Of a stretch of 64,000 bases of DNA, positions 1 to 64,000 are shown piece after piece. Source of the DNA: Candidatus Tectimicrobiota bacterium (GTDB lineage Bacteria > JACPUC01). The DNA lies in contig JACPUC010000008.1 in NCBI GenBank assembly GCA_016192455.1, forward strand, positions 124,001-188,000. Direction: 5' to 3'. The notes under the pieces are model-generated. The model did no database searches. It was not told the DNA's origin and was given only the letters and a program-made list of their open reading frames with translations. How positions within the stretch are numbered: the first letter of the stretch is position 1; each line of letters begins with the position of its first letter. A program made the translations under genes and the position numbers.

Positions 1-215
1 ACCCCATCGATGCCGCCGGCGCCGTTGATCTCCTCCAGAGCGATGTTCAGGGCGATCTCCTGGCTGTCTCCATAGTAAGCGAGGATACCCGTCTTCGAGA
101 GCAACGCGCCGATGCGAATCTCAGAGCCGGCAATCTTCGCCGGGGCGCTGCTCGCCACGGTCAGGCCCAAGCCGCCCAGGAGACAAAGAACGACAAAGGT
201 ACGGATGTGCTTCAC
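1..215 (-). CDS. Branched-chain amino acid ABC transporter substrate-binding protein (LivJ/K-like), N-terminal part; runs off window start
   Basis: Manual translation: MKHIRTFVVLCLLGGLGLTVASSAPAKIAGSEIRIGALLSKTGILAYYGDSQEIALNIALEEINGAGGIDG, i.e. a signal peptide plus the IRIG...TG...G...A.EEIN..GGI.G signature. GTG start preceded by an AG-rich RBS. Confidence 0.85.
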   Translation of the reverse strand, partial: MKHIRTFVVLCLLGGLGLTVASSAPAKIAGSEIRIGALLSKTGILAYYGDSQEIALNIALEEINGAGGIDG

Positions 216-313
216 TGGCTCTCCCCCTCTGCTCTGCTGGTACGCGTGCTGCCCGCGGGGAAACCGCGCCGCGATCAAGCTTCGCCGCGCACGGGCAAGC
301 CCCCCTGGCAGGG

Positions 314-342
314 ATTCTATCGGGGCGCCGGAGCCGTGGCAA
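314..342 (-). promoter_or_regulatory. sigma70-type promoter for the binding-protein gene
   Basis: Minus strand TTGCCA-N17-TAGAAT about 100 nt upstream of the GTG start. Confidence 0.6.
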
Positions 343-704
343 CAGGTTTTGTGATGTGGCAAGTGGTGGAGGCGTGATCCTGCGGCAGCGGTTCTACGTT
401 GCGCTGCGCGAGCCGGCGCCCGAGACGCGCCCTCCCTGGGAATGGCGCGCTGCCGCCGGTGCCGGCGCCGAGCAGCTCAATGGCCCGCTCAGCCGCGCCC
501 CCGCGAGCCGGCGCCGCGGTCTCGCCAACCACTTGCGAAAGGCTCTCGTGATGCTTACCTGATGTGAAGAAGATGCCTGCCTGGCGCGAGGCCGCCTCCC
601 CGTGGGAGAAAAGCCGCCGGCGAGGCAGGCGCGGGACGCTGCGCGGCATGCTCCAGCAGAGGAGCCGTGGCGGAGCTGGGCCAGGGAACCGGCCGGCATC
701 CGCC

Positions 705-722
705 CCGGCGTTCCGCTTGCAT
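705..722 (+). promoter_or_regulatory. Candidate sigma54 (-24/-12) promoter upstream of the UbiD gene
   Basis: CCGGCGTTCCGCTTGCAT: GG-N10-GC spacing with TTGCA at -12, about 50 nt before the start codon. Confidence 0.45.
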
Positions 723-769
723 AAAGAGACGGTGGAGCAAACAGGGGATACCCGAAGGGGAGGGAGACT

Positions 770-2131
770 GTGGCTGCCGATCTTCGCTCATTCCTGCGGG
801 CCGCCGAGGAGGCCGGCCGCGTTCGCCGCGTGCGGCGCGAGGTTGATCCGGATGCGAACATGGGGGAGCTCTGCTCGCAGAGCGACAACCCTTTGCTGTT
901 TGAGAGCGTCAAGGGCTACCCCGGCTGGAGGGTCGCGGCGGCGCTCATGCAGGGCCGCGTCGATCAGGCGCTGGCCCTCGGCTGCTCCACGGGCGACGTG
1001 GTGTCGCATCTGGCGGCCCGTTTCGCCGAGGGTCCGGGTGAGATCGCGCGGGTGAGCCGCGCCCCCGTAAAAGCGAAGAAGTTCAGCGGCGGAGCGGCGG
1101 ACCTCTTTCGGCTGCCGGTCTGCCGCCACTCGGAGGAGGATGGGGGGCGGTACATCGGAGCCGGTATCAGCCTCGTCCGCGATCCGACGTCGGGGGTGCA
1201 GAACACCACCTACCCGCGCACGCAGCTTCTTCCTGGCCGGCATCCTCGCGTCTTCATCTCCTCCCGCCACACCTGGGAGATCATCAATGCCTGGCGCCGG
1301 CAGGGACATCCACGCATGCCGATGGCGCTCGTCATCGGTCACCACCCGGCCTACGAGGTGGCCGCGGGGTACAGCGGCGAGCACCCCGGCTGGGGCGAGG
1401 AGGCGTTGGCTCCGCGTCTGCTCGGCGAGCCGCTCGAGGTGATCGAGTGCGAGACGTGCGATCTCCTCGTGCCCGCCGCCGCGGAGATCGTCGTGGAGGG
1501 TGAGCTGAAGCTCACCGATTTCGAGGAAGAGGGCCCGTTCGGCAACTACATGGGGAACTACGAGTTCAGCTTCACGCCGAGCCCCGTCTTCGAAGTGCGC
1601 TGCATCACCATGCGCGAGGATGCCTATTACCGGCACATCCAGTCCACCACCTGGACGGACCATCAATCGCTCTTCTGCATGCAGACCGAGGCGCTCGTCT
1701 ACCGGGCCTGCCGAGAAGCCGGGCTCGAGGTGCACGACGTCCACATCCCGCCCTGGGGCTGCGCCTGTCTCACGGTGGTGCAGATGACGCCGCGTCACGA
1801 GGAGGATGTGGCGCGCGCCCTGGACCTGGCCGTGAAATGGCCCATCACGCCGGCGCGCATGTCAAAGCTCGGAGTGGCGGTGGACCGCGACGTGGACATC
1901 TACGACGCGCGCGATGTCTGGTGGGCCGTGAGCGTGCGCGCCAACACCCGCCGGGCCGTCCTGGAGATTCTCGATCCCGAGAAACGCAGCCAACGCAGCC
2001 ATCGTCTGGGGATCGACGCCACCTGCCCGCCGCCGAAGAACGAGCGGCAGCGTTTCTTCCAATCCAAGGCCCGGCCCTGCGGTTGGGGCAAGGTGCGGCT
2101 GGAAGACTTCCTGGCGCCGGCGGGATCCTGA
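770..2131 (+). CDS. UbiD family prenylated-FMN (de)carboxylase, atypical
   Basis: DLRSFL N-terminus, QN..YPR, VPAAAEIVVEG, EGPFG, VAVDRDVD and LGIDAT motifs; GGAG RBS. Confidence 0.9.
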   Translation: MAADLRSFLRAAEEAGRVRRVRREVDPDANMGELCSQSDNPLLFESVKGYPGWRVAAALMQGRVDQALALGCSTGDVVSHLAARFAEGPGEIARVSRAPVKAKKFSGGAADLFRLPVCRHSEEDGGRYIGAGISLVRDPTSGVQNTTYPRTQLLPGRHPRVFISSRHTWEIINAWRRQGHPRMPMALVIGHHPAYEVAAGYSGEHPGWGEEALAPRLLGEPLEVIECETCDLLVPAAAEIVVEGELKLTDFEEEGPFGNYMGNYEFSFTPSPVFEVRCITMREDAYYRHIQSTTWTDHQSLFCMQTEALVYRACREAGLEVHDVHIPPWGCACLTVVQMTPRHEEDVARALDLAVKWPITPARMSKLGVAVDRDVDIYDARDVWWAVSVRANTRRAVLEILDPEKRSQRSHRLGIDATCPPPKNERQRFFQSKARPCGWGKVRLEDFLAPAGS

Positions 2132-2208
2132 GGGGGCCGCGGCGTTGGCTCCCTGGGGTGGCGAGGGAGGGTGGCTCGTCGCGCTGGGGATGACCGGCCA
2201 CGCCTGCG

Positions 2209-3273
2209 CTACGGCTCGGCGATGAGCTTCGTCACGGCGCGGGAAACCGGCCCCTTGTAGTTCGCTCCCCAGCCGGGGATGAAGGCGGAGAACTTGCCGC
2301 CGGAGCCGCCCGCGGCGATGATCAAGTAGTCTTCGGGAGCCAGGACGACGGATTCGAGCTCATGGTCATGAGGCCCGAACTCCGCGAAGTCGAGGCCGCG
2401 ATGCTTCAGGTTGATGCGTTCGGCCTTGGCGTGCTCGACGAGGTAGGCCCGCACGTCATTCTTCGACCAGCCATGCTCCGCCAGCAGGCGCATGTGCTCG
2501 CCGCAGAGGATGACGGCGATCTCCGGGTGGCCGAGGGTGCGCGCCTCGCCGAGGGCAGAGAGGACGATGGACATGTGGTCGAGGATGCCCTCCGGGCGGT
2601 CGGTGATGTGGTCGCTGATCTGCACCGGCGAGTAGCAGGCGAAGACCGTCACCGCGCTGCGCCCGGCCGGCATGCCGCGCTCGACGCTGAACGGCGTCCA
2701 GGGGCTGTCGACCTCGTTCTCCGCGATGCAGAACGTGTACTTGCCGGGGCTGCCGAGGGTGGAGCGGTCGGTCACCTGGGAGACGGCGCCGCAGAGGTTC
2801 ATGACGACGAGGCGCAGGGCCCGCCCCAGCGTGGCGTTGGCCCGCACCCCCGGCCCGAAGATGTTGCCGCGGCAGTTGATCCGCAGGCGCTCGACGATGG
2901 GTCCATTGACGATCATGAGGAGTCCGGCCCCGCCGGTGCTGGAGGCCGGGCCGTTCAGGCAGAAGCGCTCTTCGCAGATGGCCTGCACCGCCGCCAGGAG
3001 CACCGGGAAGTACTCCGGCAGGCAGCCGGCCAGCACCGCATTGGCCGCCACCTGCTCGAGGGTCAGGGTGCGACGGCGCAGCGGGAACTCTCCCACGATC
3101 TCCTGGGCGTCACGCTCGGGGTCTCGACCCGCTCCCGCAATCATCGCTGCAACACGCTCGACCGTCGGGGGAACGACGGGCAGTCCATCGGTCCACCCCT
3201 GCTCGAAACAGTAGTCAAGGGCTCGGCCCTCCTCGACCGTAAGCCGCGCGGCCTTCGCTGCAGTGCCACCCAT
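2209..3273 (-). CDS. Conserved hypothetical protein, partner of UGSC selenoproteins (GWTDGLPVVPPT family)
   Basis: GWTDGLPVVPPT, ANAVLAGC.PEYFP, RANATLGRALRL and GSPGKYTFCIAENE motifs; GGGAGG RBS before ATG 3273; directly downstream of the UGSC gene. Confidence 0.85.
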   Translation of the reverse strand: MGGTAAKAARLTVEEGRALDYCFEQGWTDGLPVVPPTVERVAAMIAGAGRDPERDAQEIVGEFPLRRRTLTLEQVAANAVLAGCLPEYFPVLLAAVQAICEERFCLNGPASSTGGAGLLMIVNGPIVERLRINCRGNIFGPGVRANATLGRALRLVVMNLCGAVSQVTDRSTLGSPGKYTFCIAENEVDSPWTPFSVERGMPAGRSAVTVFACYSPVQISDHITDRPEGILDHMSIVLSALGEARTLGHPEIAVILCGEHMRLLAEHGWSKNDVRAYLVEHAKAERINLKHRGLDFAEFGPHDHELESVVLAPEDYLIIAAGGSGGKFSAFIPGWGANYKGPVSRAVTKLIAEP

Positions 3274-3376
3274 CCTGCGTGCCTCCCTTGAAGCCGGCAC
3301 GATCACCCCGCCCCCGTGCCGGCCGCATGTTGAATCTGCGCAGCTCCCCCCTGGAACGCTCCCAGGGGCGGCCGGC

Positions 3377-3973
3377 CTACGCCCTGCCGAGCTGCAAGGA
3401 GCGCCGCACCGCCGGCAGCGCCTGCTGCGCGCGCCGCTGCAACCCCTCCGCCGAGAGGTTGGCGATCGGGTGGGCGATGAGCGCCATGTCGTAATCCGCG
3501 AAACCCCACTGCGCCGCCGTGGCCCGCGCCGTGACCTCGAACTCCTCGGTGCAGATCACCGCCGCCGGTACGCCGCGCCGCTCCAACTGAATGCCGTCGA
3601 GCACACTGCCCGAACTGCACGACCCTCAGTCGCCGATGCCGACAAGGACGGCGGCGCACTTCCCGGCGAGCTCGGCCAGAATCTCCTCCTCGGCCCACGA
3701 GGACATCGATCTCTTGCGGCGGAAGATGATCTCCCCCACGCCGAACTCCTCCCGGAGCTGCGCCGCGACAGCTTCCAGGATCGGCGCGGCGCCCTGCTTG
3801 CGGTTCTCGAGGATGCCCAACGCCTTGCCCCGCAGATTGCCGGTGCGCGGCGCCGAGGTGATCGCCTCGCCTACCGCATGCGACACCGGTGAGACGAGGG
3901 TGACACGCCGGGACGCCGAAGCCGCCGGGGAAGGCGCCGGCCGGGCCGGGGTCCCAGGAAAGGACGCGCTCAT
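3377..3973 (-). CDS. UGSC family selenoprotein (Sec encoded by TGA at 3626-3628)
   Basis: ORFs 3626..4168 and 3377..3604 are in the same frame and join as ...VLVGIGD-U-GSCSSGSVLDGIQLERRGVP...; AGAGGAGG RBS before ATG 3973; SECIS-like hairpin after the TGA. Confidence 0.88.
3597..3613 (-). promoter_or_regulatory. Bacterial SECIS-like hairpin
   Basis: TCGGGCA-GTG-TGCTCGA stem-loop (one G.U pair, G in the loop) beginning 12 nt after the in-frame UGA. Confidence 0.65.
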
Positions 3974-4149
3974 GATGGTTCCTCCTCTGCGCCGGCGGCG
4001 CCAGCTCTCGATTGCCACGCCGCACGCCGTCTCGATCGCCGCGGCGCGCGGTCCTGTGCCCACCGCTCCCCAGGGCGCTCGCCAGAGCGCCTCACGGATC
4101 GCCTGGAGGGGATGCCGCGCTCCAGGCGTGGAGATCTCTCCAGAGGGAC

Positions 4150-4178
4150 TTGAAAAACTCCGCCGCATCAGCTATATG
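4150..4178 (+). promoter_or_regulatory. sigma70-type promoter candidate for rpmB
   Basis: TTGAAA-N17-TATATG in an AT-rich patch. Confidence 0.45.
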
Positions 4179-4291
4179 TGATATTCTCTTGTTCTTCATG
4201 ACATTTTCGCCAGGCGGGAGCTCACTGCCAAGCGTTGGTCTCCGCCGCACCGCGCCAGGCCGCAGTCGAGTGTACAACGGAGGTGATGGAG

Positions 4292-4483
4292 ATGGCGCAG
4301 CGCTGCGACATCTGCGGCAAGGGACCGCAGTACGGCAACGCGATCAGTCACGCGCATAACGTGACGCATCGGAAGTTCTTTCCCAACCTCCAGAAGAGGC
4401 GGGTGCTCTACCAGGGCTCGGTGCGCCGGTTGAAGGTGTGCACCCGTTGTCTGCGCTCGGGAAGCGTGCAGCGACCCGCCTGA
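4292..4483 (+). CDS. rpmB: 50S ribosomal protein L28 (zinc-binding form)
   Basis: MAQRCDICGKGPQYGNAISHAHNVTHRKFFPNLQ...VCTRCLRSG; GGAGG RBS. Confidence 0.97.
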   Translation: MAQRCDICGKGPQYGNAISHAHNVTHRKFFPNLQKRRVLYQGSVRRLKVCTRCLRSGSVQRPA

Positions 4484-4755
4484 CGCCCCGCGCCGAGGCC
4501 CCGGCAGGCAGCCCCTCGGAGAGCCGGCGACGATCCCTCGGCGCTGCGCTTCCGGCGGGCCGCCACGCACCCTCCATCTTACGGCGCGGGGAGGAATTTG
4601 CCAAGACGGGAGCAGCTCCTCCCCCTGCGCTCCTGCTCCGTGCGTCACCCTCCCCAGAGATGAAGGTGGTCGTTTTCGCTCCCGCCGGGGGGCTGGGACG
4701 GCGCCTGGGCAATCGGGGCGTTCCCTCCTCCCCCGTCAGCGGTGAGGCTCGGGCC

Positions 4756-5346
4756 GTGAAGCTCCTCCTGCTCCCTCTCATCAGCGCGTTCATCGGCTGG
4801 ATCACGAACTACTTCGCCATCAAGATGATCTTCCGTCCCCTCGAGCCGGTGAGGGTGCTCGGCATCACCTTCCAGGGGATCGCCCCGAAGCGGCGTTACC
4901 ATATCGCGGAGAATATCGGCACCCTGGTCGCCAACGACCTCGTCATGCTCACCGACGTGACGGCCATGATCGACGAGCTCGGCGTGCATGCCGCCATCGA
5001 GCGGCTTGTGGACCTCGCCGGCGAGCGCATCCGCGAGCGGGTCACGGAAATGCTGCCGGCCGCCAGCCTGATGACGGAGGAGATGTACGAGGAGTTCAAG
5101 CGGTTGGTGAAGGAGGAGGTGCGCAACGAGCTGCACCTGGTCACGGATCACATCGTGCAGGGCCTGCACGACAAGATCGATATCCGGCGCATCGTGGTGG
5201 ATCGCCTCGCTTCCTACGATTACGAGAAGCTCGAGAAGCTCGCCCTCGATGTGGCGCGCCGCGAACTGAAACTCATCGAGCTCTTCGGCGGCGTGCTGGG
5301 GTTCTTCATCGGCATTGTGCAGGTGGCCATCCTGGTGTGGCTGTAA
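4756..5346 (+). CDS. DUF445 family membrane protein
   Basis: FIGWITNYFAIKMIFRP...QGIAPKRR and C-terminal ELKLIELFGGVLGFFIG; GTG start inferred. Confidence 0.85.
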   Translation: MKLLLLPLISAFIGWITNYFAIKMIFRPLEPVRVLGITFQGIAPKRRYHIAENIGTLVANDLVMLTDVTAMIDELGVHAAIERLVDLAGERIRERVTEMLPAASLMTEEMYEEFKRLVKEEVRNELHLVTDHIVQGLHDKIDIRRIVVDRLASYDYEKLEKLALDVARRELKLIELFGGVLGFFIGIVQVAILVWL

Positions 5347-5659
5347 GCGCGCCGCGCCCCGGTCGAGGCGCCGGAGGATGAGGCGCCAGGGGACGAGGGC
5401 GCTCCGCTCCCAGCTTCGCTCGCAAACGTCACCACGAACCGCTCGCCGGGGGGATGCTCCGCTCCGTTGCAACTCCCCCGCTTGTGTGAACTGTGAGCTT
5501 CGTCTAGGCTGCCTGGACGCCAGCCAGCGATCGCCGCGGTAGGGTGCGAGTCCGTGGCGGGCGCCGCGCGGCGGTTCGCTCGGCTCGCTTGCCCCATGGC
5601 CGGGCCGGCGTGGTTCGCGCCGGCGGCAGGGGATAGGTCAAGGCGCGCGGGAGCCTCCG

Positions 5660-6385
5660 ATGCCAGACGCAACCAAGGCGCTCCTTGAGATTCGAGACCT
5701 GCGCGCCGGCTACGGCCGCATCGAGGTGCTGCACGGGGTCTCACTCCATGTCGACCCCGGCGAGGTGGTAGCGATCATCGGTCCCAATGGCGCGGGGAAG
5801 TCCACTGTTTTCCGCACCATGATGGGCTTCGTGCGCTGCACCGGCGGCGAGATGACGTTCAAGGGCTGCTCCCTTCACACCCTGCCCTCCTACGAGATCC
5901 TGCGCCTCGGCCTCGCCTACGTCCCCCAGGGCAGGATTGTCTTCCGCGACATGACCGTGCTCGAGAACCTGAAGATGGGAGCGTTCATCGAGCCCGATCG
6001 CCGGAAGGTGCGCCAGGCTCTCGAGCGCACCTACACGCTCTTCCCGGTCCTGCACGAGAAGCGCAGCCAGAAAGCCGGCACCCTCAGCGGCGGTCAGCAG
6101 CAGGTCCTGGCGATCAGCCGCGCCCTCATGGTGGAGCCGAAGCTGATTCTGCTGGATGAGCCCTCGTTGGGCCTGGCGCCAAACTTCGCGAAGTTCATCT
6201 TCGAGCGTCTCCTGGTGCTGCAAGAACACGGCATCACCATCATGATGGTGGAGCAGAACGCCGCCAAGGCGCTTGAGATCGCCGACCGGGGCTACGTCCT
6301 GGAGCTGGGGAACAACCGCTACAGCGGACGCGGTCGGGACCTTCTCCACGATCCGGAGGTGAAGCGCCTCTATCTTGGCGGCTAG
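5660..6385 (+). CDS. livF: ABC transporter ATP-binding protein, LivF-like
   Basis: GPNGAGKST, LSGGQQQ, LLDEPSLGLAP, VEQNA and YLGG C-terminus. Confidence 0.88.
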   Translation: MPDATKALLEIRDLRAGYGRIEVLHGVSLHVDPGEVVAIIGPNGAGKSTVFRTMMGFVRCTGGEMTFKGCSLHTLPSYEILRLGLAYVPQGRIVFRDMTVLENLKMGAFIEPDRRKVRQALERTYTLFPVLHEKRSQKAGTLSGGQQQVLAISRALMVEPKLILLDEPSLGLAPNFAKFIFERLLVLQEHGITIMMVEQNAAKALEIADRGYVLELGNNRYSGRGRDLLHDPEVKRLYLGG

Positions 6386-6473
6386 GCGGGACTGGACAGT
6401 CAAAGGAGGGGCGCCGCGGCCAGGTAGCCGCGGCCGGCGCGACGAGGCATGGGGGAGGGGCAGGGGTGGGCGC

Positions 6474-8453
6474 CTAGGAAGACTGCAGGGCCTTGGCGAC
6501 GACCCTGGAGAGCTCGACCATGCGCAGCGGCTTCTGGATGACGCCGCAGATGCCATTCGTGAGGTTCAACTGCTCTCGCTCCGAAAAGTCATACCCCGTG
6601 GAGAGGATCACCTTCACCCCCGGCTCCAACTGCTTGAGGATCTGGAAGCACTGCGCCCCACCCATGCGCGGCATGAGCAGGTCGAGGATCACCAGATCAC
6701 AGTGGGGCTCCAGGTTCTGGAAGCGCTCGACCGCTTCCTGGCCGTCGCCTGCCGTCACCACCTCGTAGCCGAGGCGGCGCAAGATGTCGGCCGCGGCGGT
6801 GCGCGCGAGCTCATCGTCGTCGACGAGGAGGATGCGGCCGCTGCCAAAGACCAGCTCTTCATCAGCGGCGGCCACAGCGATATCCGCCGAGGCGGAGGCG
6901 GCGGGCAGGTAAAGGCCGAAGGTCGTGCCCACCCCCTCCTGGCTCTGAACCTCAATCGAGCCGCCGTAGGCATTGACGATCCCGTAGACGGTGGCCAACC
7001 CCATCCCCGTCCCCTTCCCTTGCTCCTTCGTGGTGAAGAACGGCTCGAAGATGCGGGTGCGAATGCTCTCCGGGATGCCGCAGCCCGTATCGGTCACCGT
7101 GAGAAGGTAGTAGGGCCCAGGGGTGAGCCCAGCCCGGCCTCGGCACCAGGCGGCATCCAGCTCCACCCTTTGTAGGCCGAAGCAGAGTTCCCCCCCCTCC
7201 GGCATGGCGTCGCGCGCATTCACGGCAAGGTTCAGGAGCACCTGCTGCATCTGCCCGGGATCGCCGAGCACGATGGCCTTCTCGAGGCGCGCCGAGCGGC
7301 AGATGGTGATGTTCTTCTCCAGGGTCCGCCGCAACAGACTGATGGCCTCTTCAATGGTTGCCTCGAGGTCGATGGGGATATTCTGCCGTGTGCCATGGCG
7401 TGCGAAGCTGAGGAGTTGCGTCACCAGTTGGGAGCCGCGCAGCGCCGCTTTCTCGATCACCGTGGCGGCGTGCTCAATCTCGCTCTCGTTCCGCCACTGC
7501 ATTTTCAACAGCCCGGCGTAGCCCAGGACGCCGGTGAGGATATTGTTGAAATCATGCGCCACCCCGCCGGCAAGGGTGCCGATGGCCTCCAGCTTCTGCG
7601 ACTGGAAAAGCTGATCCTCAAGTTTGCGGCGCTCCTCCTCCGCTTGCTGCCGCTCGGCAATCTCCGCGCGCAACTGGCGGTTGGCCGCGACCAGCTCCAT
7701 GGTGCGCTCCTTCACCCGCGACTCGAGCTCGGTGCGCGCCGCCTGCAGCTCATCGTGCTGGCGATGGAGGATGCGATCGGCGCGGCGCACGATGAAGAAG
7801 AGGAAGGCATAGAGGCCCAGGAAGATGACGATGATGCGCAGGATGATAGAGCGCTGCTCGCGATTCGTCTGCTCCACCAACGAGGTCACGTCGGAGTAAA
7901 TCTCGAGGACGCTGGCGATCGCCGCGGGCTGGGTCGGCTGCCGAATGGGAATGTAACTCGCAAGCAGGTCGCGTTCCGCAACGGTTCCCTCGAAGGAGCT
8001 GGCGGCGTGGCGGTGCGTCAGCAAGCTCGTCACGTCGCCCTGGCGCGCCCTCAGGAAGCCGCTGTTCCCCTTATATTCCTTGCCGATGTTGCGCGCCTTT
8101 TTGCCGATGTCGCGCGGATCGGTGGAGAAGACCGTGCGCCCTTCGAGGTCGTAGACCTTAACCTTGACGACCGCAAGTCCCCGCATCATCGCCAACACTG
8201 CCTGCCGCAGGTCGGCTGTCTCCTGATGCGCCCGGAGGGCCTCGTCGTTCAGCTCCTCCACATGGGTGAGGAAGGGGGCGAAGCGCGGCCAGAGTGAGTT
8301 GGCGAAGGCCTGCGCGAGCGCCACATTCTTGCTCTCGGCGAACTCGAGGAGGTGTCGTTTGATCGACGACGGCGCGATCACGCCCGCAACGACGACGACC
8401 AGGCTGAAGGCAAGGAAACTTGTGATCGTGAAGTACCTGAGGAGCCTGAACAT
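6474..8453 (-). CDS. Membrane-bound hybrid sensor histidine kinase/response regulator
   Basis: Two TM helices flanking a periplasmic domain; AHDFNN H-box, NARDAM, FFTTK and GTGMGL; C-terminal receiver (LVDDD...DLLMP...KP). Start trimmed to MFRLL. Confidence 0.92.
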   Translation of the reverse strand: MFRLLRYFTITSFLAFSLVVVVAGVIAPSSIKRHLLEFAESKNVALAQAFANSLWPRFAPFLTHVEELNDEALRAHQETADLRQAVLAMMRGLAVVKVKVYDLEGRTVFSTDPRDIGKKARNIGKEYKGNSGFLRARQGDVTSLLTHRHAASSFEGTVAERDLLASYIPIRQPTQPAAIASVLEIYSDVTSLVEQTNREQRSIILRIIVIFLGLYAFLFFIVRRADRILHRQHDELQAARTELESRVKERTMELVAANRQLRAEIAERQQAEEERRKLEDQLFQSQKLEAIGTLAGGVAHDFNNILTGVLGYAGLLKMQWRNESEIEHAATVIEKAALRGSQLVTQLLSFARHGTRQNIPIDLEATIEEAISLLRRTLEKNITICRSARLEKAIVLGDPGQMQQVLLNLAVNARDAMPEGGELCFGLQRVELDAAWCRGRAGLTPGPYYLLTVTDTGCGIPESIRTRIFEPFFTTKEQGKGTGMGLATVYGIVNAYGGSIEVQSQEGVGTTFGLYLPAASASADIAVAAADEELVFGSGRILLVDDDELARTAAADILRRLGYEVVTAGDGQEAVERFQNLEPHCDLVILDLLMPRMGGAQCFQILKQLEPGVKVILSTGYDFSEREQLNLTNGICGVIQKPLRMVELSRVVAKALQSS

Positions 8454-8948
8454 CACGCCTGTCGCTTTCCACGTCGGCCGCGCCCACGGCTGGGCCGGCG
8501 GCCGATGGGCATCTGAAGCACCACGACCGCCGCTCTCCACGGCGCGCTTGCCGACAATCTTGGAGGCCCCCCGGCGGACCGCACCGTCCCTGAGTCTTCT
8601 ATCCTCCCGCGTGCAAGGATTGAGCCAGCAGTCACCTCCCTCGCCCAAGGGTTCCTCCCCGCCGCCGGCGCGGCGGCAGGGCCGCCACAGGCGTCGGGGA
8701 CGTCCATCGCCCCTCAGGCGTGAAGGCGGACCGGCAGGCGGCCGGCAGGGCTGCCGGGCGCAGCAGCACCACGCTCTGAGGAGAATCTTGACGTTAGCTG
8801 TCAACAGCTCGGCGCCGATCTCATCTGCACGCCCAGCCGCCCCCGGCTGGGGGTCCCCAGGCGTTGCGGCGCCGGGGAGGGCAGGCGCAGGCGCGGGGAG
8901 AGAGCGTGCGGAGGCGCCCAGGGGTGCGCGAGGCTCACTGGTTTGCAC

Positions 8949-8977
8949 TTGACAGTGCTTGCGGCAACACCTATCGT
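8949..8977 (+). promoter_or_regulatory. sigma70 promoter for tatA
   Basis: TTGACA-N17-TATCGT about 55 nt upstream of the ATG. Confidence 0.6.
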
Positions 8978-9033
8978 ACCGTATGATTGAGGAGTGTACG
9001 CTATCCCCTTCCCCTCCCTAAGGACCTTCCAGA

Positions 9034-9288
9034 ATGCTCGGCTTTATCGGCATGCCCGGACCACTTGAGCTGGTTATCATTGCGTTCATCGTCTTGGTTA
9101 TTTTTGGCAAGGGAAGGTTACCGGAGCTGGGCAGCGGCCTGGGGAAGGGAATCAGCAACTTCAAGCGCGCTCTCACTGGCAAAGAGGAGATCGACGTGAC
9201 GCCCACGGCGTCCAAAACCCAGCGGGCTGAAGTCGAAGAGTCCAACAGCAAGAAAAAGGCGGAGACCGAAAAACTTCCCGAATCCTAA
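9034..9288 (+). CDS. tatA: Twin-arginine translocase subunit TatA/E
   Basis: G..ELVII...LVIFG..RLPELG..LGKGI..FK signature. Confidence 0.95.
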
Positions 9289-9439
9289 GCTCCCCTCCCA
9301 GCTTAGACCAGCAGCGAGCAGTGGTGCGAGCCTCGCCAGCTTCCCTCCCTGATAAGCCGTGGCATTTGGCGGAGGCGGAGCAGCGTCAAGGAAAGCAGCC
9401 CTGGCGTCTCGTGAACCTGTGGGATGGAGCGAGCTGGGG

Positions 9440-9470
9440 TGCCGAGCCCAGTGCGGCTCGGCATTTTTTT
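9440..9470 (+). terminator. Intrinsic terminator after tatA
   Basis: TGCCGAGCC-cagtgc-GGCTCGGCA hairpin followed by T7. Confidence 0.75.
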
Positions 9471-9724
9471 CACCTGAGCCAGGCGGCGACGCTCTTCCCC
9501 TGCCGCAAGGCAGGCGGTTCGCGCCGCCGCGGCAACGCAACGCCGCGGGCGAGGAGAGGATGACGGTCGTCTCCCTTGTCGGGGCGAAGTTGCCGCGGGG
9601 GGTACAACTTCCCCGCCGCGTCGGCACTGCTCTCCGGCCCTACCAACAGAGAGGTCTTAGCACCGTGCGTGGCTGCCGGCGGCGACCTCATGACCGCAAC
9701 CTGAGACGCTTTCAGGCGTAACCT

Positions 9725-11962
9725 ATGATGCGACGGCTTGAAACGATCATCGAAATGGTCGGTTCCTACCACCCGGAGGACAACCTTGACCTCATCGGCA
9801 AGGCCTACGTCTTCACCGCCAAGGCGCACCGGGGGCAGGTGCGCCGCTCCGGCCAACCCTACCTCTCCCACCCCATGGAGGTAGGGGGCATCCTCGCCGA
9901 CATGAAGATGGATGCCATCACCGTCACCGCCGGCCTCCTGCACGACACCGTCGAAGACGCGAGCATTCAGATCAAGGAGCTGCGGGAGATTTTCGGCACC
10001 CATGTAGCCGATATCGTGGAGGGTTTGACGAAGATCAGCCAGATCGAGTTCGGCAGCCACCAGAAGCGGCAGGCCGAGAACTTCCGCAAGATGGTGCTGG
10101 CGATGGCCAAGGACATCCGCGTCATCATCGTCAAGCTGGCCGATCGGCTCCACAATATGCGCACGCTGGAGTACCTCAGCCCTGAGAAGCAGCGTCGCAT
10201 CGCGCGTGAGACCCTGGACATCTATGCGCCAATCGCCGATCGCCTCGGCATCGGCTGGGTGAAAAACGAGCTGGACGATATCTCCCTCTCCTACCTCGAC
10301 CCGCAGGCCTACCAGGAGATAGCCGCCCACGTGGCGAGCAACTTCGCGGCGCGTGAAGAGTATATCGCCAAGGTGACGAAGATCGTCTCCGACGAGCTCG
10401 CCAAGGAGGGGGTGCCGGCGACGATCAGCGGGCGACCGAAGCACTTCTACAGCATCTACCGGAAGATGCACGATCAACAGATCTCCTTCGACCAGGTCTA
10501 CGATATCGTCGCGTTGCGCCTCATCACCGACGAGGTGAAGCACTGCTACGCCAGCCTGGGCTTGATCCACTCCCTCTGGACACCGATCCCGGGACGTTTC
10601 AAGGACTTCATCGCCATCCCCAAGAGCAACCTCTACCGATCCCTGCACACCACGGTGATCGGTCCGGAGGGGAAGCGTGTCGAGTTTCAGATTCGCACGG
10701 AGGAGATGCACAGCATCGCCGAGAACGGCATCGCCGCGCACTGGCGCTACAAACAGGGCAGCCCGGCGGACGAGTCCATTGACCCCAAGTTCACCTGGCT
10801 GCGGCACCTCATCGAGTGGCAACAAGACCTGAAGGACCCCCAAGAGTTCCTCGACACGGTGAAGATCGACCTCTTCCCCGACGAGGTCTACGTCTTTACG
10901 CCGCGCGGCGAGGTGAAGGCGTTTCCTCGCGGGGCCACCCCCATCGACTTCGCCTACGCCGTGCATACAGAGATCGGCAACCATTGCGTGGGGTGCAAGC
11001 TGAACGGCCGCATGGTGCCGCTGAAGAGCGAATTGAAGAACGGCGAGATCGTCGAAATCCTCACCTCCTCACGGCACGTTCCCAGCAAAGACTGGCTGAA
11101 GATCGTCAAGACCAGTCGCGCCAAGGCGAAGATTCGGGCCTGGATCAAGAAGGAGCAGAAGGATCGCAGCATCGCCTTCGGCTGGGAGCTTTGCGAACGC
11201 GAGCTGCACCGTTGCGGCCTCAGCCCGGCTCAGACGCTGAAGGGAAAACAGGGCGTCGAGCTGGCGAAACGCTTCGGGTTCCTCACCCTCGATGACCTGA
11301 TGGGCGCCATTGGGTATGGCAAGGTGTCGGCCAAGCAGGTGGCGGCGAAGCTACTCGCGGAGCGGGCCGCGGAGCAGCCCGCTGGGCAGGAGAACGGCCA
11401 GGCCGAGATCGCGCCCAAGCCCCAACCCGCGGCGGCCAAGAAGCTCGGCGCGCCCGGCGGGGTGAAGCTCGACGGCATCGACAACGTCTTCATCCGTTTC
11501 GCTCGCTGTTGCAACCCGGTGCCGGGCGACTCCATCGTCGGCTTCATCACCCGAGGGCGCGGCGTCACCGTGCACGTGCACGACTGCCCCACCCTCCTTG
11601 ATGAAGGCGTGGAGACGGAGCGGCGCGTCGAGGTCGAGTGGGTTCAAGAGACCAGCGGCGAGCGCCGGCCGATGAAGATCTGCGCCGTCACCGAGGATCG
11701 CACCGGCATCCTCAGCGAGATTTGCAGCGCCATCTCCGCCAGCCAGGCGAATATCACCCAGGCCAACGTTGCCACCACCGAGGACAACCGGGCCTTCCAT
11801 GAGTTCTCGGTGGAGATCACCGATCTTCCCCACCTGCGTCGCGTGCTCGACGCCATCCGCAAGGTGAAGGGGGTCGAATGGGTGGAGCGGGCCCGAACGC
11901 GCCCGACGCGCTCTCGGCGGGCCTTGCGCTCCTACCTCAATCGGCGGCAGATCAAAGCCTAG
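9725..11962 (+). CDS. spoT: Bifunctional (p)ppGpp synthetase/hydrolase (Rel/SpoT homolog)
   Basis: Intact HD motif (LLHDTVED), RFKD synthetase motif, EFQIRT, TGS (DFAYAVHT), CCNPVPGD and ACT domain. Confidence 0.95.
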   Translation: MMRRLETIIEMVGSYHPEDNLDLIGKAYVFTAKAHRGQVRRSGQPYLSHPMEVGGILADMKMDAITVTAGLLHDTVEDASIQIKELREIFGTHVADIVEGLTKISQIEFGSHQKRQAENFRKMVLAMAKDIRVIIVKLADRLHNMRTLEYLSPEKQRRIARETLDIYAPIADRLGIGWVKNELDDISLSYLDPQAYQEIAAHVASNFAAREEYIAKVTKIVSDELAKEGVPATISGRPKHFYSIYRKMHDQQISFDQVYDIVALRLITDEVKHCYASLGLIHSLWTPIPGRFKDFIAIPKSNLYRSLHTTVIGPEGKRVEFQIRTEEMHSIAENGIAAHWRYKQGSPADESIDPKFTWLRHLIEWQQDLKDPQEFLDTVKIDLFPDEVYVFTPRGEVKAFPRGATPIDFAYAVHTEIGNHCVGCKLNGRMVPLKSELKNGEIVEILTSSRHVPSKDWLKIVKTSRAKAKIRAWIKKEQKDRSIAFGWELCERELHRCGLSPAQTLKGKQGVELAKRFGFLTLDDLMGAIGYGKVSAKQVAAKLLAERAAEQPAGQENGQAEIAPKPQPAAAKKLGAPGGVKLDGIDNVFIRFARCCNPVPGDSIVGFITRGRGVTVHVHDCPTLLDEGVETERRVEVEWVQETSGERRPMKICAVTEDRTGILSEICSAISASQANITQANVATTEDNRAFHEFSVEITDLPHLRRVLDAIRKVKGVEWVERARTRPTRSRRALRSYLNRRQIKA

Positions 11963-12031
11963 CGCATCCCCTAAGTTCCATCACCTAATTCTGCGGGACC
12001 TTCTCCCCTCACGCACCCGCAAGGGCTGATC

Positions 12032-12089
12032 GTAGGGGCGGGGCTTCCCCGCCCGAAACCAAGGCGGCGAGGGAACCTTGTCCCCTCGC
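12032..12089. repeat. GTAG-type REP-like palindrome pair
   Basis: GTAG followed by the GGGCGGGG-ctt-CCCCGCCC hairpin, then a second hairpin GCGAGGG...CCCTCGC. Confidence 0.45.
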
Positions 12090-12496
12090 GCACCCCGCTT
12101 ACGCAAGCCGCTACGCAGCTCGCGGGGAGGAGGGGTGTGGGAGAGCCTGGGCCCCTCACCAGCCCCTTGGCAATGCAGCGAACAACGCCGCACATAGGTG
12201 CGCGAACGTGCGAGACGCCACACGAGCCCGCCGCATCGCACGGCCTCCCCACGCCGCCTCTCCGCCTCCTTCCAGGTCCCATCTCGGACGCGCCGCGCCC
12301 TGCGTCGCAGCGATGGCCATGCCGCAAATTTTGGGCGGCGAGCCTCGAAATCACCTTGCAGCAGATCGCCTGCCTGTTCATACTGGAAGAGATTTACCCC
12401 GTAGAGCGGGGCGTGAGAGAGCGGCGCTTCTCTTCGCGGCAGGTCGTGCGGCGACCTTAGGTCTGAAGCCTCAGGGATGAAGGTTTCCAGGTAGAA

Positions 12497-12526
12497 TTGA
12501 CAGCGCGGCAGGAGATTGGCTATAGT
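12497..12526 (+). promoter_or_regulatory. sigma70 promoter about 560 nt upstream of coxB
   Basis: TTGACA-N18-TATAGT. Confidence 0.55.
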
Positions 12527-13084
12527 TCGTCTTTGTTGTTGCCGGAAGTTCTACTATTTACTGTGAGCATGCGCGCCACCGGAGGAGCCTCATGCCGGCA
12601 CGGAGGCCAGCCTCTCCCGGGTTGCACGAAGAGAGCCTGAGTTTCTCTTCTCCACGCAGGCGAGGGTGATGCAGTTCGTGTCATGGTGCCGCTGCGGGCA
12701 CCTAGCCTATAGATGGTGATGTTATTTCAGGGGGAAACGCGCCGCGGTGGTGCTAAGGAGGGTTGCTGAGGGTTGGTACGAAGTGGCCCGCCGTGCTGAG
12801 CCGGGCGGATTTCTACCAAATTCTTAGCCCACTCACGACTCAGTCGCCGCAAGTGCCCGCCCATCCCTGAGAGTGCCTGACTCATAACGTTTGGCTCCGC
12901 GCCCTTAACACATGGCCCAGAGACAGCCCGCCAGGAGGCCAGGATTGCCGTCGCGGCTGAAGCCTGCGAGGCCCGCCGCGGCCCGCCTCCGTCGACGGCG
13001 GCGGCTGGTTTCGGCTCCTGCTCGGCGTCGGGCAGATTTGCCGTTTCGACACCGCGCTGATCCCCAGAGGAAGGAAACCGCCAC

Positions 13085-13756
13085 ATGCTGAGTTGGCTCC
13101 CTGAGAATATCGCCTCGTACGGCGACAAGATCGACTCGCTCATGTACCTCGTGTACTACATCACGGGGACGGCCTTCGTGGTCACCGAGCTGGCTCTGAT
13201 CATCTTCCTCATCCTCTACCGGAGGAAACCGGGCCGACCGGCCGCCTACATCACCGGGAACCGCGCCAGGCAGGCGCTCTGGACCCTCGTCCCCCTGGCC
13301 GTCATCCTGGCGATCGACCTCTCCCTCGACTTCAAGGGGACGCCAGTGTGGAACGAGGTCAAGGCGGCGATCCCGCCGAGCAACGTCTTGGTTCAGGTGC
13401 AGGCCAAGCAGTTCAATTGGGAGGTCCACTACCCGGGCCCCGATGGCAAGCTCGGCACGGCTGATGACCTCGTCATGGACAACCAGCTCCATGTGCCGGT
13501 CAACCAGGTGGTGAAGGTCCGCCTCAAGTCGCAGGATGTCATCCACAGCCTCTTCCTGCCAAACCTGCGCTTCAAGCAGGATGTCCTCCCTGGGCGCGAG
13601 ATCGACGGCTGGTTCAAGGCCACCAAGACCGGCACCTACCCGATGCCCTGCGCGGAGCTCTGCGGCTTCGGACATTCCGGCATGTACGGCCAGATCACGG
13701 TCCACAGCGCCGAGGACTACCAAGCCTGGGTTCGGCAGCAGTGGCCCTCCTCGTAG
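13085..13756 (+). CDS. coxB: Cytochrome c oxidase subunit II
   Basis: Two TM helices, DVIHS, CuA motif CAELCGFGHSGM. Confidence 0.95.
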   Translation: MLSWLPENIASYGDKIDSLMYLVYYITGTAFVVTELALIIFLILYRRKPGRPAAYITGNRARQALWTLVPLAVILAIDLSLDFKGTPVWNEVKAAIPPSNVLVQVQAKQFNWEVHYPGPDGKLGTADDLVMDNQLHVPVNQVVKVRLKSQDVIHSLFLPNLRFKQDVLPGREIDGWFKATKTGTYPMPCAELCGFGHSGMYGQITVHSAEDYQAWVRQQWPSS

Positions 13757-13831
13757 CCGCTGGCAGGGCCGAGCCGCGGACGCCACCGTGAACCGCCACA
13801 GGTTGGTGCGATTCCAGAGAGAGGTTCCCCG

Positions 13832-15622
13832 ATGAACGAAACCGCCGCCGTTGCGCACGCCACGCATGAATCCCCTGGATTCGTGCGGACCTACCTCTTC
13901 TCCACCGATCACAAGATGATCGCCAAGCAGTTCCTCTGGCTCGGCTTGATCATGATGCTGCTGGGCGGGCTGCTGGCCCTCATGGTGCGCTGGGAACTCG
14001 CCTGGCCCGAAACCCAGCTTCCTCTCATGAACCTCATCTCCGAGAAGACCTGGGAGGCCCTCAACGAATCCGGCTCCTGGATCGCCCGCATGATCCCCAA
14101 TGGCTTTATCAGCCCGGAATCCTACAACTCGCTGTTCACCATGCACGCCACGATCATGGTCTTCCTCGTGGTCATGCCCATTCTCGTCGGCACCTTCGGC
14201 AATTTCCTCATCCCGCTGCAGATCGGCGCGCCGGACATGGCCTTTCCGGTCCTCAACATGCTGTCGTTCTGGACCACGGCGCTGGGTGGCCTGGTGATGC
14301 TCGCCGGCTTCTTCGTCCCGGGCGGACACGCCGCCGGCGGCTGGACCGCCTATGCCCCCCTCTCGGCCCAGGCGATCTACACCGGCGTCAACTGGGGCCA
14401 GCACCTCTGGCTGATCAGCCTCTTCATCCTGGGCGTCGGCTCGCTCATGGGCTCGATCAACTACATCACCACCGTCATCAACATGCGGGCCCGCGGCATG
14501 ACCTGGTTCCGCATGCCGTTGACCATCTGGTCGTTGTTCATCACCGCCGTCCTCCTGCTCTTCGCGCTTCCCGTGCTGCAGGCGGCGGCCGTCCTGCTGC
14601 TCTTTGACCGCACCCTGGGAACGAGTTTCTACCTCCCCGCCGGCGGCGGCGAGCCGCTGCTCTGGCAGCACCTCTTCTGGTTCTTCGGGCACCCCGAAGT
14701 CTACGTCCTCATCCTGCCCGCCATGGGGATTGTCTGCGACATCCTGCCCGTTTTCTCCCGCAAGCCGATCTTCGGCTACAAGGCCATGGCCGTGGCGATG
14801 ATCTCGATCGCCTTCCTCGGCTTCATCGTCTGGGGCCACCACATGTTCATCAGCGGCATGAACCCGAGCCTAGCGGTGGGCTTCTCGATCACCACCATCC
14901 TCATCTCGGTGCCCGCCGCCCTCATCACCATGAACTGGATCGCCACCCTCTTCCGCGCTTCGATCCGCTTCACCACCCCGATGCTGTTCGCCCTCGGGGT
15001 GGTCTCGATGTTCATCATCGGCGGCCTGTCGGGCATCTTCCTGGGACTGGCGCCGACCGATATCTTCCTCCACGACACCTACTTCGTCGTAGCCCACTTC
15101 CACTATATCGTCTTCGGGTTCAGCATCCTCGGCATCTTCGCCGGCATCTATTTCTGGTTCCCGAAGATGTTCGGCCGCAAGCTGAACGAAACGCTGGGGA
15201 AGATTCACTTCCTCGCCACCTTCATCACCTTCAACCTGGTCTTCTTTCCGATGCACATGCTGGGCATCGGCGGCCACATGCGCCGCATCTACAACCCGCT
15301 GCAGTACCCCTTCCTGGAGCCGCTGCAGCCGATGAACGTCTTCATCACCGTCAGCGCCTTCCTCCTCGGGGCATCGCAGATTCTCTTCATGATCAACTTC
15401 TTCTGGGGCCTGGCCGGGAAGAAGACGTGGGAGCAGAACCCCTGGGAGGCGAATACCCTGGAGTGGACGGCCGCGCCGCCGCGGCCGCCGCATGGGAACT
15501 TCCTCACGCCGCCGATCGTGCATCACGGTCCTTATGTCTACAGCCTGCCTGGGAGTACGCAGGACTGGGCGCCGCAGAACGAGGAGCTCCCAGGCAAGCT
15601 TGCCAGGGCCGCCGCCGGCTAG
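13832..15622 (+). CDS. coxA: Cytochrome c oxidase subunit I (A1-type GHPEVY)
   Basis: STDHK, FTMHATIM, GAPDMAFP, FGHPEVY, WGHHM, HDTYFVVAHFHY and MRRIY. Confidence 0.96.
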   Translation: MNETAAVAHATHESPGFVRTYLFSTDHKMIAKQFLWLGLIMMLLGGLLALMVRWELAWPETQLPLMNLISEKTWEALNESGSWIARMIPNGFISPESYNSLFTMHATIMVFLVVMPILVGTFGNFLIPLQIGAPDMAFPVLNMLSFWTTALGGLVMLAGFFVPGGHAAGGWTAYAPLSAQAIYTGVNWGQHLWLISLFILGVGSLMGSINYITTVINMRARGMTWFRMPLTIWSLFITAVLLLFALPVLQAAAVLLLFDRTLGTSFYLPAGGGEPLLWQHLFWFFGHPEVYVLILPAMGIVCDILPVFSRKPIFGYKAMAVAMISIAFLGFIVWGHHMFISGMNPSLAVGFSITTILISVPAALITMNWIATLFRASIRFTTPMLFALGVVSMFIIGGLSGIFLGLAPTDIFLHDTYFVVAHFHYIVFGFSILGIFAGIYFWFPKMFGRKLNETLGKIHFLATFITFNLVFFPMHMLGIGGHMRRIYNPLQYPFLEPLQPMNVFITVSAFLLGASQILFMINFFWGLAGKKTWEQNPWEANTLEWTAAPPRPPHGNFLTPPIVHHGPYVYSLPGSTQDWAPQNEELPGKLARAAAG

Positions 15623-15759
15623 TCGGCCCGCGGCCGCGCTCGAGATGACCGTCGTGGCGTCGCTGCTCCGCGGATGAGGCAAGGGCCCCGCCCAGAGGCG
15701 GCCACCGCGTCCATCGCCGCGCTTCTCGTGAACGAGAATGTCGCGTAGGAAGAAGAACC

Positions 15760-16794
15760 ATGCCGGCAGGTTTCCCGGCCACACGCGAGCATCAGCCTGA
15801 CGCCGCCGGGGCGGCCGCCTCCCGCGCGCTGCACCACTACACCATCGCCACGGCCGCCGCCACGCTCTTCCTCATCTTCGTGGGGGGGCTGGTCACCAGC
15901 ACGGGGTCGGGGCTGGCAGTGCCGGACTGGCCTCTCTCCTTCGGGCGCCTCTTCCCGCCCATGGTCGGCGGCGTCTTCTACGAGCACGGGCACCGCATGG
16001 TGGCGGCCTCGGTCGGCATTCTCACCGTCATCCTGGCGATCTGGGTCTGGCAGCGGGAGCCGCGACCGTGGGTCCGCCGCCTCGCCGCCGCAAGCCTGGC
16101 GGCGATCATCGTGCAGGGGTTGCTCGGCGGGCTCACCGTGCTGCTGCGGCTGCCCACGGCGGTCTCGGTGCTGCATGCCAGCCTGGCGCAGTTCTTCTTC
16201 GGCCTCGTGGTGACGCTGGCGGTCTGCACGGGTCCCTGGTGGCGGCGCCTTGAGCAGCACGGCGCAGCCGTGGTGACGGAGGCGGCGGGCCCGCGCGGCT
16301 CCGCCGGCATGCTCTTCCTCGGCAGCCTGCTCACCACGCTCCTCATCTACGCCCAGATCATTCTTGGGGCGGTAATGCGACACCTCGGCGCCGGGCTGGC
16401 GATTCCAGACTTCCCCCTGGCGTTCGGCCGCTTGGTGCCCCCCCTCGCCTTCCCGCCGGTCATCATCCATTACCTGCATCGGCTCGGCGCGCTCGCCGTC
16501 ACGCTCGCCGTCATCTACCTGGTGACGCGCGTGCGCGCCCGCAGCGGTCCCCACGATGGCCTGCGGGGAACGGCCTGGATGCTCCTCGGGATACTCTTCG
16601 CGCAGCTTGCCCTGGGCGCGGCGACGATCTGGAGCCATCGTGCCGTGCCTCCCACCACGCTGCACGTTGCGGGAGGCGCCGCACTTCTGGCCGTCAGCCT
16701 CATCCTGACCCTGCGTTCGTTCCGCGTCTGGCGAGCCGCCGCCGGGCGCTTCGCCGCCACGCATGGCCTCATCTCGGAGCAGGCGCCGGCATGA
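15760..16794 (+). CDS. ctaA: Heme A synthase (COX15/CtaA family)
   Basis: GGLVTSTGSGLAVPDWP, EHGHRM, LHASLAQ, HYLHRLGA and TLHVAGG. Confidence 0.9.
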   Translation: MPAGFPATREHQPDAAGAAASRALHHYTIATAAATLFLIFVGGLVTSTGSGLAVPDWPLSFGRLFPPMVGGVFYEHGHRMVAASVGILTVILAIWVWQREPRPWVRRLAAASLAAIIVQGLLGGLTVLLRLPTAVSVLHASLAQFFFGLVVTLAVCTGPWWRRLEQHGAAVVTEAAGPRGSAGMLFLGSLLTTLLIYAQIILGAVMRHLGAGLAIPDFPLAFGRLVPPLAFPPVIIHYLHRLGALAVTLAVIYLVTRVRARSGPHDGLRGTAWMLLGILFAQLALGAATIWSHRAVPPTTLHVAGGAALLAVSLILTLRSFRVWRAAAGRFAATHGLISEQAPA

Positions 16795-17696
16795 TGATCC
16801 AATCGCAGACCTTCTCTTTGGAGCGGGAGACCATGCGGCAACGCGTGGCGGACTACCTGACGCTCACCAAGCCGCGCGTGGTGCCCATGGTGCTGCTGGC
16901 CACGGCGATCGGCTACTACCTCGGCGTTGGCGCCGAGGCGAGCTGGTGGCCGCTGCTGCATACGCTCATCGCCACCGCCCTCGCCGCCGGGGGCACGATG
17001 GCACTGAACCAGTACCTGGAGCGCGATCTCGACGCCCTCATGCAGCGCACCTGCCGACGCCCCCTCCCCGATGGGCGCCTGCAGCCGCGGGCGGCTCTCA
17101 TCTTCGGCACCCTCCTCATCTCGGCGGGGCTGCTCCACCAAGCCGCCGCGGTGAGCCTGCTGAGCGCCTCGGCGACTGCCACCACGGTCGCCGGCTACCT
17201 CTTCGCCTACACGCCGCTGAAGTCGCGGACACCGTGGTGCAGCATCCCGGGCGCCCTCGCCGGCGCGCTGCCGCCGGCAACCGGCTGGATCGCCGCGCGG
17301 GGAACCATCAACGTCGAGACGGCGGTCCTCGTGGCCCTCCTCTTCGTGTGGCAGTTGCCGCACTCCCTGGCCATCGCCTGGCTGTACCGAGAAGACTACG
17401 CGCGGGCCGGCTTCCGATTGCTGCCAGTGGTGCAGCCCGATGGTCGCAGCACGGCGCTCCAGGTGGCGCTCAACAGCGTCGCCCTCCTCGCCGCGGGCCT
17501 CCTTCCCAGCCTCGTGGGGATGACCGGCAGCACCTCCTTCTTCGTTGCTCTCGGTCTCGGCGCGGCCTTTCTGGCCTGCTGCCTGCACTTGGCGCTGCGC
17601 CTCTCGAACGCCGCGGCGCAGCGCGTGGTCCTCGCCTCGCTCCTCTACCTGCCGGTGCAGTTCGCCATCATGGCCTGGGATAAGGTGCCGTGGTGA
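16791..17696 (+). CDS. ctaB: Protoheme IX farnesyltransferase (heme O synthase)
   Basis: LTKPR, NQYLERDLDALM.RT..RPLP.G, YTPLK, WQLPH and DYARAG. Confidence 0.95.
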   Translation: MMIQSQTFSLERETMRQRVADYLTLTKPRVVPMVLLATAIGYYLGVGAEASWWPLLHTLIATALAAGGTMALNQYLERDLDALMQRTCRRPLPDGRLQPRAALIFGTLLISAGLLHQAAAVSLLSASATATTVAGYLFAYTPLKSRTPWCSIPGALAGALPPATGWIAARGTINVETAVLVALLFVWQLPHSLAIAWLYREDYARAGFRLLPVVQPDGRSTALQVALNSVALLAAGLLPSLVGMTGSTSFFVALGLGAAFLACCLHLALRLSNAAAQRVVLASLLYLPVQFAIMAWDKVPW

Positions 17697-17805
17697 TGCG
17701 GGTGGGAAGTACGAGGAAGGGTGAGTTGGACGCGGGGGAGGACGTACCGGCAGGCGATAGCGTGCGAGGAACGACTGCTCGTTCCTCTGGAGGAGGAGGA
17801 GTACC

Positions 17806-18492
17806 GTGACCTCCCTGCTCAAAGATCAGCCGCCGAGGGCGGCGCCGGCGCAGCCCCTGCCGGGCGCTCCGCCACCCCCCGGACGGCGACCAGGCTGGGG
17901 AGATGACGAGGGAGGGCCGCGGCGCGACGACTCGCCGATGCCAGGCATGGCAACCGCGCAGCTCGGCATGCTGATGTTCCTCGCCGCGGAGGGGATGCTC
18001 TTCGCCGGGTTCATCGGCGCGTTCCTCGTCTTTCGCTTCGGCAACGCAAGCTGGCCGCCGCCCATGCAACCGCGCCTGCCGGTGGCGGTGACCGGCGTCA
18101 ATACCGCAATCTTGTTGCTGAGCGGCTACACGATGATCCGTGCCCTGCGCGCGGCGGCGCGCCGCAAGCCCGCGCAGCTCCGCGCCTCCATCATCGCCAC
18201 GGCGCTGCTCGGCATCCTTTTCCTCGCCGTCCAGGGGTATGAGTGGGTGCGGCTGGTGAGCTTCGGCCTCACCATGGCCTCCGGCATCTATGGCGCCACG
18301 TTCTATACCCTCATCGGCACGCATGGGCTGCATGTGGTGGGCGCCGTCACCTGGCTGCTCATCATCTCCCTCCTCCTGGCGAGGAGCCGCTTCCGCCCGG
18401 CGCGGCGGCTGCCGCTCGAACTCTGCGGCATGTACTGGTTCTTCGTCGTGGGGGTCTGGCCGCTGCTCTACGTCCTCGTTTACCTCCACTAA
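17806..18492 (+). CDS. Cytochrome c oxidase subunit III family protein (first copy)
   Basis: FLAAEGMLF, NTAILLLSG, FY.LIG.HGLHV and YWFFV; strong GGAGGAGG RBS. Confidence 0.9.
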   Translation: MTSLLKDQPPRAAPAQPLPGAPPPPGRRPGWGDDEGGPRRDDSPMPGMATAQLGMLMFLAAEGMLFAGFIGAFLVFRFGNASWPPPMQPRLPVAVTGVNTAILLLSGYTMIRALRAAARRKPAQLRASIIATALLGILFLAVQGYEWVRLVSFGLTMASGIYGATFYTLIGTHGLHVVGAVTWLLIISLLLARSRFRPARRLPLELCGMYWFFVVGVWPLLYVLVYLH

Positions 18493-18669
18493 GCGCGGCG
18501 ACCCTTCGAGAAGGGAGGGGAAGGGCGATGGGGGAAAGGCGGGGAACATGCCGGACGGAGGCGCAGGCCCAAAGGCGCCCGACATGTGGCGCGGCGGTAG
18601 GCTTGGGTCCGCGGCACGCGCAGAGGGTCCAACGCGCAGCCGGGCTTCGGCTGCGAGGAGGATAGACAG

Positions 18670-19110
18670 ATGGTCATCGGGCGGTCTCGCAGGAGTTATC
18701 TAGCAGTCCTAGCGCACTCCCTTTCGCCACGCCTCGGGAGCGTGGCGGGAGCGATTATCCGGACTCTCGTGGGCGGAGTCGGATTGGCCGGGGCGACGGT
18801 GGCCGGCGGGGCGCTCCTCCTGGCACCGGCGGAGGCTTTCGCCTGCGCGGTCTGTTGGATCGCCGATGATCCTTTGGGCAACGGCTTGTTCTGGAGCACC
18901 CTCTTCCTTGCCGGCGCGCCGTTCATGCTCGGTGGCGGCATGATCGGCCTGGTGCTCTACTTGCAGCGGCGCCAGGCCAGGTCGCAGTCGCCAACGAGGG
19001 AAGCGGCGCAACCATACCTGGCGACGAGCCTCCACCCACGGATGCGCGGCGAGCCGATCTGGTCCTTGAGAGACCGACTCGTCCAAACTGCTCGGGAGGA
19101 ACGGAATTGA
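18670..19110 (+). CDS. Small membrane protein with CxxC in the cox operon (start uncertain)
   Basis: Signal-like segment ending AEAFA, then CAVC and one TM helix; stop overlaps the TTG start of the next gene. Confidence 0.6.
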   Translation: MVIGRSRRSYLAVLAHSLSPRLGSVAGAIIRTLVGGVGLAGATVAGGALLLAPAEAFACAVCWIADDPLGNGLFWSTLFLAGAPFMLGGGMIGLVLYLQRRQARSQSPTREAAQPYLATSLHPRMRGEPIWSLRDRLVQTAREERN

Positions 19111-19721
19111 GTGACGTAGCATCGCACAGCGTCGCCTACGCGGCGGAATCTCCACTGACCCCGGAGAGCTGGGGGAAGCTCGGCATGTGGGTGTTCCTCG
19201 CCGGCGACGCCATGATGTTCGGCGCCTTGCTCGCCGGTTACGGCGCGCTCCGGTATGGCAGCCTCACCTGGCCCGTCCCGGCGCACGTTTTGGGCATCTC
19301 CCTCACCGCCTTCATGACGTTCCTGCTCATTTGCAGCAGCGTGACGATGGTCAAGGCCCTGGAAGCCATCCGCATGGGCAAACCTGAGCGGATGCGCAAT
19401 TTCCTCCTCCTGACGATGCTGGGCGGGGCGATCTTCCTGGGTCTGCAGGCGTATGAGTGGAACCACCTCATCCACACAGGGCTCGGGTTCAGCGGCAACC
19501 CATGGGGCGGCGCGCTCTTCGGCACCACGTTCTTCATCATCACCGGGTTCCATGGCATGCACGTCACGGGCGGGGTGATCTACCTCGGCATCGTCATGCT
19601 GCGCGGCGTCGGGGGCCACTACAGCGCCGCACGCTATCAACCCGTCGAGGTGGCTGGGCTTTACTGGCATTTCGTCGATCTCGTCTGGATCATGGTCTTC
19701 ACCTTCATCTATCTCTTGTAA
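19107..19721 (+). CDS. Cytochrome c oxidase subunit III family protein (second copy)
   Basis: KLGMWVFLAGDAMMF, TGFHGMHV and GLYWHFVDLVW. Confidence 0.92.
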   Translation: MSDVASHSVAYAAESPLTPESWGKLGMWVFLAGDAMMFGALLAGYGALRYGSLTWPVPAHVLGISLTAFMTFLLICSSVTMVKALEAIRMGKPERMRNFLLLTMLGGAIFLGLQAYEWNHLIHTGLGFSGNPWGGALFGTTFFIITGFHGMHVTGGVIYLGIVMLRGVGGHYSAARYQPVEVAGLYWHFVDLVWIMVFTFIYLL

Positions 19722-19807
19722 GGCTAGGGGGGCCCACGGTCCCGGCCATGGCAGGCCGGCGACTTCGGCCGTCACCCCAAGCAGCGCTACCATCGGGAGA
19801 GGTAACC

Positions 19808-20143
19808 ATGGCGACGCACTCCAAGGCAGAGCGGCATCATCCGAACTACATGGCCATCTTCTGGTGGCTCTTGGGGCTTACCATCGGGGAGGTCATCGCC
19901 GTCCTCCTTCCCCTCCCCCGTTCGATGGTGGTCGTGCTCCTTGTCGGCTTCGCCCTCTCGAAGGCGACGCTCGTGGCGATGTACTTCATGCACCTGCGCT
20001 TCGAGCGCGTGCCCCTCGGTGTGATCGCGGTCACGCCGTTGATCCTCTGCGTCTTCCTGGTCCTGATGCTGCTTCCCGACCTCTCCACCGAGACGCAGCC
20101 GTCCAACGTCCCGACCCAGAAGGTCATCATTCAGCAGAAGTAG
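19808..20143 (+). CDS. Cytochrome c oxidase subunit IV family protein
   Basis: Y..IF..L..LT..EV and KATLVAMYFMHLRFE; GAGG RBS. Confidence 0.88.
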   Translation: MATHSKAERHHPNYMAIFWWLLGLTIGEVIAVLLPLPRSMVVVLLVGFALSKATLVAMYFMHLRFERVPLGVIAVTPLILCVFLVLMLLPDLSTETQPSNVPTQKVIIQQK

Positions 20144-20154
20144 GGTCCATCGCC

Positions 20155-21072
20155 ATGTCCCACCAGGAACGCAGCGAGGCACTCCCCACTCCCAGGCAGA
20201 CTCCGGACGGGCAGCGGAGCTGGCAGGAGAAGGTCCTGCTTCCCCTGGTGGTTCTCATCCTCGTGCTGCTGCTCGGCGTCGGCGCCTGGAGGATGTTCAG
20301 CAAGGCCGCAACGCTGCGCGCCGCGCAGCTCGCCCGAGACACCTCCCTGCCGGCGTATGGCAGGGTCCCCCCTTTCATGCTCCTGGAACGCACGGGACAG
20401 CCGCTCGATCTGGCTGACCTCATCGGCAAGGTGTGGATCGCCGACTTCATCTACACCCGCTGCGAGCTCGAGTGCCCGCTCGCCAGCGCGCGCCTGGCGC
20501 AGCTCCAGGATCGTTTCCACGAGGAGGCCGATCTGCGGCTCGTCTCCTTCAGCGTCGACCCGGAGTACGACACGCCTGCCGTTCTGCTGGCCTATGCGCG
20601 GCGCTTCCACGCCGATCCCCAACGCTGGCTCTTCCTGACCGGTGAGAAGGAGGCGATCCGGACCCTCATCCGCGACGGGTTCAAGCTCAGCTTAGGGGAA
20701 AGGGACGATGACCGCGCCGGGGGAGAAAGGACCTCCGTGAACGGCGCCGTCCGGCCCGGCTTCAGCGCAGCGCGGCGTGGCGCCGAGGGGACCTCGAGGA
20801 TGGCAGCGCAGCCTCGCGTCGGGCGCGGGTGGGAGCGCGCCTGGCGGAAGCTGGGCGAGGTGCGGAGCGCCTTGTCACCGGCGGTCGCCTGGGCCCACGA
20901 GGGACATGGACCCTCCATCAAGCACACCGCTCCCACCGCGCAGGTGACCCATAGCAGCCGCTTCGTGCTTGTTGACCGACAGGCCAGGATACGCGGCTAC
21001 TACCACAGTAACGACCCGGATGCGCTGCGCCGCCTGATCGACGACGCCGAGCGGCTCCTGCGGCAACGGTAA
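20155..21072 (+). CDS. SCO family copper chaperone with a long internal insertion
   Basis: TM anchor, FIYTRCELECP (CxxxC), SVDPEYDTP and HSSRFVLVD. Confidence 0.9.
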   Translation: MSHQERSEALPTPRQTPDGQRSWQEKVLLPLVVLILVLLLGVGAWRMFSKAATLRAAQLARDTSLPAYGRVPPFMLLERTGQPLDLADLIGKVWIADFIYTRCELECPLASARLAQLQDRFHEEADLRLVSFSVDPEYDTPAVLLAYARRFHADPQRWLFLTGEKEAIRTLIRDGFKLSLGERDDDRAGGERTSVNGAVRPGFSAARRGAEGTSRMAAQPRVGRGWERAWRKLGEVRSALSPAVAWAHEGHGPSIKHTAPTAQVTHSSRFVLVDRQARIRGYYHSNDPDALRRLIDDAERLLRQR

Positions 21073-21074
21073 CC

Positions 21075-21503
21075 GTGTTCTCCCTTTCCAATCTCCCCAC
21101 CGTCAACGCCGTTCTCAACAGCGCGAGCGCCATTCTGCTTTGCGCCGGCTACCTCTGCATCCGGCGGCGGCGCATCACCGCGCACAAGAGCTGCATGATC
21201 GCCGCCTTTGTGGTCTCGCTCCTCTTCCTCGTTTCGTACCTGACGTACCACTACCAGGTTGGGTCCAAATCGTTCGCGGGCGAAGGAGCCGTCCGCCTCG
21301 TCTACTTCGTCATCCTCATCTCGCACACGCTGTTTGCGGCGGCGGTCGTGCCGCTGGTACTCGTCACCCTGCGGCGCGCCTTGCGCGGCCAGTTCCCGCG
21401 CCACTTGCGCATCGCCCGCGTGACGCTCCCCATCTGGCTGTACGTCTCCGTGACGGGAGTGGTGGTGTACGTCTTGCTGTACCACATCTATGGCTACCGC
21501 TGA
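21075..21503 (+). CDS. DUF420 family protein (CtaM/YozB-like)
   Basis: LPTVNAVLN, AHK.CM, FLVSYL.YH, SH..A and WLYVSVTGVVVY. Confidence 0.9.
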   Translation: MFSLSNLPTVNAVLNSASAILLCAGYLCIRRRRITAHKSCMIAAFVVSLLFLVSYLTYHYQVGSKSFAGEGAVRLVYFVILISHTLFAAAVVPLVLVTLRRALRGQFPRHLRIARVTLPIWLYVSVTGVVVYVLLYHIYGYR

Positions 21504-21653
21504 GCGCGGCGGCAGGCGAAGAGACACGAAAGCCGCGGCCCGTGTTGTGGGCCGCGGCTCTCCGGCGCCGCACCTCCTCGCACCGTTCACGCCGCGCGCG
21601 CCCCCGCGGCTGGCGCCCGGCCGCCTCAGCGCGGGGGGTGTCCGCGGGCGCCG

Positions 21654-21968
21654 CTAATGCGCGGCAACCGTCCTCCTCGCCTCACGCACCTTCATCTCGC
21701 TCTCCGGCAGTTCCACGCACTCCTGCTCACATCCCTGACGCTGCGGCCAGAGGGAGCAGTTCTCCACCTCGAGGACGGAGTCTCCGAAGGCGGCGGTCAC
21801 CGCGGCCTTGCGCGCGTCGATGTTCACCTCCACCGTCTCTCCCGTCTCGGGACACCGCAGGAGACGCTTCTTGCGATAGCTCGACCAGGCGCCCGCGACC
21901 ACCGGCAGCAGCACATAGAGAGCCCCCAAGGCGAGAACTGCGAGGATGACGTAGACTGGATACCTCAC
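21654..21968 (-). CDS. Small membrane-anchored Cys-rich hypothetical protein
   Basis: AAGGAG RBS, N-terminal TM helix, CPETG...CSLWP...C...C. Confidence 0.7.
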   Translation of the reverse strand: MRYPVYVILAVLALGALYVLLPVVAGAWSSYRKKRLLRCPETGETVEVNIDARKAAVTAAFGDSVLEVENCSLWPQRQGCEQECVELPESEMKVREARRTVAAH

Positions 21969-22379
21969 CGTGCACTCCTTTCCCCGAGCTTGTCCCTCCG
22001 GTCCATGCTGGACCTATGCACTCGGTCGGCAGAGGGGTGCGCGGGAGGGTGCTCGGCTCCTCCCGGCGCAGCCTCCACTCCGCCTCCGCACGACCCACGG
22101 GAATGCGCCACCGCCTCGATCGTGAGATCTTCGCACTATAACATTCAGCCTCGCCCTCCTCTCCGCAAGCCTTTCATGCAAGGGCTGCCGCGGGACGCCC
22201 GGCAGCGCAGCCGCTCCACCACCAAGGGAGCCGACCAGGAGGCAGGGAGACGCCGGCGGCGAGCCGGCGCCTCCTCCCTGTTCGGCGCGAGGTATGCTAG
22301 GATCGGTCGGTTCGCAAAAAATCCTGGAATGCACGCCGAGGCCATGCCGACCCCCACGCCCTGCAAGGAACCCCCTCCC

Positions 22380-23354
22380 GTGAGTGATGCCGCCGCGATC
22401 GAGGTCGAGAACCTGCGCCACCGCTATGGCAAACGCGAGGCCCTGGCGGGCGTGAGCCTGCGGGTCGCTGAGCGCGACATCGTGAGCTTACTGGGTCCGA
22501 ATGGAAGTGGCAAGACGACCCTGTTCAAGATCCTCTCCACGCTGCTTCCCCCCGTCGCAGGCTCGGTGCGCATCTTCGGCCATGACGTGGCTCGCCAGCC
22601 ACACGCCGTGCGGCGCTGCCTGGGAATCGTCTTCCAGCATCCGAGCCTGGACCCCAAGCTCACCGTGCGCGAGAACCTGCTCCACCAGGGACACCTCTAC
22701 GGCCTCCATGGACGACCCCTGCGCCTTCGCCTCGAGGGGTTGCTGGCCGAGTTCGGCTTGGCGGAGCGCGGCGCGGACCTCGTCGCTACGCTCTCAGGAG
22801 GGCTGCAGCGGCGCGTCGAGCTGGCGAAGGCGCTCCTCCACGAGCCCCGGCTGCTGCTCCTGGACGAGCCGAGCACCGGCCTCGATCCCGGCGCGCGGCA
22901 CGACCTCACGAGGATGCTGCAGCGCGTCCGCCACGAGCGCGGCGCGACGATCCTGCTCACGACGCATATCCTCGACGACGCCGAGCAGAGCGATCGCGTG
23001 GGGATCATCGATCAGGGCCGCGTCATCGCGGAGGGGACCCCAGCGGAGCTGAAAGCGCGCGTCGGAGGAGACGTCATCAGCCTGCTGGCCGCGCGGCCCG
23101 ACGCGCTGCTGGAGAAGCTGCGCGCGCGTTTCGCCTGCGAGGCGGTGCTCGTCGACGGGATGGTGCGGATTGAACGGGCGCAGGGACATGAGTTCGTGCG
23201 GGATGTGGTGGAGGCGTTTCCCGAGGAGGTGCAGTCCATCACCTTCGGCAAGCCGACGCTCGAAGACGTCTTCGTCCATCTGACGGGGCACCGGTTGTGG
23301 CTGGCGCAGGAGGGGGGAGATCGGCAGGGACGGGTTCAGGGAGGCTCGCCGTGA
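22380..23354 (+). CDS. ABC exporter ATP-binding protein (DrrA/NodI-like)
   Basis: GPNGSGKTT, LSGG, LLDEP, TTH and PTLEDVF; start trimmed to GTG 22380. Confidence 0.9.
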   Translation: MSDAAAIEVENLRHRYGKREALAGVSLRVAERDIVSLLGPNGSGKTTLFKILSTLLPPVAGSVRIFGHDVARQPHAVRRCLGIVFQHPSLDPKLTVRENLLHQGHLYGLHGRPLRLRLEGLLAEFGLAERGADLVATLSGGLQRRVELAKALLHEPRLLLLDEPSTGLDPGARHDLTRMLQRVRHERGATILLTTHILDDAEQSDRVGIIDQGRVIAEGTPAELKARVGGDVISLLAARPDALLEKLRARFACEAVLVDGMVRIERAQGHEFVRDVVEAFPEEVQSITFGKPTLEDVFVHLTGHRLWLAQEGGDRQGRVQGGSP

Positions 23355-24136
23355 AGCATCACTTCTTGACCGTGATGACCCTCTGGCGGCGCGAGATAGT
23401 GCGCTTCGCGCGCCAACGCAGCCGGGTCACCGGAGCCTTTGCGCAGCCGCTGGTGTTCTGGATTCTGCTCGGCGGTGGTCTGCGCGCCTCCTTCCGGCCC
23501 CCCGGCCTGCCGGACGGCATGAGTTCGGTGGAGTACTTCTACCCCGGCATCATCGCCCTGATGCTGCTCTTCACGGCGATCTTCTCGACCATCTCCGTGG
23601 TCGAGGACCGCCAGGCCGGCTTTCTGCAAGGCGTGCTCGTCGCTCCGGTGAGCCGCGCGGCCGTGGTCCTAGGGCAGGCCCTCGGCTCGACCACCCTCGC
23701 CATGCTCCAGGGACTGCTCTTCCTCGTCCTGGCGCCGATCGCCGGCGTGCCGCTGACGCCCCTCTCGGCGCTGGCGGCGCTGGCGGTCATGCTCATCATG
23801 GCGTTCAGCCTCAGCAACCTCGGCCTGACGATCGCCTGGCGGATGACCTCCACGCAGGGCTTCCACGCCATCATGAACTTGCTCCTGCTGCCCCTCTGGC
23901 TGCTCTCAGGCGCTTTCTTTCCCGCCACTGGTGCGCCCTGGTGGATCGCCTGGATCATGACGGTCGATCCGCTCACTTACGGGATTACGCTTTTGCGGCG
24001 GGCGTTCTACCTTGCCAATCCCGTGGCGGCAGGTCAGCTTCCGCCGGCCGCGATCTCCCTTGGCATTACCCTCCTCTTCTGCTGCGTCGCCGCCGCGGCC
24101 GCGGTCGGCTCGGCGCGGCGCAGCACGGTCCGCTGA
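23351..24136 (+). CDS. ABC-2 type permease
   Basis: Six TM helices, DRQAGFL, SGAFFP and PLTY; GTGA overlap with the ATPase gene. Confidence 0.9.
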   Translation: MKHHFLTVMTLWRREIVRFARQRSRVTGAFAQPLVFWILLGGGLRASFRPPGLPDGMSSVEYFYPGIIALMLLFTAIFSTISVVEDRQAGFLQGVLVAPVSRAAVVLGQALGSTTLAMLQGLLFLVLAPIAGVPLTPLSALAALAVMLIMAFSLSNLGLTIAWRMTSTQGFHAIMNLLLLPLWLLSGAFFPATGAPWWIAWIMTVDPLTYGITLLRRAFYLANPVAAGQLPPAAISLGITLLFCCVAAAAAVGSARRSTVR

Positions 24137-24155
24137 GAGGAGCCGCGGCCGTACC

Positions 24156-25373
24156 TCAGGCTGCCCCGGCATGGAGGTCGGCGTAGAGACGCGCGTAGGC
24201 CGCCACCCCGGCCTCGAGGTCGAAGTGCTTCGCGGCCGCGCCGACACAGCGCTGCGAAATGTCCGGCTCCTCCGTCAGGGCGAGGAGGCGCGCCAGACCG
24301 TGGCGCATCGCCTCGGGCGTGAACTCGCGGATCGCCACCCCGACCCGCTCCCCTTCCAAAATCTCTTCCACATCCCCCACCCCCGCGTTGCTGAGGCAGG
24401 GAATGCCGCAGCTCAGGAACTCGCCGAGCACCGTGGGCGCCGAGGCGAGCTTGGAGAAGACCGGTTTGATGAAGAAGACGCCGGCATGCATGCGCCCCAT
24501 CTCGCGGGGGACGTCGGGGTAGTCCACGGCCTTCACCTCCACCTGCGAGGAGGGCGCCGCGTGCGCCGCGAGGCGGTCGCGGATAAATTCGTGGGCATCA
24601 CGGTTGAGGATGAGGAAGCGCGCTCGCGGCTGCATCGAGAGGAGGAGCGCGAAGCAGGCCGCGGTGGCCTCGAACTGGTACCAGAGACCCACCGCGCCGA
24701 CATGCCCAAGCGTGAAGGGCTCGCCGGCCGCGCCCGGCGGCCGCCGGGGCTCTGCGCAGGTTTGAGGTTTGAAGAGGCCGCGGTTCGTGCACGTTGGAAT
24801 CACCGCGAACCGAGGCGCGCGAACCTCCAGGCAGGGAAACCGACGCATCGCCTCAACGCCCGCATGGGTGAGGGAGACGACCGCATCGGCATGCGTGAGG
24901 AAGCGGCGCTCCCACCACTTGGCCAGGCGATACAGCCTGCCCCCCTTCGGCCACAGCCCTCCCTCCACGCGCTCGTCAGCCCAGAAGCCGCGCATATCGA
25001 AGAGGAAGCGCGCGCCGAAAAGTTTTTTCATCGCCAGGGCGAGCAGCGCGGCCACGTAGCTGCGGGCATGCACGACGCGGATGCGGTAGAGCAGCACGAT
25101 GGCGCCGCAGACGAGCAGGCCGCGCAGCAGATCATAGCTCGTGGCGATGGGCGAGATTCGTTTATGGTAGCGGAGCGGAATCCAGCGAACGCCAGCCTTG
25201 CGAACCTGCTCCTCGATGGCGCGGCGCTTCGTGGTCTGCCGCCAGTCCGCGCGCTTCTCGAAGGTCAGCAGGGTAAGCGGGTAGCGCGCCGCCAGCCTAG
25301 TGACGTACTGGAGGACCTGCGACTGGCCCAACGGCTCCAGCAGGCCGTCATAGCTGATGTAGAGGATCGCCAC
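24156..25373 (-). CDS. Glycosyltransferase family 4
   Basis: YDGLLEPLGQSQV, HARSY, FDMRGFWADE and E.L.CG.P. Confidence 0.88.
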   Translation of the reverse strand: MAILYISYDGLLEPLGQSQVLQYVTRLAARYPLTLLTFEKRADWRQTTKRRAIEEQVRKAGVRWIPLRYHKRISPIATSYDLLRGLLVCGAIVLLYRIRVVHARSYVAALLALAMKKLFGARFLFDMRGFWADERVEGGLWPKGGRLYRLAKWWERRFLTHADAVVSLTHAGVEAMRRFPCLEVRAPRFAVIPTCTNRGLFKPQTCAEPRRPPGAAGEPFTLGHVGAVGLWYQFEATAACFALLLSMQPRARFLILNRDAHEFIRDRLAAHAAPSSQVEVKAVDYPDVPREMGRMHAGVFFIKPVFSKLASAPTVLGEFLSCGIPCLSNAGVGDVEEILEGERVGVAIREFTPEAMRHGLARLLALTEEPDISQRCVGAAAKHFDLEAGVAAYARLYADLHAGAA

Positions 25374-25427
25374 CTCGCCACCACCTCCCGGGTTGCCGGC
25401 CGCCGCGGAGAGAGGAGCGGCACGCCC

Positions 25428-26891
25428 CTACGGCAGGCGCCGCAGGCCAGGCAGCTCCCGGAAGCCGAGCACGACCCCCGCCGCCTTATAGCTGGAGGTC
25501 TTCAGGATGAAGCTCTCGTTGATGAGGAGCTCCTTGCCGTTGAAGGTGTAGGTTCCTTCCGAATTGACCGGCGCATGGGCCTCCACGTGCAGCAGGGCTC
25601 TGACATCCCGGCGTTCAGGCGCCCGTTCAGGGAACATGGTGCCCGGCGGCAGCGCCGAAGGCTGGCGCGAGATGACGCGCACCACGCGCGCCCGCAAGGG
25701 ATCCTTGTCGCTGTAGCCAATATCGCCGGCCCCGATGACCTCCGCCAAGGAGGGGATGAGGTTCTCGAAGTTAACGTCCACCTCCAGCACCTTAACCCTG
25801 CCGGTGAGCAGCGCCTGCATGCTCGCCTCCACCTCATACTTGGAGGTCGTGAAGGTGAAGGGGACTCCCTCCTCGAGCAGCGTACCGCGGTAGACCGGCG
25901 GCGTGCCGAGATCGAGGGCAAGGCGCATGCGCACGAGGAGGTCGCGCCGGACATCGCCGGAGGCAACCTCGCGCCCCCGTCCGGACGGCAGCCATGGCTT
26001 GGTCCCGCTTGGCCGCTCCCCCACGATGTCGAGCACCTCGGCGACGACGGTGCCGCGCTCCTCCCGCTGCGCGTCGCCCACGGCGATTTGCGCCACCAGG
26101 CCAGCCGGCAGGTGACTCCACACCGTCAGGAACTCGGCGGCAAGACCGCCCTGAACCGGCGGAAAGCCGAGGACCTTGCCGCTGATCGCGTGTCGGGGCA
26201 TCTGGAGGGTGAGGGGGGCGTTCACCTCCAGCGGCTTGTCGCCGAACAGGAGCCGCCCGTCCCGGTAGGACGCGAGCAGGTGCAGCCTCAGAGTCACGTC
26301 GAAGTGCTCGGGCACGGCGCGCTCGAAGAACTGCTCTTTGCCGAGACGAATCCGTTCGACGGCCGGCCGGAACCTCCCCAGACGCTGGAGCCGCGCCACT
26401 TCCTGGCCATCGCGATCCTGAAAGACCTGGCCCGGCGTGAGGAAGGCGCGATCTTCCGCGCGCAGCATTTGGAATCTGACAAAGGCATCAACCTCGATAT
26501 CAGGCTTGACGAGGCGCGCGAACTTCATGGCCGACTTGGCGGTGAGCCCATTCGGATTCATGACGAGAACGTCATGCTCCCCAGGAGGAAGCTCGGCAGC
26601 CGGCAACTCCACGGAGATGGCTCGCCCATCGGCGGGCGTTTTCGGCGTCAAGGTCAGCGGTCCAACGCGAACCTGGAGGGGTGGGTAAAAGTTCTCTCCC
26701 CGAATGGTGAGGGTGATCACATCGTTGGAGGATGAACGCGCCGGGTGAATCGAGACGATCTTGGGCGTCTCCACGTTCAGGACGCGGAAGGCGACGACCC
26801 CAAGGGGAATGAGTGCAGCCAGGATCACCAGCACGCAGGCGTCCAGCAGGTTCACCTTGCCGAGAAGTCTGCCGTGTCGATCAACGATCAT
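25428..26891 (-). CDS. DUF4330-like protein with an IPT/TIG domain and three internal repeats
   Basis: D..GRL.GKVNLLD N-terminus plus TM helix; IPT-like segment (GENF...V.NPNG); three repeated beta-rich units. Confidence 0.7.
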   Translation of the reverse strand: MIVDRHGRLLGKVNLLDACVLVILAALIPLGVVAFRVLNVETPKIVSIHPARSSSNDVITLTIRGENFYPPLQVRVGPLTLTPKTPADGRAISVELPAAELPPGEHDVLVMNPNGLTAKSAMKFARLVKPDIEVDAFVRFQMLRAEDRAFLTPGQVFQDRDGQEVARLQRLGRFRPAVERIRLGKEQFFERAVPEHFDVTLRLHLLASYRDGRLLFGDKPLEVNAPLTLQMPRHAISGKVLGFPPVQGGLAAEFLTVWSHLPAGLVAQIAVGDAQREERGTVVAEVLDIVGERPSGTKPWLPSGRGREVASGDVRRDLLVRMRLALDLGTPPVYRGTLLEEGVPFTFTTSKYEVEASMQALLTGRVKVLEVDVNFENLIPSLAEVIGAGDIGYSDKDPLRARVVRVISRQPSALPPGTMFPERAPERRDVRALLHVEAHAPVNSEGTYTFNGKELLINESFILKTSSYKAAGVVLGFRELPGLRRLP

Positions 26892-27063
26892 GTCGAGGGT
26901 AACATCCTTGCCTGCCGATCAGGCAGGCCTGTTCGCTGGCGGGCATCCCACCCGGCCCAGCGGTCGAGCGTGCCTGGCGCGTCGAGGGCGCCCATCCCGA
27001 GGTGACGCAGCACGCGAAACTTCACCTCAGTTCCCGCGCGTCAGGGCGTCGGCCCTGTCATCT

Positions 27064-28470
27064 TCATCCTGCCGAGTCCTCATCCCTTCCCAGACCGCAG
27101 AGGAGGCGGGTGATCCCGGCAGCTCCAAAGAGGAGCACGAAGGGCGTGATCATGTCGCGATGGCGGAACGCAGTGCCGACATTGCCGCTGGCCAGCGCAA
27201 TAACGGAGATGAAGGAGAAGAGAACGAGCGGAAAACCCCACGCGCCAGCCGCGCCGATCCGCACCACACACATCAACCCCAGGCCTGCAAGGGGGAGGAG
27301 CAGATACCAGAAGAGATTCTGCGGCATGACCGCCTTCTCGCGCAGGCTCTCCGCATTCCAGACGAACGGTTCCAACAAGAAATGCCACCAGGCCCGTGCG
27401 AAAGCTTTGAGCACCTCGAACGCGGAGACATCAAGCGCCCCAAGATCACTGGTGTAGTACCTCGGATCGTCGTAGAGATGGTAGATCTGACCTCCCGTAC
27501 TCACCACGCCACGGTGGTAGTTGATAAGATTCTTCACTTCACCGCCAAGCCGTTGCGTCGTCGCCTGGCGAAGCGGCCCAACGAACAAAAGAAGCAGCGC
27601 CAACCCCAGCAGGATGGCGACCTTTACCTTCAGCCTCATTCCGAGTTCGAAGAAGGAGGCAAGGAGGAGCGCCGCCGCGAGAACCGCCACGAGCCCTGTC
27701 CTCAAGGTGTGCGTCAAGAGAACGAGGAGTCCGCCGATCACCACCACCCTGGCGACGCGAAAGTTTCGACAGACTCTCGTGTACAAGAGCATGATAACGC
27801 CCACCAAGAAGATGCGCAGGGCCTCCTTCAGATTCGTGATCGACCACATCACCAACGACGGCCAGAGCAGCACGAGAAAGAACGTGAAGCGTGCAACCAA
27901 TCTGCCGAAGTACTGCCTCGCAATCGCGTAGAAAACGACGCCCGTCGTGCTTGCCAGCATGGCGTTGAAGACCTTACTGGCTATTGGACTATAGCCGAAC
28001 AAATAGTAGAGAATCCCCAGCAGCTTCATGTTGATCGAATATCCGTAGTAGTCTCGATGCATCATGTAGCCAATGGACGAACCATGAACAAGCGGTTGCG
28101 ACTCACCCGAAGCATACTCCGCATACAATCTGCCCCACAAAGTGATGAACTCCTGATCGCCGATACCCAGCACATCTTCACTCACGGAAGTTGACAGCTC
28201 ATAGTACGAAAAGAGGAGAATTAGCGTCGTGCGGGCCGCCATACTTACAAGCAGAAGGATGAGCACGAAGCTTCGCTCGTCCTCCTCGATGAAGTAAGCA
28301 ACCATTGTCACAAGGACGAGAGTGGCGGCAAAAACGAGACTCGTTCCGGCCGGCGAGATGAAGAGTGCAATTCCAGTGGCGGCGCCAAGACAGAAGAGCC
28401 ATGCGAAGGTCCTGCCGGAGCGGGGAAGAACTCCTCGAACAAGTCTCTCTCCGTGCAGCGCCTGATTCAT
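27064..28470 (-). CDS. Polytopic membrane protein, GT-C/Wzy-like
   Basis: Many TM helices, PSLVMWS..LKE and N.GTAFRHR C-terminal motif; GGAGG RBS. Confidence 0.7.
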   Translation of the reverse strand: MNQALHGERLVRGVLPRSGRTFAWLFCLGAATGIALFISPAGTSLVFAATLVLVTMVAYFIEEDERSFVLILLLVSMAARTTLILLFSYYELSTSVSEDVLGIGDQEFITLWGRLYAEYASGESQPLVHGSSIGYMMHRDYYGYSINMKLLGILYYLFGYSPIASKVFNAMLASTTGVVFYAIARQYFGRLVARFTFFLVLLWPSLVMWSITNLKEALRIFLVGVIMLLYTRVCRNFRVARVVVIGGLLVLLTHTLRTGLVAVLAAALLLASFFELGMRLKVKVAILLGLALLLLFVGPLRQATTQRLGGEVKNLINYHRGVVSTGGQIYHLYDDPRYYTSDLGALDVSAFEVLKAFARAWWHFLLEPFVWNAESLREKAVMPQNLFWYLLLPLAGLGLMCVVRIGAAGAWGFPLVLFSFISVIALASGNVGTAFRHRDMITPFVLLFGAAGITRLLCGLGRDEDSAG

Positions 28471-28648
28471 CCCCTCCTCCCGCATCATCGCCGAAGAGCG
28501 GCACGCGCCGCGGTGCTCATCTTCGCCGTTGACCCAGCCGTGCGCCCGCCTGCGGGAGCGGCGCCGGATCGTTCTGCCGCTTTGTCCCGATTCCTCAAGC
28601 TGTGTCGCTGCTGGAACCAGGGCGGCGGCGAAAAGGCAGCAAGGGCGC

Positions 28649-29926
28649 TCACGGGACGGCCTTAGAGCGGTCGCGCGGCAACACCGCCGGCGCGCGCCGC
28701 ACGTAGCGATAGCACGTCACCATGCCGAGGGCTGAAAACATCAAGACCTGCGGCATGATGGGGATTTGATAGCGCGACGTGGAGAAGAGGAAGGTATGCA
28801 CCAACGCCGTATAGGCAAACGGAACGGCAAGGATCAGCCAGGTTCGCCAGGCGCCGCGTCCAGCGACAAGGCCGACGCCCGCCAGGGCAAGGAGGAAGAG
28901 GTTGATCCCAAGCAGCATCCCTTTGATCAGCAGGCGCAGGTAGTGGCCGTCACGCCAGGTCTGCGTGAAGCTCCTCTCCAGCCCCGCCACCATATTGCTG
29001 TGGCTGCCGATCCAGAATCGGAAGAAGCGCTTCGCCGACATCAGCAGGTACGTGCCCGGATAGTCGCGCAGGTTGCGCAGCCCGGCGACGGCGAGGGCGC
29101 GATCGCGCTCCCAGGGGGAGAGGACTTGCGTCCTCTTCATGGTCTCATGCTCGCGCCACTCCTGCCAATCTTCGGGATAGGTGGAGAGCCAGAGCGTCTG
29201 CCCGAAATCCGTCGCCAGGTAGAAGCGGCGAAACTCCGCGTAGTTGCGCGCCAACCCAAGACCCAGGACGATGAAGAAGGCAAGGAACAGCGGCCCGGTG
29301 CGCCGCAGCGTCAGCCGCAGGCCGCGCCAGCAGAGCGCCAGGGCCGCGGCGAGGAGGAACGGCAGCGGCAGGAACTCCGCCCGCGTCAGCGTGGCGACGG
29401 CGAGGACCGCACCCGCCGCCACGGCTGCGGACGCACGCACCTGCTGCGGGAACGCCACGCAGAGCATCAGCGCCCAGGCGAGGAGAAACGTCAGGAAGGA
29501 CTCGCTGAGGAACTTCCCGCTGTAGAAGAGGAACGGCGGGTAGAACGCCGCCAGGATGGCGGCCGCCCCGGCGGCGGAGCGCCCGAAGAGCGGCTCCGCG
29601 GTTCTCCAGACGAAGAGCGGCAGAAGTCCGAGAAGGACCGCCTGCCCAAGCCGGATTGCCAGGAGGGGGCGTCCCGGCGAGATCGACATGAGGAGCGCAA
29701 GAAAGGCGGGGTACCCCACGCCGCGCAAGGTGGTGCCAAGGGTGCCGTCGTGCTGGAGGTTGCGGGCGAGTGCGAGATAGTCCCCCTCATCAGCGCTGGA
29801 GGCTTGCTGGAGCACCAGCGTCGCATACAGCACTTTCAGCCCGATGCTCAGGAGGCAGAGGAGAAGAATGAGCCTCAGCCAACTCCGCGAGCTGCTCCTC
29901 TCCTTGACAGCCGCTTCAGAAACCAC
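28649..29926 (-). CDS. ArnT/PMT-like (GT-C fold) glycosyltransferase
   Basis: DE..Y..LA.NL, R..GYP.FLA, SE, LTR, RNY and RY motifs. Confidence 0.8.
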   Translation of the reverse strand: MVSEAAVKERSSSRSWLRLILLLCLLSIGLKVLYATLVLQQASSADEGDYLALARNLQHDGTLGTTLRGVGYPAFLALLMSISPGRPLLAIRLGQAVLLGLLPLFVWRTAEPLFGRSAAGAAAILAAFYPPFLFYSGKFLSESFLTFLLAWALMLCVAFPQQVRASAAVAAGAVLAVATLTRAEFLPLPFLLAAALALCWRGLRLTLRRTGPLFLAFFIVLGLGLARNYAEFRRFYLATDFGQTLWLSTYPEDWQEWREHETMKRTQVLSPWERDRALAVAGLRNLRDYPGTYLLMSAKRFFRFWIGSHSNMVAGLERSFTQTWRDGHYLRLLIKGMLLGINLFLLALAGVGLVAGRGAWRTWLILAVPFAYTALVHTFLFSTSRYQIPIMPQVLMFSALGMVTCYRYVRRAPAVLPRDRSKAVP

Positions 29927-30022
29927 CGCCCTGCTCCACCCCGGCAGCCGGACCCCGGGACGCGTTTCTTTTCACCCACGCCGGCAAAAAGCGGCTCCCC
30001 CCGCAGCGGCCGCGCGCCATCG

Positions 30023-31363
30023 TTACCCCAGGCCGATGAGCCTCGCAACGCCGCGAAGTGCCGGGAAGATCTCCTCCCAGTAGAAATAGCCCAGGGCGTT
30101 CGCCACCGCCCAGAGACCAACGCCGGTGGCAACGACGGGCCGCGCCAGCCGTTCCGCGAGAACCCAGCCGGCGTACGCCGCCAGCAGGATCAAAAACGCC
30201 TCGATGCTGTAACGGTAGCGCGGCTCGCCGAAGAAGAGCATGGCGATGACCAAGTAGTGGACCAGGAGCGCCACGAAGAGCAGCGGCAGCGTGTTGGCGC
30301 GCCCTCGCCGCAGCGCCAGCACCGCCCCCAGCAGGGCGAACGGCAGCATGAAGCTGTAGAAGGCGTTGAAGAGGACGCGCACATCCTCGTTGTAGACCGC
30401 CATCAGCGTCAGGAGCTTCTTGGTGAAGAGCTTCGGCAGGCTGCCGGGATGGCGGCGCCAGAACTCCACGCCCAGCCGGTAGTACTCCCGGTCGCGTTGC
30501 GCCTCGGGCAGGGCAGCCAGCCTCAGCTTGTCGGCCGGGGTCAAGTCCTCGCCGACGTGCCCCCTTCCCCCCGTGTTGTTCCCCAGGTAGAAGTTTCGCC
30601 CTCCCATGGTGGCAAGCGCCACGAAGCGTCCGTGGACGTAATAGTTCCGCACCATCCACGGAGAGAGCACCACGAGCATGGCCGCCGCCACCAGGCCGCC
30701 GTGCAGCAGCGCTGCCTTGTAGCGCGGCGCCTCGTGCCAGAGGATGAGCAGGAGCGCGAAGATGAGGAAGGGGGCGACCTCCGGGCGCGTCAGGGCGGCC
30801 AGGCCGAGGAGTGCCCCCGACGTCGGCCACCACCAGGCGCGGCGACTCCGCAGCGCCGCCAGGAACGCCAGGCCGAAGCAGACGAGGAGGAAGCTCAAGA
30901 AGTACTCCGGGAAGAGCGAGCCCGGTCCGCCGTAGTAGTAGTAGTGAATGAAGGGCTGGTAGATGACGGCGAACCCTGCCGCCGTGAGGCCGATCTGCCA
31001 GTTCCACGCCAGAAGGCCGAGGCGGTATATCAGCAGGCAGGCGATAGTCCCCAGGATGGCCTGCGCGATGCGCAGCACCACGTGGTTGACGCCGAAGACA
31101 CAGTAGATGGACGCCTGAAAGATGGGGTACAAGGGCACCCGACCCGAGCTCGGCCGCGCGGGACTGACCTCGGGCGACGTCTCCGAGACCCCGCGCCCCA
31201 GGCAGAGATTCACGGCCATGGCTTGGTAGGTCTCCGCATCGCCGCCCAGCATGTAGGAGACGGGTTTCGCCCACAGCACCCCGAAGAGGAGGCGCAGCAC
31301 CAGCGCCACCAGCGCCATGCCCGCCAGGATGCGGCGCAGGCGACGCTTCAGCCTCGGAGTCAT
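30023..31363 (-). CDS. ArnT/PMT-like (GT-C fold) glycosyltransferase
   Basis: DA..Y..MA.NL, R.PLYP, LTRP, PW.VRNY, NFYLGNN and PRYR. Confidence 0.82.
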   Translation of the reverse strand: MTPRLKRRLRRILAGMALVALVLRLLFGVLWAKPVSYMLGGDAETYQAMAVNLCLGRGVSETSPEVSPARPSSGRVPLYPIFQASIYCVFGVNHVVLRIAQAILGTIACLLIYRLGLLAWNWQIGLTAAGFAVIYQPFIHYYYYGGPGSLFPEYFLSFLLVCFGLAFLAALRSRRAWWWPTSGALLGLAALTRPEVAPFLIFALLLILWHEAPRYKAALLHGGLVAAAMLVVLSPWMVRNYYVHGRFVALATMGGRNFYLGNNTGGRGHVGEDLTPADKLRLAALPEAQRDREYYRLGVEFWRRHPGSLPKLFTKKLLTLMAVYNEDVRVLFNAFYSFMLPFALLGAVLALRRGRANTLPLLFVALLVHYLVIAMLFFGEPRYRYSIEAFLILLAAYAGWVLAERLARPVVATGVGLWAVANALGYFYWEEIFPALRGVARLIGLG

Positions 31364-31408
31364 CTCAGCCGCGTGCAAGCAGCGGCCCGGCCTTGCCACG
31401 GCGCCCCC

Positions 31409-32623
31409 TCAGCCTCGCACCACGGGCAAGGCGTCGTAGATCGCTTCCAGCCCGGCGATGTAGCGCGACACGGAGAAGAGGTCCCGCACGCGCCGGCGTC
31501 CCGCCTCGCCCCAGCGCCTGGCCCGCGCGGGGTCCTCCAGCAGCTCGAGCATCGCCGCCGCCAGGGCGCGGCTCTCCCCCACCCCCACGAGGAGGCCCGT
31601 CTCGCCGGGTGCGACGATCTCCGGGACGCCGCCCACTAGCGTCGCCACCACCGGCAGGCCGGCGGCCATCGCCTCGAGAACCGCCATCGGCAGCGCGTCA
31701 TAGTGAGAAGGGGAGACGTAGAGATCGAAAAGGTGGAGGAGCCGCCCAACGTCGCGGCGCTCGCCAGGAAAGAGGACGTGCTTCGCCAGGCCCGCCGCCT
31801 CGAATTGCGCCCGCAGCCTGCGGCCATGTTCCGTCGCGGCGTTGCCGACGAGCACCAGCCTGGCCTCGGGGAAGAGGCGCACCACCTCCCCCAGCGCCGG
31901 CACCAGATCGTCCTTCCCCTTCCACGGCGCGAACGAGCCGATGCTGCCGATGACCGGCCCCGCCCCGATCAGGCCCAGCTCCTCGCGCAGCCCTGCTTGC
32001 TCCGACGCCCGCAGCGGCGCCTCGATGTCGGTGGCGTCCAGGCCGTTGTGAAGGACGCGGAACTTCCGCGCGTCGATGCGCTCCATCCCCGCGACATGCG
32101 CTCGCACCGCCTCGGCGCAGCAGATAATGATGTCGGTGCGGCGAGCGAGCCATTCATCGAGCCAGCGGTAAAGGAACGTCAGGCGCTTGCCGAAGCGGTC
32201 CGCGACGCTGTGCTCCTCGATGATCCGATGCGGCACCCCCGCCAGGATCGCCGCCAGCCGCGCATGCAGGTTGGCGAGGAAGAGGCTCGACTGCACCACG
32301 TCGAACCGCTTCGCCTTCAGGAAGCGGTAGAGCCGCCAGGCGGCGCGCAGGTTGTAGCTCTTGCCGCGGGTGTTGAGGCAGGTCACCGGCACGCCGAGGC
32401 GCCGCAGCTCCTCGCCGATGGCGCCCACCTCCTCAATGCAGCAGACCTCCACCTCATAGCGCTGCCGCGGCAAGTGCCGCAGCGCCATGGCGCGCACCTT
32501 CTCCGCGCCGCCGATGCGCAACGTCTCATGCACGAAGAGGATGCGCAGCCGAGGAACCTCTCCCCCGCACGAAGGCTCGCCACAGGGTTGCGGCAACGCC
32601 TCCAAGGGGGTACGCGATATCAT
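31409..32623 (-). CDS. Glycosyltransferase family 4
   Basis: GGAE, NG.D, KG and EAMAAGLPVVAT.VGG. Confidence 0.9.
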   Translation of the reverse strand: MISRTPLEALPQPCGEPSCGGEVPRLRILFVHETLRIGGAEKVRAMALRHLPRQRYEVEVCCIEEVGAIGEELRRLGVPVTCLNTRGKSYNLRAAWRLYRFLKAKRFDVVQSSLFLANLHARLAAILAGVPHRIIEEHSVADRFGKRLTFLYRWLDEWLARRTDIIICCAEAVRAHVAGMERIDARKFRVLHNGLDATDIEAPLRASEQAGLREELGLIGAGPVIGSIGSFAPWKGKDDLVPALGEVVRLFPEARLVLVGNAATEHGRRLRAQFEAAGLAKHVLFPGERRDVGRLLHLFDLYVSPSHYDALPMAVLEAMAAGLPVVATLVGGVPEIVAPGETGLLVGVGESRALAAAMLELLEDPARARRWGEAGRRRVRDLFSVSRYIAGLEAIYDALPVVRG

Positions 32624-32715
32624 CGATCCCTCACAAGAATCTCACTCGTTTCGAATCAAGCACGACGCGCCTACGCTCCACGGAGCCATCCACGCATGCC
32701 TGCGTTGAGAACATC

Positions 32716-34668
32716 TCAGGTTGGATTAGCCCTCCGCGCCTCCCATGCCCGCGATGGCACATTTGCGTACATCCCGGTAAGCTTCGTTAACGCAAGCCTG
32801 GCCGCTTCGTGTCGATTGATGTGCCCCTGCCAAATCTCCGGGACCCACGTCTCCCCGTAGTCGCGATAAACCTGAAAGAACTGCTCAAAATCGATGTCAC
32901 CCGTGCCGATTTGAACTCCCTCTCCTTCGATGCCTCGCGCATCGGCCACATGAACGTGCTTCACATAGGGTTTGAGCTTCTTGATGTACTCCGCAAACGA
33001 TACATGCATATACGTACAGGCCATCTGGGCATGCGAGAGGTCCAAACAGACTGATTGCCCCGTCGCCTCGCAGAATGCTATGAGTTCTTCCGCTTTAATG
33101 AAATAATGTCCCTTCCACTGACCTCCAAAATACCAGGGATTAGGTGGCATATTCTGAGCTACTAGATGAGTATTCCTGAGATCGAGGCTTTTGATGATCG
33201 CATGAAAGGCATCAGGGTCTATTTGTACATCGCGAAAATCATTCCTTAATGACATCGCCCCGACGTTGAAAACGATCAACGGAATTTCAGGCTTGAAGTA
33301 CCCTGAAAGCTCGGCGGTAAGATCAATGACACGCTGCAACGTTGCTCTTGAACGCGCGAGAATATCAGGATACTTCGAGCAAAGATCAAAGAGATTCTCG
33401 CCGATGTATTCACAGCAATGGACGCGAAGCGCGATCCGTGAAAGCTCCTGACGAAAATCGTTCAGCTTTTGATGGGGCGCCTCAAGAAGGGTGTCGTTGT
33501 AGGTTAAGTGAAACTCGAGGGCTTCGGGCGCATACGGCAGCGCCGTCTCAAAATCGTGATACCTGACGACGAATCCCAACCTTCCCCAATTAGGAGTGGC
33601 GACAGCCATCCCACGGTTGTCATCTACAAGGTCTGATTCATAGAAGATCGCATCTTTCTCGAAATCCCGCGGAGCGACCTTGCCGACGAGCTCCGGCATC
33701 CGCTGGCCGCTGAGGCCGATGCCCGGCGATTTGACTCCGACCATAGCTCGTTCGATCCGCTCTCCCTTCTTGATTGGCTTTAGGGCAACGACAGACTTAC
33801 GAAAGACCATCTTATTGAGCACCTCGCCCGGCAGAATATGGTCTCGTACATCAAGGATAGCCTCTTCGCACTCCCGCACGCTGGCAACCAGGCGCTTAAG
33901 CTCCTCCGGCAGCAGGGATATCTTATGATCCGGTCCTCTCATTTCCCTGTCGAGAGTTATGTGTTTCTCAATAATGCAGCAGCCCAGCGTTGTAGCAACG
34001 ATCGACAGGGCCGTACCGATATCATGCCCAGAATAGCCCACCGGCACTTGGTATTTATCAATCATATGGGTAATACGTCGAAGCTTCGCATCCCGAGGGT
34101 CCACCGGGTAAGCAGACACGCAGTGCAGAAGGGCGAACTGCGCGTCACGTTTTCTGAGGTGCTCGACGGTGCAGTCGATCTCACTCTCAAGACTCATCCC
34201 CGTAGACAACAGGAGGGGTTTCTGGAACGTCACGAGTTCGTCAATCAGCTCGAAGTTGGTGAGATCTGCCGATGCAACCTTGAACGCCGGGATGTTCATG
34301 CTCTGGAGGAGCGCTGCGCTGTGCGGGTCAAACGGCGTACACAGAAACACGATGCCAACCTCATCGCAATACCGCTTGATCTCCCACATCTGCTCAGGTG
34401 ACAACTCGTAGAGGTTCAGGATAGGTATGATGTATTGGAAAGCCTGCTCGCAATGGTTTAAGTTGGTCAAAACATTCGTGGTATAGATACTTTTAAGATG
34501 GCGTTTTTGAAATTTTACCGCATCGCAGCCGGCTTCCACGGCGACATCAATCAGACGCTTTACAATGTGCATGTCGCCGTTGTGGTTGATGCCGATCTCG
34601 GCAATGATGTAAACAGGATGATCGTTTCCCACCGAGCGATCGCCGATGCGAATCGTCGTCTGACGCAT
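32716..34668 (-). CDS. neuB: N-acetylneuraminate synthase family protein (NeuB + SAF + C-terminal xylose-isomerase-like TIM barrel)
   Basis: IAEIGINHNG, AVKFQ, HCVSAYP, GYSGHD and EKHITLD; C-terminal DLSH, H.HVAD, EG.QIG.G.IDF and PEIWQGH. Confidence 0.9.
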   Translation of the reverse strand: MRQTTIRIGDRSVGNDHPVYIIAEIGINHNGDMHIVKRLIDVAVEAGCDAVKFQKRHLKSIYTTNVLTNLNHCEQAFQYIIPILNLYELSPEQMWEIKRYCDEVGIVFLCTPFDPHSAALLQSMNIPAFKVASADLTNFELIDELVTFQKPLLLSTGMSLESEIDCTVEHLRKRDAQFALLHCVSAYPVDPRDAKLRRITHMIDKYQVPVGYSGHDIGTALSIVATTLGCCIIEKHITLDREMRGPDHKISLLPEELKRLVASVRECEEAILDVRDHILPGEVLNKMVFRKSVVALKPIKKGERIERAMVGVKSPGIGLSGQRMPELVGKVAPRDFEKDAIFYESDLVDDNRGMAVATPNWGRLGFVVRYHDFETALPYAPEALEFHLTYNDTLLEAPHQKLNDFRQELSRIALRVHCCEYIGENLFDLCSKYPDILARSRATLQRVIDLTAELSGYFKPEIPLIVFNVGAMSLRNDFRDVQIDPDAFHAIIKSLDLRNTHLVAQNMPPNPWYFGGQWKGHYFIKAEELIAFCEATGQSVCLDLSHAQMACTYMHVSFAEYIKKLKPYVKHVHVADARGIEGEGVQIGTGDIDFEQFFQVYRDYGETWVPEIWQGHINRHEAARLALTKLTGMYANVPSRAWEARRANPT

Positions 34669-34824
34669 TGATCTTTCCTCTCGTCGTTTCACGAAAGAAT
34701 CAATGCCCTGCAACCGCTGCAGGCATTGACCAGTGGCTGTTGTGAGACCCGGCGGCAAGTGAGCCGGAGACCGCTCTCCCAGGTCTGCGTGACCGCGGCG
34801 GTGCAACGTGGTTCCGTGCCGTCC

Positions 34825-35652
34825 CTACCATGCGGTCCATCCGCCGTCTACGACCAAGTTGGCTCCCGTCATGTAGGACGAGGCATCGGAAACGAGAAAG
34901 AGCAAGGCGCCGATATACTCGGCTCGCTCTGCCATGCGGCCGAGCGGCACCCGCGAACTGTAACGTTGCACGAATTCCGGGTGGTGGTCGCTGAACACGC
35001 CGCCCGGCGTGAGGGCGTTGACGCGGATATTCTTTCCGGCCCAGTAGGTGGCGAGGTACCGTGTCAGACCAAGAACGGCGCTTTTTGTCACAGGATAATC
35101 AACCGGCTTATAACCTTGCGGTTCAGCGTCCGAGCGTTCATACAACCGCTGATCCGGCCCTACGAGCCCATACATCGAGGAGACATTCACAATGACGCCG
35201 CGCCCAGCAGTGAGCATCAGCGGGGCCACAGCCTGGGCGCACAGGAACATCCCGGTGAGATTCACCGCCAGACTCTCGTTCCATAAGTCGAGCGGATAGT
35301 CTTCAAACCTCGAGATACGTTTTGAAGCCGACCGGGCGTCAAATGTCGGATCTATGGCGGCATTATTGACCAAGACATCCACCCGGCCAAACAGGGCGTG
35401 CGTTTTTTGCACCATTTCTTGTACGGACGGTTTCCGGGTCACGTCGGTTTCAATCCCCACGCACGTGACCCCGATGGCATCAGTAACTTCATGCGCCAGC
35501 CTTTCAGCCGCGTCGCCCCTGAGGTCGGCGACCGCCACGTGCGCGCCGGCTTCCGCGAGGGCGAAGGCGTACTCGCGGCCGAGCAGCCCAGCCCCCCCGG
35601 TGAGGATCACCGTCCGACCTTCCAAGCTGAAAAGCCTCGGCAGTCCGGCCAT
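34825..35652 (-). CDS. SDR family oxidoreductase (PtmA-like)
   Basis: TGGAGLLG, NNAA, SMYG, YPVTK and LVVDGGW. Confidence 0.9.
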   Translation of the reverse strand: MAGLPRLFSLEGRTVILTGGAGLLGREYAFALAEAGAHVAVADLRGDAAERLAHEVTDAIGVTCVGIETDVTRKPSVQEMVQKTHALFGRVDVLVNNAAIDPTFDARSASKRISRFEDYPLDLWNESLAVNLTGMFLCAQAVAPLMLTAGRGVIVNVSSMYGLVGPDQRLYERSDAEPQGYKPVDYPVTKSAVLGLTRYLATYWAGKNIRVNALTPGGVFSDHHPEFVQRYSSRVPLGRMAERAEYIGALLFLVSDASSYMTGANLVVDGGWTAW

Positions 35653-35653
35653 C

Positions 35654-36640
35654 TCAAACCTCTACGACGCGCCCTTCGCTCGCCGAGCGCTTCGCCGCCA
35701 CGGCGATTTCCAGTGCCCGCACGCCGTCCTCCAGGTTCGCTCCAGCCGCAACCTCTCCCTCGAGACACGCCAGGAAATGTTGCATCTCATCGAGGAACAT
35801 GGTGTTGCGCTCGAAACCCGGCGGGAGAGCATGGTGCGTCCACTGGCCGTCTGAGGCGCGGTAGCACGAGGCCTTCCCATTCGCGGCCTCCCAATAGATG
35901 GTGCCGCCGTGGCCCGTGATCTGCAGCCAGTGGCCGGGGGGGCGCTGCACGTAATCCAGGTGCACGGTGCCGATCATGCCAGACGCGAAGTGGAGGGTGA
36001 TCTCCGCCACGTCTTCCACGTCAAGTTCCAGGTCACTGAGGCGGCGGGTTACCGCCGACACCGCGTGGATCTCCCCCAGCAGCCAGCGGAGGTAGTCGAA
36101 GGGATGGCTCAAGGTCAAGACCACGCCGCCCCCCAGGTCGCTCCGCGCGCTATACCCCTGGCGGTAATCTTCGCCGGGATGCCAGCCCGGCAAGTACTCA
36201 CCCCAATGGGCATGGACGCTGCTTACCGTGCCGATCGCCTGCTCTGCGAGCCACTGCTTGATCTGCCGCAGCGCCGGGTGAAAGCGAAACTGATACCCCA
36301 CCAAGACCTTCAGTGACTTCTCTCTCACGATCCGAAGCAGCTCCGAGACTCGCTCCAACGTGTGGGAAACAGGTTTCTCGATCAGAAGGTGACAGCCGGC
36401 ATCGGCGGCCGGGATTGCGATATCAAGGTGAAGCGCCGTCGGATTGGCGACAATCACCGCGGTTGGATGGTGAAGTAAGGCCTTCCGCACCTCGGTTTCG
36501 ACGGGCAGATCGCTCACCTCCTCATCGCGAGAGGTGGAACGGCCTGAACGCAGCAGCAGGAGATCACGCATCCCAAGGTGCCGGAGATTTCGCAGGTGGC
36601 GGCGGCCGATCGATCCCACTCCCGCGATAAGGATGCTCAC
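35654..36640 (-). CDS. Gfo/Idh/MocA family oxidoreductase (PtmF-like)
   Basis: GVGSIGRRH, EKP, WHP.EDYR and GGGV.L.LSH..D. Confidence 0.9.
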   Translation of the reverse strand: MSILIAGVGSIGRRHLRNLRHLGMRDLLLLRSGRSTSRDEEVSDLPVETEVRKALLHHPTAVIVANPTALHLDIAIPAADAGCHLLIEKPVSHTLERVSELLRIVREKSLKVLVGYQFRFHPALRQIKQWLAEQAIGTVSSVHAHWGEYLPGWHPGEDYRQGYSARSDLGGGVVLTLSHPFDYLRWLLGEIHAVSAVTRRLSDLELDVEDVAEITLHFASGMIGTVHLDYVQRPPGHWLQITGHGGTIYWEAANGKASCYRASDGQWTHHALPPGFERNTMFLDEMQHFLACLEGEVAAGANLEDGVRALEIAVAAKRSASEGRVVEV

Positions 36641-36644
36641 GAAC

Positions 36645-37367
36645 TCAGAGGTCCTTGGCGGACGGAGGGGCTACCCGGAGCGCGGCATTGGTCAAATCGC
36701 GTTGGCTGTCGATGTCCACGTCATCGTCCGCCGACATGACCAGGGGAAGCATGCGCCGGCCGGTCATGGACCCCTGCTCCATCACCGTGCGCCAGCGGGT
36801 GATGTCGAGGTTGGCGTTCTGCCAGTAGACGGCCGGCAGAAGCTGCCGGGGCTGGTTGTAGGGCTCCTGGTAGGTCGGGTGGGTGAGGAGGGGCACGAGG
36901 TAGTCCCCCTCCAGGCGCCACATCTTGTACGGCGTGTGCGGGGCGGGGATGACGCTGCGCAGGGCGTCGGCCTCGGGGTGGGCGAGCAGGCGCTCGATGC
37001 CGGCGTCAATCAGCTCGGGTGGGCGCAGCGGCGAGGTGGGGCGCAGGTGCACGATGAGATCGGGCCGATAGCTCTCGTGCTCCCACAGCCAGTTCAGGGC
37101 GTGCTGGAAGACCTCGAGGTCGGTCGAGTAGTCCCCCGCCAGCTCCGCCGGGCGCAGGAACGGCAGCTCGGCGCCGGCCTGTCGGCTTACCTCGGCGATG
37201 CGCTCGCTGTCGGTGCTGACAATGACGCGCTCGATGAGCCGCGCCGCCAAGCCGTGCTCAATCGAGTGCACGACCAGGGGTTTTCCCTGAAACAGCAGGA
37301 GGTTCTTGTCCGGCGGGTTCTTCGAGCCGCCGCGCGCCGGAATAAGGGCAAGGACAGAGGGAGGCAT
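36645..37367 (-). CDS. neuA: Acylneuraminate cytidylyltransferase (CMP-nonulosonate synthetase)
   Basis: IPARGGSK, KN, VSTD, PFLRP.ELA, LRPTSPLR and DID. Confidence 0.88.
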   Translation of the reverse strand: MPPSVLALIPARGGSKNPPDKNLLLFQGKPLVVHSIEHGLAARLIERVIVSTDSERIAEVSRQAGAELPFLRPAELAGDYSTDLEVFQHALNWLWEHESYRPDLIVHLRPTSPLRPPELIDAGIERLLAHPEADALRSVIPAPHTPYKMWRLEGDYLVPLLTHPTYQEPYNQPRQLLPAVYWQNANLDITRWRTVMEQGSMTGRRMLPLVMSADDDVDIDSQRDLTNAALRVAPPSAKDL

Positions 37368-37374
37368 GGCGTGG

Positions 37375-38613
37375 TCAGGCACTAATCTCGTGGGTGATGA
37401 GGCGGTAGGCGGTCTCCACGGCGCGGCCGGTGAAGAGGCAAGAGTAGGCGCGGAAGACTTCGTCCGTCACCGGATCGGTCTCGCGGCACGCCGTCGCCTC
37501 CGCGCCCGCCCACGCCTCGATGCGCTTCAGGTAGGCGGCGTAGCTGTCGAGGAAGATGCTCTCGAAGAAGGAGAACTTTTCGCTGCGGGCCTTGCCTTCG
37601 AAGTTGCAGACGTAGACATTGCGCAGCCCGGCTGACCAGAGCTCGTAGATCGAGGAGGAGCCGAAGGTGAGGATGACGCGGCTCCTGAAGGCACTCTCCC
37701 AGTACCACGCCTCCGGGCCGAGCCACTCAACGCAGCCGGACGGCAGGCGCCGCTCGCGGGCGATGTCGGCGAAGATGGCCTGCACGTCCGCCAGGTCGTG
37801 GTGGCGCGCCCGCAGCGGATGGATCTTGATCACCACCCTGAACCCGGCCTCGATGAGGGGCAGGCAGAGCCGCTCGAGGAACACCTTCTGCTTCGCGTAG
37901 CAGGCCGCCTTGCCTTCGCCGAACTGCGTCACCACGCCGCGGTAGCCCCCCGGGTGGAAGAGGAAGGCCAGGGGTCGGGGGGGGCTGGCCGGCTCTGCCG
38001 CGGGCACGCCGCCCGACTGCGCTTCCTCGCCCGCCTGGCCGCCGCCGGCAACGCGCGCGTGCACCCGGTCGAGGTAGAGGAACGAGCAGGCCCGCAGCGC
38101 GTAGCCCTGGAAAATCTCGCTCACCCCGTGGGCCTGGGCAAATGGATGCTCCGAGAGGAAGAGGCTGGTCACCTCCGGCGCCTCGTCGGGCAGCGCGAAC
38201 CCGCCATCCACCCGCGCCACGAACGGCAGGTGCTGGTAGCCCACGGCGAAGGCCGGCACCTTCCACTCCGCCGCAACCTCCCGCAGCCACGGCAGGTCCT
38301 TCGTCGTCGCCACCACCGCGTCATAGCCGCCGTAGCGTTTGCCGCGATGGTAGCGCAGCCGGCCGCGCAGCTCCTCCCACTGCCGCTCGTAGTCGATGAG
38401 GCGCGCCACGTAGCGCAGCGCCTGCGGGTTGACGATCCCCACCGTGGTGGGGTGCCGCCGGATGCTGCCCTGGGAGAACCCCCACGACCAGCCGAGGAAC
38501 TGCGGGCGGTTGATGTGGTAGGCCACCTCGTGTCCCTGACCGGCGAAGTACCAGGCCAGCGGCAGGATCACCTTGGCATAGAGCGACTGGTGGTGCGCGA
38601 AGAGGAGACGCAT
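37375..38613 (-). CDS. Hypothetical GT-B-like protein, candidate nonulosonate transferase
   Basis: QH, KIHP and SSS..E motifs; immediately upstream of neuA. Confidence 0.6.
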   Translation of the reverse strand: MRLLFAHHQSLYAKVILPLAWYFAGQGHEVAYHINRPQFLGWSWGFSQGSIRRHPTTVGIVNPQALRYVARLIDYERQWEELRGRLRYHRGKRYGGYDAVVATTKDLPWLREVAAEWKVPAFAVGYQHLPFVARVDGGFALPDEAPEVTSLFLSEHPFAQAHGVSEIFQGYALRACSFLYLDRVHARVAGGGQAGEEAQSGGVPAAEPASPPRPLAFLFHPGGYRGVVTQFGEGKAACYAKQKVFLERLCLPLIEAGFRVVIKIHPLRARHHDLADVQAIFADIARERRLPSGCVEWLGPEAWYWESAFRSRVILTFGSSSIYELWSAGLRNVYVCNFEGKARSEKFSFFESIFLDSYAAYLKRIEAWAGAEATACRETDPVTDEVFRAYSCLFTGRAVETAYRLITHEISA

Positions 38614-39512
38614 CAGGCGTCGAGGAGCTCCAGCAGGTTACGGGGCGACTGGGGCGTCAGGGCGAAGCTCTCGATGACCAGCCGGGCCACCGCCTGCCGC
38701 GCCGCGGTCGAACGACCACGGTAGTCCTCATAGCCCGCCAGGAACGCGGCGCGGAAGGTCTCCGGCGTCTGAGCGCGTGACTCGGGCAGGCGGGCGAGCG
38801 GCTCCTCCTGCCCGAGGAAACGCAACACCTCCGCGTACGTCCGCGTCTCGTACGGAACGTCCTTCGAGCGCAGCAGCCGCGCCGGGCCGGTGAGCGCTCC
38901 GAGGAGCGCCCCGAGGAGGCGATGCGGCTCGGCCGGGTAGGCGGCGATGGCGGCGTCGAGGGCGGCCAGGGCGTAGGCGCCAGCGGGGCGCTTCAGGAAG
39001 CGCCACTTCTCGACATCGCTCTTCGACTTCAGGTAGAGCGAGAAGAGAGAGTGACGCGGCCGGTGGATGCCGAGCACGCTGGCGAGGTCCTGGCGCCGCA
39101 GCCCGAAGCGCCGCGTGCGCTGGAAGAGGTCGCGGTCCACGGTGCGCACGTCGCGGAAGCGAAAGAAGCGGAAGAGGCTGCGCTTCCAGCACTTCACCGC
39201 GCCGCCGACGCCGAAGCCCTCCTCGTAGAGGCGGCCGTAGACCATGTAGGTCCGCCAGCCGCTGCGGCGGATCGCCTCGTAGAGCGTGTGGATGGCGTGC
39301 GGCTCCAGGATCATGTCGGCGTCCACCTGCGCGAAGTAGAGCGTGCCGCAGCGCTCGGGCATTGCCTGGAACGCCCGGCTCATCGGCGCCACGTCGCGGA
39401 TGTGCTCGAGGCGGAAGGCGCGGCTCTGCTTGTCGAGGGCGGCCAAGCAGTCGGCGGTGGTCTCCTCGCCGCTACGCAGGAGGAAGACCGTCAGGTCATC
39501 CCCGGCCGGCAT
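38613..39512 (-). CDS. GT2-like hypothetical protein
   Basis: M..AF..M and QVDADM (DxD); stop overlaps the next start (TGATG). Confidence 0.65.
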   Translation of the reverse strand: MPAGDDLTVFLLRSGEETTADCLAALDKQSRAFRLEHIRDVAPMSRAFQAMPERCGTLYFAQVDADMILEPHAIHTLYEAIRRSGWRTYMVYGRLYEEGFGVGGAVKCWKRSLFRFFRFRDVRTVDRDLFQRTRRFGLRRQDLASVLGIHRPRHSLFSLYLKSKSDVEKWRFLKRPAGAYALAALDAAIAAYPAEPHRLLGALLGALTGPARLLRSKDVPYETRTYAEVLRFLGQEEPLARLPESRAQTPETFRAAFLAGYEDYRGRSTAARQAVARLVIESFALTPQSPRNLLELLDA

Positions 39513-40377
39513 TCGCCACCTCACCCCACCCTGGGGAGTCCGGGTTGTCGTTCGGCTGGAAGAAGGGGTAGCAGTCCTTGATCTTCGCCGCCAGCCAGCG
39601 TTTGCTGTAGCGCCGCCCGTAGACGCACTCGTAGAGGAACCCTTGGTGCTGCTGCTGGTCGCGGCTCAGGTTCGGCCCCACCGGCAGCGGCCCGACGCTG
39701 AAGAAGCTCACCTTGCGGAAGAGCACGCTCCCCGCCGCCCAGACGTTCAGCTCGCCGCCGCGCGTCGGCAGCCAGGTCCAGAACTCCGCGCCGCTGGCGG
39801 TGGCCCGCAGCGGGCCGATGATGCGGTACGGCTTCCACCAGTTGTTCTGATTCTTCAGTCGGATGATGCCGATCTCGGGATGCTCGGCGAAGACCTCCAG
39901 GCAGGTGCGCAGAAAGGGGCGCGGGTGGTCTAGGACAAAGTCGTCCTCGACGAAGAGGATGTACTCGCCGCGGCACTTCGGGTAGGCATCGTTGAGCGCC
40001 ACCGCCATGCCGAGGTTCACGGGATGGGCGATGATCTGGTCGAAGCACCGCGCCTGGCGCGCCGCGGCCAGGAGCTCGTCGCCGGAACCGTTGTCCACAA
40101 GAATCTTCTCGACCTTGGGGTAGTCCTCGATCTCGTCGAAGAAGCGCCGCAGGCTGTCACAGAGGCGCAGCAGCGCCGGCAGCCGCTTGCAGGAGAGGAC
40201 GACGAGGGAAACCAGCCCCGGCTCGAAGTCGCAGTAGCCGCGGCCGGCCGCCAGGACGCGCGCGGCGCGCCGCCGCCTGCGCCACACCGCCAGGTCCAGC
40301 CGCCAGCGCGGCACCAGTCTGGCCTGCCCGAAGTTGAGCGGATCAGGCTGTTTTTCTAATGACCACTGCGGTCTCAT
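39496..40377 (-). CDS. Glycosyltransferase family 2
   Basis: VSLVV, VDNGS, NLG..A.N and YILFVEDD; start uncertain. Confidence 0.8.
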   Translation of the reverse strand: MRPQWSLEKQPDPLNFGQARLVPRWRLDLAVWRRRRRAARVLAAGRGYCDFEPGLVSLVVLSCKRLPALLRLCDSLRRFFDEIEDYPKVEKILVDNGSGDELLAAARQARCFDQIIAHPVNLGMAVALNDAYPKCRGEYILFVEDDFVLDHPRPFLRTCLEVFAEHPEIGIIRLKNQNNWWKPYRIIGPLRATASGAEFWTWLPTRGGELNVWAAGSVLFRKVSFFSVGPLPVGPNLSRDQQQHQGFLYECVYGRRYSKRWLAAKIKDCYPFFQPNDNPDSPGWGEVANAGRG

Positions 40378-40448
40378 CGGTCAGTCCGTCGGCTGCTCGC
40401 TCGAGGGCGAAGGCGAGCATCCCTCCGTCCACGGCGCCGCCAGAAAGG

Positions 40449-42113
40449 TCAAGCTTCGAGGCGCACGTCGCCGGGTCGGTGCAGGCGGTTGCCGGCCACC
40501 AGGAGGTCGATGCGTCCCTCCTTGAGGGACTGGAGGCCGTGCTCGACGGTGCGCAGCATCGGCTCGCCGTGGACGTTGAAGCTGGTGTTGATGAGCACCG
40601 GGATGCCGGTGCGCTTGAAGTACTCGCGCAGGACGTCGTAGTAGACCGGGTTTTCGGCCCGACCGATCACCTGGGGGCGCACCGTGCCATCGACGTGCAC
40701 GACTCCTTCGAGCTTCTTCGCCCAGGCCGGGTTGACCTGGTAGGTGAGGGTCATGTGCCGCGCGGAGAGGTGCTCCGGCCGCCAGCCGACGAGGACTTCG
40801 GCGGCGTGCTCCTCCATGATCACCGGCGCGAAGGGCATATACTCCACGCGGTCGAGGCGCTCGTTGATTGTCCAGTTGGCGTGGTTGTCCTGAGCATCGG
40901 AGAGGATCGAGCGCGCCCCGAGCGCCCGCGGCCCAAACTCCATGCGCCCCTCGATGAGGCCGACGATCTCCCTGTTTACAAGGCATTCGGCCACCCTGGC
41001 GGAGTCAACGTCGGCATTCGAGCCGGCATCGAACCCCAGGGTCATGCCGGGGCACTCGAGGCGTTCGATGCCTTCCAGGTACGCCCCCCACGCCGCCGCC
41101 CCCAGGGCCAGGCCGTCATCCCCCATCGGCGGCGTGACGAAGAGGCGGTAGCGCTGATTGAGAAGGCCGTTGGTGACGACGTTCGAGAACGTGCCGCCGG
41201 AGACAACGACCGGCATCTCGGGGGTGAAGTTCGCCGCGAAGAGGTCGAGGAGGATGCGGTTCGTGCGCTGCTGCAACAGCGCCCCGAAGTTGGCCGCGAA
41301 CCTGCGGTCGTCCACCTTGTCGAGGTCGTACTCCGCGACGATGACCTTCTCCTGCTTGCGCAGGCGGCGCACCTCCTGGAGGGTGAGCTGGCGCCCGTCG
41401 GAGGTGCGGCAGAGGTGCTCCTCGCCGATCTTCGGGTGGCCGCGGGTGACGAGGTAGTGGTAGTCCCCGTAGCGCTTCAGCTCGAATGCCGCGTCGTAGC
41501 CGGCCTGCCGGCAGTCGAAGGCGTCGGCATCGCCCCACCCCGCCAGGCCCATCAGCTTGCCTTCGTAGCCGGCGACGCCGTGGCGGTCCACCAGGCCGAA
41601 GTTGATCACCGACGGCACCGACCAGTACGACCCGAACGTATGCCCCGTCTTCGGGCGCCCCAGGAGACCGCGCCGCACGACGTTGCCCTTCGCCAGCCGG
41701 CTGCCGCAGTTCGATTCCCAGTGCACCAGCTTGCGGTCGCGCACCGCCCCAAAGGACTCCCAGGAGCCGAGATCGCCGCCGCCGTCGATGCTCACGCAGT
41801 CGAAGTCGCCCCACGGCGCCAGGGCCCAGCCGCTCATGACGTGCGCCAGGTGGTGGTGGACGAGGATGGTGCGGCGCGCGTTGAGGCGCTTGCCGAGGCG
41901 CTCGGCCGTCTGCACGTCGCTCAGCACGCAGAGGTCGATGTCGGCCTCCTGCAGGCCGAAGTGACCGAGGAGGTAGCGCAGGCTCTGCTCCGGCCAGCCC
42001 TTATGCCGCCGCCGCCTCGAGAAGCGGTCCTCCTCCTGGGCGAAGACGATGCGTTCGTCCTCGATCAGGCAGACGCCGCAGCAGTGACTCAAGCCTATGC
42101 CGAGAATCCGCAT
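40449..42113 (-). CDS. Carbamoyltransferase (NodU/CmcH/TobZ family)
   Basis: EDRF.R, HHLAH, DGGGD, EGKLMGLA, EFGPRALGARSIL and NTSFN. Confidence 0.92.
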   Translation of the reverse strand: MRILGIGLSHCCGVCLIEDERIVFAQEEDRFSRRRRHKGWPEQSLRYLLGHFGLQEADIDLCVLSDVQTAERLGKRLNARRTILVHHHLAHVMSGWALAPWGDFDCVSIDGGGDLGSWESFGAVRDRKLVHWESNCGSRLAKGNVVRRGLLGRPKTGHTFGSYWSVPSVINFGLVDRHGVAGYEGKLMGLAGWGDADAFDCRQAGYDAAFELKRYGDYHYLVTRGHPKIGEEHLCRTSDGRQLTLQEVRRLRKQEKVIVAEYDLDKVDDRRFAANFGALLQQRTNRILLDLFAANFTPEMPVVVSGGTFSNVVTNGLLNQRYRLFVTPPMGDDGLALGAAAWGAYLEGIERLECPGMTLGFDAGSNADVDSARVAECLVNREIVGLIEGRMEFGPRALGARSILSDAQDNHANWTINERLDRVEYMPFAPVIMEEHAAEVLVGWRPEHLSARHMTLTYQVNPAWAKKLEGVVHVDGTVRPQVIGRAENPVYYDVLREYFKRTGIPVLINTSFNVHGEPMLRTVEHGLQSLKEGRIDLLVAGNRLHRPGDVRLEA

Positions 42114-42161
42114 CCGTGCTTCACCTGGTGTCTGCTTCGCAGCTTGTCGTCTGCCTCTCCG

Positions 42162-43178
42162 TCACGGCGCCGTGAGGCGGGAGAAGGCGTCGACGAAGTT
42201 CTCGATGCGCACCTGCCAGGACCAGTCCTGGAGGATGCGCGCCCGCATGGCCTGCCGCAGGGCGGCGTAGTCCTCCCGGCGCAAGGCGCGCAGGGAGAGG
42301 AAGCAATCGACGATCGACTCCACCGCCGGTTCGATGAAGAAGCCGTTCACCCCCGGCTCGATCAGCTCGCGCATGTTCCCTACGCGGGTGGTGACCACGG
42401 GAAGGCCGCAGGCGCCAGCCTCCAGGGCGGGGTTCGGCGTCCCTTCGTTCCAGCTCGCGCAGAGGTAGAAGTCGATGCCGTGATAGAAGCGGCGCATCTC
42501 GTCGCGATTGAGCGGCGCCCGCTTGAACTCCTTCGGCACGCGCAGCAGCTCGGCGCGAAACCCGCCCCGTTCCTGCAGAATGTTGCAGGCTTTCTCGATG
42601 GCGGCGAAGTTCTTCGGTCCCCGCTCCTTCCCCACCCAGCCGATGCGGATGAGCCGCGGGTCGAACGTAAGCTGCGGCGGCGGCGTGAAGAAGGACGCAT
42701 CCACGCCGTTCGGGCAGGAGAGAAGGTTTTCCAGCCCCGGCGCCAGCAGCTCGTGCAGGATGCGCGAGTTCACGGTGACGTAGCGGAAGCGGCCGAGCAG
42801 GTCAACCGCGAGGCGATAGGCCTCCTCGACGGTCCGTCCCGGAATCGGGTTCTGCGGATCGAGGCCGCCGCCGATATTCGAGTGGCTGGTCACGGCCGCC
42901 ATGAAGTAGCGGAAATCGTCGCCCCGGAAGAGGCGCGGGGACCTCTTCAGGAGGCCATGCACGATGCGCCAGGTGGCGAAGTAGATGGGCCGTCGGCGCA
43001 GCAGGCCGCAGCGCCAAAGGAGCGCGAACCGCCGCGTGGTGAGGAGGCGGAAGCGGAAGCGCGCCTGGTGCCACCGCAGGGACTCCAGGCGGGAGTGCTG
43101 GATCCAGCCGCGGCTATCGACGACGTAGAAGATCGTCGTGGCTGGGGTCGTTCTGGAAGCGCCGCGCATGCCCATCAT
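42162..43178 (-). CDS. Glycosyltransferase family 4
   Basis: PNGVD, GWVG and EGTPNPALEA.ACGLPVVTT.VG. Confidence 0.85.
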   Translation of the reverse strand: MMGMRGASRTTPATTIFYVVDSRGWIQHSRLESLRWHQARFRFRLLTTRRFALLWRCGLLRRRPIYFATWRIVHGLLKRSPRLFRGDDFRYFMAAVTSHSNIGGGLDPQNPIPGRTVEEAYRLAVDLLGRFRYVTVNSRILHELLAPGLENLLSCPNGVDASFFTPPPQLTFDPRLIRIGWVGKERGPKNFAAIEKACNILQERGGFRAELLRVPKEFKRAPLNRDEMRRFYHGIDFYLCASWNEGTPNPALEAGACGLPVVTTRVGNMRELIEPGVNGFFIEPAVESIVDCFLSLRALRREDYAALRQAMRARILQDWSWQVRIENFVDAFSRLTAP

Positions 43179-44086
43179 CCCAGGAGAACGCGCCGCAGCC
43201 GCCGCGCCAGCCGGGCGGGCGCCTGCCGCAGGCGGCGCAGCCTCGCGCGCCGCAGCTCACGCTCGACGAGAGCCAGGAGGTGATCGCCGTCAAGTTGCAT
43301 GGCCACGGCATCGCGGTGCAGGAAGGGCCGCTGGTTGCCGTAGTAGTGCTGCGCGGTCTCGTAGCCGGTACCCATTCCCGGCGGCGTCTCGGCGATGGCG
43401 AAGACCGCCGTCGGCCGCGTCGCGGCGCCGTGCTCGATGCCCAGGTGCTTGATGTTCGCGCGGTCGCAGACCGGCGTGACGCCGAGCTCGGCGTAGGCGA
43501 GCGACAGCAGCGCCTCGGTCATGATCATCTGCGACGGCGGCACGGCGCGGATCATCGCCACCCAGCGCTCCAGGACCGGCCGGAACTGCGCCGCCGGCAG
43601 CATGAAGAGGCCGCAGTTGAGGTGGTAGTTCGGGTAGACGGCGAGGCCGCGCTGCTGCTTGTAGTGCACCATGGTGCGCAGCCCGATGCGCCGCTGGGCA
43701 ATCTCCACCATGTCGAGGTCGCGCGGGTCCAGCGAGGTGATCTTGTGCACCCAGGCGCGGCCGCGGAAGCGCGCGAAGAGGGGGCGCGGGTCCTGCTTCC
43801 AGAGGATGTCCGCGTCGCAGACGACGACCGCGCGGTCGGCGTCCTTGATGCGGTACTGCTCCAGGGCGAAGGGCCGGTAGGCCCACATGCCGTAGCCCTG
43901 GCGATCCACCGGGATGACCTCGCACGACAGCGCGCCGAGGCGCGCCTCGAGGAACGCCTTCTCCCACGGCTCGCCGACGATGACCTCGATGCACTGGTAG
44001 TCGAGGGCGCGCAGCGAGCGCACCGACCAGACGCAGTAGACGAGGTGCGTCAGGCCGGTGACGCAGTAGATGATGACGGGGTCCAT
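43175..44086 (-). CDS. GT-A-like nucleotide-diphospho-sugar transferase (hypothetical)
   Basis: DAD motif, N.G.F and C-terminal H.Y; TGATG coupling with the upstream gene. Confidence 0.6.
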   Translation of the reverse strand: MDPVIIYCVTGLTHLVYCVWSVRSLRALDYQCIEVIVGEPWEKAFLEARLGALSCEVIPVDRQGYGMWAYRPFALEQYRIKDADRAVVVCDADILWKQDPRPLFARFRGRAWVHKITSLDPRDLDMVEIAQRRIGLRTMVHYKQQRGLAVYPNYHLNCGLFMLPAAQFRPVLERWVAMIRAVPPSQMIMTEALLSLAYAELGVTPVCDRANIKHLGIEHGAATRPTAVFAIAETPPGMGTGYETAQHYYGNQRPFLHRDAVAMQLDGDHLLALVERELRRARLRRLRQAPARLARRLRRVLLG

Positions 44087-44952
44087 CAGCACCCCTGAGG
44101 CCGCAGGCGGCGCATGATCCCGCCTCGCAGCCGCTGGAACTCCTTGTGCAGGCTCAGCCACGACTCAGCCAGGCGCTCCCGCGGCGGGAAGCGACGGGGC
44201 CACGGGGCGGCCTCCGTGCGCCAGGTGAGGGCCAGCCCTTTCTTGAACTCGTCGAGGAGCAGCAGCGTCTCCACCGCCGGGCCAAAGTAGGCCTGCCAAT
44301 TGCGCAGGTAGCGCTGCTCGCGCTGGCGTCGATTCGCATCATCGAGGAGGACGAGGCTGCCGGGGGCAAGATGCTCGAAGAGGAGGTAGAGGGCCGGCTC
44401 GCGGCTGTTGAAGAAGTAGGGGGGACCGTCGATAAGAACGAGATCAAGGCGGCCGAGCTGTTTCAGGAAGGCGCGCGACAGGGCGTAGTGCTGGAAGACC
44501 TTGCCGGCCACGTAGCGCAACCTGATCGGGCAGGTGACGAACTGCACGAACTGTTGCAGCCCTTGCGCGGCCAGGCCAAAGCGCGGATGACCGGGGAAGT
44601 CCGGCAGGTGGTCGATGGACCAGACCTGCTGAACATGGCCCCGAGCCGCTTCGTGGGCCAGGATGCGCGTCGAGACCCCGCTGCCGAACTCGAGCACCCG
44701 CTTGGGCCGAACCTCCTCGCAGTACCTGCCGAGGAACTGACAGGTGTCCCGCTGCAAGCGCCAGCCGCCGAAGCTGATATCGCCGAGGTAACCAAGGTCG
44801 TAGCCCTGCCGCGTCGCCACCAGCCGCAGGAGGTCAGCGCGCCGCCCCGCTTGCTCCACGCAGGCTCCTTGTGGCTCACGATCACCGGCCCGCGGCACCC
44901 TCCGCGTCGCGGCTCGTTGAGTGGCAGGAAAGACGGCCGTTGCCGCGCTCAT
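44086..44952 (-). CDS. Class I SAM-dependent methyltransferase
   Basis: VLEFGSGVST, SIDH, LIDGPP and LDDA.R. Confidence 0.85.
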   Translation of the reverse strand: MSAATAVFPATQRAATRRVPRAGDREPQGACVEQAGRRADLLRLVATRQGYDLGYLGDISFGGWRLQRDTCQFLGRYCEEVRPKRVLEFGSGVSTRILAHEAARGHVQQVWSIDHLPDFPGHPRFGLAAQGLQQFVQFVTCPIRLRYVAGKVFQHYALSRAFLKQLGRLDLVLIDGPPYFFNSREPALYLLFEHLAPGSLVLLDDANRRQREQRYLRNWQAYFGPAVETLLLLDEFKKGLALTWRTEAAPWPRRFPPRERLAESWLSLHKEFQRLRGGIMRRLRPQGC

Positions 44953-44964
44953 TGCGCCCCCCGG

Positions 44965-46206
44965 TTAGCAGATTTCCCGCGCACTGATATCGTGGCGGGT
45001 ATTGCGGATGGCCGGGATCACCTTGCCGAGGGAGCGGCGCAACGGAAAGAGCACCTTCGAGGCCCTCGTGCGGCGCTTCGACGAGTGGCGATCGAGGATG
45101 CTCGCGACCGCCTCGCGCTTCCCCACCCACCAGCTCGGCAACCGCCGCTCCCGGCAGGGAATGCCGTCCTGTTTGAGCTGCTCGAGGTAGACGCCGATCG
45201 AGGCGCCGCGGTCGCGCTGCCAGGGCTCCGGCCGGGGGTTCGTGCGCGGGTACTTCACCTCGCGCCCCAGCAGGAGGGCGCCGATCGCCGGCCGCACGTC
45301 CCCCGCGCGGTCCACGAAGTAGGGGTCGAAGCGGTAGAATAGGGTGTCGAGGAAGCGCGGCGACTGGTAGGGGCTGACGACGGGGATGCCGAGGATGTTC
45401 TTGAACATCTGGTGCCAGATGCCCATCGCCATGCCCACGTGCAGGTCGTGCACGGCGTAGTAGTCGCGGTCGCGGTGGTTGTTGTTGCGCGAGAAGACGC
45501 CGTCGCCAGAGGTCCCTAGCCAGAGGACGGCCTTGTTACCGTGCTCGAGCACCAGGTCGCGGATCGTCCGCACCCAGCGGAAATGCGCCGGGTCGAACAT
45601 GCAGTCGCTGGCGATGATCTCCTCGCGCAGCAGGCTGTTGTCGGTATCGTTCGTCTGCGGCACGAAGCGTTCGACCTCGATGCCGTTCTCTTCCAGGAAG
45701 GTCTCGTTCAAGGGCGCGTTCGGCTCGCCGCTGAGGACGATCCAGCGCTCGCGGCGCCGCGCCAGGATGATGTTCTCGCTGTCCTTGCCGCCCATCGAGA
45801 GGATGTGTACCCAGCCCGGGTAGCGCGCTTCGATCTCGCTCACGTACTCCTGGATGAGCCGCGCCCCCAGCTCGATGATCGCGCCCGGCTCGAGCAGCTC
45901 CATGGTGCTGCGGCGGTAGGTCGTGCGCGCCCGCATGACCTCGGCGTCGATGGTGAGGAAACTCGGACGGTAGAAGTGGGTGGTCTGGAAGCGCGGCTGG
46001 CGCACGAAGCGCTGCTTGGCGTGGATGAGGGCGTAGACCGAGCTGCTGACGAGGTAGTCGCCGCCGTCCCGCAGGTAGTACATCGGGTAGAGGTAGTTGT
46101 CGGCTTGAATCTCCCTGGCGCGGTAGATGCCGTTCGGCCAGGTGAAGAGCTCGTAGTTCGTGATCTTCTCGTAGCGCCCTGGCTGGAGATTGAAGTTCAA
46201 CAGCAC
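44965..46206 (-). CDS. Divergent asparagine-synthetase-like (PP-loop) protein
   Basis: SMGGKDS and G.SGD motifs, SPY; no N-terminal glutaminase Cys. Confidence 0.55.
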   Translation of the reverse strand: MLLNFNLQPGRYEKITNYELFTWPNGIYRAREIQADNYLYPMYYLRDGGDYLVSSSVYALIHAKQRFVRQPRFQTTHFYRPSFLTIDAEVMRARTTYRRSTMELLEPGAIIELGARLIQEYVSEIEARYPGWVHILSMGGKDSENIILARRRERWIVLSGEPNAPLNETFLEENGIEVERFVPQTNDTDNSLLREEIIASDCMFDPAHFRWVRTIRDLVLEHGNKAVLWLGTSGDGVFSRNNNHRDRDYYAVHDLHVGMAMGIWHQMFKNILGIPVVSPYQSPRFLDTLFYRFDPYFVDRAGDVRPAIGALLLGREVKYPRTNPRPEPWQRDRGASIGVYLEQLKQDGIPCRERRLPSWWVGKREAVASILDRHSSKRRTRASKVLFPLRRSLGKVIPAIRNTRHDISAREIC

Positions 46207-46321
46207 GGCATTGTTTCCCTGGCGCTCAGCGCCCGCGGCTCCCTTGGGGCGGGTTCACATCGATGCATCGTTATGAACTCTTCCTCTTCCGAGGGAGGCG
46301 CGCCGGCCTCCGCCATCGGGG

Positions 46322-47461
46322 TCAGGGTGCTCCGACGGAAACGCTTGCGACCTCGAGGAAGAGGCTGCGCTCCAGCCGGGCGCGGCTCTCCTCGCCGGCG
46401 AGGCTGCGGTAGGTGAGGCCGGTTCGCTGGAGGTAGGCTTCCCAGACATCGACATGATGCCCATCGAGGCGCGCGCAGCGCTGCACCGGCAGTCCTTCGT
46501 CTTCGAGCGCCGCGGCTGCTTGCCGCGCCGCTTCGGGCGATTCGGCGACGAGGCAGAGGAAGGCGTGGTTGCGCGCGGCTCCAGGCGGCGTCGGGCGCTC
46601 GCGGAGGCCCAGCGCCGCCAGCCTCTCCGCGCCCATCTCCAACGCGGCCGCATACGAGGCCTGGAGTCCCCCCAGGATGCGCGGCAGCTTCTCGAGCTGC
46701 GCCAGCAGGAGCGCCGCCTGCAGCTCGGTGATGCGGTAGTTCATGCCGAACGAGGCGATGGCCTCCAGGCCTTCGGGGTCGCCCCCGCCGGCGTGCCGCA
46801 GCATGCCGAGATCGTGGAAGCGATAGGCGCGCTCATGGAGCTGGGGATCATCCGTCAGGAGCATCCCCCCCTCGCCGGCGGTGATGAGCTTGTTGTACTG
46901 GAAGGAGAGGACGGAGACGTCGCCCCCGGCCCCGACCGGCTTGCCGGCCACCACGCCCCCCAGGCACTGGGCGCCGTCCTCCACCACGCCGATGCCGCGC
47001 CGCCGCGCCAGGTCGCGGATGGCGGGAAGGTCGCAGGGGACGCCCCGCATGTGCACCGCCAGGATCGCCCGGGTGCGCTCGCCGCAGCACGCCCCAAGCC
47101 GCTCCGCGTCGAGGCCGAGGGTGGCGTCGATCGGCGCGATGACCGGCGCGCCGCCGAGGGCGAGGATCGCCATGAGGTCGGAGACCCAGGCGTAGGCGGG
47201 CATGATCACTTCGTCCCCGGCTCCCACCCCGAGGGCGAAGAGGGCCGCGTGCAGCGCCGAGGTGCCGGAGCTGAGCGCCACGGCATGGCGCCGCCCGAAG
47301 AGCTCGCAGGCCCGCCGCTCCAGCTCTTCCGCCTTGCCCTTCAGCGCCAGGCCGTAGAATCGGTACGGCGACTGCGCCGCCACCACCTCGGCCACGGCGT
47401 CGCGCTCCTCGCCGCCGTAGAAGCGCGCCCCGGGGAAGCCGCCGAAGAACTCCGGCCTCAC
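46322..47461 (-). CDS. DegT/DnrJ/EryC1/StrS PLP-dependent aminotransferase
   Basis: SGTSAL, VHM.G, EDGAQ, SFQYNK and GEGG; GTG start overlaps the TGA of ino1. Confidence 0.9.
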   Translation of the reverse strand: MRPEFFGGFPGARFYGGEERDAVAEVVAAQSPYRFYGLALKGKAEELERRACELFGRRHAVALSSGTSALHAALFALGVGAGDEVIMPAYAWVSDLMAILALGGAPVIAPIDATLGLDAERLGACCGERTRAILAVHMRGVPCDLPAIRDLARRRGIGVVEDGAQCLGGVVAGKPVGAGGDVSVLSFQYNKLITAGEGGMLLTDDPQLHERAYRFHDLGMLRHAGGGDPEGLEAIASFGMNYRITELQAALLLAQLEKLPRILGGLQASYAAALEMGAERLAALGLRERPTPPGAARNHAFLCLVAESPEAARQAAAALEDEGLPVQRCARLDGHHVDVWEAYLQRTGLTYRSLAGEESRARLERSLFLEVASVSVGAP

Positions 47462-48702
47462 GTCTGCTCCCCCGGCGTGAGGTAGTGCTTCATCACGTGC
47501 GTCTTCAGCATGCGCACCTGCTCGAAGAAGTCGCACTCATCCGTGCCCATGGGCTGCTTGAAGTAGGAGGCAAGTTGCGGCAGGACCCCCACCTCCCCCT
47601 TGCCGGCAAAGAAGTCCACCCAGCGAATGAGGTCGGCGACCAGCGGCGCCGCCAGGATCGAGTCATCGCCGAGCCAGTCGATCTTCATCTGCATGGGGAC
47701 ATCGAACCAGCCGGTGAAGTCGATGTTGTCCCACGCCTCCTTGCTGTCGCCGCGCGGCAGGTAGTAGTGGATGTGCACCTGGTGATCGAAGTCGTCGTAG
47801 CCGAGGATCTTGCCCAGCACCGAGGTCTTGCTCCGCACCTTGCTGTCGCGGTGCGCCGGGTCGTGGAGCACCTGGCCGTCGCGGTTGCCGAGGATGTTCG
47901 TGCTGTACCAGCCGGTGAGCTTCAAGGCGCGGTGTTTGAGGAGCGGCGCGATGGAGGTCTTGTAGAGCGTCTGGCCGGTCTTGCCATCCTTGCCGGTGAC
48001 GACGACCCGGCGGGCCTGGGCGAACTCGACGAGCGCCGGGATATCGACCGTCAGGGAAGGCGTGAAGTTGATGAAGTGGCAGCCGTTCTTGATCGCCGTG
48101 TAGGCGTAGAGCATGCCCGAGGTGATGCCCGGATTGTTGGCGCGCAGTCCGTCCTCGAAGGCCGCCAGCGAGGCGTGCACCTCGGTGCGCGGCACCGTGG
48201 GCTCCGTCGAGGAGAGGTTGACGACGATGAGGCGGGTGAGGTGGTGCTTCGTCCTGAACGCCTCGATATCGTACTCCAGGCTGCGCACCAGCTCGGCCAG
48301 GGGACGGCGGGTGAAGACCGTGGTGGCGAACTCGATGTCCTGCATGCGCGGCTGCGAGGCGCGCGACTCGAGAATCTTCTCGATCGTGGCATCGCGCTCC
48401 GCCAGGATGGCCGGGTAGGTGTCGGTGGCGTCGATGAGCTGGGCGATCTGGCTGATCAGCTCCTTCGGAACCACCTTGTGGACGCGGCAGGACTCCGCAT
48501 AGGTGTCCGGCACGATATCCCAGCCGCCGAAGACGACGTCCCGCAGGTCCACGAGACCGAGCGACTTGTAGGCCGGCTCGACTTCGGAGGGGACGCGGAA
48601 GCCGAGATCGGTCCCCAGCCGCAGGCTACAGTGCGCCGCCAAGAGGGTGGTGGCGACCGCCCCCTTGGAGCCGATCACGAGCGCCCCAACCTTACCGTCC
48701 AT
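47458..48702 (-). CDS. ino1: Myo-inositol-1-phosphate synthase
   Basis: GAVATT, FGGWD, NLSSTE, GKDGKTGQT, NILGNRDG, SK..SK, DSKEAWD and DSILAAPL. Confidence 0.93.
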   Translation of the reverse strand: MDGKVGALVIGSKGAVATTLLAAHCSLRLGTDLGFRVPSEVEPAYKSLGLVDLRDVVFGGWDIVPDTYAESCRVHKVVPKELISQIAQLIDATDTYPAILAERDATIEKILESRASQPRMQDIEFATTVFTRRPLAELVRSLEYDIEAFRTKHHLTRLIVVNLSSTEPTVPRTEVHASLAAFEDGLRANNPGITSGMLYAYTAIKNGCHFINFTPSLTVDIPALVEFAQARRVVVTGKDGKTGQTLYKTSIAPLLKHRALKLTGWYSTNILGNRDGQVLHDPAHRDSKVRSKTSVLGKILGYDDFDHQVHIHYYLPRGDSKEAWDNIDFTGWFDVPMQMKIDWLGDDSILAAPLVADLIRWVDFFAGKGEVGVLPQLASYFKQPMGTDECDFFEQVRMLKTHVMKHYLTPGEQT

Positions 48703-48808
48703 GGGTACTCCCTGCCCTCCTGAAGAGGGGGCGTTGCGCCGAATCAACCTGAGAAATCAGACCGGGGGAAGGCCACGGATCATCGACCGCGCCGCGCCAA
48801 GCTGTGGC

Positions 48809-49714
48809 TCAGCCGACGGCATCCTCAGGCTTGCCGGCAGACGAACGCCCCACGCGGAAGAGCGCCTGCACCACCTCGTTCCCCGCCACGAACGAGAAGC
48901 CAGCGCTCTCCAGCAGGCGGCGCAGGTTGTCGAGGCGGAAGTGCATGAGGTGCCCGAGCTGCAGGAACTGCCGGCGCCTGTCTTTCGCGGCGGCCAGGCC
49001 CGGCACCTCGACGTAGAGGACCCCGGCCGAGGCGAGGGCGTGCCGCACCGTTTCGAGGAAGGCATGCGGCTCCTCGATGTGTTCGAGCACGTGGCTGAGG
49101 ATGAGGAGATCGACCTGCTGGCGGCTTCCTTGCAGCAGCTCCACCGAGCCCACCGCCAGGTCGAGTCCCCTCGACCGCCCGTACGCAACCGCAACCGCGC
49201 TGACATCGCAGCCCCGCACCCTGCAGCCACGGCTCTGGAAGTAGGCGAGGATTCCACCGTAAGCGCACCCCACCTCGTAGACCTGCTTCCCCGAAAGCGT
49301 GACACCATGCTCTTCGAGGAAGCCGGCGATGTAGGTCCCGCGGCGGATGCCGCGCTGGAAGAGCGGCTCGCAGTGCGCCGCATCCACGCCGCGTTTGAGG
49401 CTGGCGCGGTACTCCCTCCGGTAGTAGCGCGCCAGGGAGCCGCTGGTGAGCCGCGGCGACTGCACCACCAGTCCACACTCCTGACAGGCCTGGAATCGAA
49501 GCCCCAGCAGGCCCTGACGGTAGGAGGCAGAGGGCAGCAGCACTGTCCCCGCGCAGAGGGGACACCTCTTCACCTCCTGCCAGGTGTAGGTCGTGCGCAG
49601 ACGGAGCGACTGGGCAAGATTCTCGACCCTCAGCTTCGCGGCCCGCAGCAGCGCACCACTGCTGCGGGGGCGGCTGGAGCATGCCGCCTCGCCCTCACCC
49701 CAGCGCTGGGCCAT
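48809..49714 (-). CDS. Class I SAM-dependent methyltransferase with an N-terminal Zn ribbon
   Basis: CPLC...CQECG, EVGCAYG, SHVLEH and EVP; start uncertain. Confidence 0.88.
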   Translation of the reverse strand: MAQRWGEGEAACSSRPRSSGALLRAAKLRVENLAQSLRLRTTYTWQEVKRCPLCAGTVLLPSASYRQGLLGLRFQACQECGLVVQSPRLTSGSLARYYRREYRASLKRGVDAAHCEPLFQRGIRRGTYIAGFLEEHGVTLSGKQVYEVGCAYGGILAYFQSRGCRVRGCDVSAVAVAYGRSRGLDLAVGSVELLQGSRQQVDLLILSHVLEHIEEPHAFLETVRHALASAGVLYVEVPGLAAAKDRRRQFLQLGHLMHFRLDNLRRLLESAGFSFVAGNEVVQALFRVGRSSAGKPEDAVG

Positions 49715-49761
49715 TCTCTCCCTGCTTGCGGCAGAGCCGCAGACTCCCGCTCCGCCGGCGG

Positions 49762-50775
49762 CTACTTGACGGGGACGAAATCAGCAATGATCCCCCGCGC
49801 CGGGAAGGGCGCCTTGATGTAGCCGAACTCCGCCGCCAGGTCGATGACCACTTGGAGGTGCGCGAGGCGCAGCTCCGGGGGGATTTCCGGCATCACCATC
49901 CTGCGCGCCAGCTCCGCCTTCAAGCCCGTGTTGGTCTCCAGCACCTGGGGCATCTCGTCGGGATGCGCGTTGAGGTATTCAATGGCCTTCATCAAGCCAC
50001 GGTGGAAGGTCTGCGCCTCCTCGCGGTGGGTCGCCATCCACGACTTCTTGGCGACGAACGTCGCCACCAGGAAGCGCGGCGCGATCGCTCCGTAGGGGTC
50101 GTCGAGCCGGCGCGCCACGCCGTGCCCGATCGGCAGGGCGACGAACGGCTCCGGCGCCACGACGGCCTCCACGAAGCCGTTCTTCAGGCTCGTCTCCATC
50201 TGCGGGAACGGCAGCTCGAGGGAGATGAACTTGGCATAGTCGGCGCCGCGCTTCCTGGCCAGGGCGCGCAGCCCCATGGTGATGACGCTCGGCCCGATGG
50301 TGTTGACGGCGATCTTCTTCCCTTCGAGATCCTTCACACTCTGAATTGGGGAATCCTTGCGCACCAGAAGGAGGGCGCCCGGTTTCTCGCTGTTGAAGAC
50401 CCAGCCGGGCGCCACGTACTGAATATCGAAGCCGCGCTCATGGGCGAGGATGATGGCGGTAATGTTCACGAAGCCGAAGTTGATGTCGCCCGACTCCACC
50501 GCCGGCACCGTCACCGCTCCGCCCACCATCTTCTTGATGGCGGCGGTGTAGCCGAGCTCCTTGAAGAACCCCTTGTCGTTGGCGACGAAGAGGGCCAGCG
50601 CAGGCGCGATGGGCGACGTGCCCACCTTGAAGACCTTCGACTGCGCCGCGCTCGGAACCGGCACCAGGCTGGCGCCGAGGAGGAAGACGAGGAGCCACGC
50701 GCCTCCCCGCCAGCCGGATCGCACGGCGATCGCGCTGGACCGGCGACGTTGAAGAATCTTTGCGCTCTGCTGCAT
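49762..50775 (-). CDS. ABC transporter substrate-binding protein (NMT1/SsuA-like)
   Basis: Signal peptide ending AAQ; GFF...G, DLEGKKIA and EPF. Confidence 0.85.
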   Translation of the reverse strand: MQQSAKILQRRRSSAIAVRSGWRGGAWLLVFLLGASLVPVPSAAQSKVFKVGTSPIAPALALFVANDKGFFKELGYTAAIKKMVGGAVTVPAVESGDINFGFVNITAIILAHERGFDIQYVAPGWVFNSEKPGALLLVRKDSPIQSVKDLEGKKIAVNTIGPSVITMGLRALARKRGADYAKFISLELPFPQMETSLKNGFVEAVVAPEPFVALPIGHGVARRLDDPYGAIAPRFLVATFVAKKSWMATHREEAQTFHRGLMKAIEYLNAHPDEMPQVLETNTGLKAELARRMVMPEIPPELRLAHLQVVIDLAAEFGYIKAPFPARGIIADFVPVK

Positions 50776-50903
50776 GAGGTGCTCCCTCCAGGTAGGTGGG
50801 CAAGCGGTGTGTATGTCGTGATGGGCGATGGTGGTCAACAACGGCGGTCTGCCCATTCGACCGCGCCCCGCGCGCCGGCCGACAGGAAGACGCCGGCCCC
50901 GCC

Positions 50904-51860
50904 TCAGGTTGACTGCCCCAAGACCCCACGCAGCCGCGCCGCCAGCATCGGCCAACGACGTGGCTGCGGCAGGGGAGGCAGCGTGGTCGGCTCGTAGGCA
51001 AAGCCGGACTTGTTCAGGAAGACGAGAAGCTTCTGCGTCCCGAAGAGGCAATCGGCCACGGGGGTCTCGGGGAAGTAGAGGCGCACGACGTCCGTCAGGC
51101 CCGTCTCGGCCTCCGTGACGTTGAAGGCCTGCGCCCCCTCGAGCTCCGCCTGCAAGGACGCCCGCAGCGTGTTCCGCAGGAGGCCGGCGGTTGCCACGCC
51201 GCCGGCGCCATACACAAACAGCTTCCTGGACCTAGGCTCGCCCCGTCGCGCGTCATCCCGCAACTGCAACAGACGGCGAACCCACTTAGACGTCTTCTCC
51301 CCAGCCCCGGTTAAGCGCAAGCTGATGAAGGTGAACCGTTCATCGGCGAGCGCCTCCCCCTCGCGTTCGGCGCGGGCCTTGCTCTCCCCGTACCACTTGC
51401 CGCCCCACTCGAAGAGGTTCTTGTACTCCAGGATGGAGGGATGGTCCTCATCAATCGGCAGGTAGCGGGGCACCGCCACGTCCTCGCCGGTGATCGGGCC
51501 GGTCTCCTCCCGATTGCGCATCCAGGAATCGACGCCGTAGCGTGCCAGGGAGCTGAAGAAGATGAACTTCCTCACCCCCGCCTCCTTGGCGAGGCGGAGG
51601 AGGCGGCAGGTGCCCTGGAAGTTCACCGCGTCGTAGGCTTCCGGCGAGGGGGCGCCAAGGGGACCGCGGATGGCGGCGGTGTGGATGACGTAGTCGATCC
51701 CTTTGATCTTTTCGGCAATGCTGTCCTGATCACCGAGGTCATCGCCCAACTTGAGATCGAAGCCGATGAGGTGGTAGGTGTCGCTCAAGGCGGGCTTGAT
51801 GATGGTCGTTGCTATGAGGCCCTCGCTGCCGGTGAGCAGTACAGTCTTGCGGCGCATCAT
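50904..51860 (-). CDS. NAD-dependent epimerase/dehydratase
   Basis: LLTGSEGLIA, HTAA, SS and YGESK. Confidence 0.82.
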   Translation of the reverse strand: MMRRKTVLLTGSEGLIATTIIKPALSDTYHLIGFDLKLGDDLGDQDSIAEKIKGIDYVIHTAAIRGPLGAPSPEAYDAVNFQGTCRLLRLAKEAGVRKFIFFSSLARYGVDSWMRNREETGPITGEDVAVPRYLPIDEDHPSILEYKNLFEWGGKWYGESKARAEREGEALADERFTFISLRLTGAGEKTSKWVRRLLQLRDDARRGEPRSRKLFVYGAGGVATAGLLRNTLRASLQAELEGAQAFNVTEAETGLTDVVRLYFPETPVADCLFGTQKLLVFLNKSGFAYEPTTLPPLPQPRRWPMLAARLRGVLGQST

Positions 51861-51971
51861 ACGCTCCTGTCCCGTTTCCTTCTCCACCCTGTCGTCCGCG
51901 GTCGCCACGGCGTCCAGGCTGGACCTCCGCTGCCCACCCAAACCTTCCGTCGCTCCCCTTCCCCCAACCGC

Positions 51972-52646
51972 TTAGTGCGCCGTCAATCCCGCGAACCGCC
52001 CAACCTCCGTTAAGTCCGGCAGGACGGGCACTCCCAGCTCCCGCCAGGCCTCGTGCTGCTCCGGCGTATCCCGGGCAACGAACGCCACCCCACTCCGCAG
52101 CGCCGCCTGGTAATCGGAGACGCCGTCGCCGATGAAGAGCGCTTCGCGCGGCTGCAGCGCGAAGTCGCGCAGAATGGTCTCGACAATCTCGACCTTGCCG
52201 CGGGGCGCCCCCCAGACGCCGCTGAAGAACTTGCCCAGCCTCCGTTCCTCGATGATGAAGCGCAGCTCCTCCTCCGGAGTTCCGGAGGCGACAAAGAGAA
52301 GGCAGCGCGAATAGAGCGCATCCAGGGTCTCGCAGGCGCCGGGCACGAACGGGCAGCGCAGGAGCTTGTCGAGCACCAGCGCCGAGAACCGTTCTCCCAG
52401 CGCCTCGCCCTCCGCCGCGGAGAGCTCGCGCCGCAACAGTTCCCGGTAAATCCAGGCAAACTTGGCGTGGCGGGAGACCCCTAGGTTCTCCAGGTGGTAG
52501 CGCAGAATCGCCGGCTGGTGCTCGGGGTAGCTCGCGAAGAGCTCGAGAAAGGCGGACGTTTTGATGGAGTTCGATTCCAGGATCACCCCATCGAAGTCGA
52601 AGATGATCGCTCGCAGCTCTTGCCCTACCACTCGCTGGCTGTTCAT
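51972..52646 (-). CDS. HAD family phosphatase
   Basis: FDFDGV, SGTP, K and IGD..SD. Confidence 0.88.
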   Translation of the reverse strand: MNSQRVVGQELRAIIFDFDGVILESNSIKTSAFLELFASYPEHQPAILRYHLENLGVSRHAKFAWIYRELLRRELSAAEGEALGERFSALVLDKLLRCPFVPGACETLDALYSRCLLFVASGTPEEELRFIIEERRLGKFFSGVWGAPRGKVEIVETILRDFALQPREALFIGDGVSDYQAALRSGVAFVARDTPEQHEAWRELGVPVLPDLTEVGRFAGLTAH

Positions 52647-53365
52647 CAGAGGTTCTTGATGTGCGGCTCGTGGCTCAGCCACCACTCCCCCACGCTCACA
52701 TCGAGCAGCGTGTGGATGTCGCGTCCCGTCACCCAGTTTCTGATGATGGGATGACAGCGCTTGCCCATCCACCACCAGGGGTTGGGACCCTCCCGCCGCT
52801 GCACGCACTCCTTGCGAAAGGCCCAGATGCCCTGGTCGTAGTAGTACGCCTTGGCGTACGACTGGCGCTCGGTGGAGACCTGCCGGTGCGGATCACCCCA
52901 CGGACGCAGGCGCCCCTCGTGGATCTCCAGGGCGCGCAGGGGGTGGTCATCCGCCGCCTCCCAGACGGTCATCACGGAATCCAGCTCCGGCTGCGCTGCA
53001 AGGATGCCCATGGCTTCATCAATGAGCGCCGCGTCCACCATGACGGTGTTGCCAAGGAGGAGGACGACGTTGCGCAGCTCGGGGCGCTCCGCGGCGACAA
53101 CCTCGACCGCGTGCTTGATCACCTCGCCGTGGTTCACGTGGTCACCGCTCAGTTCCTCGGGGCGGTCGATGATCCGGCAGCCAAGACACCGCCCCACCGC
53201 CGCAATGGCGGGGCCGTCGGTCGACAGGTAGACCACGCTGATCGAATGCGCCGCCAGGGCGGCCCGCAGCGGGTACGCCACGAGCGGCCGGCCGCCCACC
53301 TCGTAGACGTTCTTGTTGTGGATCGACTTGCTGCCGGCGCGCGCCGTGATGATGGCGGCGTTCAT
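52646..53365 (-). CDS. Second cytidylyltransferase (NeuA/KdsB-like)
   Basis: TARAGSK...KN, STD, RP.EL and DIH. Confidence 0.85.
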   Translation of the reverse strand: MNAAIITARAGSKSIHNKNVYEVGGRPLVAYPLRAALAAHSISVVYLSTDGPAIAAVGRCLGCRIIDRPEELSGDHVNHGEVIKHAVEVVAAERPELRNVVLLLGNTVMVDAALIDEAMGILAAQPELDSVMTVWEAADDHPLRALEIHEGRLRPWGDPHRQVSTERQSYAKAYYYDQGIWAFRKECVQRREGPNPWWWMGKRCHPIIRNWVTGRDIHTLLDVSVGEWWLSHEPHIKNL

Positions 53366-53372
53366 CGTTCGC

Positions 53373-54284
53373 TCAGGTCCTCGATCCTTCCTCGGCGGCG
53401 GAGGACGAGAGGTCGTGGTGGAGCTGCTCGAGGAGCTGCAGGATGCCTTGTCCCATGTCCACGTAAGAAGAGGAGGTCAGTTTGCGCCCCAGCCGCGGGG
53501 TGTAGGCGTAGGGAGTGACGCGGTAGTGGCCGTCCTGCTCCTCGCCCACCGGCGAGACGTACTCGATCTCCAGCTCCCGGCCCAGAATCTCGCTGAACAT
53601 CGTAAAGAGGTCAGCGAGACGCGTCGAGGAGTGCCCGGTGATGATGATGTGCTGGTTGACGTACTCCTCGGCCAGCGCCTCGACGCTGAGGCGCGCCGCA
53701 TCCTCGACGTGCACGTACTCGCGGCTGTCCTGCGGCGTGCCGACGTGGCGGATGCGCCCTTCGAGCAGCGCTTGGCGCAGCAGGCGGTAGACGCCGTTGC
53801 GCTCATCGGCGCGCGGCCCGTAGAGGCTGCCGTAGCGCAGGATCGTGTACTCCAGCCCGGAGGTGCGGAAGTACTCCTCGATGAAGGCTTCGCAGGCCTG
53901 CTTGCTGCAGCGGTAGAACCCCCCCTGGCGGCTGTAGACATAGACTGTGCTGGCGAACATGAAACGCTGCGTCCCGGCACGGCGCGCCGCTTCCAGGGCA
54001 TTGATCGTCCCCAGGATGTTGAGGCGGGCGGTTGCAAACGGTTCCCGCCGCGCCGTCGTAAGGTCCGCAAGCGCCGCCAGGTGGAAGATCACCTCGCAGC
54101 CTGCCGCCGCCGCTTCGAGGCCGGCGCCATCGAGCACGTCGCCGACGACCATCTGCTGGTTCGAACGCAGGTGGGGCGACGGCCGCGTATCGAAGAGAGT
54201 GACCGCGTAGCCGCGCGTCGAGAGCGTGTCGGCAATATGGCTGCCGAGGAAGCCGGAGCCGCCGGTGACAAGCGCGCGTCTCAT
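53373..54284 (-). CDS. NAD-dependent epimerase/dehydratase
   Basis: TGGSGFLG, ASTVYV, YRCSK and RYGSLYG. Confidence 0.9.
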   Translation of the reverse strand: MRRALVTGGSGFLGSHIADTLSTRGYAVTLFDTRPSPHLRSNQQMVVGDVLDGAGLEAAAAGCEVIFHLAALADLTTARREPFATARLNILGTINALEAARRAGTQRFMFASTVYVYSRQGGFYRCSKQACEAFIEEYFRTSGLEYTILRYGSLYGPRADERNGVYRLLRQALLEGRIRHVGTPQDSREYVHVEDAARLSVEALAEEYVNQHIIITGHSSTRLADLFTMFSEILGRELEIEYVSPVGEEQDGHYRVTPYAYTPRLGRKLTSSSYVDMGQGILQLLEQLHHDLSSSAAEEGSRT

Positions 54285-55219
54285 GCGCCCCTCTCATTGC
54301 GGAAGAACCGCAGCACGTTCTCCACCGCCTCGACTTCCATGCGGACGCGGCACTCGGCCGCGTAGGAGCCGATGTGCGGCGACAGGAGGACGTTGGGCAG
54401 CTCGGTCAAGGGCCCCACATAGGGTTCAAGCTCAAAGGTGTCGAGGTAGGCGCCCGCCAGCCTCCCGGCCCGCAGGAGCTCGTAGAGCGCCTGCTCGTCG
54501 ACGAGGCCGCCCCGCGCGCAGTTGACGAGGATCGCCCCCGGCTTCATCACCGACAACGTGGCCCGGTCCAGCAGGTGGTGCAGCGTGGGGCTGTAGGCGC
54601 AGTGCAGGGTGAGGATTTCCGCCTCCTGCACCACCTTCGCAAAGTCGGTGTAGGAGACGCCGTACTGCGCGGCGAAGGCGTCGTCGCGCTGCGGATCGAA
54701 GGCCAGGAGGCGCACCGCGAAGGGTTGCAGGAGCTTGACCACCGCCTTGCCGACGCGGCCCAAGCCGATGATCCCCACGGTCCTGCCGCGCAGCAGCCCC
54801 CCCATCGGCTTCTCCCACGCCCCCGCGCGCAGCCGCCGATCTGCCTCGCCCAGGCGCCGCAGCACGTTCAGCATGCCGGCGAGGGTCACCTCGGCGGCGC
54901 CGTCGACAGGGGCTTCGGGGGTCGTGCAGACCCGCAGCCCGCGCTCCGCGGCGGCCTCGAGGTCGATGTTGTCGACCCCCGTGCCGCAGCGGGAGATGAT
55001 GCGCAGGCGCGGCGCCTGCTCCAGGACGGCGCGGTCCAGCCGCTCGGTGCCGGCGATAACGCCGTGCGCCTCCCGCAGCAGCTCCATGCTCTCCTCCGCC
55101 CGCAGCTTGCGGCCATAGGGATTCAGCGCGTACTCCGCGCCGAAGGCCTCGAGCAGCTCCAGCGGCCGGCGACTCATGACGCCGAACGAGGAGGTGGAGA
55201 TGACGATGCGCGGTTTCAT
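54281..55219 (-). CDS. D-isomer-specific 2-hydroxyacid dehydrogenase (phosphoglycerate dehydrogenase-like, no ACT domain)
   Basis: G.G.DN, GLGRVG, N.ARG, D.F..EP and PHIG. Confidence 0.9.
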   Translation of the reverse strand: MKPRIVISTSSFGVMSRRPLELLEAFGAEYALNPYGRKLRAEESMELLREAHGVIAGTERLDRAVLEQAPRLRIISRCGTGVDNIDLEAAAERGLRVCTTPEAPVDGAAEVTLAGMLNVLRRLGEADRRLRAGAWEKPMGGLLRGRTVGIIGLGRVGKAVVKLLQPFAVRLLAFDPQRDDAFAAQYGVSYTDFAKVVQEAEILTLHCAYSPTLHHLLDRATLSVMKPGAILVNCARGGLVDEQALYELLRAGRLAGAYLDTFELEPYVGPLTELPNVLLSPHIGSYAAECRVRMEVEAVENVLRFFRNERGA

Positions 55220-55390
55220 GATCCGTCTCGTTTCGTGGGCGCCCGGCTCTTCAAGGCTTCTTGCGCCAACCCGCGCCTCGGCGGCGTTCATCACCGCGGG
55301 ATGCCTCTGGAAGGAAGCCTCAGAAGGGCTCGGGTGCCGCCTGCCGCAGCTCGCCACGCCGCTCTCCGGCCGGGCAGCCGTAGCCCCCCT

Positions 55391-57403
55391 CTACTTCGCC
55401 GCGCCCGGCTGGCGGGCCGTGTCGAGCATGCCATCCTCTTGCAGCTTGATCAAGTGGAAGTAGAGGGATTTCTCTTCCATGAGCATGGCGTGGGTCCCCG
55501 CCTCGTGCACCCGGCCACGGTGGAGCACGGAGATCCAGTCGAAATCCCGCACGGCGCTCAAGCGGTGCGCGGCGGCGATGACGATGCGGTTGCGCTTCAG
55601 CGCCTCGAGGCTGCGGTAGATGCGCATCTCGGTGTCGTAGTCGAGGGCGTTCGTCGCCTCGTCGAGGAGGAGGATGGGGGCGTCCTGGAGGAAGACGCGG
55701 GCGAGGCCGAGCCGCTGCCGCTCTCCCCCCGAGACGGTGAGGCCGCGCTCGCCCACGCCGGTCTCCAAGCCCTGCGGCAGGGAGCGCACGAACTCCTCGG
55801 CGGCGGCCAGGCGAAGGGCCTCCCAAATCTCCGCCTCGCTCGCCTCCGGCCGGAAGTAGGCGACGTTGGCCCGCACCGTGTCATGGAAGATGATCGGCTC
55901 CTGGTTCACGTAGCCGAGGAGTCGGCGGTAGTCCGCCGCGTCGAGTTCCGCCAGCGGCACATCGTTGATGCGGACCTCTCCGGCGCCCGGCCAACGCAAC
56001 CCCGAGAGGAGGTCCAGGAGGGTTGACTTGCCGGAGCCTGAAAAACCCACCAGCGCCGACAGGCGGCCGGCGGGGAACTCCAGGCTGATCCCCTCGAGGG
56101 CGGGCGCCGGGGCGGTGCGGTAGCGGTAGCTCACCTTCCGCACCGCCAGGTGCGTGATCGGCCCCGCCGGCAAGCCGGCCCGCGCTCCGGCCGCTGCCGG
56201 CTCCCGTATCGTTTCCTTCTGCCGCGCCTGGGCCGCGGTTCCATCGGTCGTTTCGCGCCGGGTGGGAGCTGCGGCTTCGTTGTTCAAGAGAAGCTGCACA
56301 ACCCGCGCCAGCGGGCCATAGGTCTCGATGACCGAGGTGCGCGTCTGGTGCAGGCCGGTGATGGCGTTCAAGGTCCGCGTCAACAGGAAGAGGTAGGCGA
56401 GAATCCTGCCGGGGTCGCCGAGGAGGGCGGCGCCGTCCCGCGCCAGCCAGAGGTAGAGGAAAACAAGGAGGAGGACGACGGCGCCGGCAAGCTCCTGCCC
56501 CAGCATCGAGACGCCCCGCAGCAGCACCTGCTGGATGGTCTGGCGCTCGAAGTGGCGATGCTCCTTGAAGTAGCGGCGCTTCTCCCACTCCTCCATGCCG
56601 CCGATCCGGATCATCTTGATGCCGTAGATGATCTGGTGGAAGAAATGCGACAGGCGGTTCTTCGACAGGTTGGCTATCCAGCTCTTTTCTTTCAGCCGCG
56701 CGTCAATCCGGGTATGCAGGGCAAAGAAGAGCGCCGCGGCGACGAAGACGACGAGCGTGAAATCCCAGTAGAGGTAGGCCAGGGAGAGCGCGAAGATGAG
56801 GGTGAGGATGCCGTAAGTAAAGAACTCACAACCGAGCGCAATGATGTTGGAGAACCGGCTCACCTCCGTGTTCATGAGGAAGATGAGTTCCCCGCTCGAC
56901 GCTTGCGAGAAGAAGTCGAGATCAAAAGAGAAAATCTTCCCCAGGGCGGCGGCCCGCAGGTCGCGGATGACGCGGAGCTGCAGGCGGGCCAGGAGCCAGA
57001 CGTTGAGGAGCTTCACCCCCGCGGTCAGGAGCACGGCGCCGAGCAGCAGGAGGAAGAGGAGGATGAGGAACCCCTCGCGCGTCGCGGCCGGCGCCCAGCG
57101 GCCAAGATCGTAGGTCCGGCCGAGGAGGGAGAAGGAGAGGAGCCGCGCCAGCTCCGCCGGCGAGGCCACGAGGCCCTTGATCACCCCCACCATGAGGAGC
57201 GCCTTCATCCCCTGGAGGGCGGCGAGCCCGAACGACAACCCTGTGAGGATCGCGAAGGCGAAGGCGTGCGGGCGCAGGAAGGAGCGCAGCACCCGCGCCT
57301 CGTCCGCCGTGAAGATGCGCCAGAGAACCGGCTTCCTGCGCCAGAGGCCGATGCGCGCCTCGTCCGCCTGCACGTTGCGGTTGTAGTTGTTGAGTTCGAC
57401 CAT
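55391..57403 (-). CDS. ABC transporter permease/ATPase fusion (PglK/MsbA-like glycan exporter)
   Basis: N-terminal TM domain; GFSGSGKST, SGGERQR, LDEAT and AHR. Confidence 0.9.
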   Translation of the reverse strand: MVELNNYNRNVQADEARIGLWRRKPVLWRIFTADEARVLRSFLRPHAFAFAILTGLSFGLAALQGMKALLMVGVIKGLVASPAELARLLSFSLLGRTYDLGRWAPAATREGFLILLFLLLLGAVLLTAGVKLLNVWLLARLQLRVIRDLRAAALGKIFSFDLDFFSQASSGELIFLMNTEVSRFSNIIALGCEFFTYGILTLIFALSLAYLYWDFTLVVFVAAALFFALHTRIDARLKEKSWIANLSKNRLSHFFHQIIYGIKMIRIGGMEEWEKRRYFKEHRHFERQTIQQVLLRGVSMLGQELAGAVVLLLVFLYLWLARDGAALLGDPGRILAYLFLLTRTLNAITGLHQTRTSVIETYGPLARVVQLLLNNEAAAPTRRETTDGTAAQARQKETIREPAAAGARAGLPAGPITHLAVRKVSYRYRTAPAPALEGISLEFPAGRLSALVGFSGSGKSTLLDLLSGLRWPGAGEVRINDVPLAELDAADYRRLLGYVNQEPIIFHDTVRANVAYFRPEASEAEIWEALRLAAAEEFVRSLPQGLETGVGERGLTVSGGERQRLGLARVFLQDAPILLLDEATNALDYDTEMRIYRSLEALKRNRIVIAAAHRLSAVRDFDWISVLHRGRVHEAGTHAMLMEEKSLYFHLIKLQEDGMLDTARQPGAAK

Positions 57404-57504
57404 CCGTTCAGGACATCCTTACGCGCTGGTCCAAGGCGTTGCAGGAGGCCCGCCCGCAACCCCCATGGCGCCTCTGTGACCAGAGGGGGGCAGGCGCCTA
57501 ACCA

Positions 57505-58515
57505 TCAAGTAGGAAGCCCGAGGGAGGAGCGGATGAAGCGATGCCATCTCGCCGCGCATATCTCCCAGGTCCACTTCGCCTCGATTTCCGCGCGACTTTG
57601 CGCCCCCATGCGTCTCAGGAGCTGCCGGTCCTCGTGCAGCTCGGCAAGCCTGGCGGTGATGCTCTCGAGACGCCGCTCGATGAAGAAGCCGTTGACGCCG
57701 TCTTGAATAAGCTCCTCGCAGCCGCCCACGGGCGTCGTGACGATGGGCCGCCCGCAGGCCGCCGCTTCGAGGACGGCAAGCGAGAAGCCCTCGGACCTGG
57801 AGGCGCAGACGTAGACATCACTGGCGTTGTAGAACCGCGGCATCTTCTCATGAGGAACGTAGCAGCCCTCCTCCGGCATGGCGATGCGGACATCGAGCCA
57901 GGAGACCTGCCGCAGCGGTTCGATGAACTCACTGATGCCCTCTTTCCAGTCGCGCTTCTTCGTTCCCGCGTAGCAAACGCGCAGCGGCCCCGAGCTGCTC
58001 AACGGCTCCACCGACGTGAAGGCCTTGTGGTCCACTCCGTTCGGGGTGTAGGCCACGCCGTCGAGGCCGGCTTCGCGGAAGAGCTGCGCCAGCCGCTGAC
58101 TCACCGCGTTCACGCCGCGGTACCTGGCGAGGAACTCGACGAGCGGCGCCGGCGGCGGGACGTAGGAGCCGGGATCGGTGCGGCGCTCGTCCCAGTCGTG
58201 GTGCCCGTGGATGCCGGTGATCGTGCGGCTCGGCTCGAGGAAGGAGAAGCGCTCGCGGAGGTGGGTCACCGTGCTGGGCTTGCGGGACCGGAACCGCCGC
58301 AGGTACCAAGGCGGATCGAGGTCGGCGAGGAGCGACCAGTGCATGGCGAAGTAGGCGTCGTAATCGCGGCTCACTTCCGCCAGCGGGCGCGTGGTGTCCT
58401 TAAGATAGGCGACGCCGAACTCGACCTCATCGCCGACGGGGTTGCCGAGCAACGCCTTGGCGATGGCGTCGAAGGCCCAGCCGGGACGGTCGAGGATGAG
58501 GAGCACCCTGATCAC
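57505..58515 (-). CDS. Glycosyltransferase family 4
   Basis: PNGVD and SEGF...LEAAACG.P; start trimmed to GTG 58515. Confidence 0.85.
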   Translation of the reverse strand: MIRVLLILDRPGWAFDAIAKALLGNPVGDEVEFGVAYLKDTTRPLAEVSRDYDAYFAMHWSLLADLDPPWYLRRFRSRKPSTVTHLRERFSFLEPSRTITGIHGHHDWDERRTDPGSYVPPPAPLVEFLARYRGVNAVSQRLAQLFREAGLDGVAYTPNGVDHKAFTSVEPLSSSGPLRVCYAGTKKRDWKEGISEFIEPLRQVSWLDVRIAMPEEGCYVPHEKMPRFYNASDVYVCASRSEGFSLAVLEAAACGRPIVTTPVGGCEELIQDGVNGFFIERRLESITARLAELHEDRQLLRRMGAQSRAEIEAKWTWEICAARWHRFIRSSLGLPT

Positions 58516-59374
58516 GGCAGCGTGGCCCCATCGCTGGAGGAGGCCGGCGCCTCGAAGACGAATTCGTTGTTGCTCAACCCACCCTTGATGCGCGTCTTCC
58601 GGCACCGCATCCCCAGCGACCTCTCGCAGAAGGCGATGATCTCGTCCGGTTTCGCAAACTCGTAGGGATAGCCGCCCAACCAGTCGATCACGTCCGTCAG
58701 GTAGCCCATGCCACGGGCTTTCTTCTTCACCTTGAAGGGATTGCCGAAGTTCCTGAGGCTCGGAATCACCTGGTTTTCGAGGATGTAGCTTGCCACCATC
58801 CACCCACGCATCAGGCGTCCATGATCGACGTACCGGCTTTGCGTTGCGCCCAGTAGTGTGATCCCTTCGCTCCCTCGTCGTGATTGTAGATGGCGATGTA
58901 AAATTGGCCGCCCGCTTTGACTAACCCCGCGGCATGCTTCAGCGCCGTCCACATGGCGCCGGTGTGATGGAGACATCCCCAGGCGTAGACGATATCAAAA
59001 CTCCCGAGGTTCGCGACGAAGGCGTCATCGAGAATGGAGCCGGTGCGGACGTCCCAGTGCGTTGGATGCTCAACCGTGGCCCGCAGCATCTTCGTCGCTT
59101 CGACCGACTCATGGTCCACGTCGAAACTGACGGTGCGCTCTGCGCCCAGTTCATACGCGGCGAGTGAATGGATGCCCGATCCACAGCCAATATCGAGGAA
59201 GGTCCGCCCCTCGAGGGTCTCCAGCACGAGCATTTGGCTGAGATGCTGGCGCGCCGCGGCGAGGCGCTCGTCCGTGAGATAGCTCTTCACGAACCGTTTC
59301 CAGTTCCTGCCGAACTCGAAGCTCTTTTCCACCTGACCGGTCAACCGAGATCTCTCCAACGAACGGTCCGGCAC
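58512..59374 (-). pseudogene. Class I SAM methyltransferase with a single frameshift near 58835
   Basis: N-half (FEFGRNW, LDIGCGSG, W G.LHHTG) is in one frame and C-half (RGM...D..DWLGGYPYEFA, NNEFVF) in another; adding one base gives ...WAQRKARYVDHG... Confidence 0.75.
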
Positions 59375-59500
59375 GCGGAAGAGGTGCGGGCGCCGGATCC
59401 TGCCGCTGGGCGTTCACCGGGATTTCGATCCACGGCTGAGCTCCACGGCAGCCCGGTGGTACGCCCGCCGGCGCCGGCAGGCAGTCCGCACCTCATCCGG

Positions 59501-61447
59501 CTACGTGAGGTGATGGCGCCACCAGAGGGAGAGGCAGAAGAGCAGCCACACCGTCTTGCCGGCGCGGCGCTGCTCGTGCCGCCGGATCGCCAGCTCGACG
59601 CCGGCGGGCCGCAGGCCGAGCGCCTGCTGGAAGGAACGGCTGCGCAGGGAGTCGAGAATCTGCGGCTTCAGCAGGCTGTCCATGTAGCGGCCAATAGGGA
59701 ACCGGAAGCCGTGCTTCTCCCGGGTGACCGCGGCGAGGACGCGCGGATCCTCAATGAGGTGCCGCTGCAGGTAGCGCTTCAGGAAGTACTTCTGCACGCC
59801 GGCGCGGAGCTTGACCTGCGTGGGCAGGCTCATGGCGAACTCCACGATGCGGTGATCGAGGAGCGGGATGCGCACTTCCAACGCATGCTGCATGCTCATC
59901 CGATCGACCTTCGTGAGGATGTCGTTCGGCAGGTAGGTGTGGAGATCAAGGAGAGCGAGCTGGGTCACAGGCTCGCACGCCGCCGTCCGGCGGAGCGTCG
60001 CGCGCAGCCCCGCGGCGTCGTCCTCCTCGCCCGCCTCGCCGAGCAGGCCGCGGCGCAGCTCCGGCGGCGTGTGGGCATAACCTGCCAGGAACTGCTCCGG
60101 CCAATCCCGGTACGGTCTGCAGAAGAGCGAGTCTTCGAGGCGCCGCTTCGCCTGGGGCAACGTTCCAGCCGGAGCGCATCGGGAGATGGCCGCGCAGGCG
60201 GCACGGCGCATCGCCCGTGGCAGGCGCTCGAACCAGGCGCGCCGCGTCCCGTTGCCGCCTGCCTGCTCCTCATAGGCCCGGCGGCGCTCGTAGCTGACCA
60301 GGCGCTGCAGCAGGTGCTTGTAACCGAAGAAGAGCTCGTCGCCGCCGTCGCCACTCAAGGCGACGGTGACCGAGCGCCGCGCCAGCTCGGAGACGAGATA
60401 GGTGGGAACGGCGGAGTGGTCGTAGAAGGGCTCGTCGAAGCTCCCCATGATCCGCACGATGGTCGAGGAGAGGTCCTCGTCGCTGAGGATCAGCTCGGTA
60501 TGCTTGGTGCCGAAGTAGGCGGCGACGTCGCGCGCATGCCGTGCCTCATCAAAGGTTGCGTCGTCGTAGCCGATGGAGAAGGTCTGCACCGGCATCTCAG
60601 CGAGCGATGCGGCCACCCCGACGACGCACGTCGAGTCCACCCCGCCGCTGAGGAAGGCGCCCAAGGGCACGTCGCTGCGCATGCGCCGGCGTACCGACGC
60701 TTGCAGCGCCTCGTGGAAGCGATCCAGCAACTCCTCCTCGGGCGCCTCGCCGCGCGGCGCCGCGATTGGAACCTCCCAGTACCGCTTCGTCGTACACGCT
60801 CCCCGGCGCAGCACGAGGAACTCGCCGGGACAGAGCTTGCGCACCTTCGTGAAGATGGTGGCGGGGGCCGGGATGCACCCGAAGATCAAGTACTGGCGCA
60901 GCGCTGCGGCATCGATGCGCAGGTCGAGCTCGGCGTGGCGACTCTTGATGATCGCGCCCAGCTCCGAGGCGAAGAGCAGGCGCTGGCCGTCGAGGTAGTA
61001 GTAGAGGCTCTTCTCGCCCAGGCGGTCGCGCGCCAGGACGAGCGTCTCCTTGCGGTGATCCCAGACGGCCAATCCGAACATGCCGTCGAGGTGATCCACG
61101 AACTCCAGCCCGAACTCCTCGTAGGCGTGCACGATCACCTCGGTGTCGGTGTGCGAGGCGAAGGTGTGACCCCGCTGTTGAAGGTCGCGCCGCAGCTCCT
61201 GGTAATTGTAGATCTCGCCATTGAAGGTCACCCACACCGAGCCATCCTCGTTGGCGAGCGGCTGGTGACCTTGCTCGGAGACGTCGATCACCGCGAGACG
61301 TCGATTCCCCAGGCCGATGTTCCCCGCGACGTAGACCCCTTCATCATCAGGTCCGCGGTGTGCGAGCAACGCACACATGCGCCTGAGAGCCGATTCGTCA
61401 ATCGCCTCGCTGGCATGGAGTTGGATGATACCCGCAATACCGCACAT
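59501..61447 (-). CDS. asnB: Asparagine synthase (glutamine-hydrolysing) family amidotransferase
   Basis: MCGIAG, HRGPD, NGEIYN, LSGGVDS, SGDGGDELF and DRMSM. Confidence 0.93.
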   Translation of the reverse strand: MCGIAGIIQLHASEAIDESALRRMCALLAHRGPDDEGVYVAGNIGLGNRRLAVIDVSEQGHQPLANEDGSVWVTFNGEIYNYQELRRDLQQRGHTFASHTDTEVIVHAYEEFGLEFVDHLDGMFGLAVWDHRKETLVLARDRLGEKSLYYYLDGQRLLFASELGAIIKSRHAELDLRIDAAALRQYLIFGCIPAPATIFTKVRKLCPGEFLVLRRGACTTKRYWEVPIAAPRGEAPEEELLDRFHEALQASVRRRMRSDVPLGAFLSGGVDSTCVVGVAASLAEMPVQTFSIGYDDATFDEARHARDVAAYFGTKHTELILSDEDLSSTIVRIMGSFDEPFYDHSAVPTYLVSELARRSVTVALSGDGGDELFFGYKHLLQRLVSYERRRAYEEQAGGNGTRRAWFERLPRAMRRAACAAISRCAPAGTLPQAKRRLEDSLFCRPYRDWPEQFLAGYAHTPPELRRGLLGEAGEEDDAAGLRATLRRTAACEPVTQLALLDLHTYLPNDILTKVDRMSMQHALEVRIPLLDHRIVEFAMSLPTQVKLRAGVQKYFLKRYLQRHLIEDPRVLAAVTREKHGFRFPIGRYMDSLLKPQILDSLRSRSFQQALGLRPAGVELAIRRHEQRRAGKTVWLLFCLSLWWRHHLT

Positions 61448-61483
61448 ACGATCAGCCGAAGCCCTTAATTCGAGATAAGCCGG

Positions 61484-62245
61484 TCACCCGGCGCTCGGTT
61501 CCCCTGCTCGGGAACCGCAGCCTGGAGAGAGGGTGGACGCCTGATCTCGATCAGCACCTGCATTCCGGGATGATCCGCTCCACCCTTTGAACCGCAAAAG
61601 AATCACCTCGGCAGCATGGGAGCCATTGACCACCAGACTCGCGGCACGATGATGCCCGCTCCAGATTTCGTACGGCCTCCATGAGAGGCATTTCCCAAAC
61701 CGTTGGACTTCGTACGGTGCTTCGAGGACCAGGATCGAACGATTCTCAAAACCTCTGCCAAGGTAACCTACCTGCTTGATACTTTGGTGGATGCGCACGA
61801 ATTTTTTAATCTTGTCTCTGATCTGCTCATTGGAATAGCTGAACGGTTCCCGCGCTCCGCTGGCCCAATTGATGTAGTACCCAAGGCTCCGTCTCCGCAT
61901 AAACATGCGGTAGTAGTCCGTGTCTCGGTACGAGCTGAGCAGTTTCCTCAGTCCCCGCGCTTCATAGGACTCGAGCACGCGACACAAGGGGCTGCCGATG
62001 ATGCGCGTGTTCGGCCGCGAACAAGGGTCATCGTGCAGCCCGGCTGCTGCAATTTCACCACGATACTGAAAGTGGAGGTCAGCGAGAGAAAGCCGCACGC
62101 GGCCAACAATGACGAGGCCATAATGTTCGTGATTGGAGCTCTCACTCGGCAGGACGAAGCCGGAGAGATCATCTCCCTCTCTTCCGTTCAAGTGGATAGC
62201 GTCCCCTGGTATCTGCAACCCTGCTCTCCCCGTGAAGTGCTGCAT
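61484..62245 (-). CDS. Hypothetical protein with a ParB/Srx-like motif
   Basis: SIK..GY and YEIWSGHHRAA; lower-GC codon usage; start uncertain. Confidence 0.55.
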   Translation of the reverse strand: MQHFTGRAGLQIPGDAIHLNGREGDDLSGFVLPSESSNHEHYGLVIVGRVRLSLADLHFQYRGEIAAAGLHDDPCSRPNTRIIGSPLCRVLESYEARGLRKLLSSYRDTDYYRMFMRRRSLGYYINWASGAREPFSYSNEQIRDKIKKFVRIHQSIKQVGYLGRGFENRSILVLEAPYEVQRFGKCLSWRPYEIWSGHHRAASLVVNGSHAAEVILLRFKGWSGSSRNAGADRDQASTLSPGCGSRAGEPSAG

Positions 62246-62495
62246 CGGTTCCGGAAAATTCTTCCCTTGCTTTCCGGTGCTTCCCTAGCTAGAGAACTAC
62301 GCTCATGTGCCGTGCCCCGTGAGAAATCGACTGCCTCCTTGGGTCCACGCTGAAATTTGGGTCTGGATCTTAGAGCCATCTGGAAAGACAAGCAGCCTGC
62401 CGAGCGCTAAGCGAAGCCATGGCGTCCGCACCGACTTCATGGGAACCTTGCTGATCGCAGGCGAAAACACGAGTCGGAATTTTCTTTCCAAACTC

Positions 62496-63239
62496 TCACG
62501 GATAGGGATGAACAACACGCAGACCGCGCTGCGCCACGGCATCCAGCGCCAGGCGGGAGAGCTCCGGCACATCTTCCTTCATGCCAAGGATAACGAGATG
62601 ATCTCCTGTGCGCACACCGCGTGGATCATCGGAGTAGTTTTCGCCGATGGCGTCTCCTTTAAGTATAAGGAAGCTCAGAACAGCATGGAGCCGCTTGCGC
62701 ATAAAGTCAATAAGAGGGACCAATGCGTAACTATTTTGGTAATACTTTTTCCTTGTAATAATGTCCCCCTCACCAGGTTTTGCCCATTGAAACATGTTAA
62801 TGATAATCAGCCGCCTTGACACCCGGATCAATTCACTTACTGGTCTCTCATAGTGTCGCTGATGCTCAATCACGCTCTTCACATAACTTACATCAAAAGC
62901 GCCATCGGAGAAGGGGAGACGCCGGATATTTGCTTTCCTGAATTGCACCTGAGGGAACTCTTTCTTTCCCGCCCGCAGGAATTGCGAGGCACCGTCAACA
63001 ACAGTGTAGTTCGTTGCCGCCAGACCGCCCCGCGCCGCCAACATTCGCAGCTCATGACAGCTCCCTGCCCCCACCTCCAAGATCGACGAAAGACGCCGCA
63101 GGAGCATGAAGGAGACGAACCACTCACGATCGGGATGGTGATCTTCGAGATACCCGTGGGCAGGCCTTTCAGCCCAGCGTGGGTCTGGGATGAGACCAAG
63201 TGCGGCAAGATAGTTCTTCACGCGCCGAAGACCACGCAT
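62496..63239 (-). CDS. Class I SAM-dependent methyltransferase
   Basis: LEVGAG, VD, LPF.D..FD and VIEH; GGAGGAGG RBS. Confidence 0.82.
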   Translation of the reverse strand: MRGLRRVKNYLAALGLIPDPRWAERPAHGYLEDHHPDREWFVSFMLLRRLSSILEVGAGSCHELRMLAARGGLAATNYTVVDGASQFLRAGKKEFPQVQFRKANIRRLPFSDGAFDVSYVKSVIEHQRHYERPVSELIRVSRRLIIINMFQWAKPGEGDIITRKKYYQNSYALVPLIDFMRKRLHAVLSFLILKGDAIGENYSDDPRGVRTGDHLVILGMKEDVPELSRLALDAVAQRGLRVVHPYP

Positions 63240-63265
63240 CCTCCTCCCCTTTGAGACCGGAGTCG

Positions 63266-64000
63266 TTATCGGACTGAACGCGAGTAGAGCAACCTGGGAT
63301 TGCGCTCCTTCACCACGGCAGCCCAGGCGTAGGCCGGATGCCGCACGGTGGTCGCCAGGGCGCGCCAGGCGGCTCGGACGCGACTGTAAGTGGCGCTCCG
63401 CCGCACCACGTCCTTCAACGCACGCCAGGCCAGGCCCGGGGCATAGCAGGCGTAGAGGCGCACGTGGAAGTACTTCACGAAGCGCACGATCTCGGCTTCG
63501 GAGAGGAGGTCGTTCTTGATGACACTGTGGGCGAAGTAGTTGTCGTAGTGGCCGGTCACCAGTTTCTTCTCGAAGCACTCATCGCCCAGCGCCGTGCCGC
63601 GATAGGGATAGAAGATGCTGATCTGCGCGCGCGCCGGCTTGATGCGGCGATTGAACGCCAAGGTCTTGCGCATCGTCTCCCTGGTCTCGCCCGGCACCCC
63701 CACCATGTTGAACGAGTGCATCGGAATGCCGACCTTGCGAGCCAGCTCAAAGACTTCAATGATCTGCCGGTCTTTCATCCTGCGCTTCAGGATATGCGTG
63801 CGCAGGTCTTCATCACCCGTCTCAACGCCGACCTGGATGAGACTGCACCCCATGTCCTTCAGCGCCTCCAGGACCTCGCGATCGATGGTCTCGACGCGAC
63901 CGTTGACCATGAAGTTGACGCGCTTGAGGTGCTCCGGGTAATGGTTCGCCAGCTCCAGCAGCCATTTCTTGTTGATGGTAAAGAGATCATCATCGATGAC
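63266..64000 (-). CDS. Radical SAM protein, B12-binding class-like (C-terminal part; runs off window end)
   Basis: IDDDLFT, GC..I..GVETG, MVGVPGET and F.PY.GT motifs. Confidence 0.85.
   Translation of the reverse strand, partial: VIDDDLFTINKKWLLELANHYPEHLKRVNFMVNGRVETIDREVLEALKDMGCSLIQVGVETGDEDLRTHILKRRMKDRQIIEVFELARKVGIPMHSFNMVGVPGETRETMRKTLAFNRRIKPARAQISIFYPYRGTALGDECFEKKLVTGHYDNYFAHSVIKNDLLSEAEIVRFVKYFHVRLYACYAPGLAWRALKDVVRRSATYSRVRAAWRALATTVRHPAYAWAAVVKERNPRLLYSRSVR

What the first reader, a model, noticed from the sequence alone, without database searches (positions are those of the whole stretch)
13085..15622. A1-type heme-copper oxidase that appears to have lost its whole K proton channel
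Seen in sequence: subunit I keeps all six His ligands, the cross-linking Tyr (GHPEVY), the D-channel (FGN, PD, LN, Glu of PEVY) and the RR pair. Helix VIII reads ISVPAALITMNW where A-family enzymes read IAVPT/S-G/A-V/I-K-xFxW. The Lys equivalent to R. sphaeroides K362 is therefore Ile (ATC 14924-14926) and the T359 equivalent is Ala (14915-14917). The S299 equivalent is Cys (14735-14737). In subunit II the channel-entry Glu (E101 equivalent, normally LExxWT) is Gln (RQALWT, 13271-13273). Established: K-channel Lys mutants of aa3 oxidases almost abolish O2 turnover while keeping peroxide-driven activity. Inference: four coordinated substitutions across two genes in an otherwise complete operon point to a selected variant. 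It could be a D-channel-only oxidase, use another proton route, or act on a different substrate such as peroxide or NO.
Basis: partly seen in the sequence, partly recalled or inferred. Interest (0 to 1): 0.85.

Follow-up and report, generated by a model that had tools for sequence, protein, structure and literature searches.

The report
Cytochrome oxidase without its K channel
A groundwater bacterium carries an intact, well-conserved aa3-type cytochrome c oxidase operon in which the residues of one of the two textbook proton channels have been swapped for non-protonatable ones, a pattern that recurs in several other bacterial lineages and is already in print for one group.

Summary
CoxA (13832-15622) has Ile365, Ala362 and Cys302 where 200 of 200 Lys-bearing relatives have Lys and Ser and 199 of 200 have Ser/Thr. 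CoxB (13085-13756) has Gln63 where 105 of 105 have Glu. Haem and CuB ligands, the cross-link Tyr, the D channel and CuA are intact.

It is neither an error nor decay. A second sample's contigs are identical over all four codons. Of 165 positions at least 95% conserved in Lys-bearing relatives (142 CoxA, 23 CoxB), the window departs at eight, and four are the K-channel residues. Branch length and codon use are ordinary, and the operon includes CtaA, CtaB and SCO1.

It is not unique. I found a 40-47-row Lys-less clade, a second of 80 loci (Dormibacterota, Actinomycetota) with Lys to Ile and Glu to Gln in 68 of 77, and scattered single losses. In one Longimicrobiales chromosome a Lys-less enzyme is the only haem-copper oxidase found. 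A 2020 preprint describes Lys to Ile plus subunit II Glu loss in iron-oxidiser oxidases.

The window's enzyme is a lone lineage, at most 69% identical to anything, with the gene order of Lys-bearing relatives. Most likely it is a working O2 reductase fed by the D channel. This is untested.

The parts
13085..13756 (+). coxB, subunit II (223 aa), CuA-bearing, no cytochrome c domain. Gln63 (CAG 13271-13273) stands at the K-channel entry Glu.
   Evidence: Pfam COX2 1.4e-15. NCBIfam TIGR02866 scores 148.0 against a cut-off of 147.7. The window departs at 1 of 23 positions that are at least 95% conserved in 105 partners of Lys-bearing CoxA, and that one is E63Q. Codon checked.
13832..15622 (+). coxA, subunit I (596 aa), A1-type (GHPEVY 286-291).
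   Evidence: Pfam COX1 1.3e-150. PDB hits down to 7.3e-135. Ligands and D channel present. The window departs at 7 of 142 conserved positions.
14735..14737 (+). Cys302 codon (TGC) at the position of the lower K-channel Ser (S299 in R. sphaeroides numbering, which is recalled; S291 in P. denitrificans numbering per PMC3084760).
   Evidence: Ser in 200 of 200 Lys-bearing relatives.
14915..14926 (+). Helix VIII codons Ala362-Ala363-Leu364-Ile365. Ala362 stands at the channel Thr/Ser and Ile365 at the channel Lys.
15760..16794 (+). ctaA, haem A synthase.
   Evidence: Pfam COX15-CtaA 4.8e-38. Same position in the operon as in Lys-bearing loci.
16791..17696 (+). ctaB, haem O synthase (UbiA family).
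   Evidence: Pfam UbiA 3.2e-50. Synteny.
17806..18492 (+). First subunit III-like gene (228 aa).
   Evidence: Pfam COX3 3.4e-26.
18670..19110 (+). orf146, a predicted membrane protein with a CxxC. It has no family and no counterpart in other loci, so it may not be a real gene.
   Evidence: No Pfam or NCBIfam hit. No tblastn hit in any fetched locus.
19107..19721 (+). Second subunit III-like gene (204 aa).
   Evidence: Pfam COX3 2.6e-19.
19808..20143 (+). Subunit IV-like gene. The start is taken at the ATG of MATHSK, which follows a GGAGAGG site.
   Evidence: Pfam COX4_pro 6.5e-12. Start worked out.
20155..21072 (+). SCO1/SenC copper chaperone. The start at MSHQER is inferred.
   Evidence: Pfam SCO1-SenC 1.5e-23. 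Start.

Best explanation
The window encodes a complete, native, selectively maintained aa3-type (A-family, A1, CuA) cytochrome c oxidase. All four canonical K-channel side chains have been replaced by groups that cannot carry a proton: Lys to Ile, Thr/Ser to Ala and Ser to Cys in subunit I, and the entry Glu to Gln in subunit II. Everything else that defines a proton-pumping A1 oxidase is untouched. Shown: the substitutions, their specificity, the intactness of the operon, and the recurrence of the same loss in other lineages. Inferred: the enzyme still reduces O2. The protons that canonical enzymes take up through the K channel in the reductive half-cycle (O to E to R; PMC7196763, passages) would reach the active site another way. 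The most likely route is the intact D channel with Glu289. Less likely is an unrecognised water-filled route. By gene order and overall similarity the operon belongs with the Lys-bearing NC10/Binatia-type oxidases. I therefore read the loss as probably independent of the large Lys-less clade, though a stem position to that clade is not excluded.
For: Specificity: 7 of 142 (CoxA) and 1 of 23 (CoxB) conserved positions differ, and 4 of these 8 are the K-channel residues. Lys-bearing relatives have a median of 0 departures, and the large Lys-less clade a median of 15.5.

Not decaying: the end branch is 0.42-0.49 and was never flagged as long. GC3 is 0.91 against 0.86-0.91 for neighbouring genes, and SD-like sites precede both genes. 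All nine operon frames are open.

Not an error: run X2 contigs are identical. Runs X5 and X6, from two other studies, hold pieces 94-98% identical by my arithmetic on the table of pieces, with 0 gaps. Among the lineage-specific differences that were printed, 11 codons changed synonymously, including Val360 and Leu364 next to Ile365. Four changed non-synonymously.

No replacement residue: the only window-specific protonatable residue in a membrane segment is Cys302 itself.

Recurrence: 105 of 105 Lys-bearing CoxA have Glu in CoxB. Twenty distinct Lys-less loci have E6, Q5, H3, L2, T1, I1, V1, K1. All 26 Lys-less rows keep Glu289, against 111 of 138 Lys-bearing rows.

Working oxidases: of five genomes with a Lys-less enzyme, it is the only haem-copper oxidase found in one (G043). 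It is the only A-type in two more (G041, G044).

Affinity to Lys-bearing relatives: the gene order CoxB-CoxA-CtaA-CtaB-Cox3-Cox3-Cox4(-SCO1) matches six Lys-bearing loci, whereas Lys-less loci lack CtaA and CtaB there. CoxA is at most 69% and CoxB 59.6% identical to Lys-bearing relatives, against at most 61% (full-length CoxA) and 51.7% (CoxB) to Lys-less ones.
Against: No activity, expression or structure data exist. No RNA run holds the stretch, so that search gave no information either way.

The passages of PMC7196763 that I read report only 15% turnover for a yeast Thr to Lys channel mutant. So a D-channel-only cycle needs compensations that I cannot see in the sequence.

The genome also has a cbb3-type oxidase and a bd-like gene. 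The organism therefore does not depend on this enzyme.

The protein has no relative above 69% identity in 5.8 billion proteins. Purifying selection on the four codons themselves could not be measured. The table of differences printed 40 rows and left 680 more unshown, so I could not read those codons in the ~95% relatives.

The tree position is unresolved. With helix VIII masked, a tree holding the window together with the Lys-less clade scored 18.96 log-likelihood units better than the quick free tree (p-AU 0.74). In the careful tree, monophyly of the Lys-bearing rows excluding the window has only 56/41 support.
Confidence: 0.6

Rival explanations
1. The enzyme works as an O2 reductase, but the K-channel protons are replaced by protons from another route. 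This could be a new water-lined path opened by the small residues (Ala362, Ala363, Cys302). It could also be uptake from the periplasmic side, which would lower the charge translocated per O2.
For: No substitute protonatable side chain is visible, so some non-side-chain route is needed if the D channel cannot serve the reductive phase. The window shares some helix VIII-IX states with the Lys-less clade (Ile356, Ser359, Ala371, Gly405, Ala407). Other Lys-less lineages did install new acidic residues. One has Glu one position before the old Lys in 14 of 26 rows. Another has Glu at the Asn142 position. This shows that channels can be rebuilt.
Against: The window itself has none of those new acidic residues. 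Gly405 and Ala407 lie, by helix topology (inference), at the outer end of helix IX and not in the channel. No coordinates were available to look for cavities.
Confidence: 0.22
2. The enzyme has shifted substrate. It would act mainly as a peroxidase or NO reductase, or as a slow, low-turnover O2 scavenger or sensor, rather than as a respiratory oxidase.
For: The genome has other oxidases.
Against: The cross-link Tyr, three CuB His and Glu289 are all kept. The haem-copper NO reductase families lack the Tyr (PMC3084760 and 10.1101/2021.10.15.464467, passages). No NirK scored over the cut-off (best 20 bits). Only weak partial Cytochrom_D1 repeats of at most 34 bits were found in an 88% complete genome. 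Lys-less enzymes are the sole A-type or sole haem-copper oxidase in 3 of 5 genomes checked. The haem A and copper assembly genes are kept in the operon.
Confidence: 0.1
3. The operon is a redundant paralogue on its way to decay, made dispensable by the cbb3 oxidase. The four changes would be the first hits.
For: It is a singleton lineage with no relative above 69% identity. A second oxidase is present.
Against: 157 of 165 conserved positions are kept, and the eight changes include all four channel residues. There are no stops or frameshifts in nine genes. Branch length and GC3 are ordinary. Relatives about 95% identical in other studies have no indels, and most printed changes are synonymous.
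Confidence: 0.05
4. The substitutions are sequencing, assembly or binning artefacts.
For: The source is a metagenome-assembled genome (88% complete, 2.3% contamination).
Against: Independent contigs from another sample are identical over all four codons. The four changes lie in two genes and need at least five base changes. The contig is 334 kb.
Confidence: 0.01

Closest known systems
Canonical A1-type aa3 cytochrome c oxidases (solved structures such as 1m56_A, 1ar1_A, 7rh6_R)
   Same: Same fold family (E down to 7.3e-135). Six His ligands, cross-link Tyr in GHPEVY, D-channel residues and Glu, Arg pair, CuA subunit II, subunits III and IV, and haem A synthesis genes.
   Different: Lacks all four K-channel residues that the classification paper lists as defining the A-type K channel (PMC3084760, Table 2 passage). 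Carries a window-specific insertion of about 15 residues in the loop between helices I and II.
Lys-bearing oxidases of NC10 (Methylomirabilota), Binatia, Poribacteria and Gemmatimonadota MAGs (P0002-P0120; L004, L025-L031)
   Same: These are the nearest relatives: CoxA up to 69% and CoxB up to 59.6% identical. The gene order CoxB-CoxA-CtaA-CtaB-Cox3-Cox3-Cox4(-SCO1) is the same, and so is the acidic residue after the channel Ser.
   Different: All 119 listed have IA[VIL]PSAIK[TV]FNWL and Ser302, and all their CoxB have Glu. The window has ISVPAALITMNWI, Cys302 and Gln63.
A-family oxidases of acidophilic Fe2+ oxidisers and non-acidophilic relatives, said to lack the K channel (Degli Esposti et al., bioRxiv 10.1101/2020.03.01.968255, section 7 read; PMC8239418, passages)
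   Same: The Lys is replaced by hydrophobic residues 'such as Ile', the subunit II entry Glu is substituted non-conservatively, and the D channel is described as essentially conserved.
   Different: Those are described as A2-type by the classifier and as the deepest branch of family A. The window's enzyme has the A1 Glu and sits among ordinary Lys-bearing sequences. No named acidophile sequence was in my sets, so kinship was not tested directly.
Large Lys-less clade found here (P0121-P0172 except P0148 and P0163; L005, L047, L105, L110, and the ISVPIAEM subgroup)
   Same: GHPEVY kept, Lys, Thr and Ser lost, subunit II Glu no longer constrained. The helix VIII start FSITTILISVP is shared.
   Different: The crown of the clade excludes the window (support 100; 100/100). 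It has its own fixed residues that the window lacks: Glu200, Phe201, Phe204, Phe242, Ser245-Val-Gly-Pro248 and Ala335. Its operon has no CtaA or CtaB after CoxA. Identity to the window is 45-61%, or 64% over one 331-residue fragment.
Lys-less clade of Dormibacterota and Solirubrobacterales/Thermoleophilia/Gaiellales (P0174, L203-L282)
   Same: The same pair of changes: Lys to Ile in 66 of 80, and subunit II Glu to Gln in 68 of 77 (R[LVI]QTTWI against the window's RQALWT).
   Different: Only 38% identical to the window. It keeps the channel Thr. It also changes the D-channel entrance (Asp135 to Arg/Asn/Gly, Asn142 to Glu), which the window does not.

Membership tests
Haem-copper oxidase superfamily, A family, type A1 | Six conserved His ligands (low-spin haem, high-spin haem, CuB) | tested here: met
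   His105, 287, 336, 337, 422 and 424 are present. Pfam COX1 scores 502.5 bits.
Haem-copper oxidase superfamily, A family, type A1 | Cross-linked Tyr in helix VI (Tyr-I) and the helix VI Glu of the D channel (GHPEVY) | tested here: met
   GHPEVY lies at 286-291.
Haem-copper oxidase superfamily, A family, type A1 | D-channel residues (Asp, three Asn, Ser; list in PMC3084760 Table 2) | tested here: met
   Asn124, Asp135, Asn142, Ser204 and Asn210 are present and match 130-138 of 138 Lys-bearing rows.
Haem-copper oxidase superfamily, A family, type A1 | K channel: Lys354, Thr351, Ser291, Tyr280 (P. denitrificans numbering, PMC3084760 Table 2), plus the subunit II entry Glu | tested here: not met
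   The window has Ile365, Ala362 and Cys302. Only the Tyr is kept. CoxB has Gln63.
Haem-copper oxidase superfamily, A family, type A1 | CuA-binding subunit II | tested here: met
   His154, Cys189, Glu191, Cys193, His197 and Met200 are among the 22 of 23 conserved positions kept. TIGR02866 scores 148.0 against a cut-off of 147.7.
NCBIfam TIGR02891 CtaD_CoxA (equivalog) | Score at or above the curated cut-off of 670.75 bits | tested here: not met
   The window scores 627.1 bits. The Lys-bearing relative P0012 (654.8) and the Lys-less P0133 (609.8) also fall below, so this reflects the whole group and not the K channel.
Large Lys-less clade (SVPFA/SVPIAE type) | Placement inside the clade, and its fixed residues (Glu200, Phe201, Phe204, Ser245-Pro248, Ala335) | tested here: not met
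   The window is excluded from the crown with support 100 and 100/100. It has the Lys-bearing state at 28 of 43 discriminating positions. A sister (stem) position is not rejected (p-AU 0.244 and 0.74).
K-channel-less COX of acidophilic iron oxidisers and relatives (bioRxiv 10.1101/2020.03.01.968255) | Lys replaced by a hydrophobic residue, and subunit II entry Glu replaced | tested here: met
   Ile365 and Gln63.
K-channel-less COX of acidophilic iron oxidisers and relatives (bioRxiv 10.1101/2020.03.01.968255) | Phylogenetic membership in that deep-branching, A2-classified group | not tested
   No named acidophile or Thioclava sequence was among the 240 loci fetched. The window has the A1 Glu. 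The supplementary trees were closed.
Haem-copper NO reductases (cNOR, qNOR, eNOR, sNOR, gNOR, nNOR) | Loss of the cross-link Tyr and an altered active site (passages of PMC3084760 and 10.1101/2021.10.15.464467) | tested here: not met
   Tyr291, the three CuB His and Glu289 are kept.

The most novel reading that the evidence does not exclude
The window's enzyme would be a natural D-channel-only A1 oxidase: a fully coupled, proton-pumping cytochrome c oxidase that runs its whole cycle without any K channel. It would have arisen independently of at least two large Lys-less clades. Because it differs from Lys-bearing relatives at so few other conserved positions (4 of 161), it would be the cleanest natural 'minimal pair' for asking what the K channel is for (proton wire or dielectric well) and which few changes make it dispensable.
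Probability: 0.35. Interest if true: 0.7.

Novelty: new member of a known kind. Interest (0 to 1): 0.45.

Why it matters
Textbooks and the standard classifier treat the K channel as a defining, essential part of A-family oxidases, and point mutants of its Lys are nearly dead. Natural enzymes that lack it and are otherwise intact exist in groundwater, soil and sponge-associated lineages. In one Longimicrobiales chromosome such an enzyme is the only haem-copper oxidase found. Either the D channel can feed the whole cycle or another route exists. The window's enzyme is useful because it is so close to Lys-bearing relatives apart from the channel. A handful of swaps between it and a 69% identical relative could test what makes the channel dispensable. 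For annotation, Lys-less A-type oxidases should not be scored as broken.

Tried and rejected
- **Close relatives:** all 40 genomes offered by the 'relatives' search were 'same domain' only, so no kin could be tested. Word searches of 5.8 billion proteins with helix VIII found nothing sharing PAALITMNW, at normal lengths or among shorter fragments.
- **Reads:** one search printed 40 rows of differences and left 680 more unshown, so the four codons could not be read in the ~95% relatives of runs X5 and X6.
- **Expression:** no RNA holder was listed.
- **Tree position:** four trees and two AU tests did not settle whether the window's loss is independent or shared with the large Lys-less clade. 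The careful tree's bootstrap had not settled (correlation 0.988).
- **NO reductase idea:** the NOR diversity preprint (10.1101/2021.10.15.464467, passages) concerns B-family-derived enzymes without the Tyr and does not apply. NirK and NirS searches in the genome were negative or weak.
- **Structure:** structure prediction, fold search, complex prediction and the protein atlas were not run. The tools return no coordinates, so alternative polar paths could not be traced, and fold membership was not in doubt.
- **dN/dS:** dN/dS against the nearest homologue was not attempted, because 69% protein identity means saturated synonymous sites.
- **Literature:** six searches found only the Degli Esposti preprint and paper on natural K-channel loss in family A. 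None mentioned the NC10/Binatia-type, Myxococcota/Gemmatimonadota or Dormibacterota clades by name. Subscription papers and supplements were not searchable. [quoted passage not shown]
Full report
**What is there.** On the + strand lies one operon:
- coxB (13085-13756, 223 aa, CuA)
- coxA (13832-15622, 596 aa)
- ctaA (15760-16794) and ctaB (16791-17696)
- a subunit III-like gene (17806-18492)
- an unassigned orf146 (18670-19110)
- a second subunit III-like gene (19107-19721)
- a subunit IV-like gene (about 19808-20143)
- SCO1/SenC (about 20155-21072)

All frames are open. SD-like sites precede coxB and coxA. Third-position GC is 0.91, against 0.86-0.91 for neighbouring genes.

**The observation.** HMMER against all solved structures aligns helix VIII without gaps. 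The window's 'ilisvpaalitmnw' lies against 'fliavptgikffnw' of the best chain (7rh6_R, E 7.3e-135). I compared 200 full-length relatives that have the Lys. All 200 have Lys at 365 and Ser at 302, and 199 have Ser or Thr at 362. All 105 CoxB partners of Lys-bearing CoxA have Glu where the window has Gln63. The haem and CuB His ligands, Tyr291, Glu289, the D-channel Asn and Asp residues, the Arg pair and the CuA ligands are present.

**Error or decay?** Neither.
- Contigs of another sample of the same study (run X2) match with no differences over pieces that cover all four codons.
- Runs from two other studies (X5, X6; all groundwater by their labels) hold pieces 94-98% identical, with no gaps.
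- Only 40 rows of differences were printed and 680 more were left unshown. Of the 20 printed letters specific to that lineage, 3 are intergenic. The rest fall in 11 synonymously changed codons and 4 non-synonymously changed ones. The synonymous ones include Val360 and Leu364 beside Ile365. I could not read the four key codons in those relatives.
- Of 142 CoxA positions at least 95% conserved in Lys-bearing relatives, the window differs at seven: S302C, S362A, K365I, F367M, G376A, S526G and G530K.
- Of 23 such CoxB positions it differs at one, E63Q.
- Four of the eight departures are the residues named in advance. My own hypergeometric arithmetic puts that at about 2e-6.
- Lys-bearing relatives have a median of 0 departures.
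- The window's end branch (0.42-0.49) was never flagged as long.

**Is there a substitute residue?** I looked for protonatable residues in the window where under 5% of Lys-bearing relatives have one. That search finds only three things. One is Cys302 itself. The second is Lys530 in the C-terminal tail, which is cytoplasmic by my reading of the topology. The third is residues in a window-specific loop insertion and the C-terminus. So the sequence shows a neutralised channel and no visible replacement.

**Is it unique?** No. The best 119 homologues (at most 69% identical; NC10, Binatia and others by their source names) all have the Lys. A word search restricted to helix VIII then found 54 further proteins, of which 52 lack it.

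- **Large Lys-less clade.** These proteins, with genomic loci, form a clade of 40-47 rows with support 100. Helix VIII reads SVPFA..VFAM or SVPIAEM. It occurs in MAGs labelled NC10, KSB1, Tectimicrobiota, Poribacteria, Binataceae, Myxococcota, Gemmatimonadota and Bdellovibrionota, and in a Puniceicoccaceae record not labelled as a MAG.
- **Second clade.** This comprises 80 of 80 fetched loci from Dormibacterota and Solirubrobacterales, Thermoleophilia and Gaiellales. It has Lys to Ile (66), Val (12) or Thr (2). The subunit II Glu is Gln in 68 of 77.
- **Single losses.** One sits beside a Lys-bearing Acidobacteriaceae sequence (L172 with L060, support 100). Others are L173 with P0148, L100 and L148.
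- **Subunit II.** Across loci with both genes, 105 of 105 Lys-bearing CoxA pair with Glu in CoxB. Twenty distinct Lys-less loci show E6, Q5, H3, L2, T1, I1, V1, K1. Constraint on the entry Glu therefore goes with the Lys, which is what one expects if the channel is truly abandoned.
- **Glu289.** All 26 Lys-less rows keep Glu289, against 111 of 138 Lys-bearing rows (one of the 26 rows is a stray frame that lacks the ligands).
- **Genome context.** I checked five genomes that hold a Lys-less enzyme. In one Longimicrobiales chromosome it is the only haem-copper oxidase found. In two more it is the only A-type, beside a cbb3 type.

**Where the window's enzyme belongs.** It is outside the crown of the large Lys-less clade, with support 100 in the quick trees and 100/100 in the careful tree.
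- At 43 positions that separate that clade from Lys-bearing relatives, it has the Lys-bearing state at 28, the Lys-less state at 12 (mostly residues 352-438) and neither at 3.
- Its CoxB is nearer to Lys-bearing CoxB (59.6%, 58.9%) than to Lys-less CoxB (51.7%, 44%).
- Its gene order, with CtaA and CtaB between CoxA and the subunit III genes, matches six Lys-bearing loci. Lys-less loci lack CtaA and CtaB there.
- With helix VIII and residues 300-304 masked, quick trees put it inside or next to the Lys-bearing group, with supports of 80-92.
- Against this, the careful tree leaves it in a polytomy.
- Holding it together with the Lys-less clade is not rejected (p-AU 0.244 unmasked). With masking, the constrained tree even scored 18.96 units better than the quick free tree (p-AU 0.74).

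I read the loss as probably independent, mainly because of gene order and CoxB. A stem position to the Lys-less clade remains possible.

**Organism and context.** The genome (4.46 Mb, 31 contigs, 88% complete) has one other haem-copper oxidase. By its motifs it is a cbb3-type, followed by a dihaem cytochrome c gene. It also has a bd-like gene scoring 65 bits. No NirK scored over the cut-off, and only weak Cytochrom_D1 repeats were found.

**What is in print.** The classification paper lists Lys, Thr, Ser and Tyr as the A-type K channel (PMC3084760, Table 2 passage). The K channel is held to carry substrate protons only in the two reductive steps, and the D channel the rest (PMC7196763, passages). 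Degli Esposti and colleagues (bioRxiv 10.1101/2020.03.01.968255, section 7 read whole) report on COX1 of acidophilic Fe2+ oxidisers and some non-acidophilic relatives. These have the Lys replaced by residues 'such as Ile' and the COX2 entry Glu substituted, with the D channel essentially kept. The authors call this a rare case. The journal version speaks of repeated K-channel loss in archaeal family A (PMC8239418, passages). Six full-text searches found no other account.

**Verdict.** The kind of enzyme, a natural A-family oxidase without a K channel and with the subunit II Glu also gone, is known. By my counts it is much more widespread than the one account suggests. The window adds a lone, probably independent lineage that is unusually close to Lys-bearing enzymes. 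Its mechanism, whether D channel only, another route or altered function, is inference and needs the bench.

Noticed in passing
P0121-P0172 (except P0148, P0163); L005, L047, L105, L110: The large Lys-less clade has its own fixed residues that Lys-bearing relatives lack. These are a Glu in helix V (window position 200, 100% of 47), Phe201 and Phe204 (Phe204 replaces a D-channel Ser), Phe242, Ser245-Val-Gly-Pro248 and Ala335. A buried conserved Glu next to a lost D-channel Ser suggests a rebuilt proton path.
   Followed up: partly
L095, L116-L123, L125, L127, L129, L130 (helix VIII ISVPIAEM...): A subgroup of the Lys-less clade carries a conserved Glu one residue before the old Lys position (14 of 26 Lys-less rows). 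By record labels it comprises Myxococcota, Gemmatimonadota and Bdellovibrionota. This may be an acidic replacement for the Lys. In the Longimicrobiales chromosome G043 this enzyme is the only haem-copper oxidase found.
   Followed up: partly
L203-L282 and P0174: The Lys-less clade of Dormibacterota and Solirubrobacterales, Thermoleophilia and Gaiellales also lacks the D-channel entrance Asp (Arg in 66, Asn in 10, Gly in 3 of 80). The sequences printed from it have Glu at the Asn142 position (IGARRMAFPRLEAL). Glu289 is kept in 80 of 80. Both canonical channel entrances are therefore altered.
   Followed up: partly
L172 (Terriglobales MAG), compared with L060: This looks like a recent single change. 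The Lys is Leu while both channel Ser residues are kept (ITVPSAVLTFAWL). The protein is sister to a Lys-bearing Acidobacteriaceae sequence with support 100. Its CoxB was not captured.
   Followed up: no
window 18670-19110 (+): orf146 lies between the two subunit III-like genes. It is a predicted membrane protein with a CAVC motif. It has no Pfam or NCBIfam family and no tblastn match in any of the fetched oxidase loci. It may be a lineage-specific small subunit or assembly factor, or a chance frame in GC-rich DNA.
   Followed up: partly
window 14027-14071 (CoxA residues about 66-80): An insertion in the loop between helices I and II (…LISEKTWEALNESGSW…) is gapped in 191-197 of 201 Lys-bearing relatives.
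   Followed up: no
L130 and L148: Records labelled Klebsiella pneumoniae MAG and Enterobacteriaceae MAG carry Lys-less oxidases. L130 groups with Myxococcota sequences and L148 sits on a long branch. These are probably mislabelled or contaminated bins.
   Followed up: no
window 24012-26735, 26761-28194, 28766-31639 (+): Three long open frames (907, 477 and 957 aa) downstream of an ABC transporter pair have no Pfam family. AT skew is strongly positive over 26-32 kb. They were not examined further, and in 65-70% GC DNA some may be chance frames.
   Followed up: no
G000 contig C1, 239629-243876 (L002): The genome's second haem-copper oxidase is cbb3-like (HHFIYSG). It is followed by one 283-aa gene with two CxxCH motifs, which looks like fused CcoO- and CcoP-like parts.
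   Followed up: no
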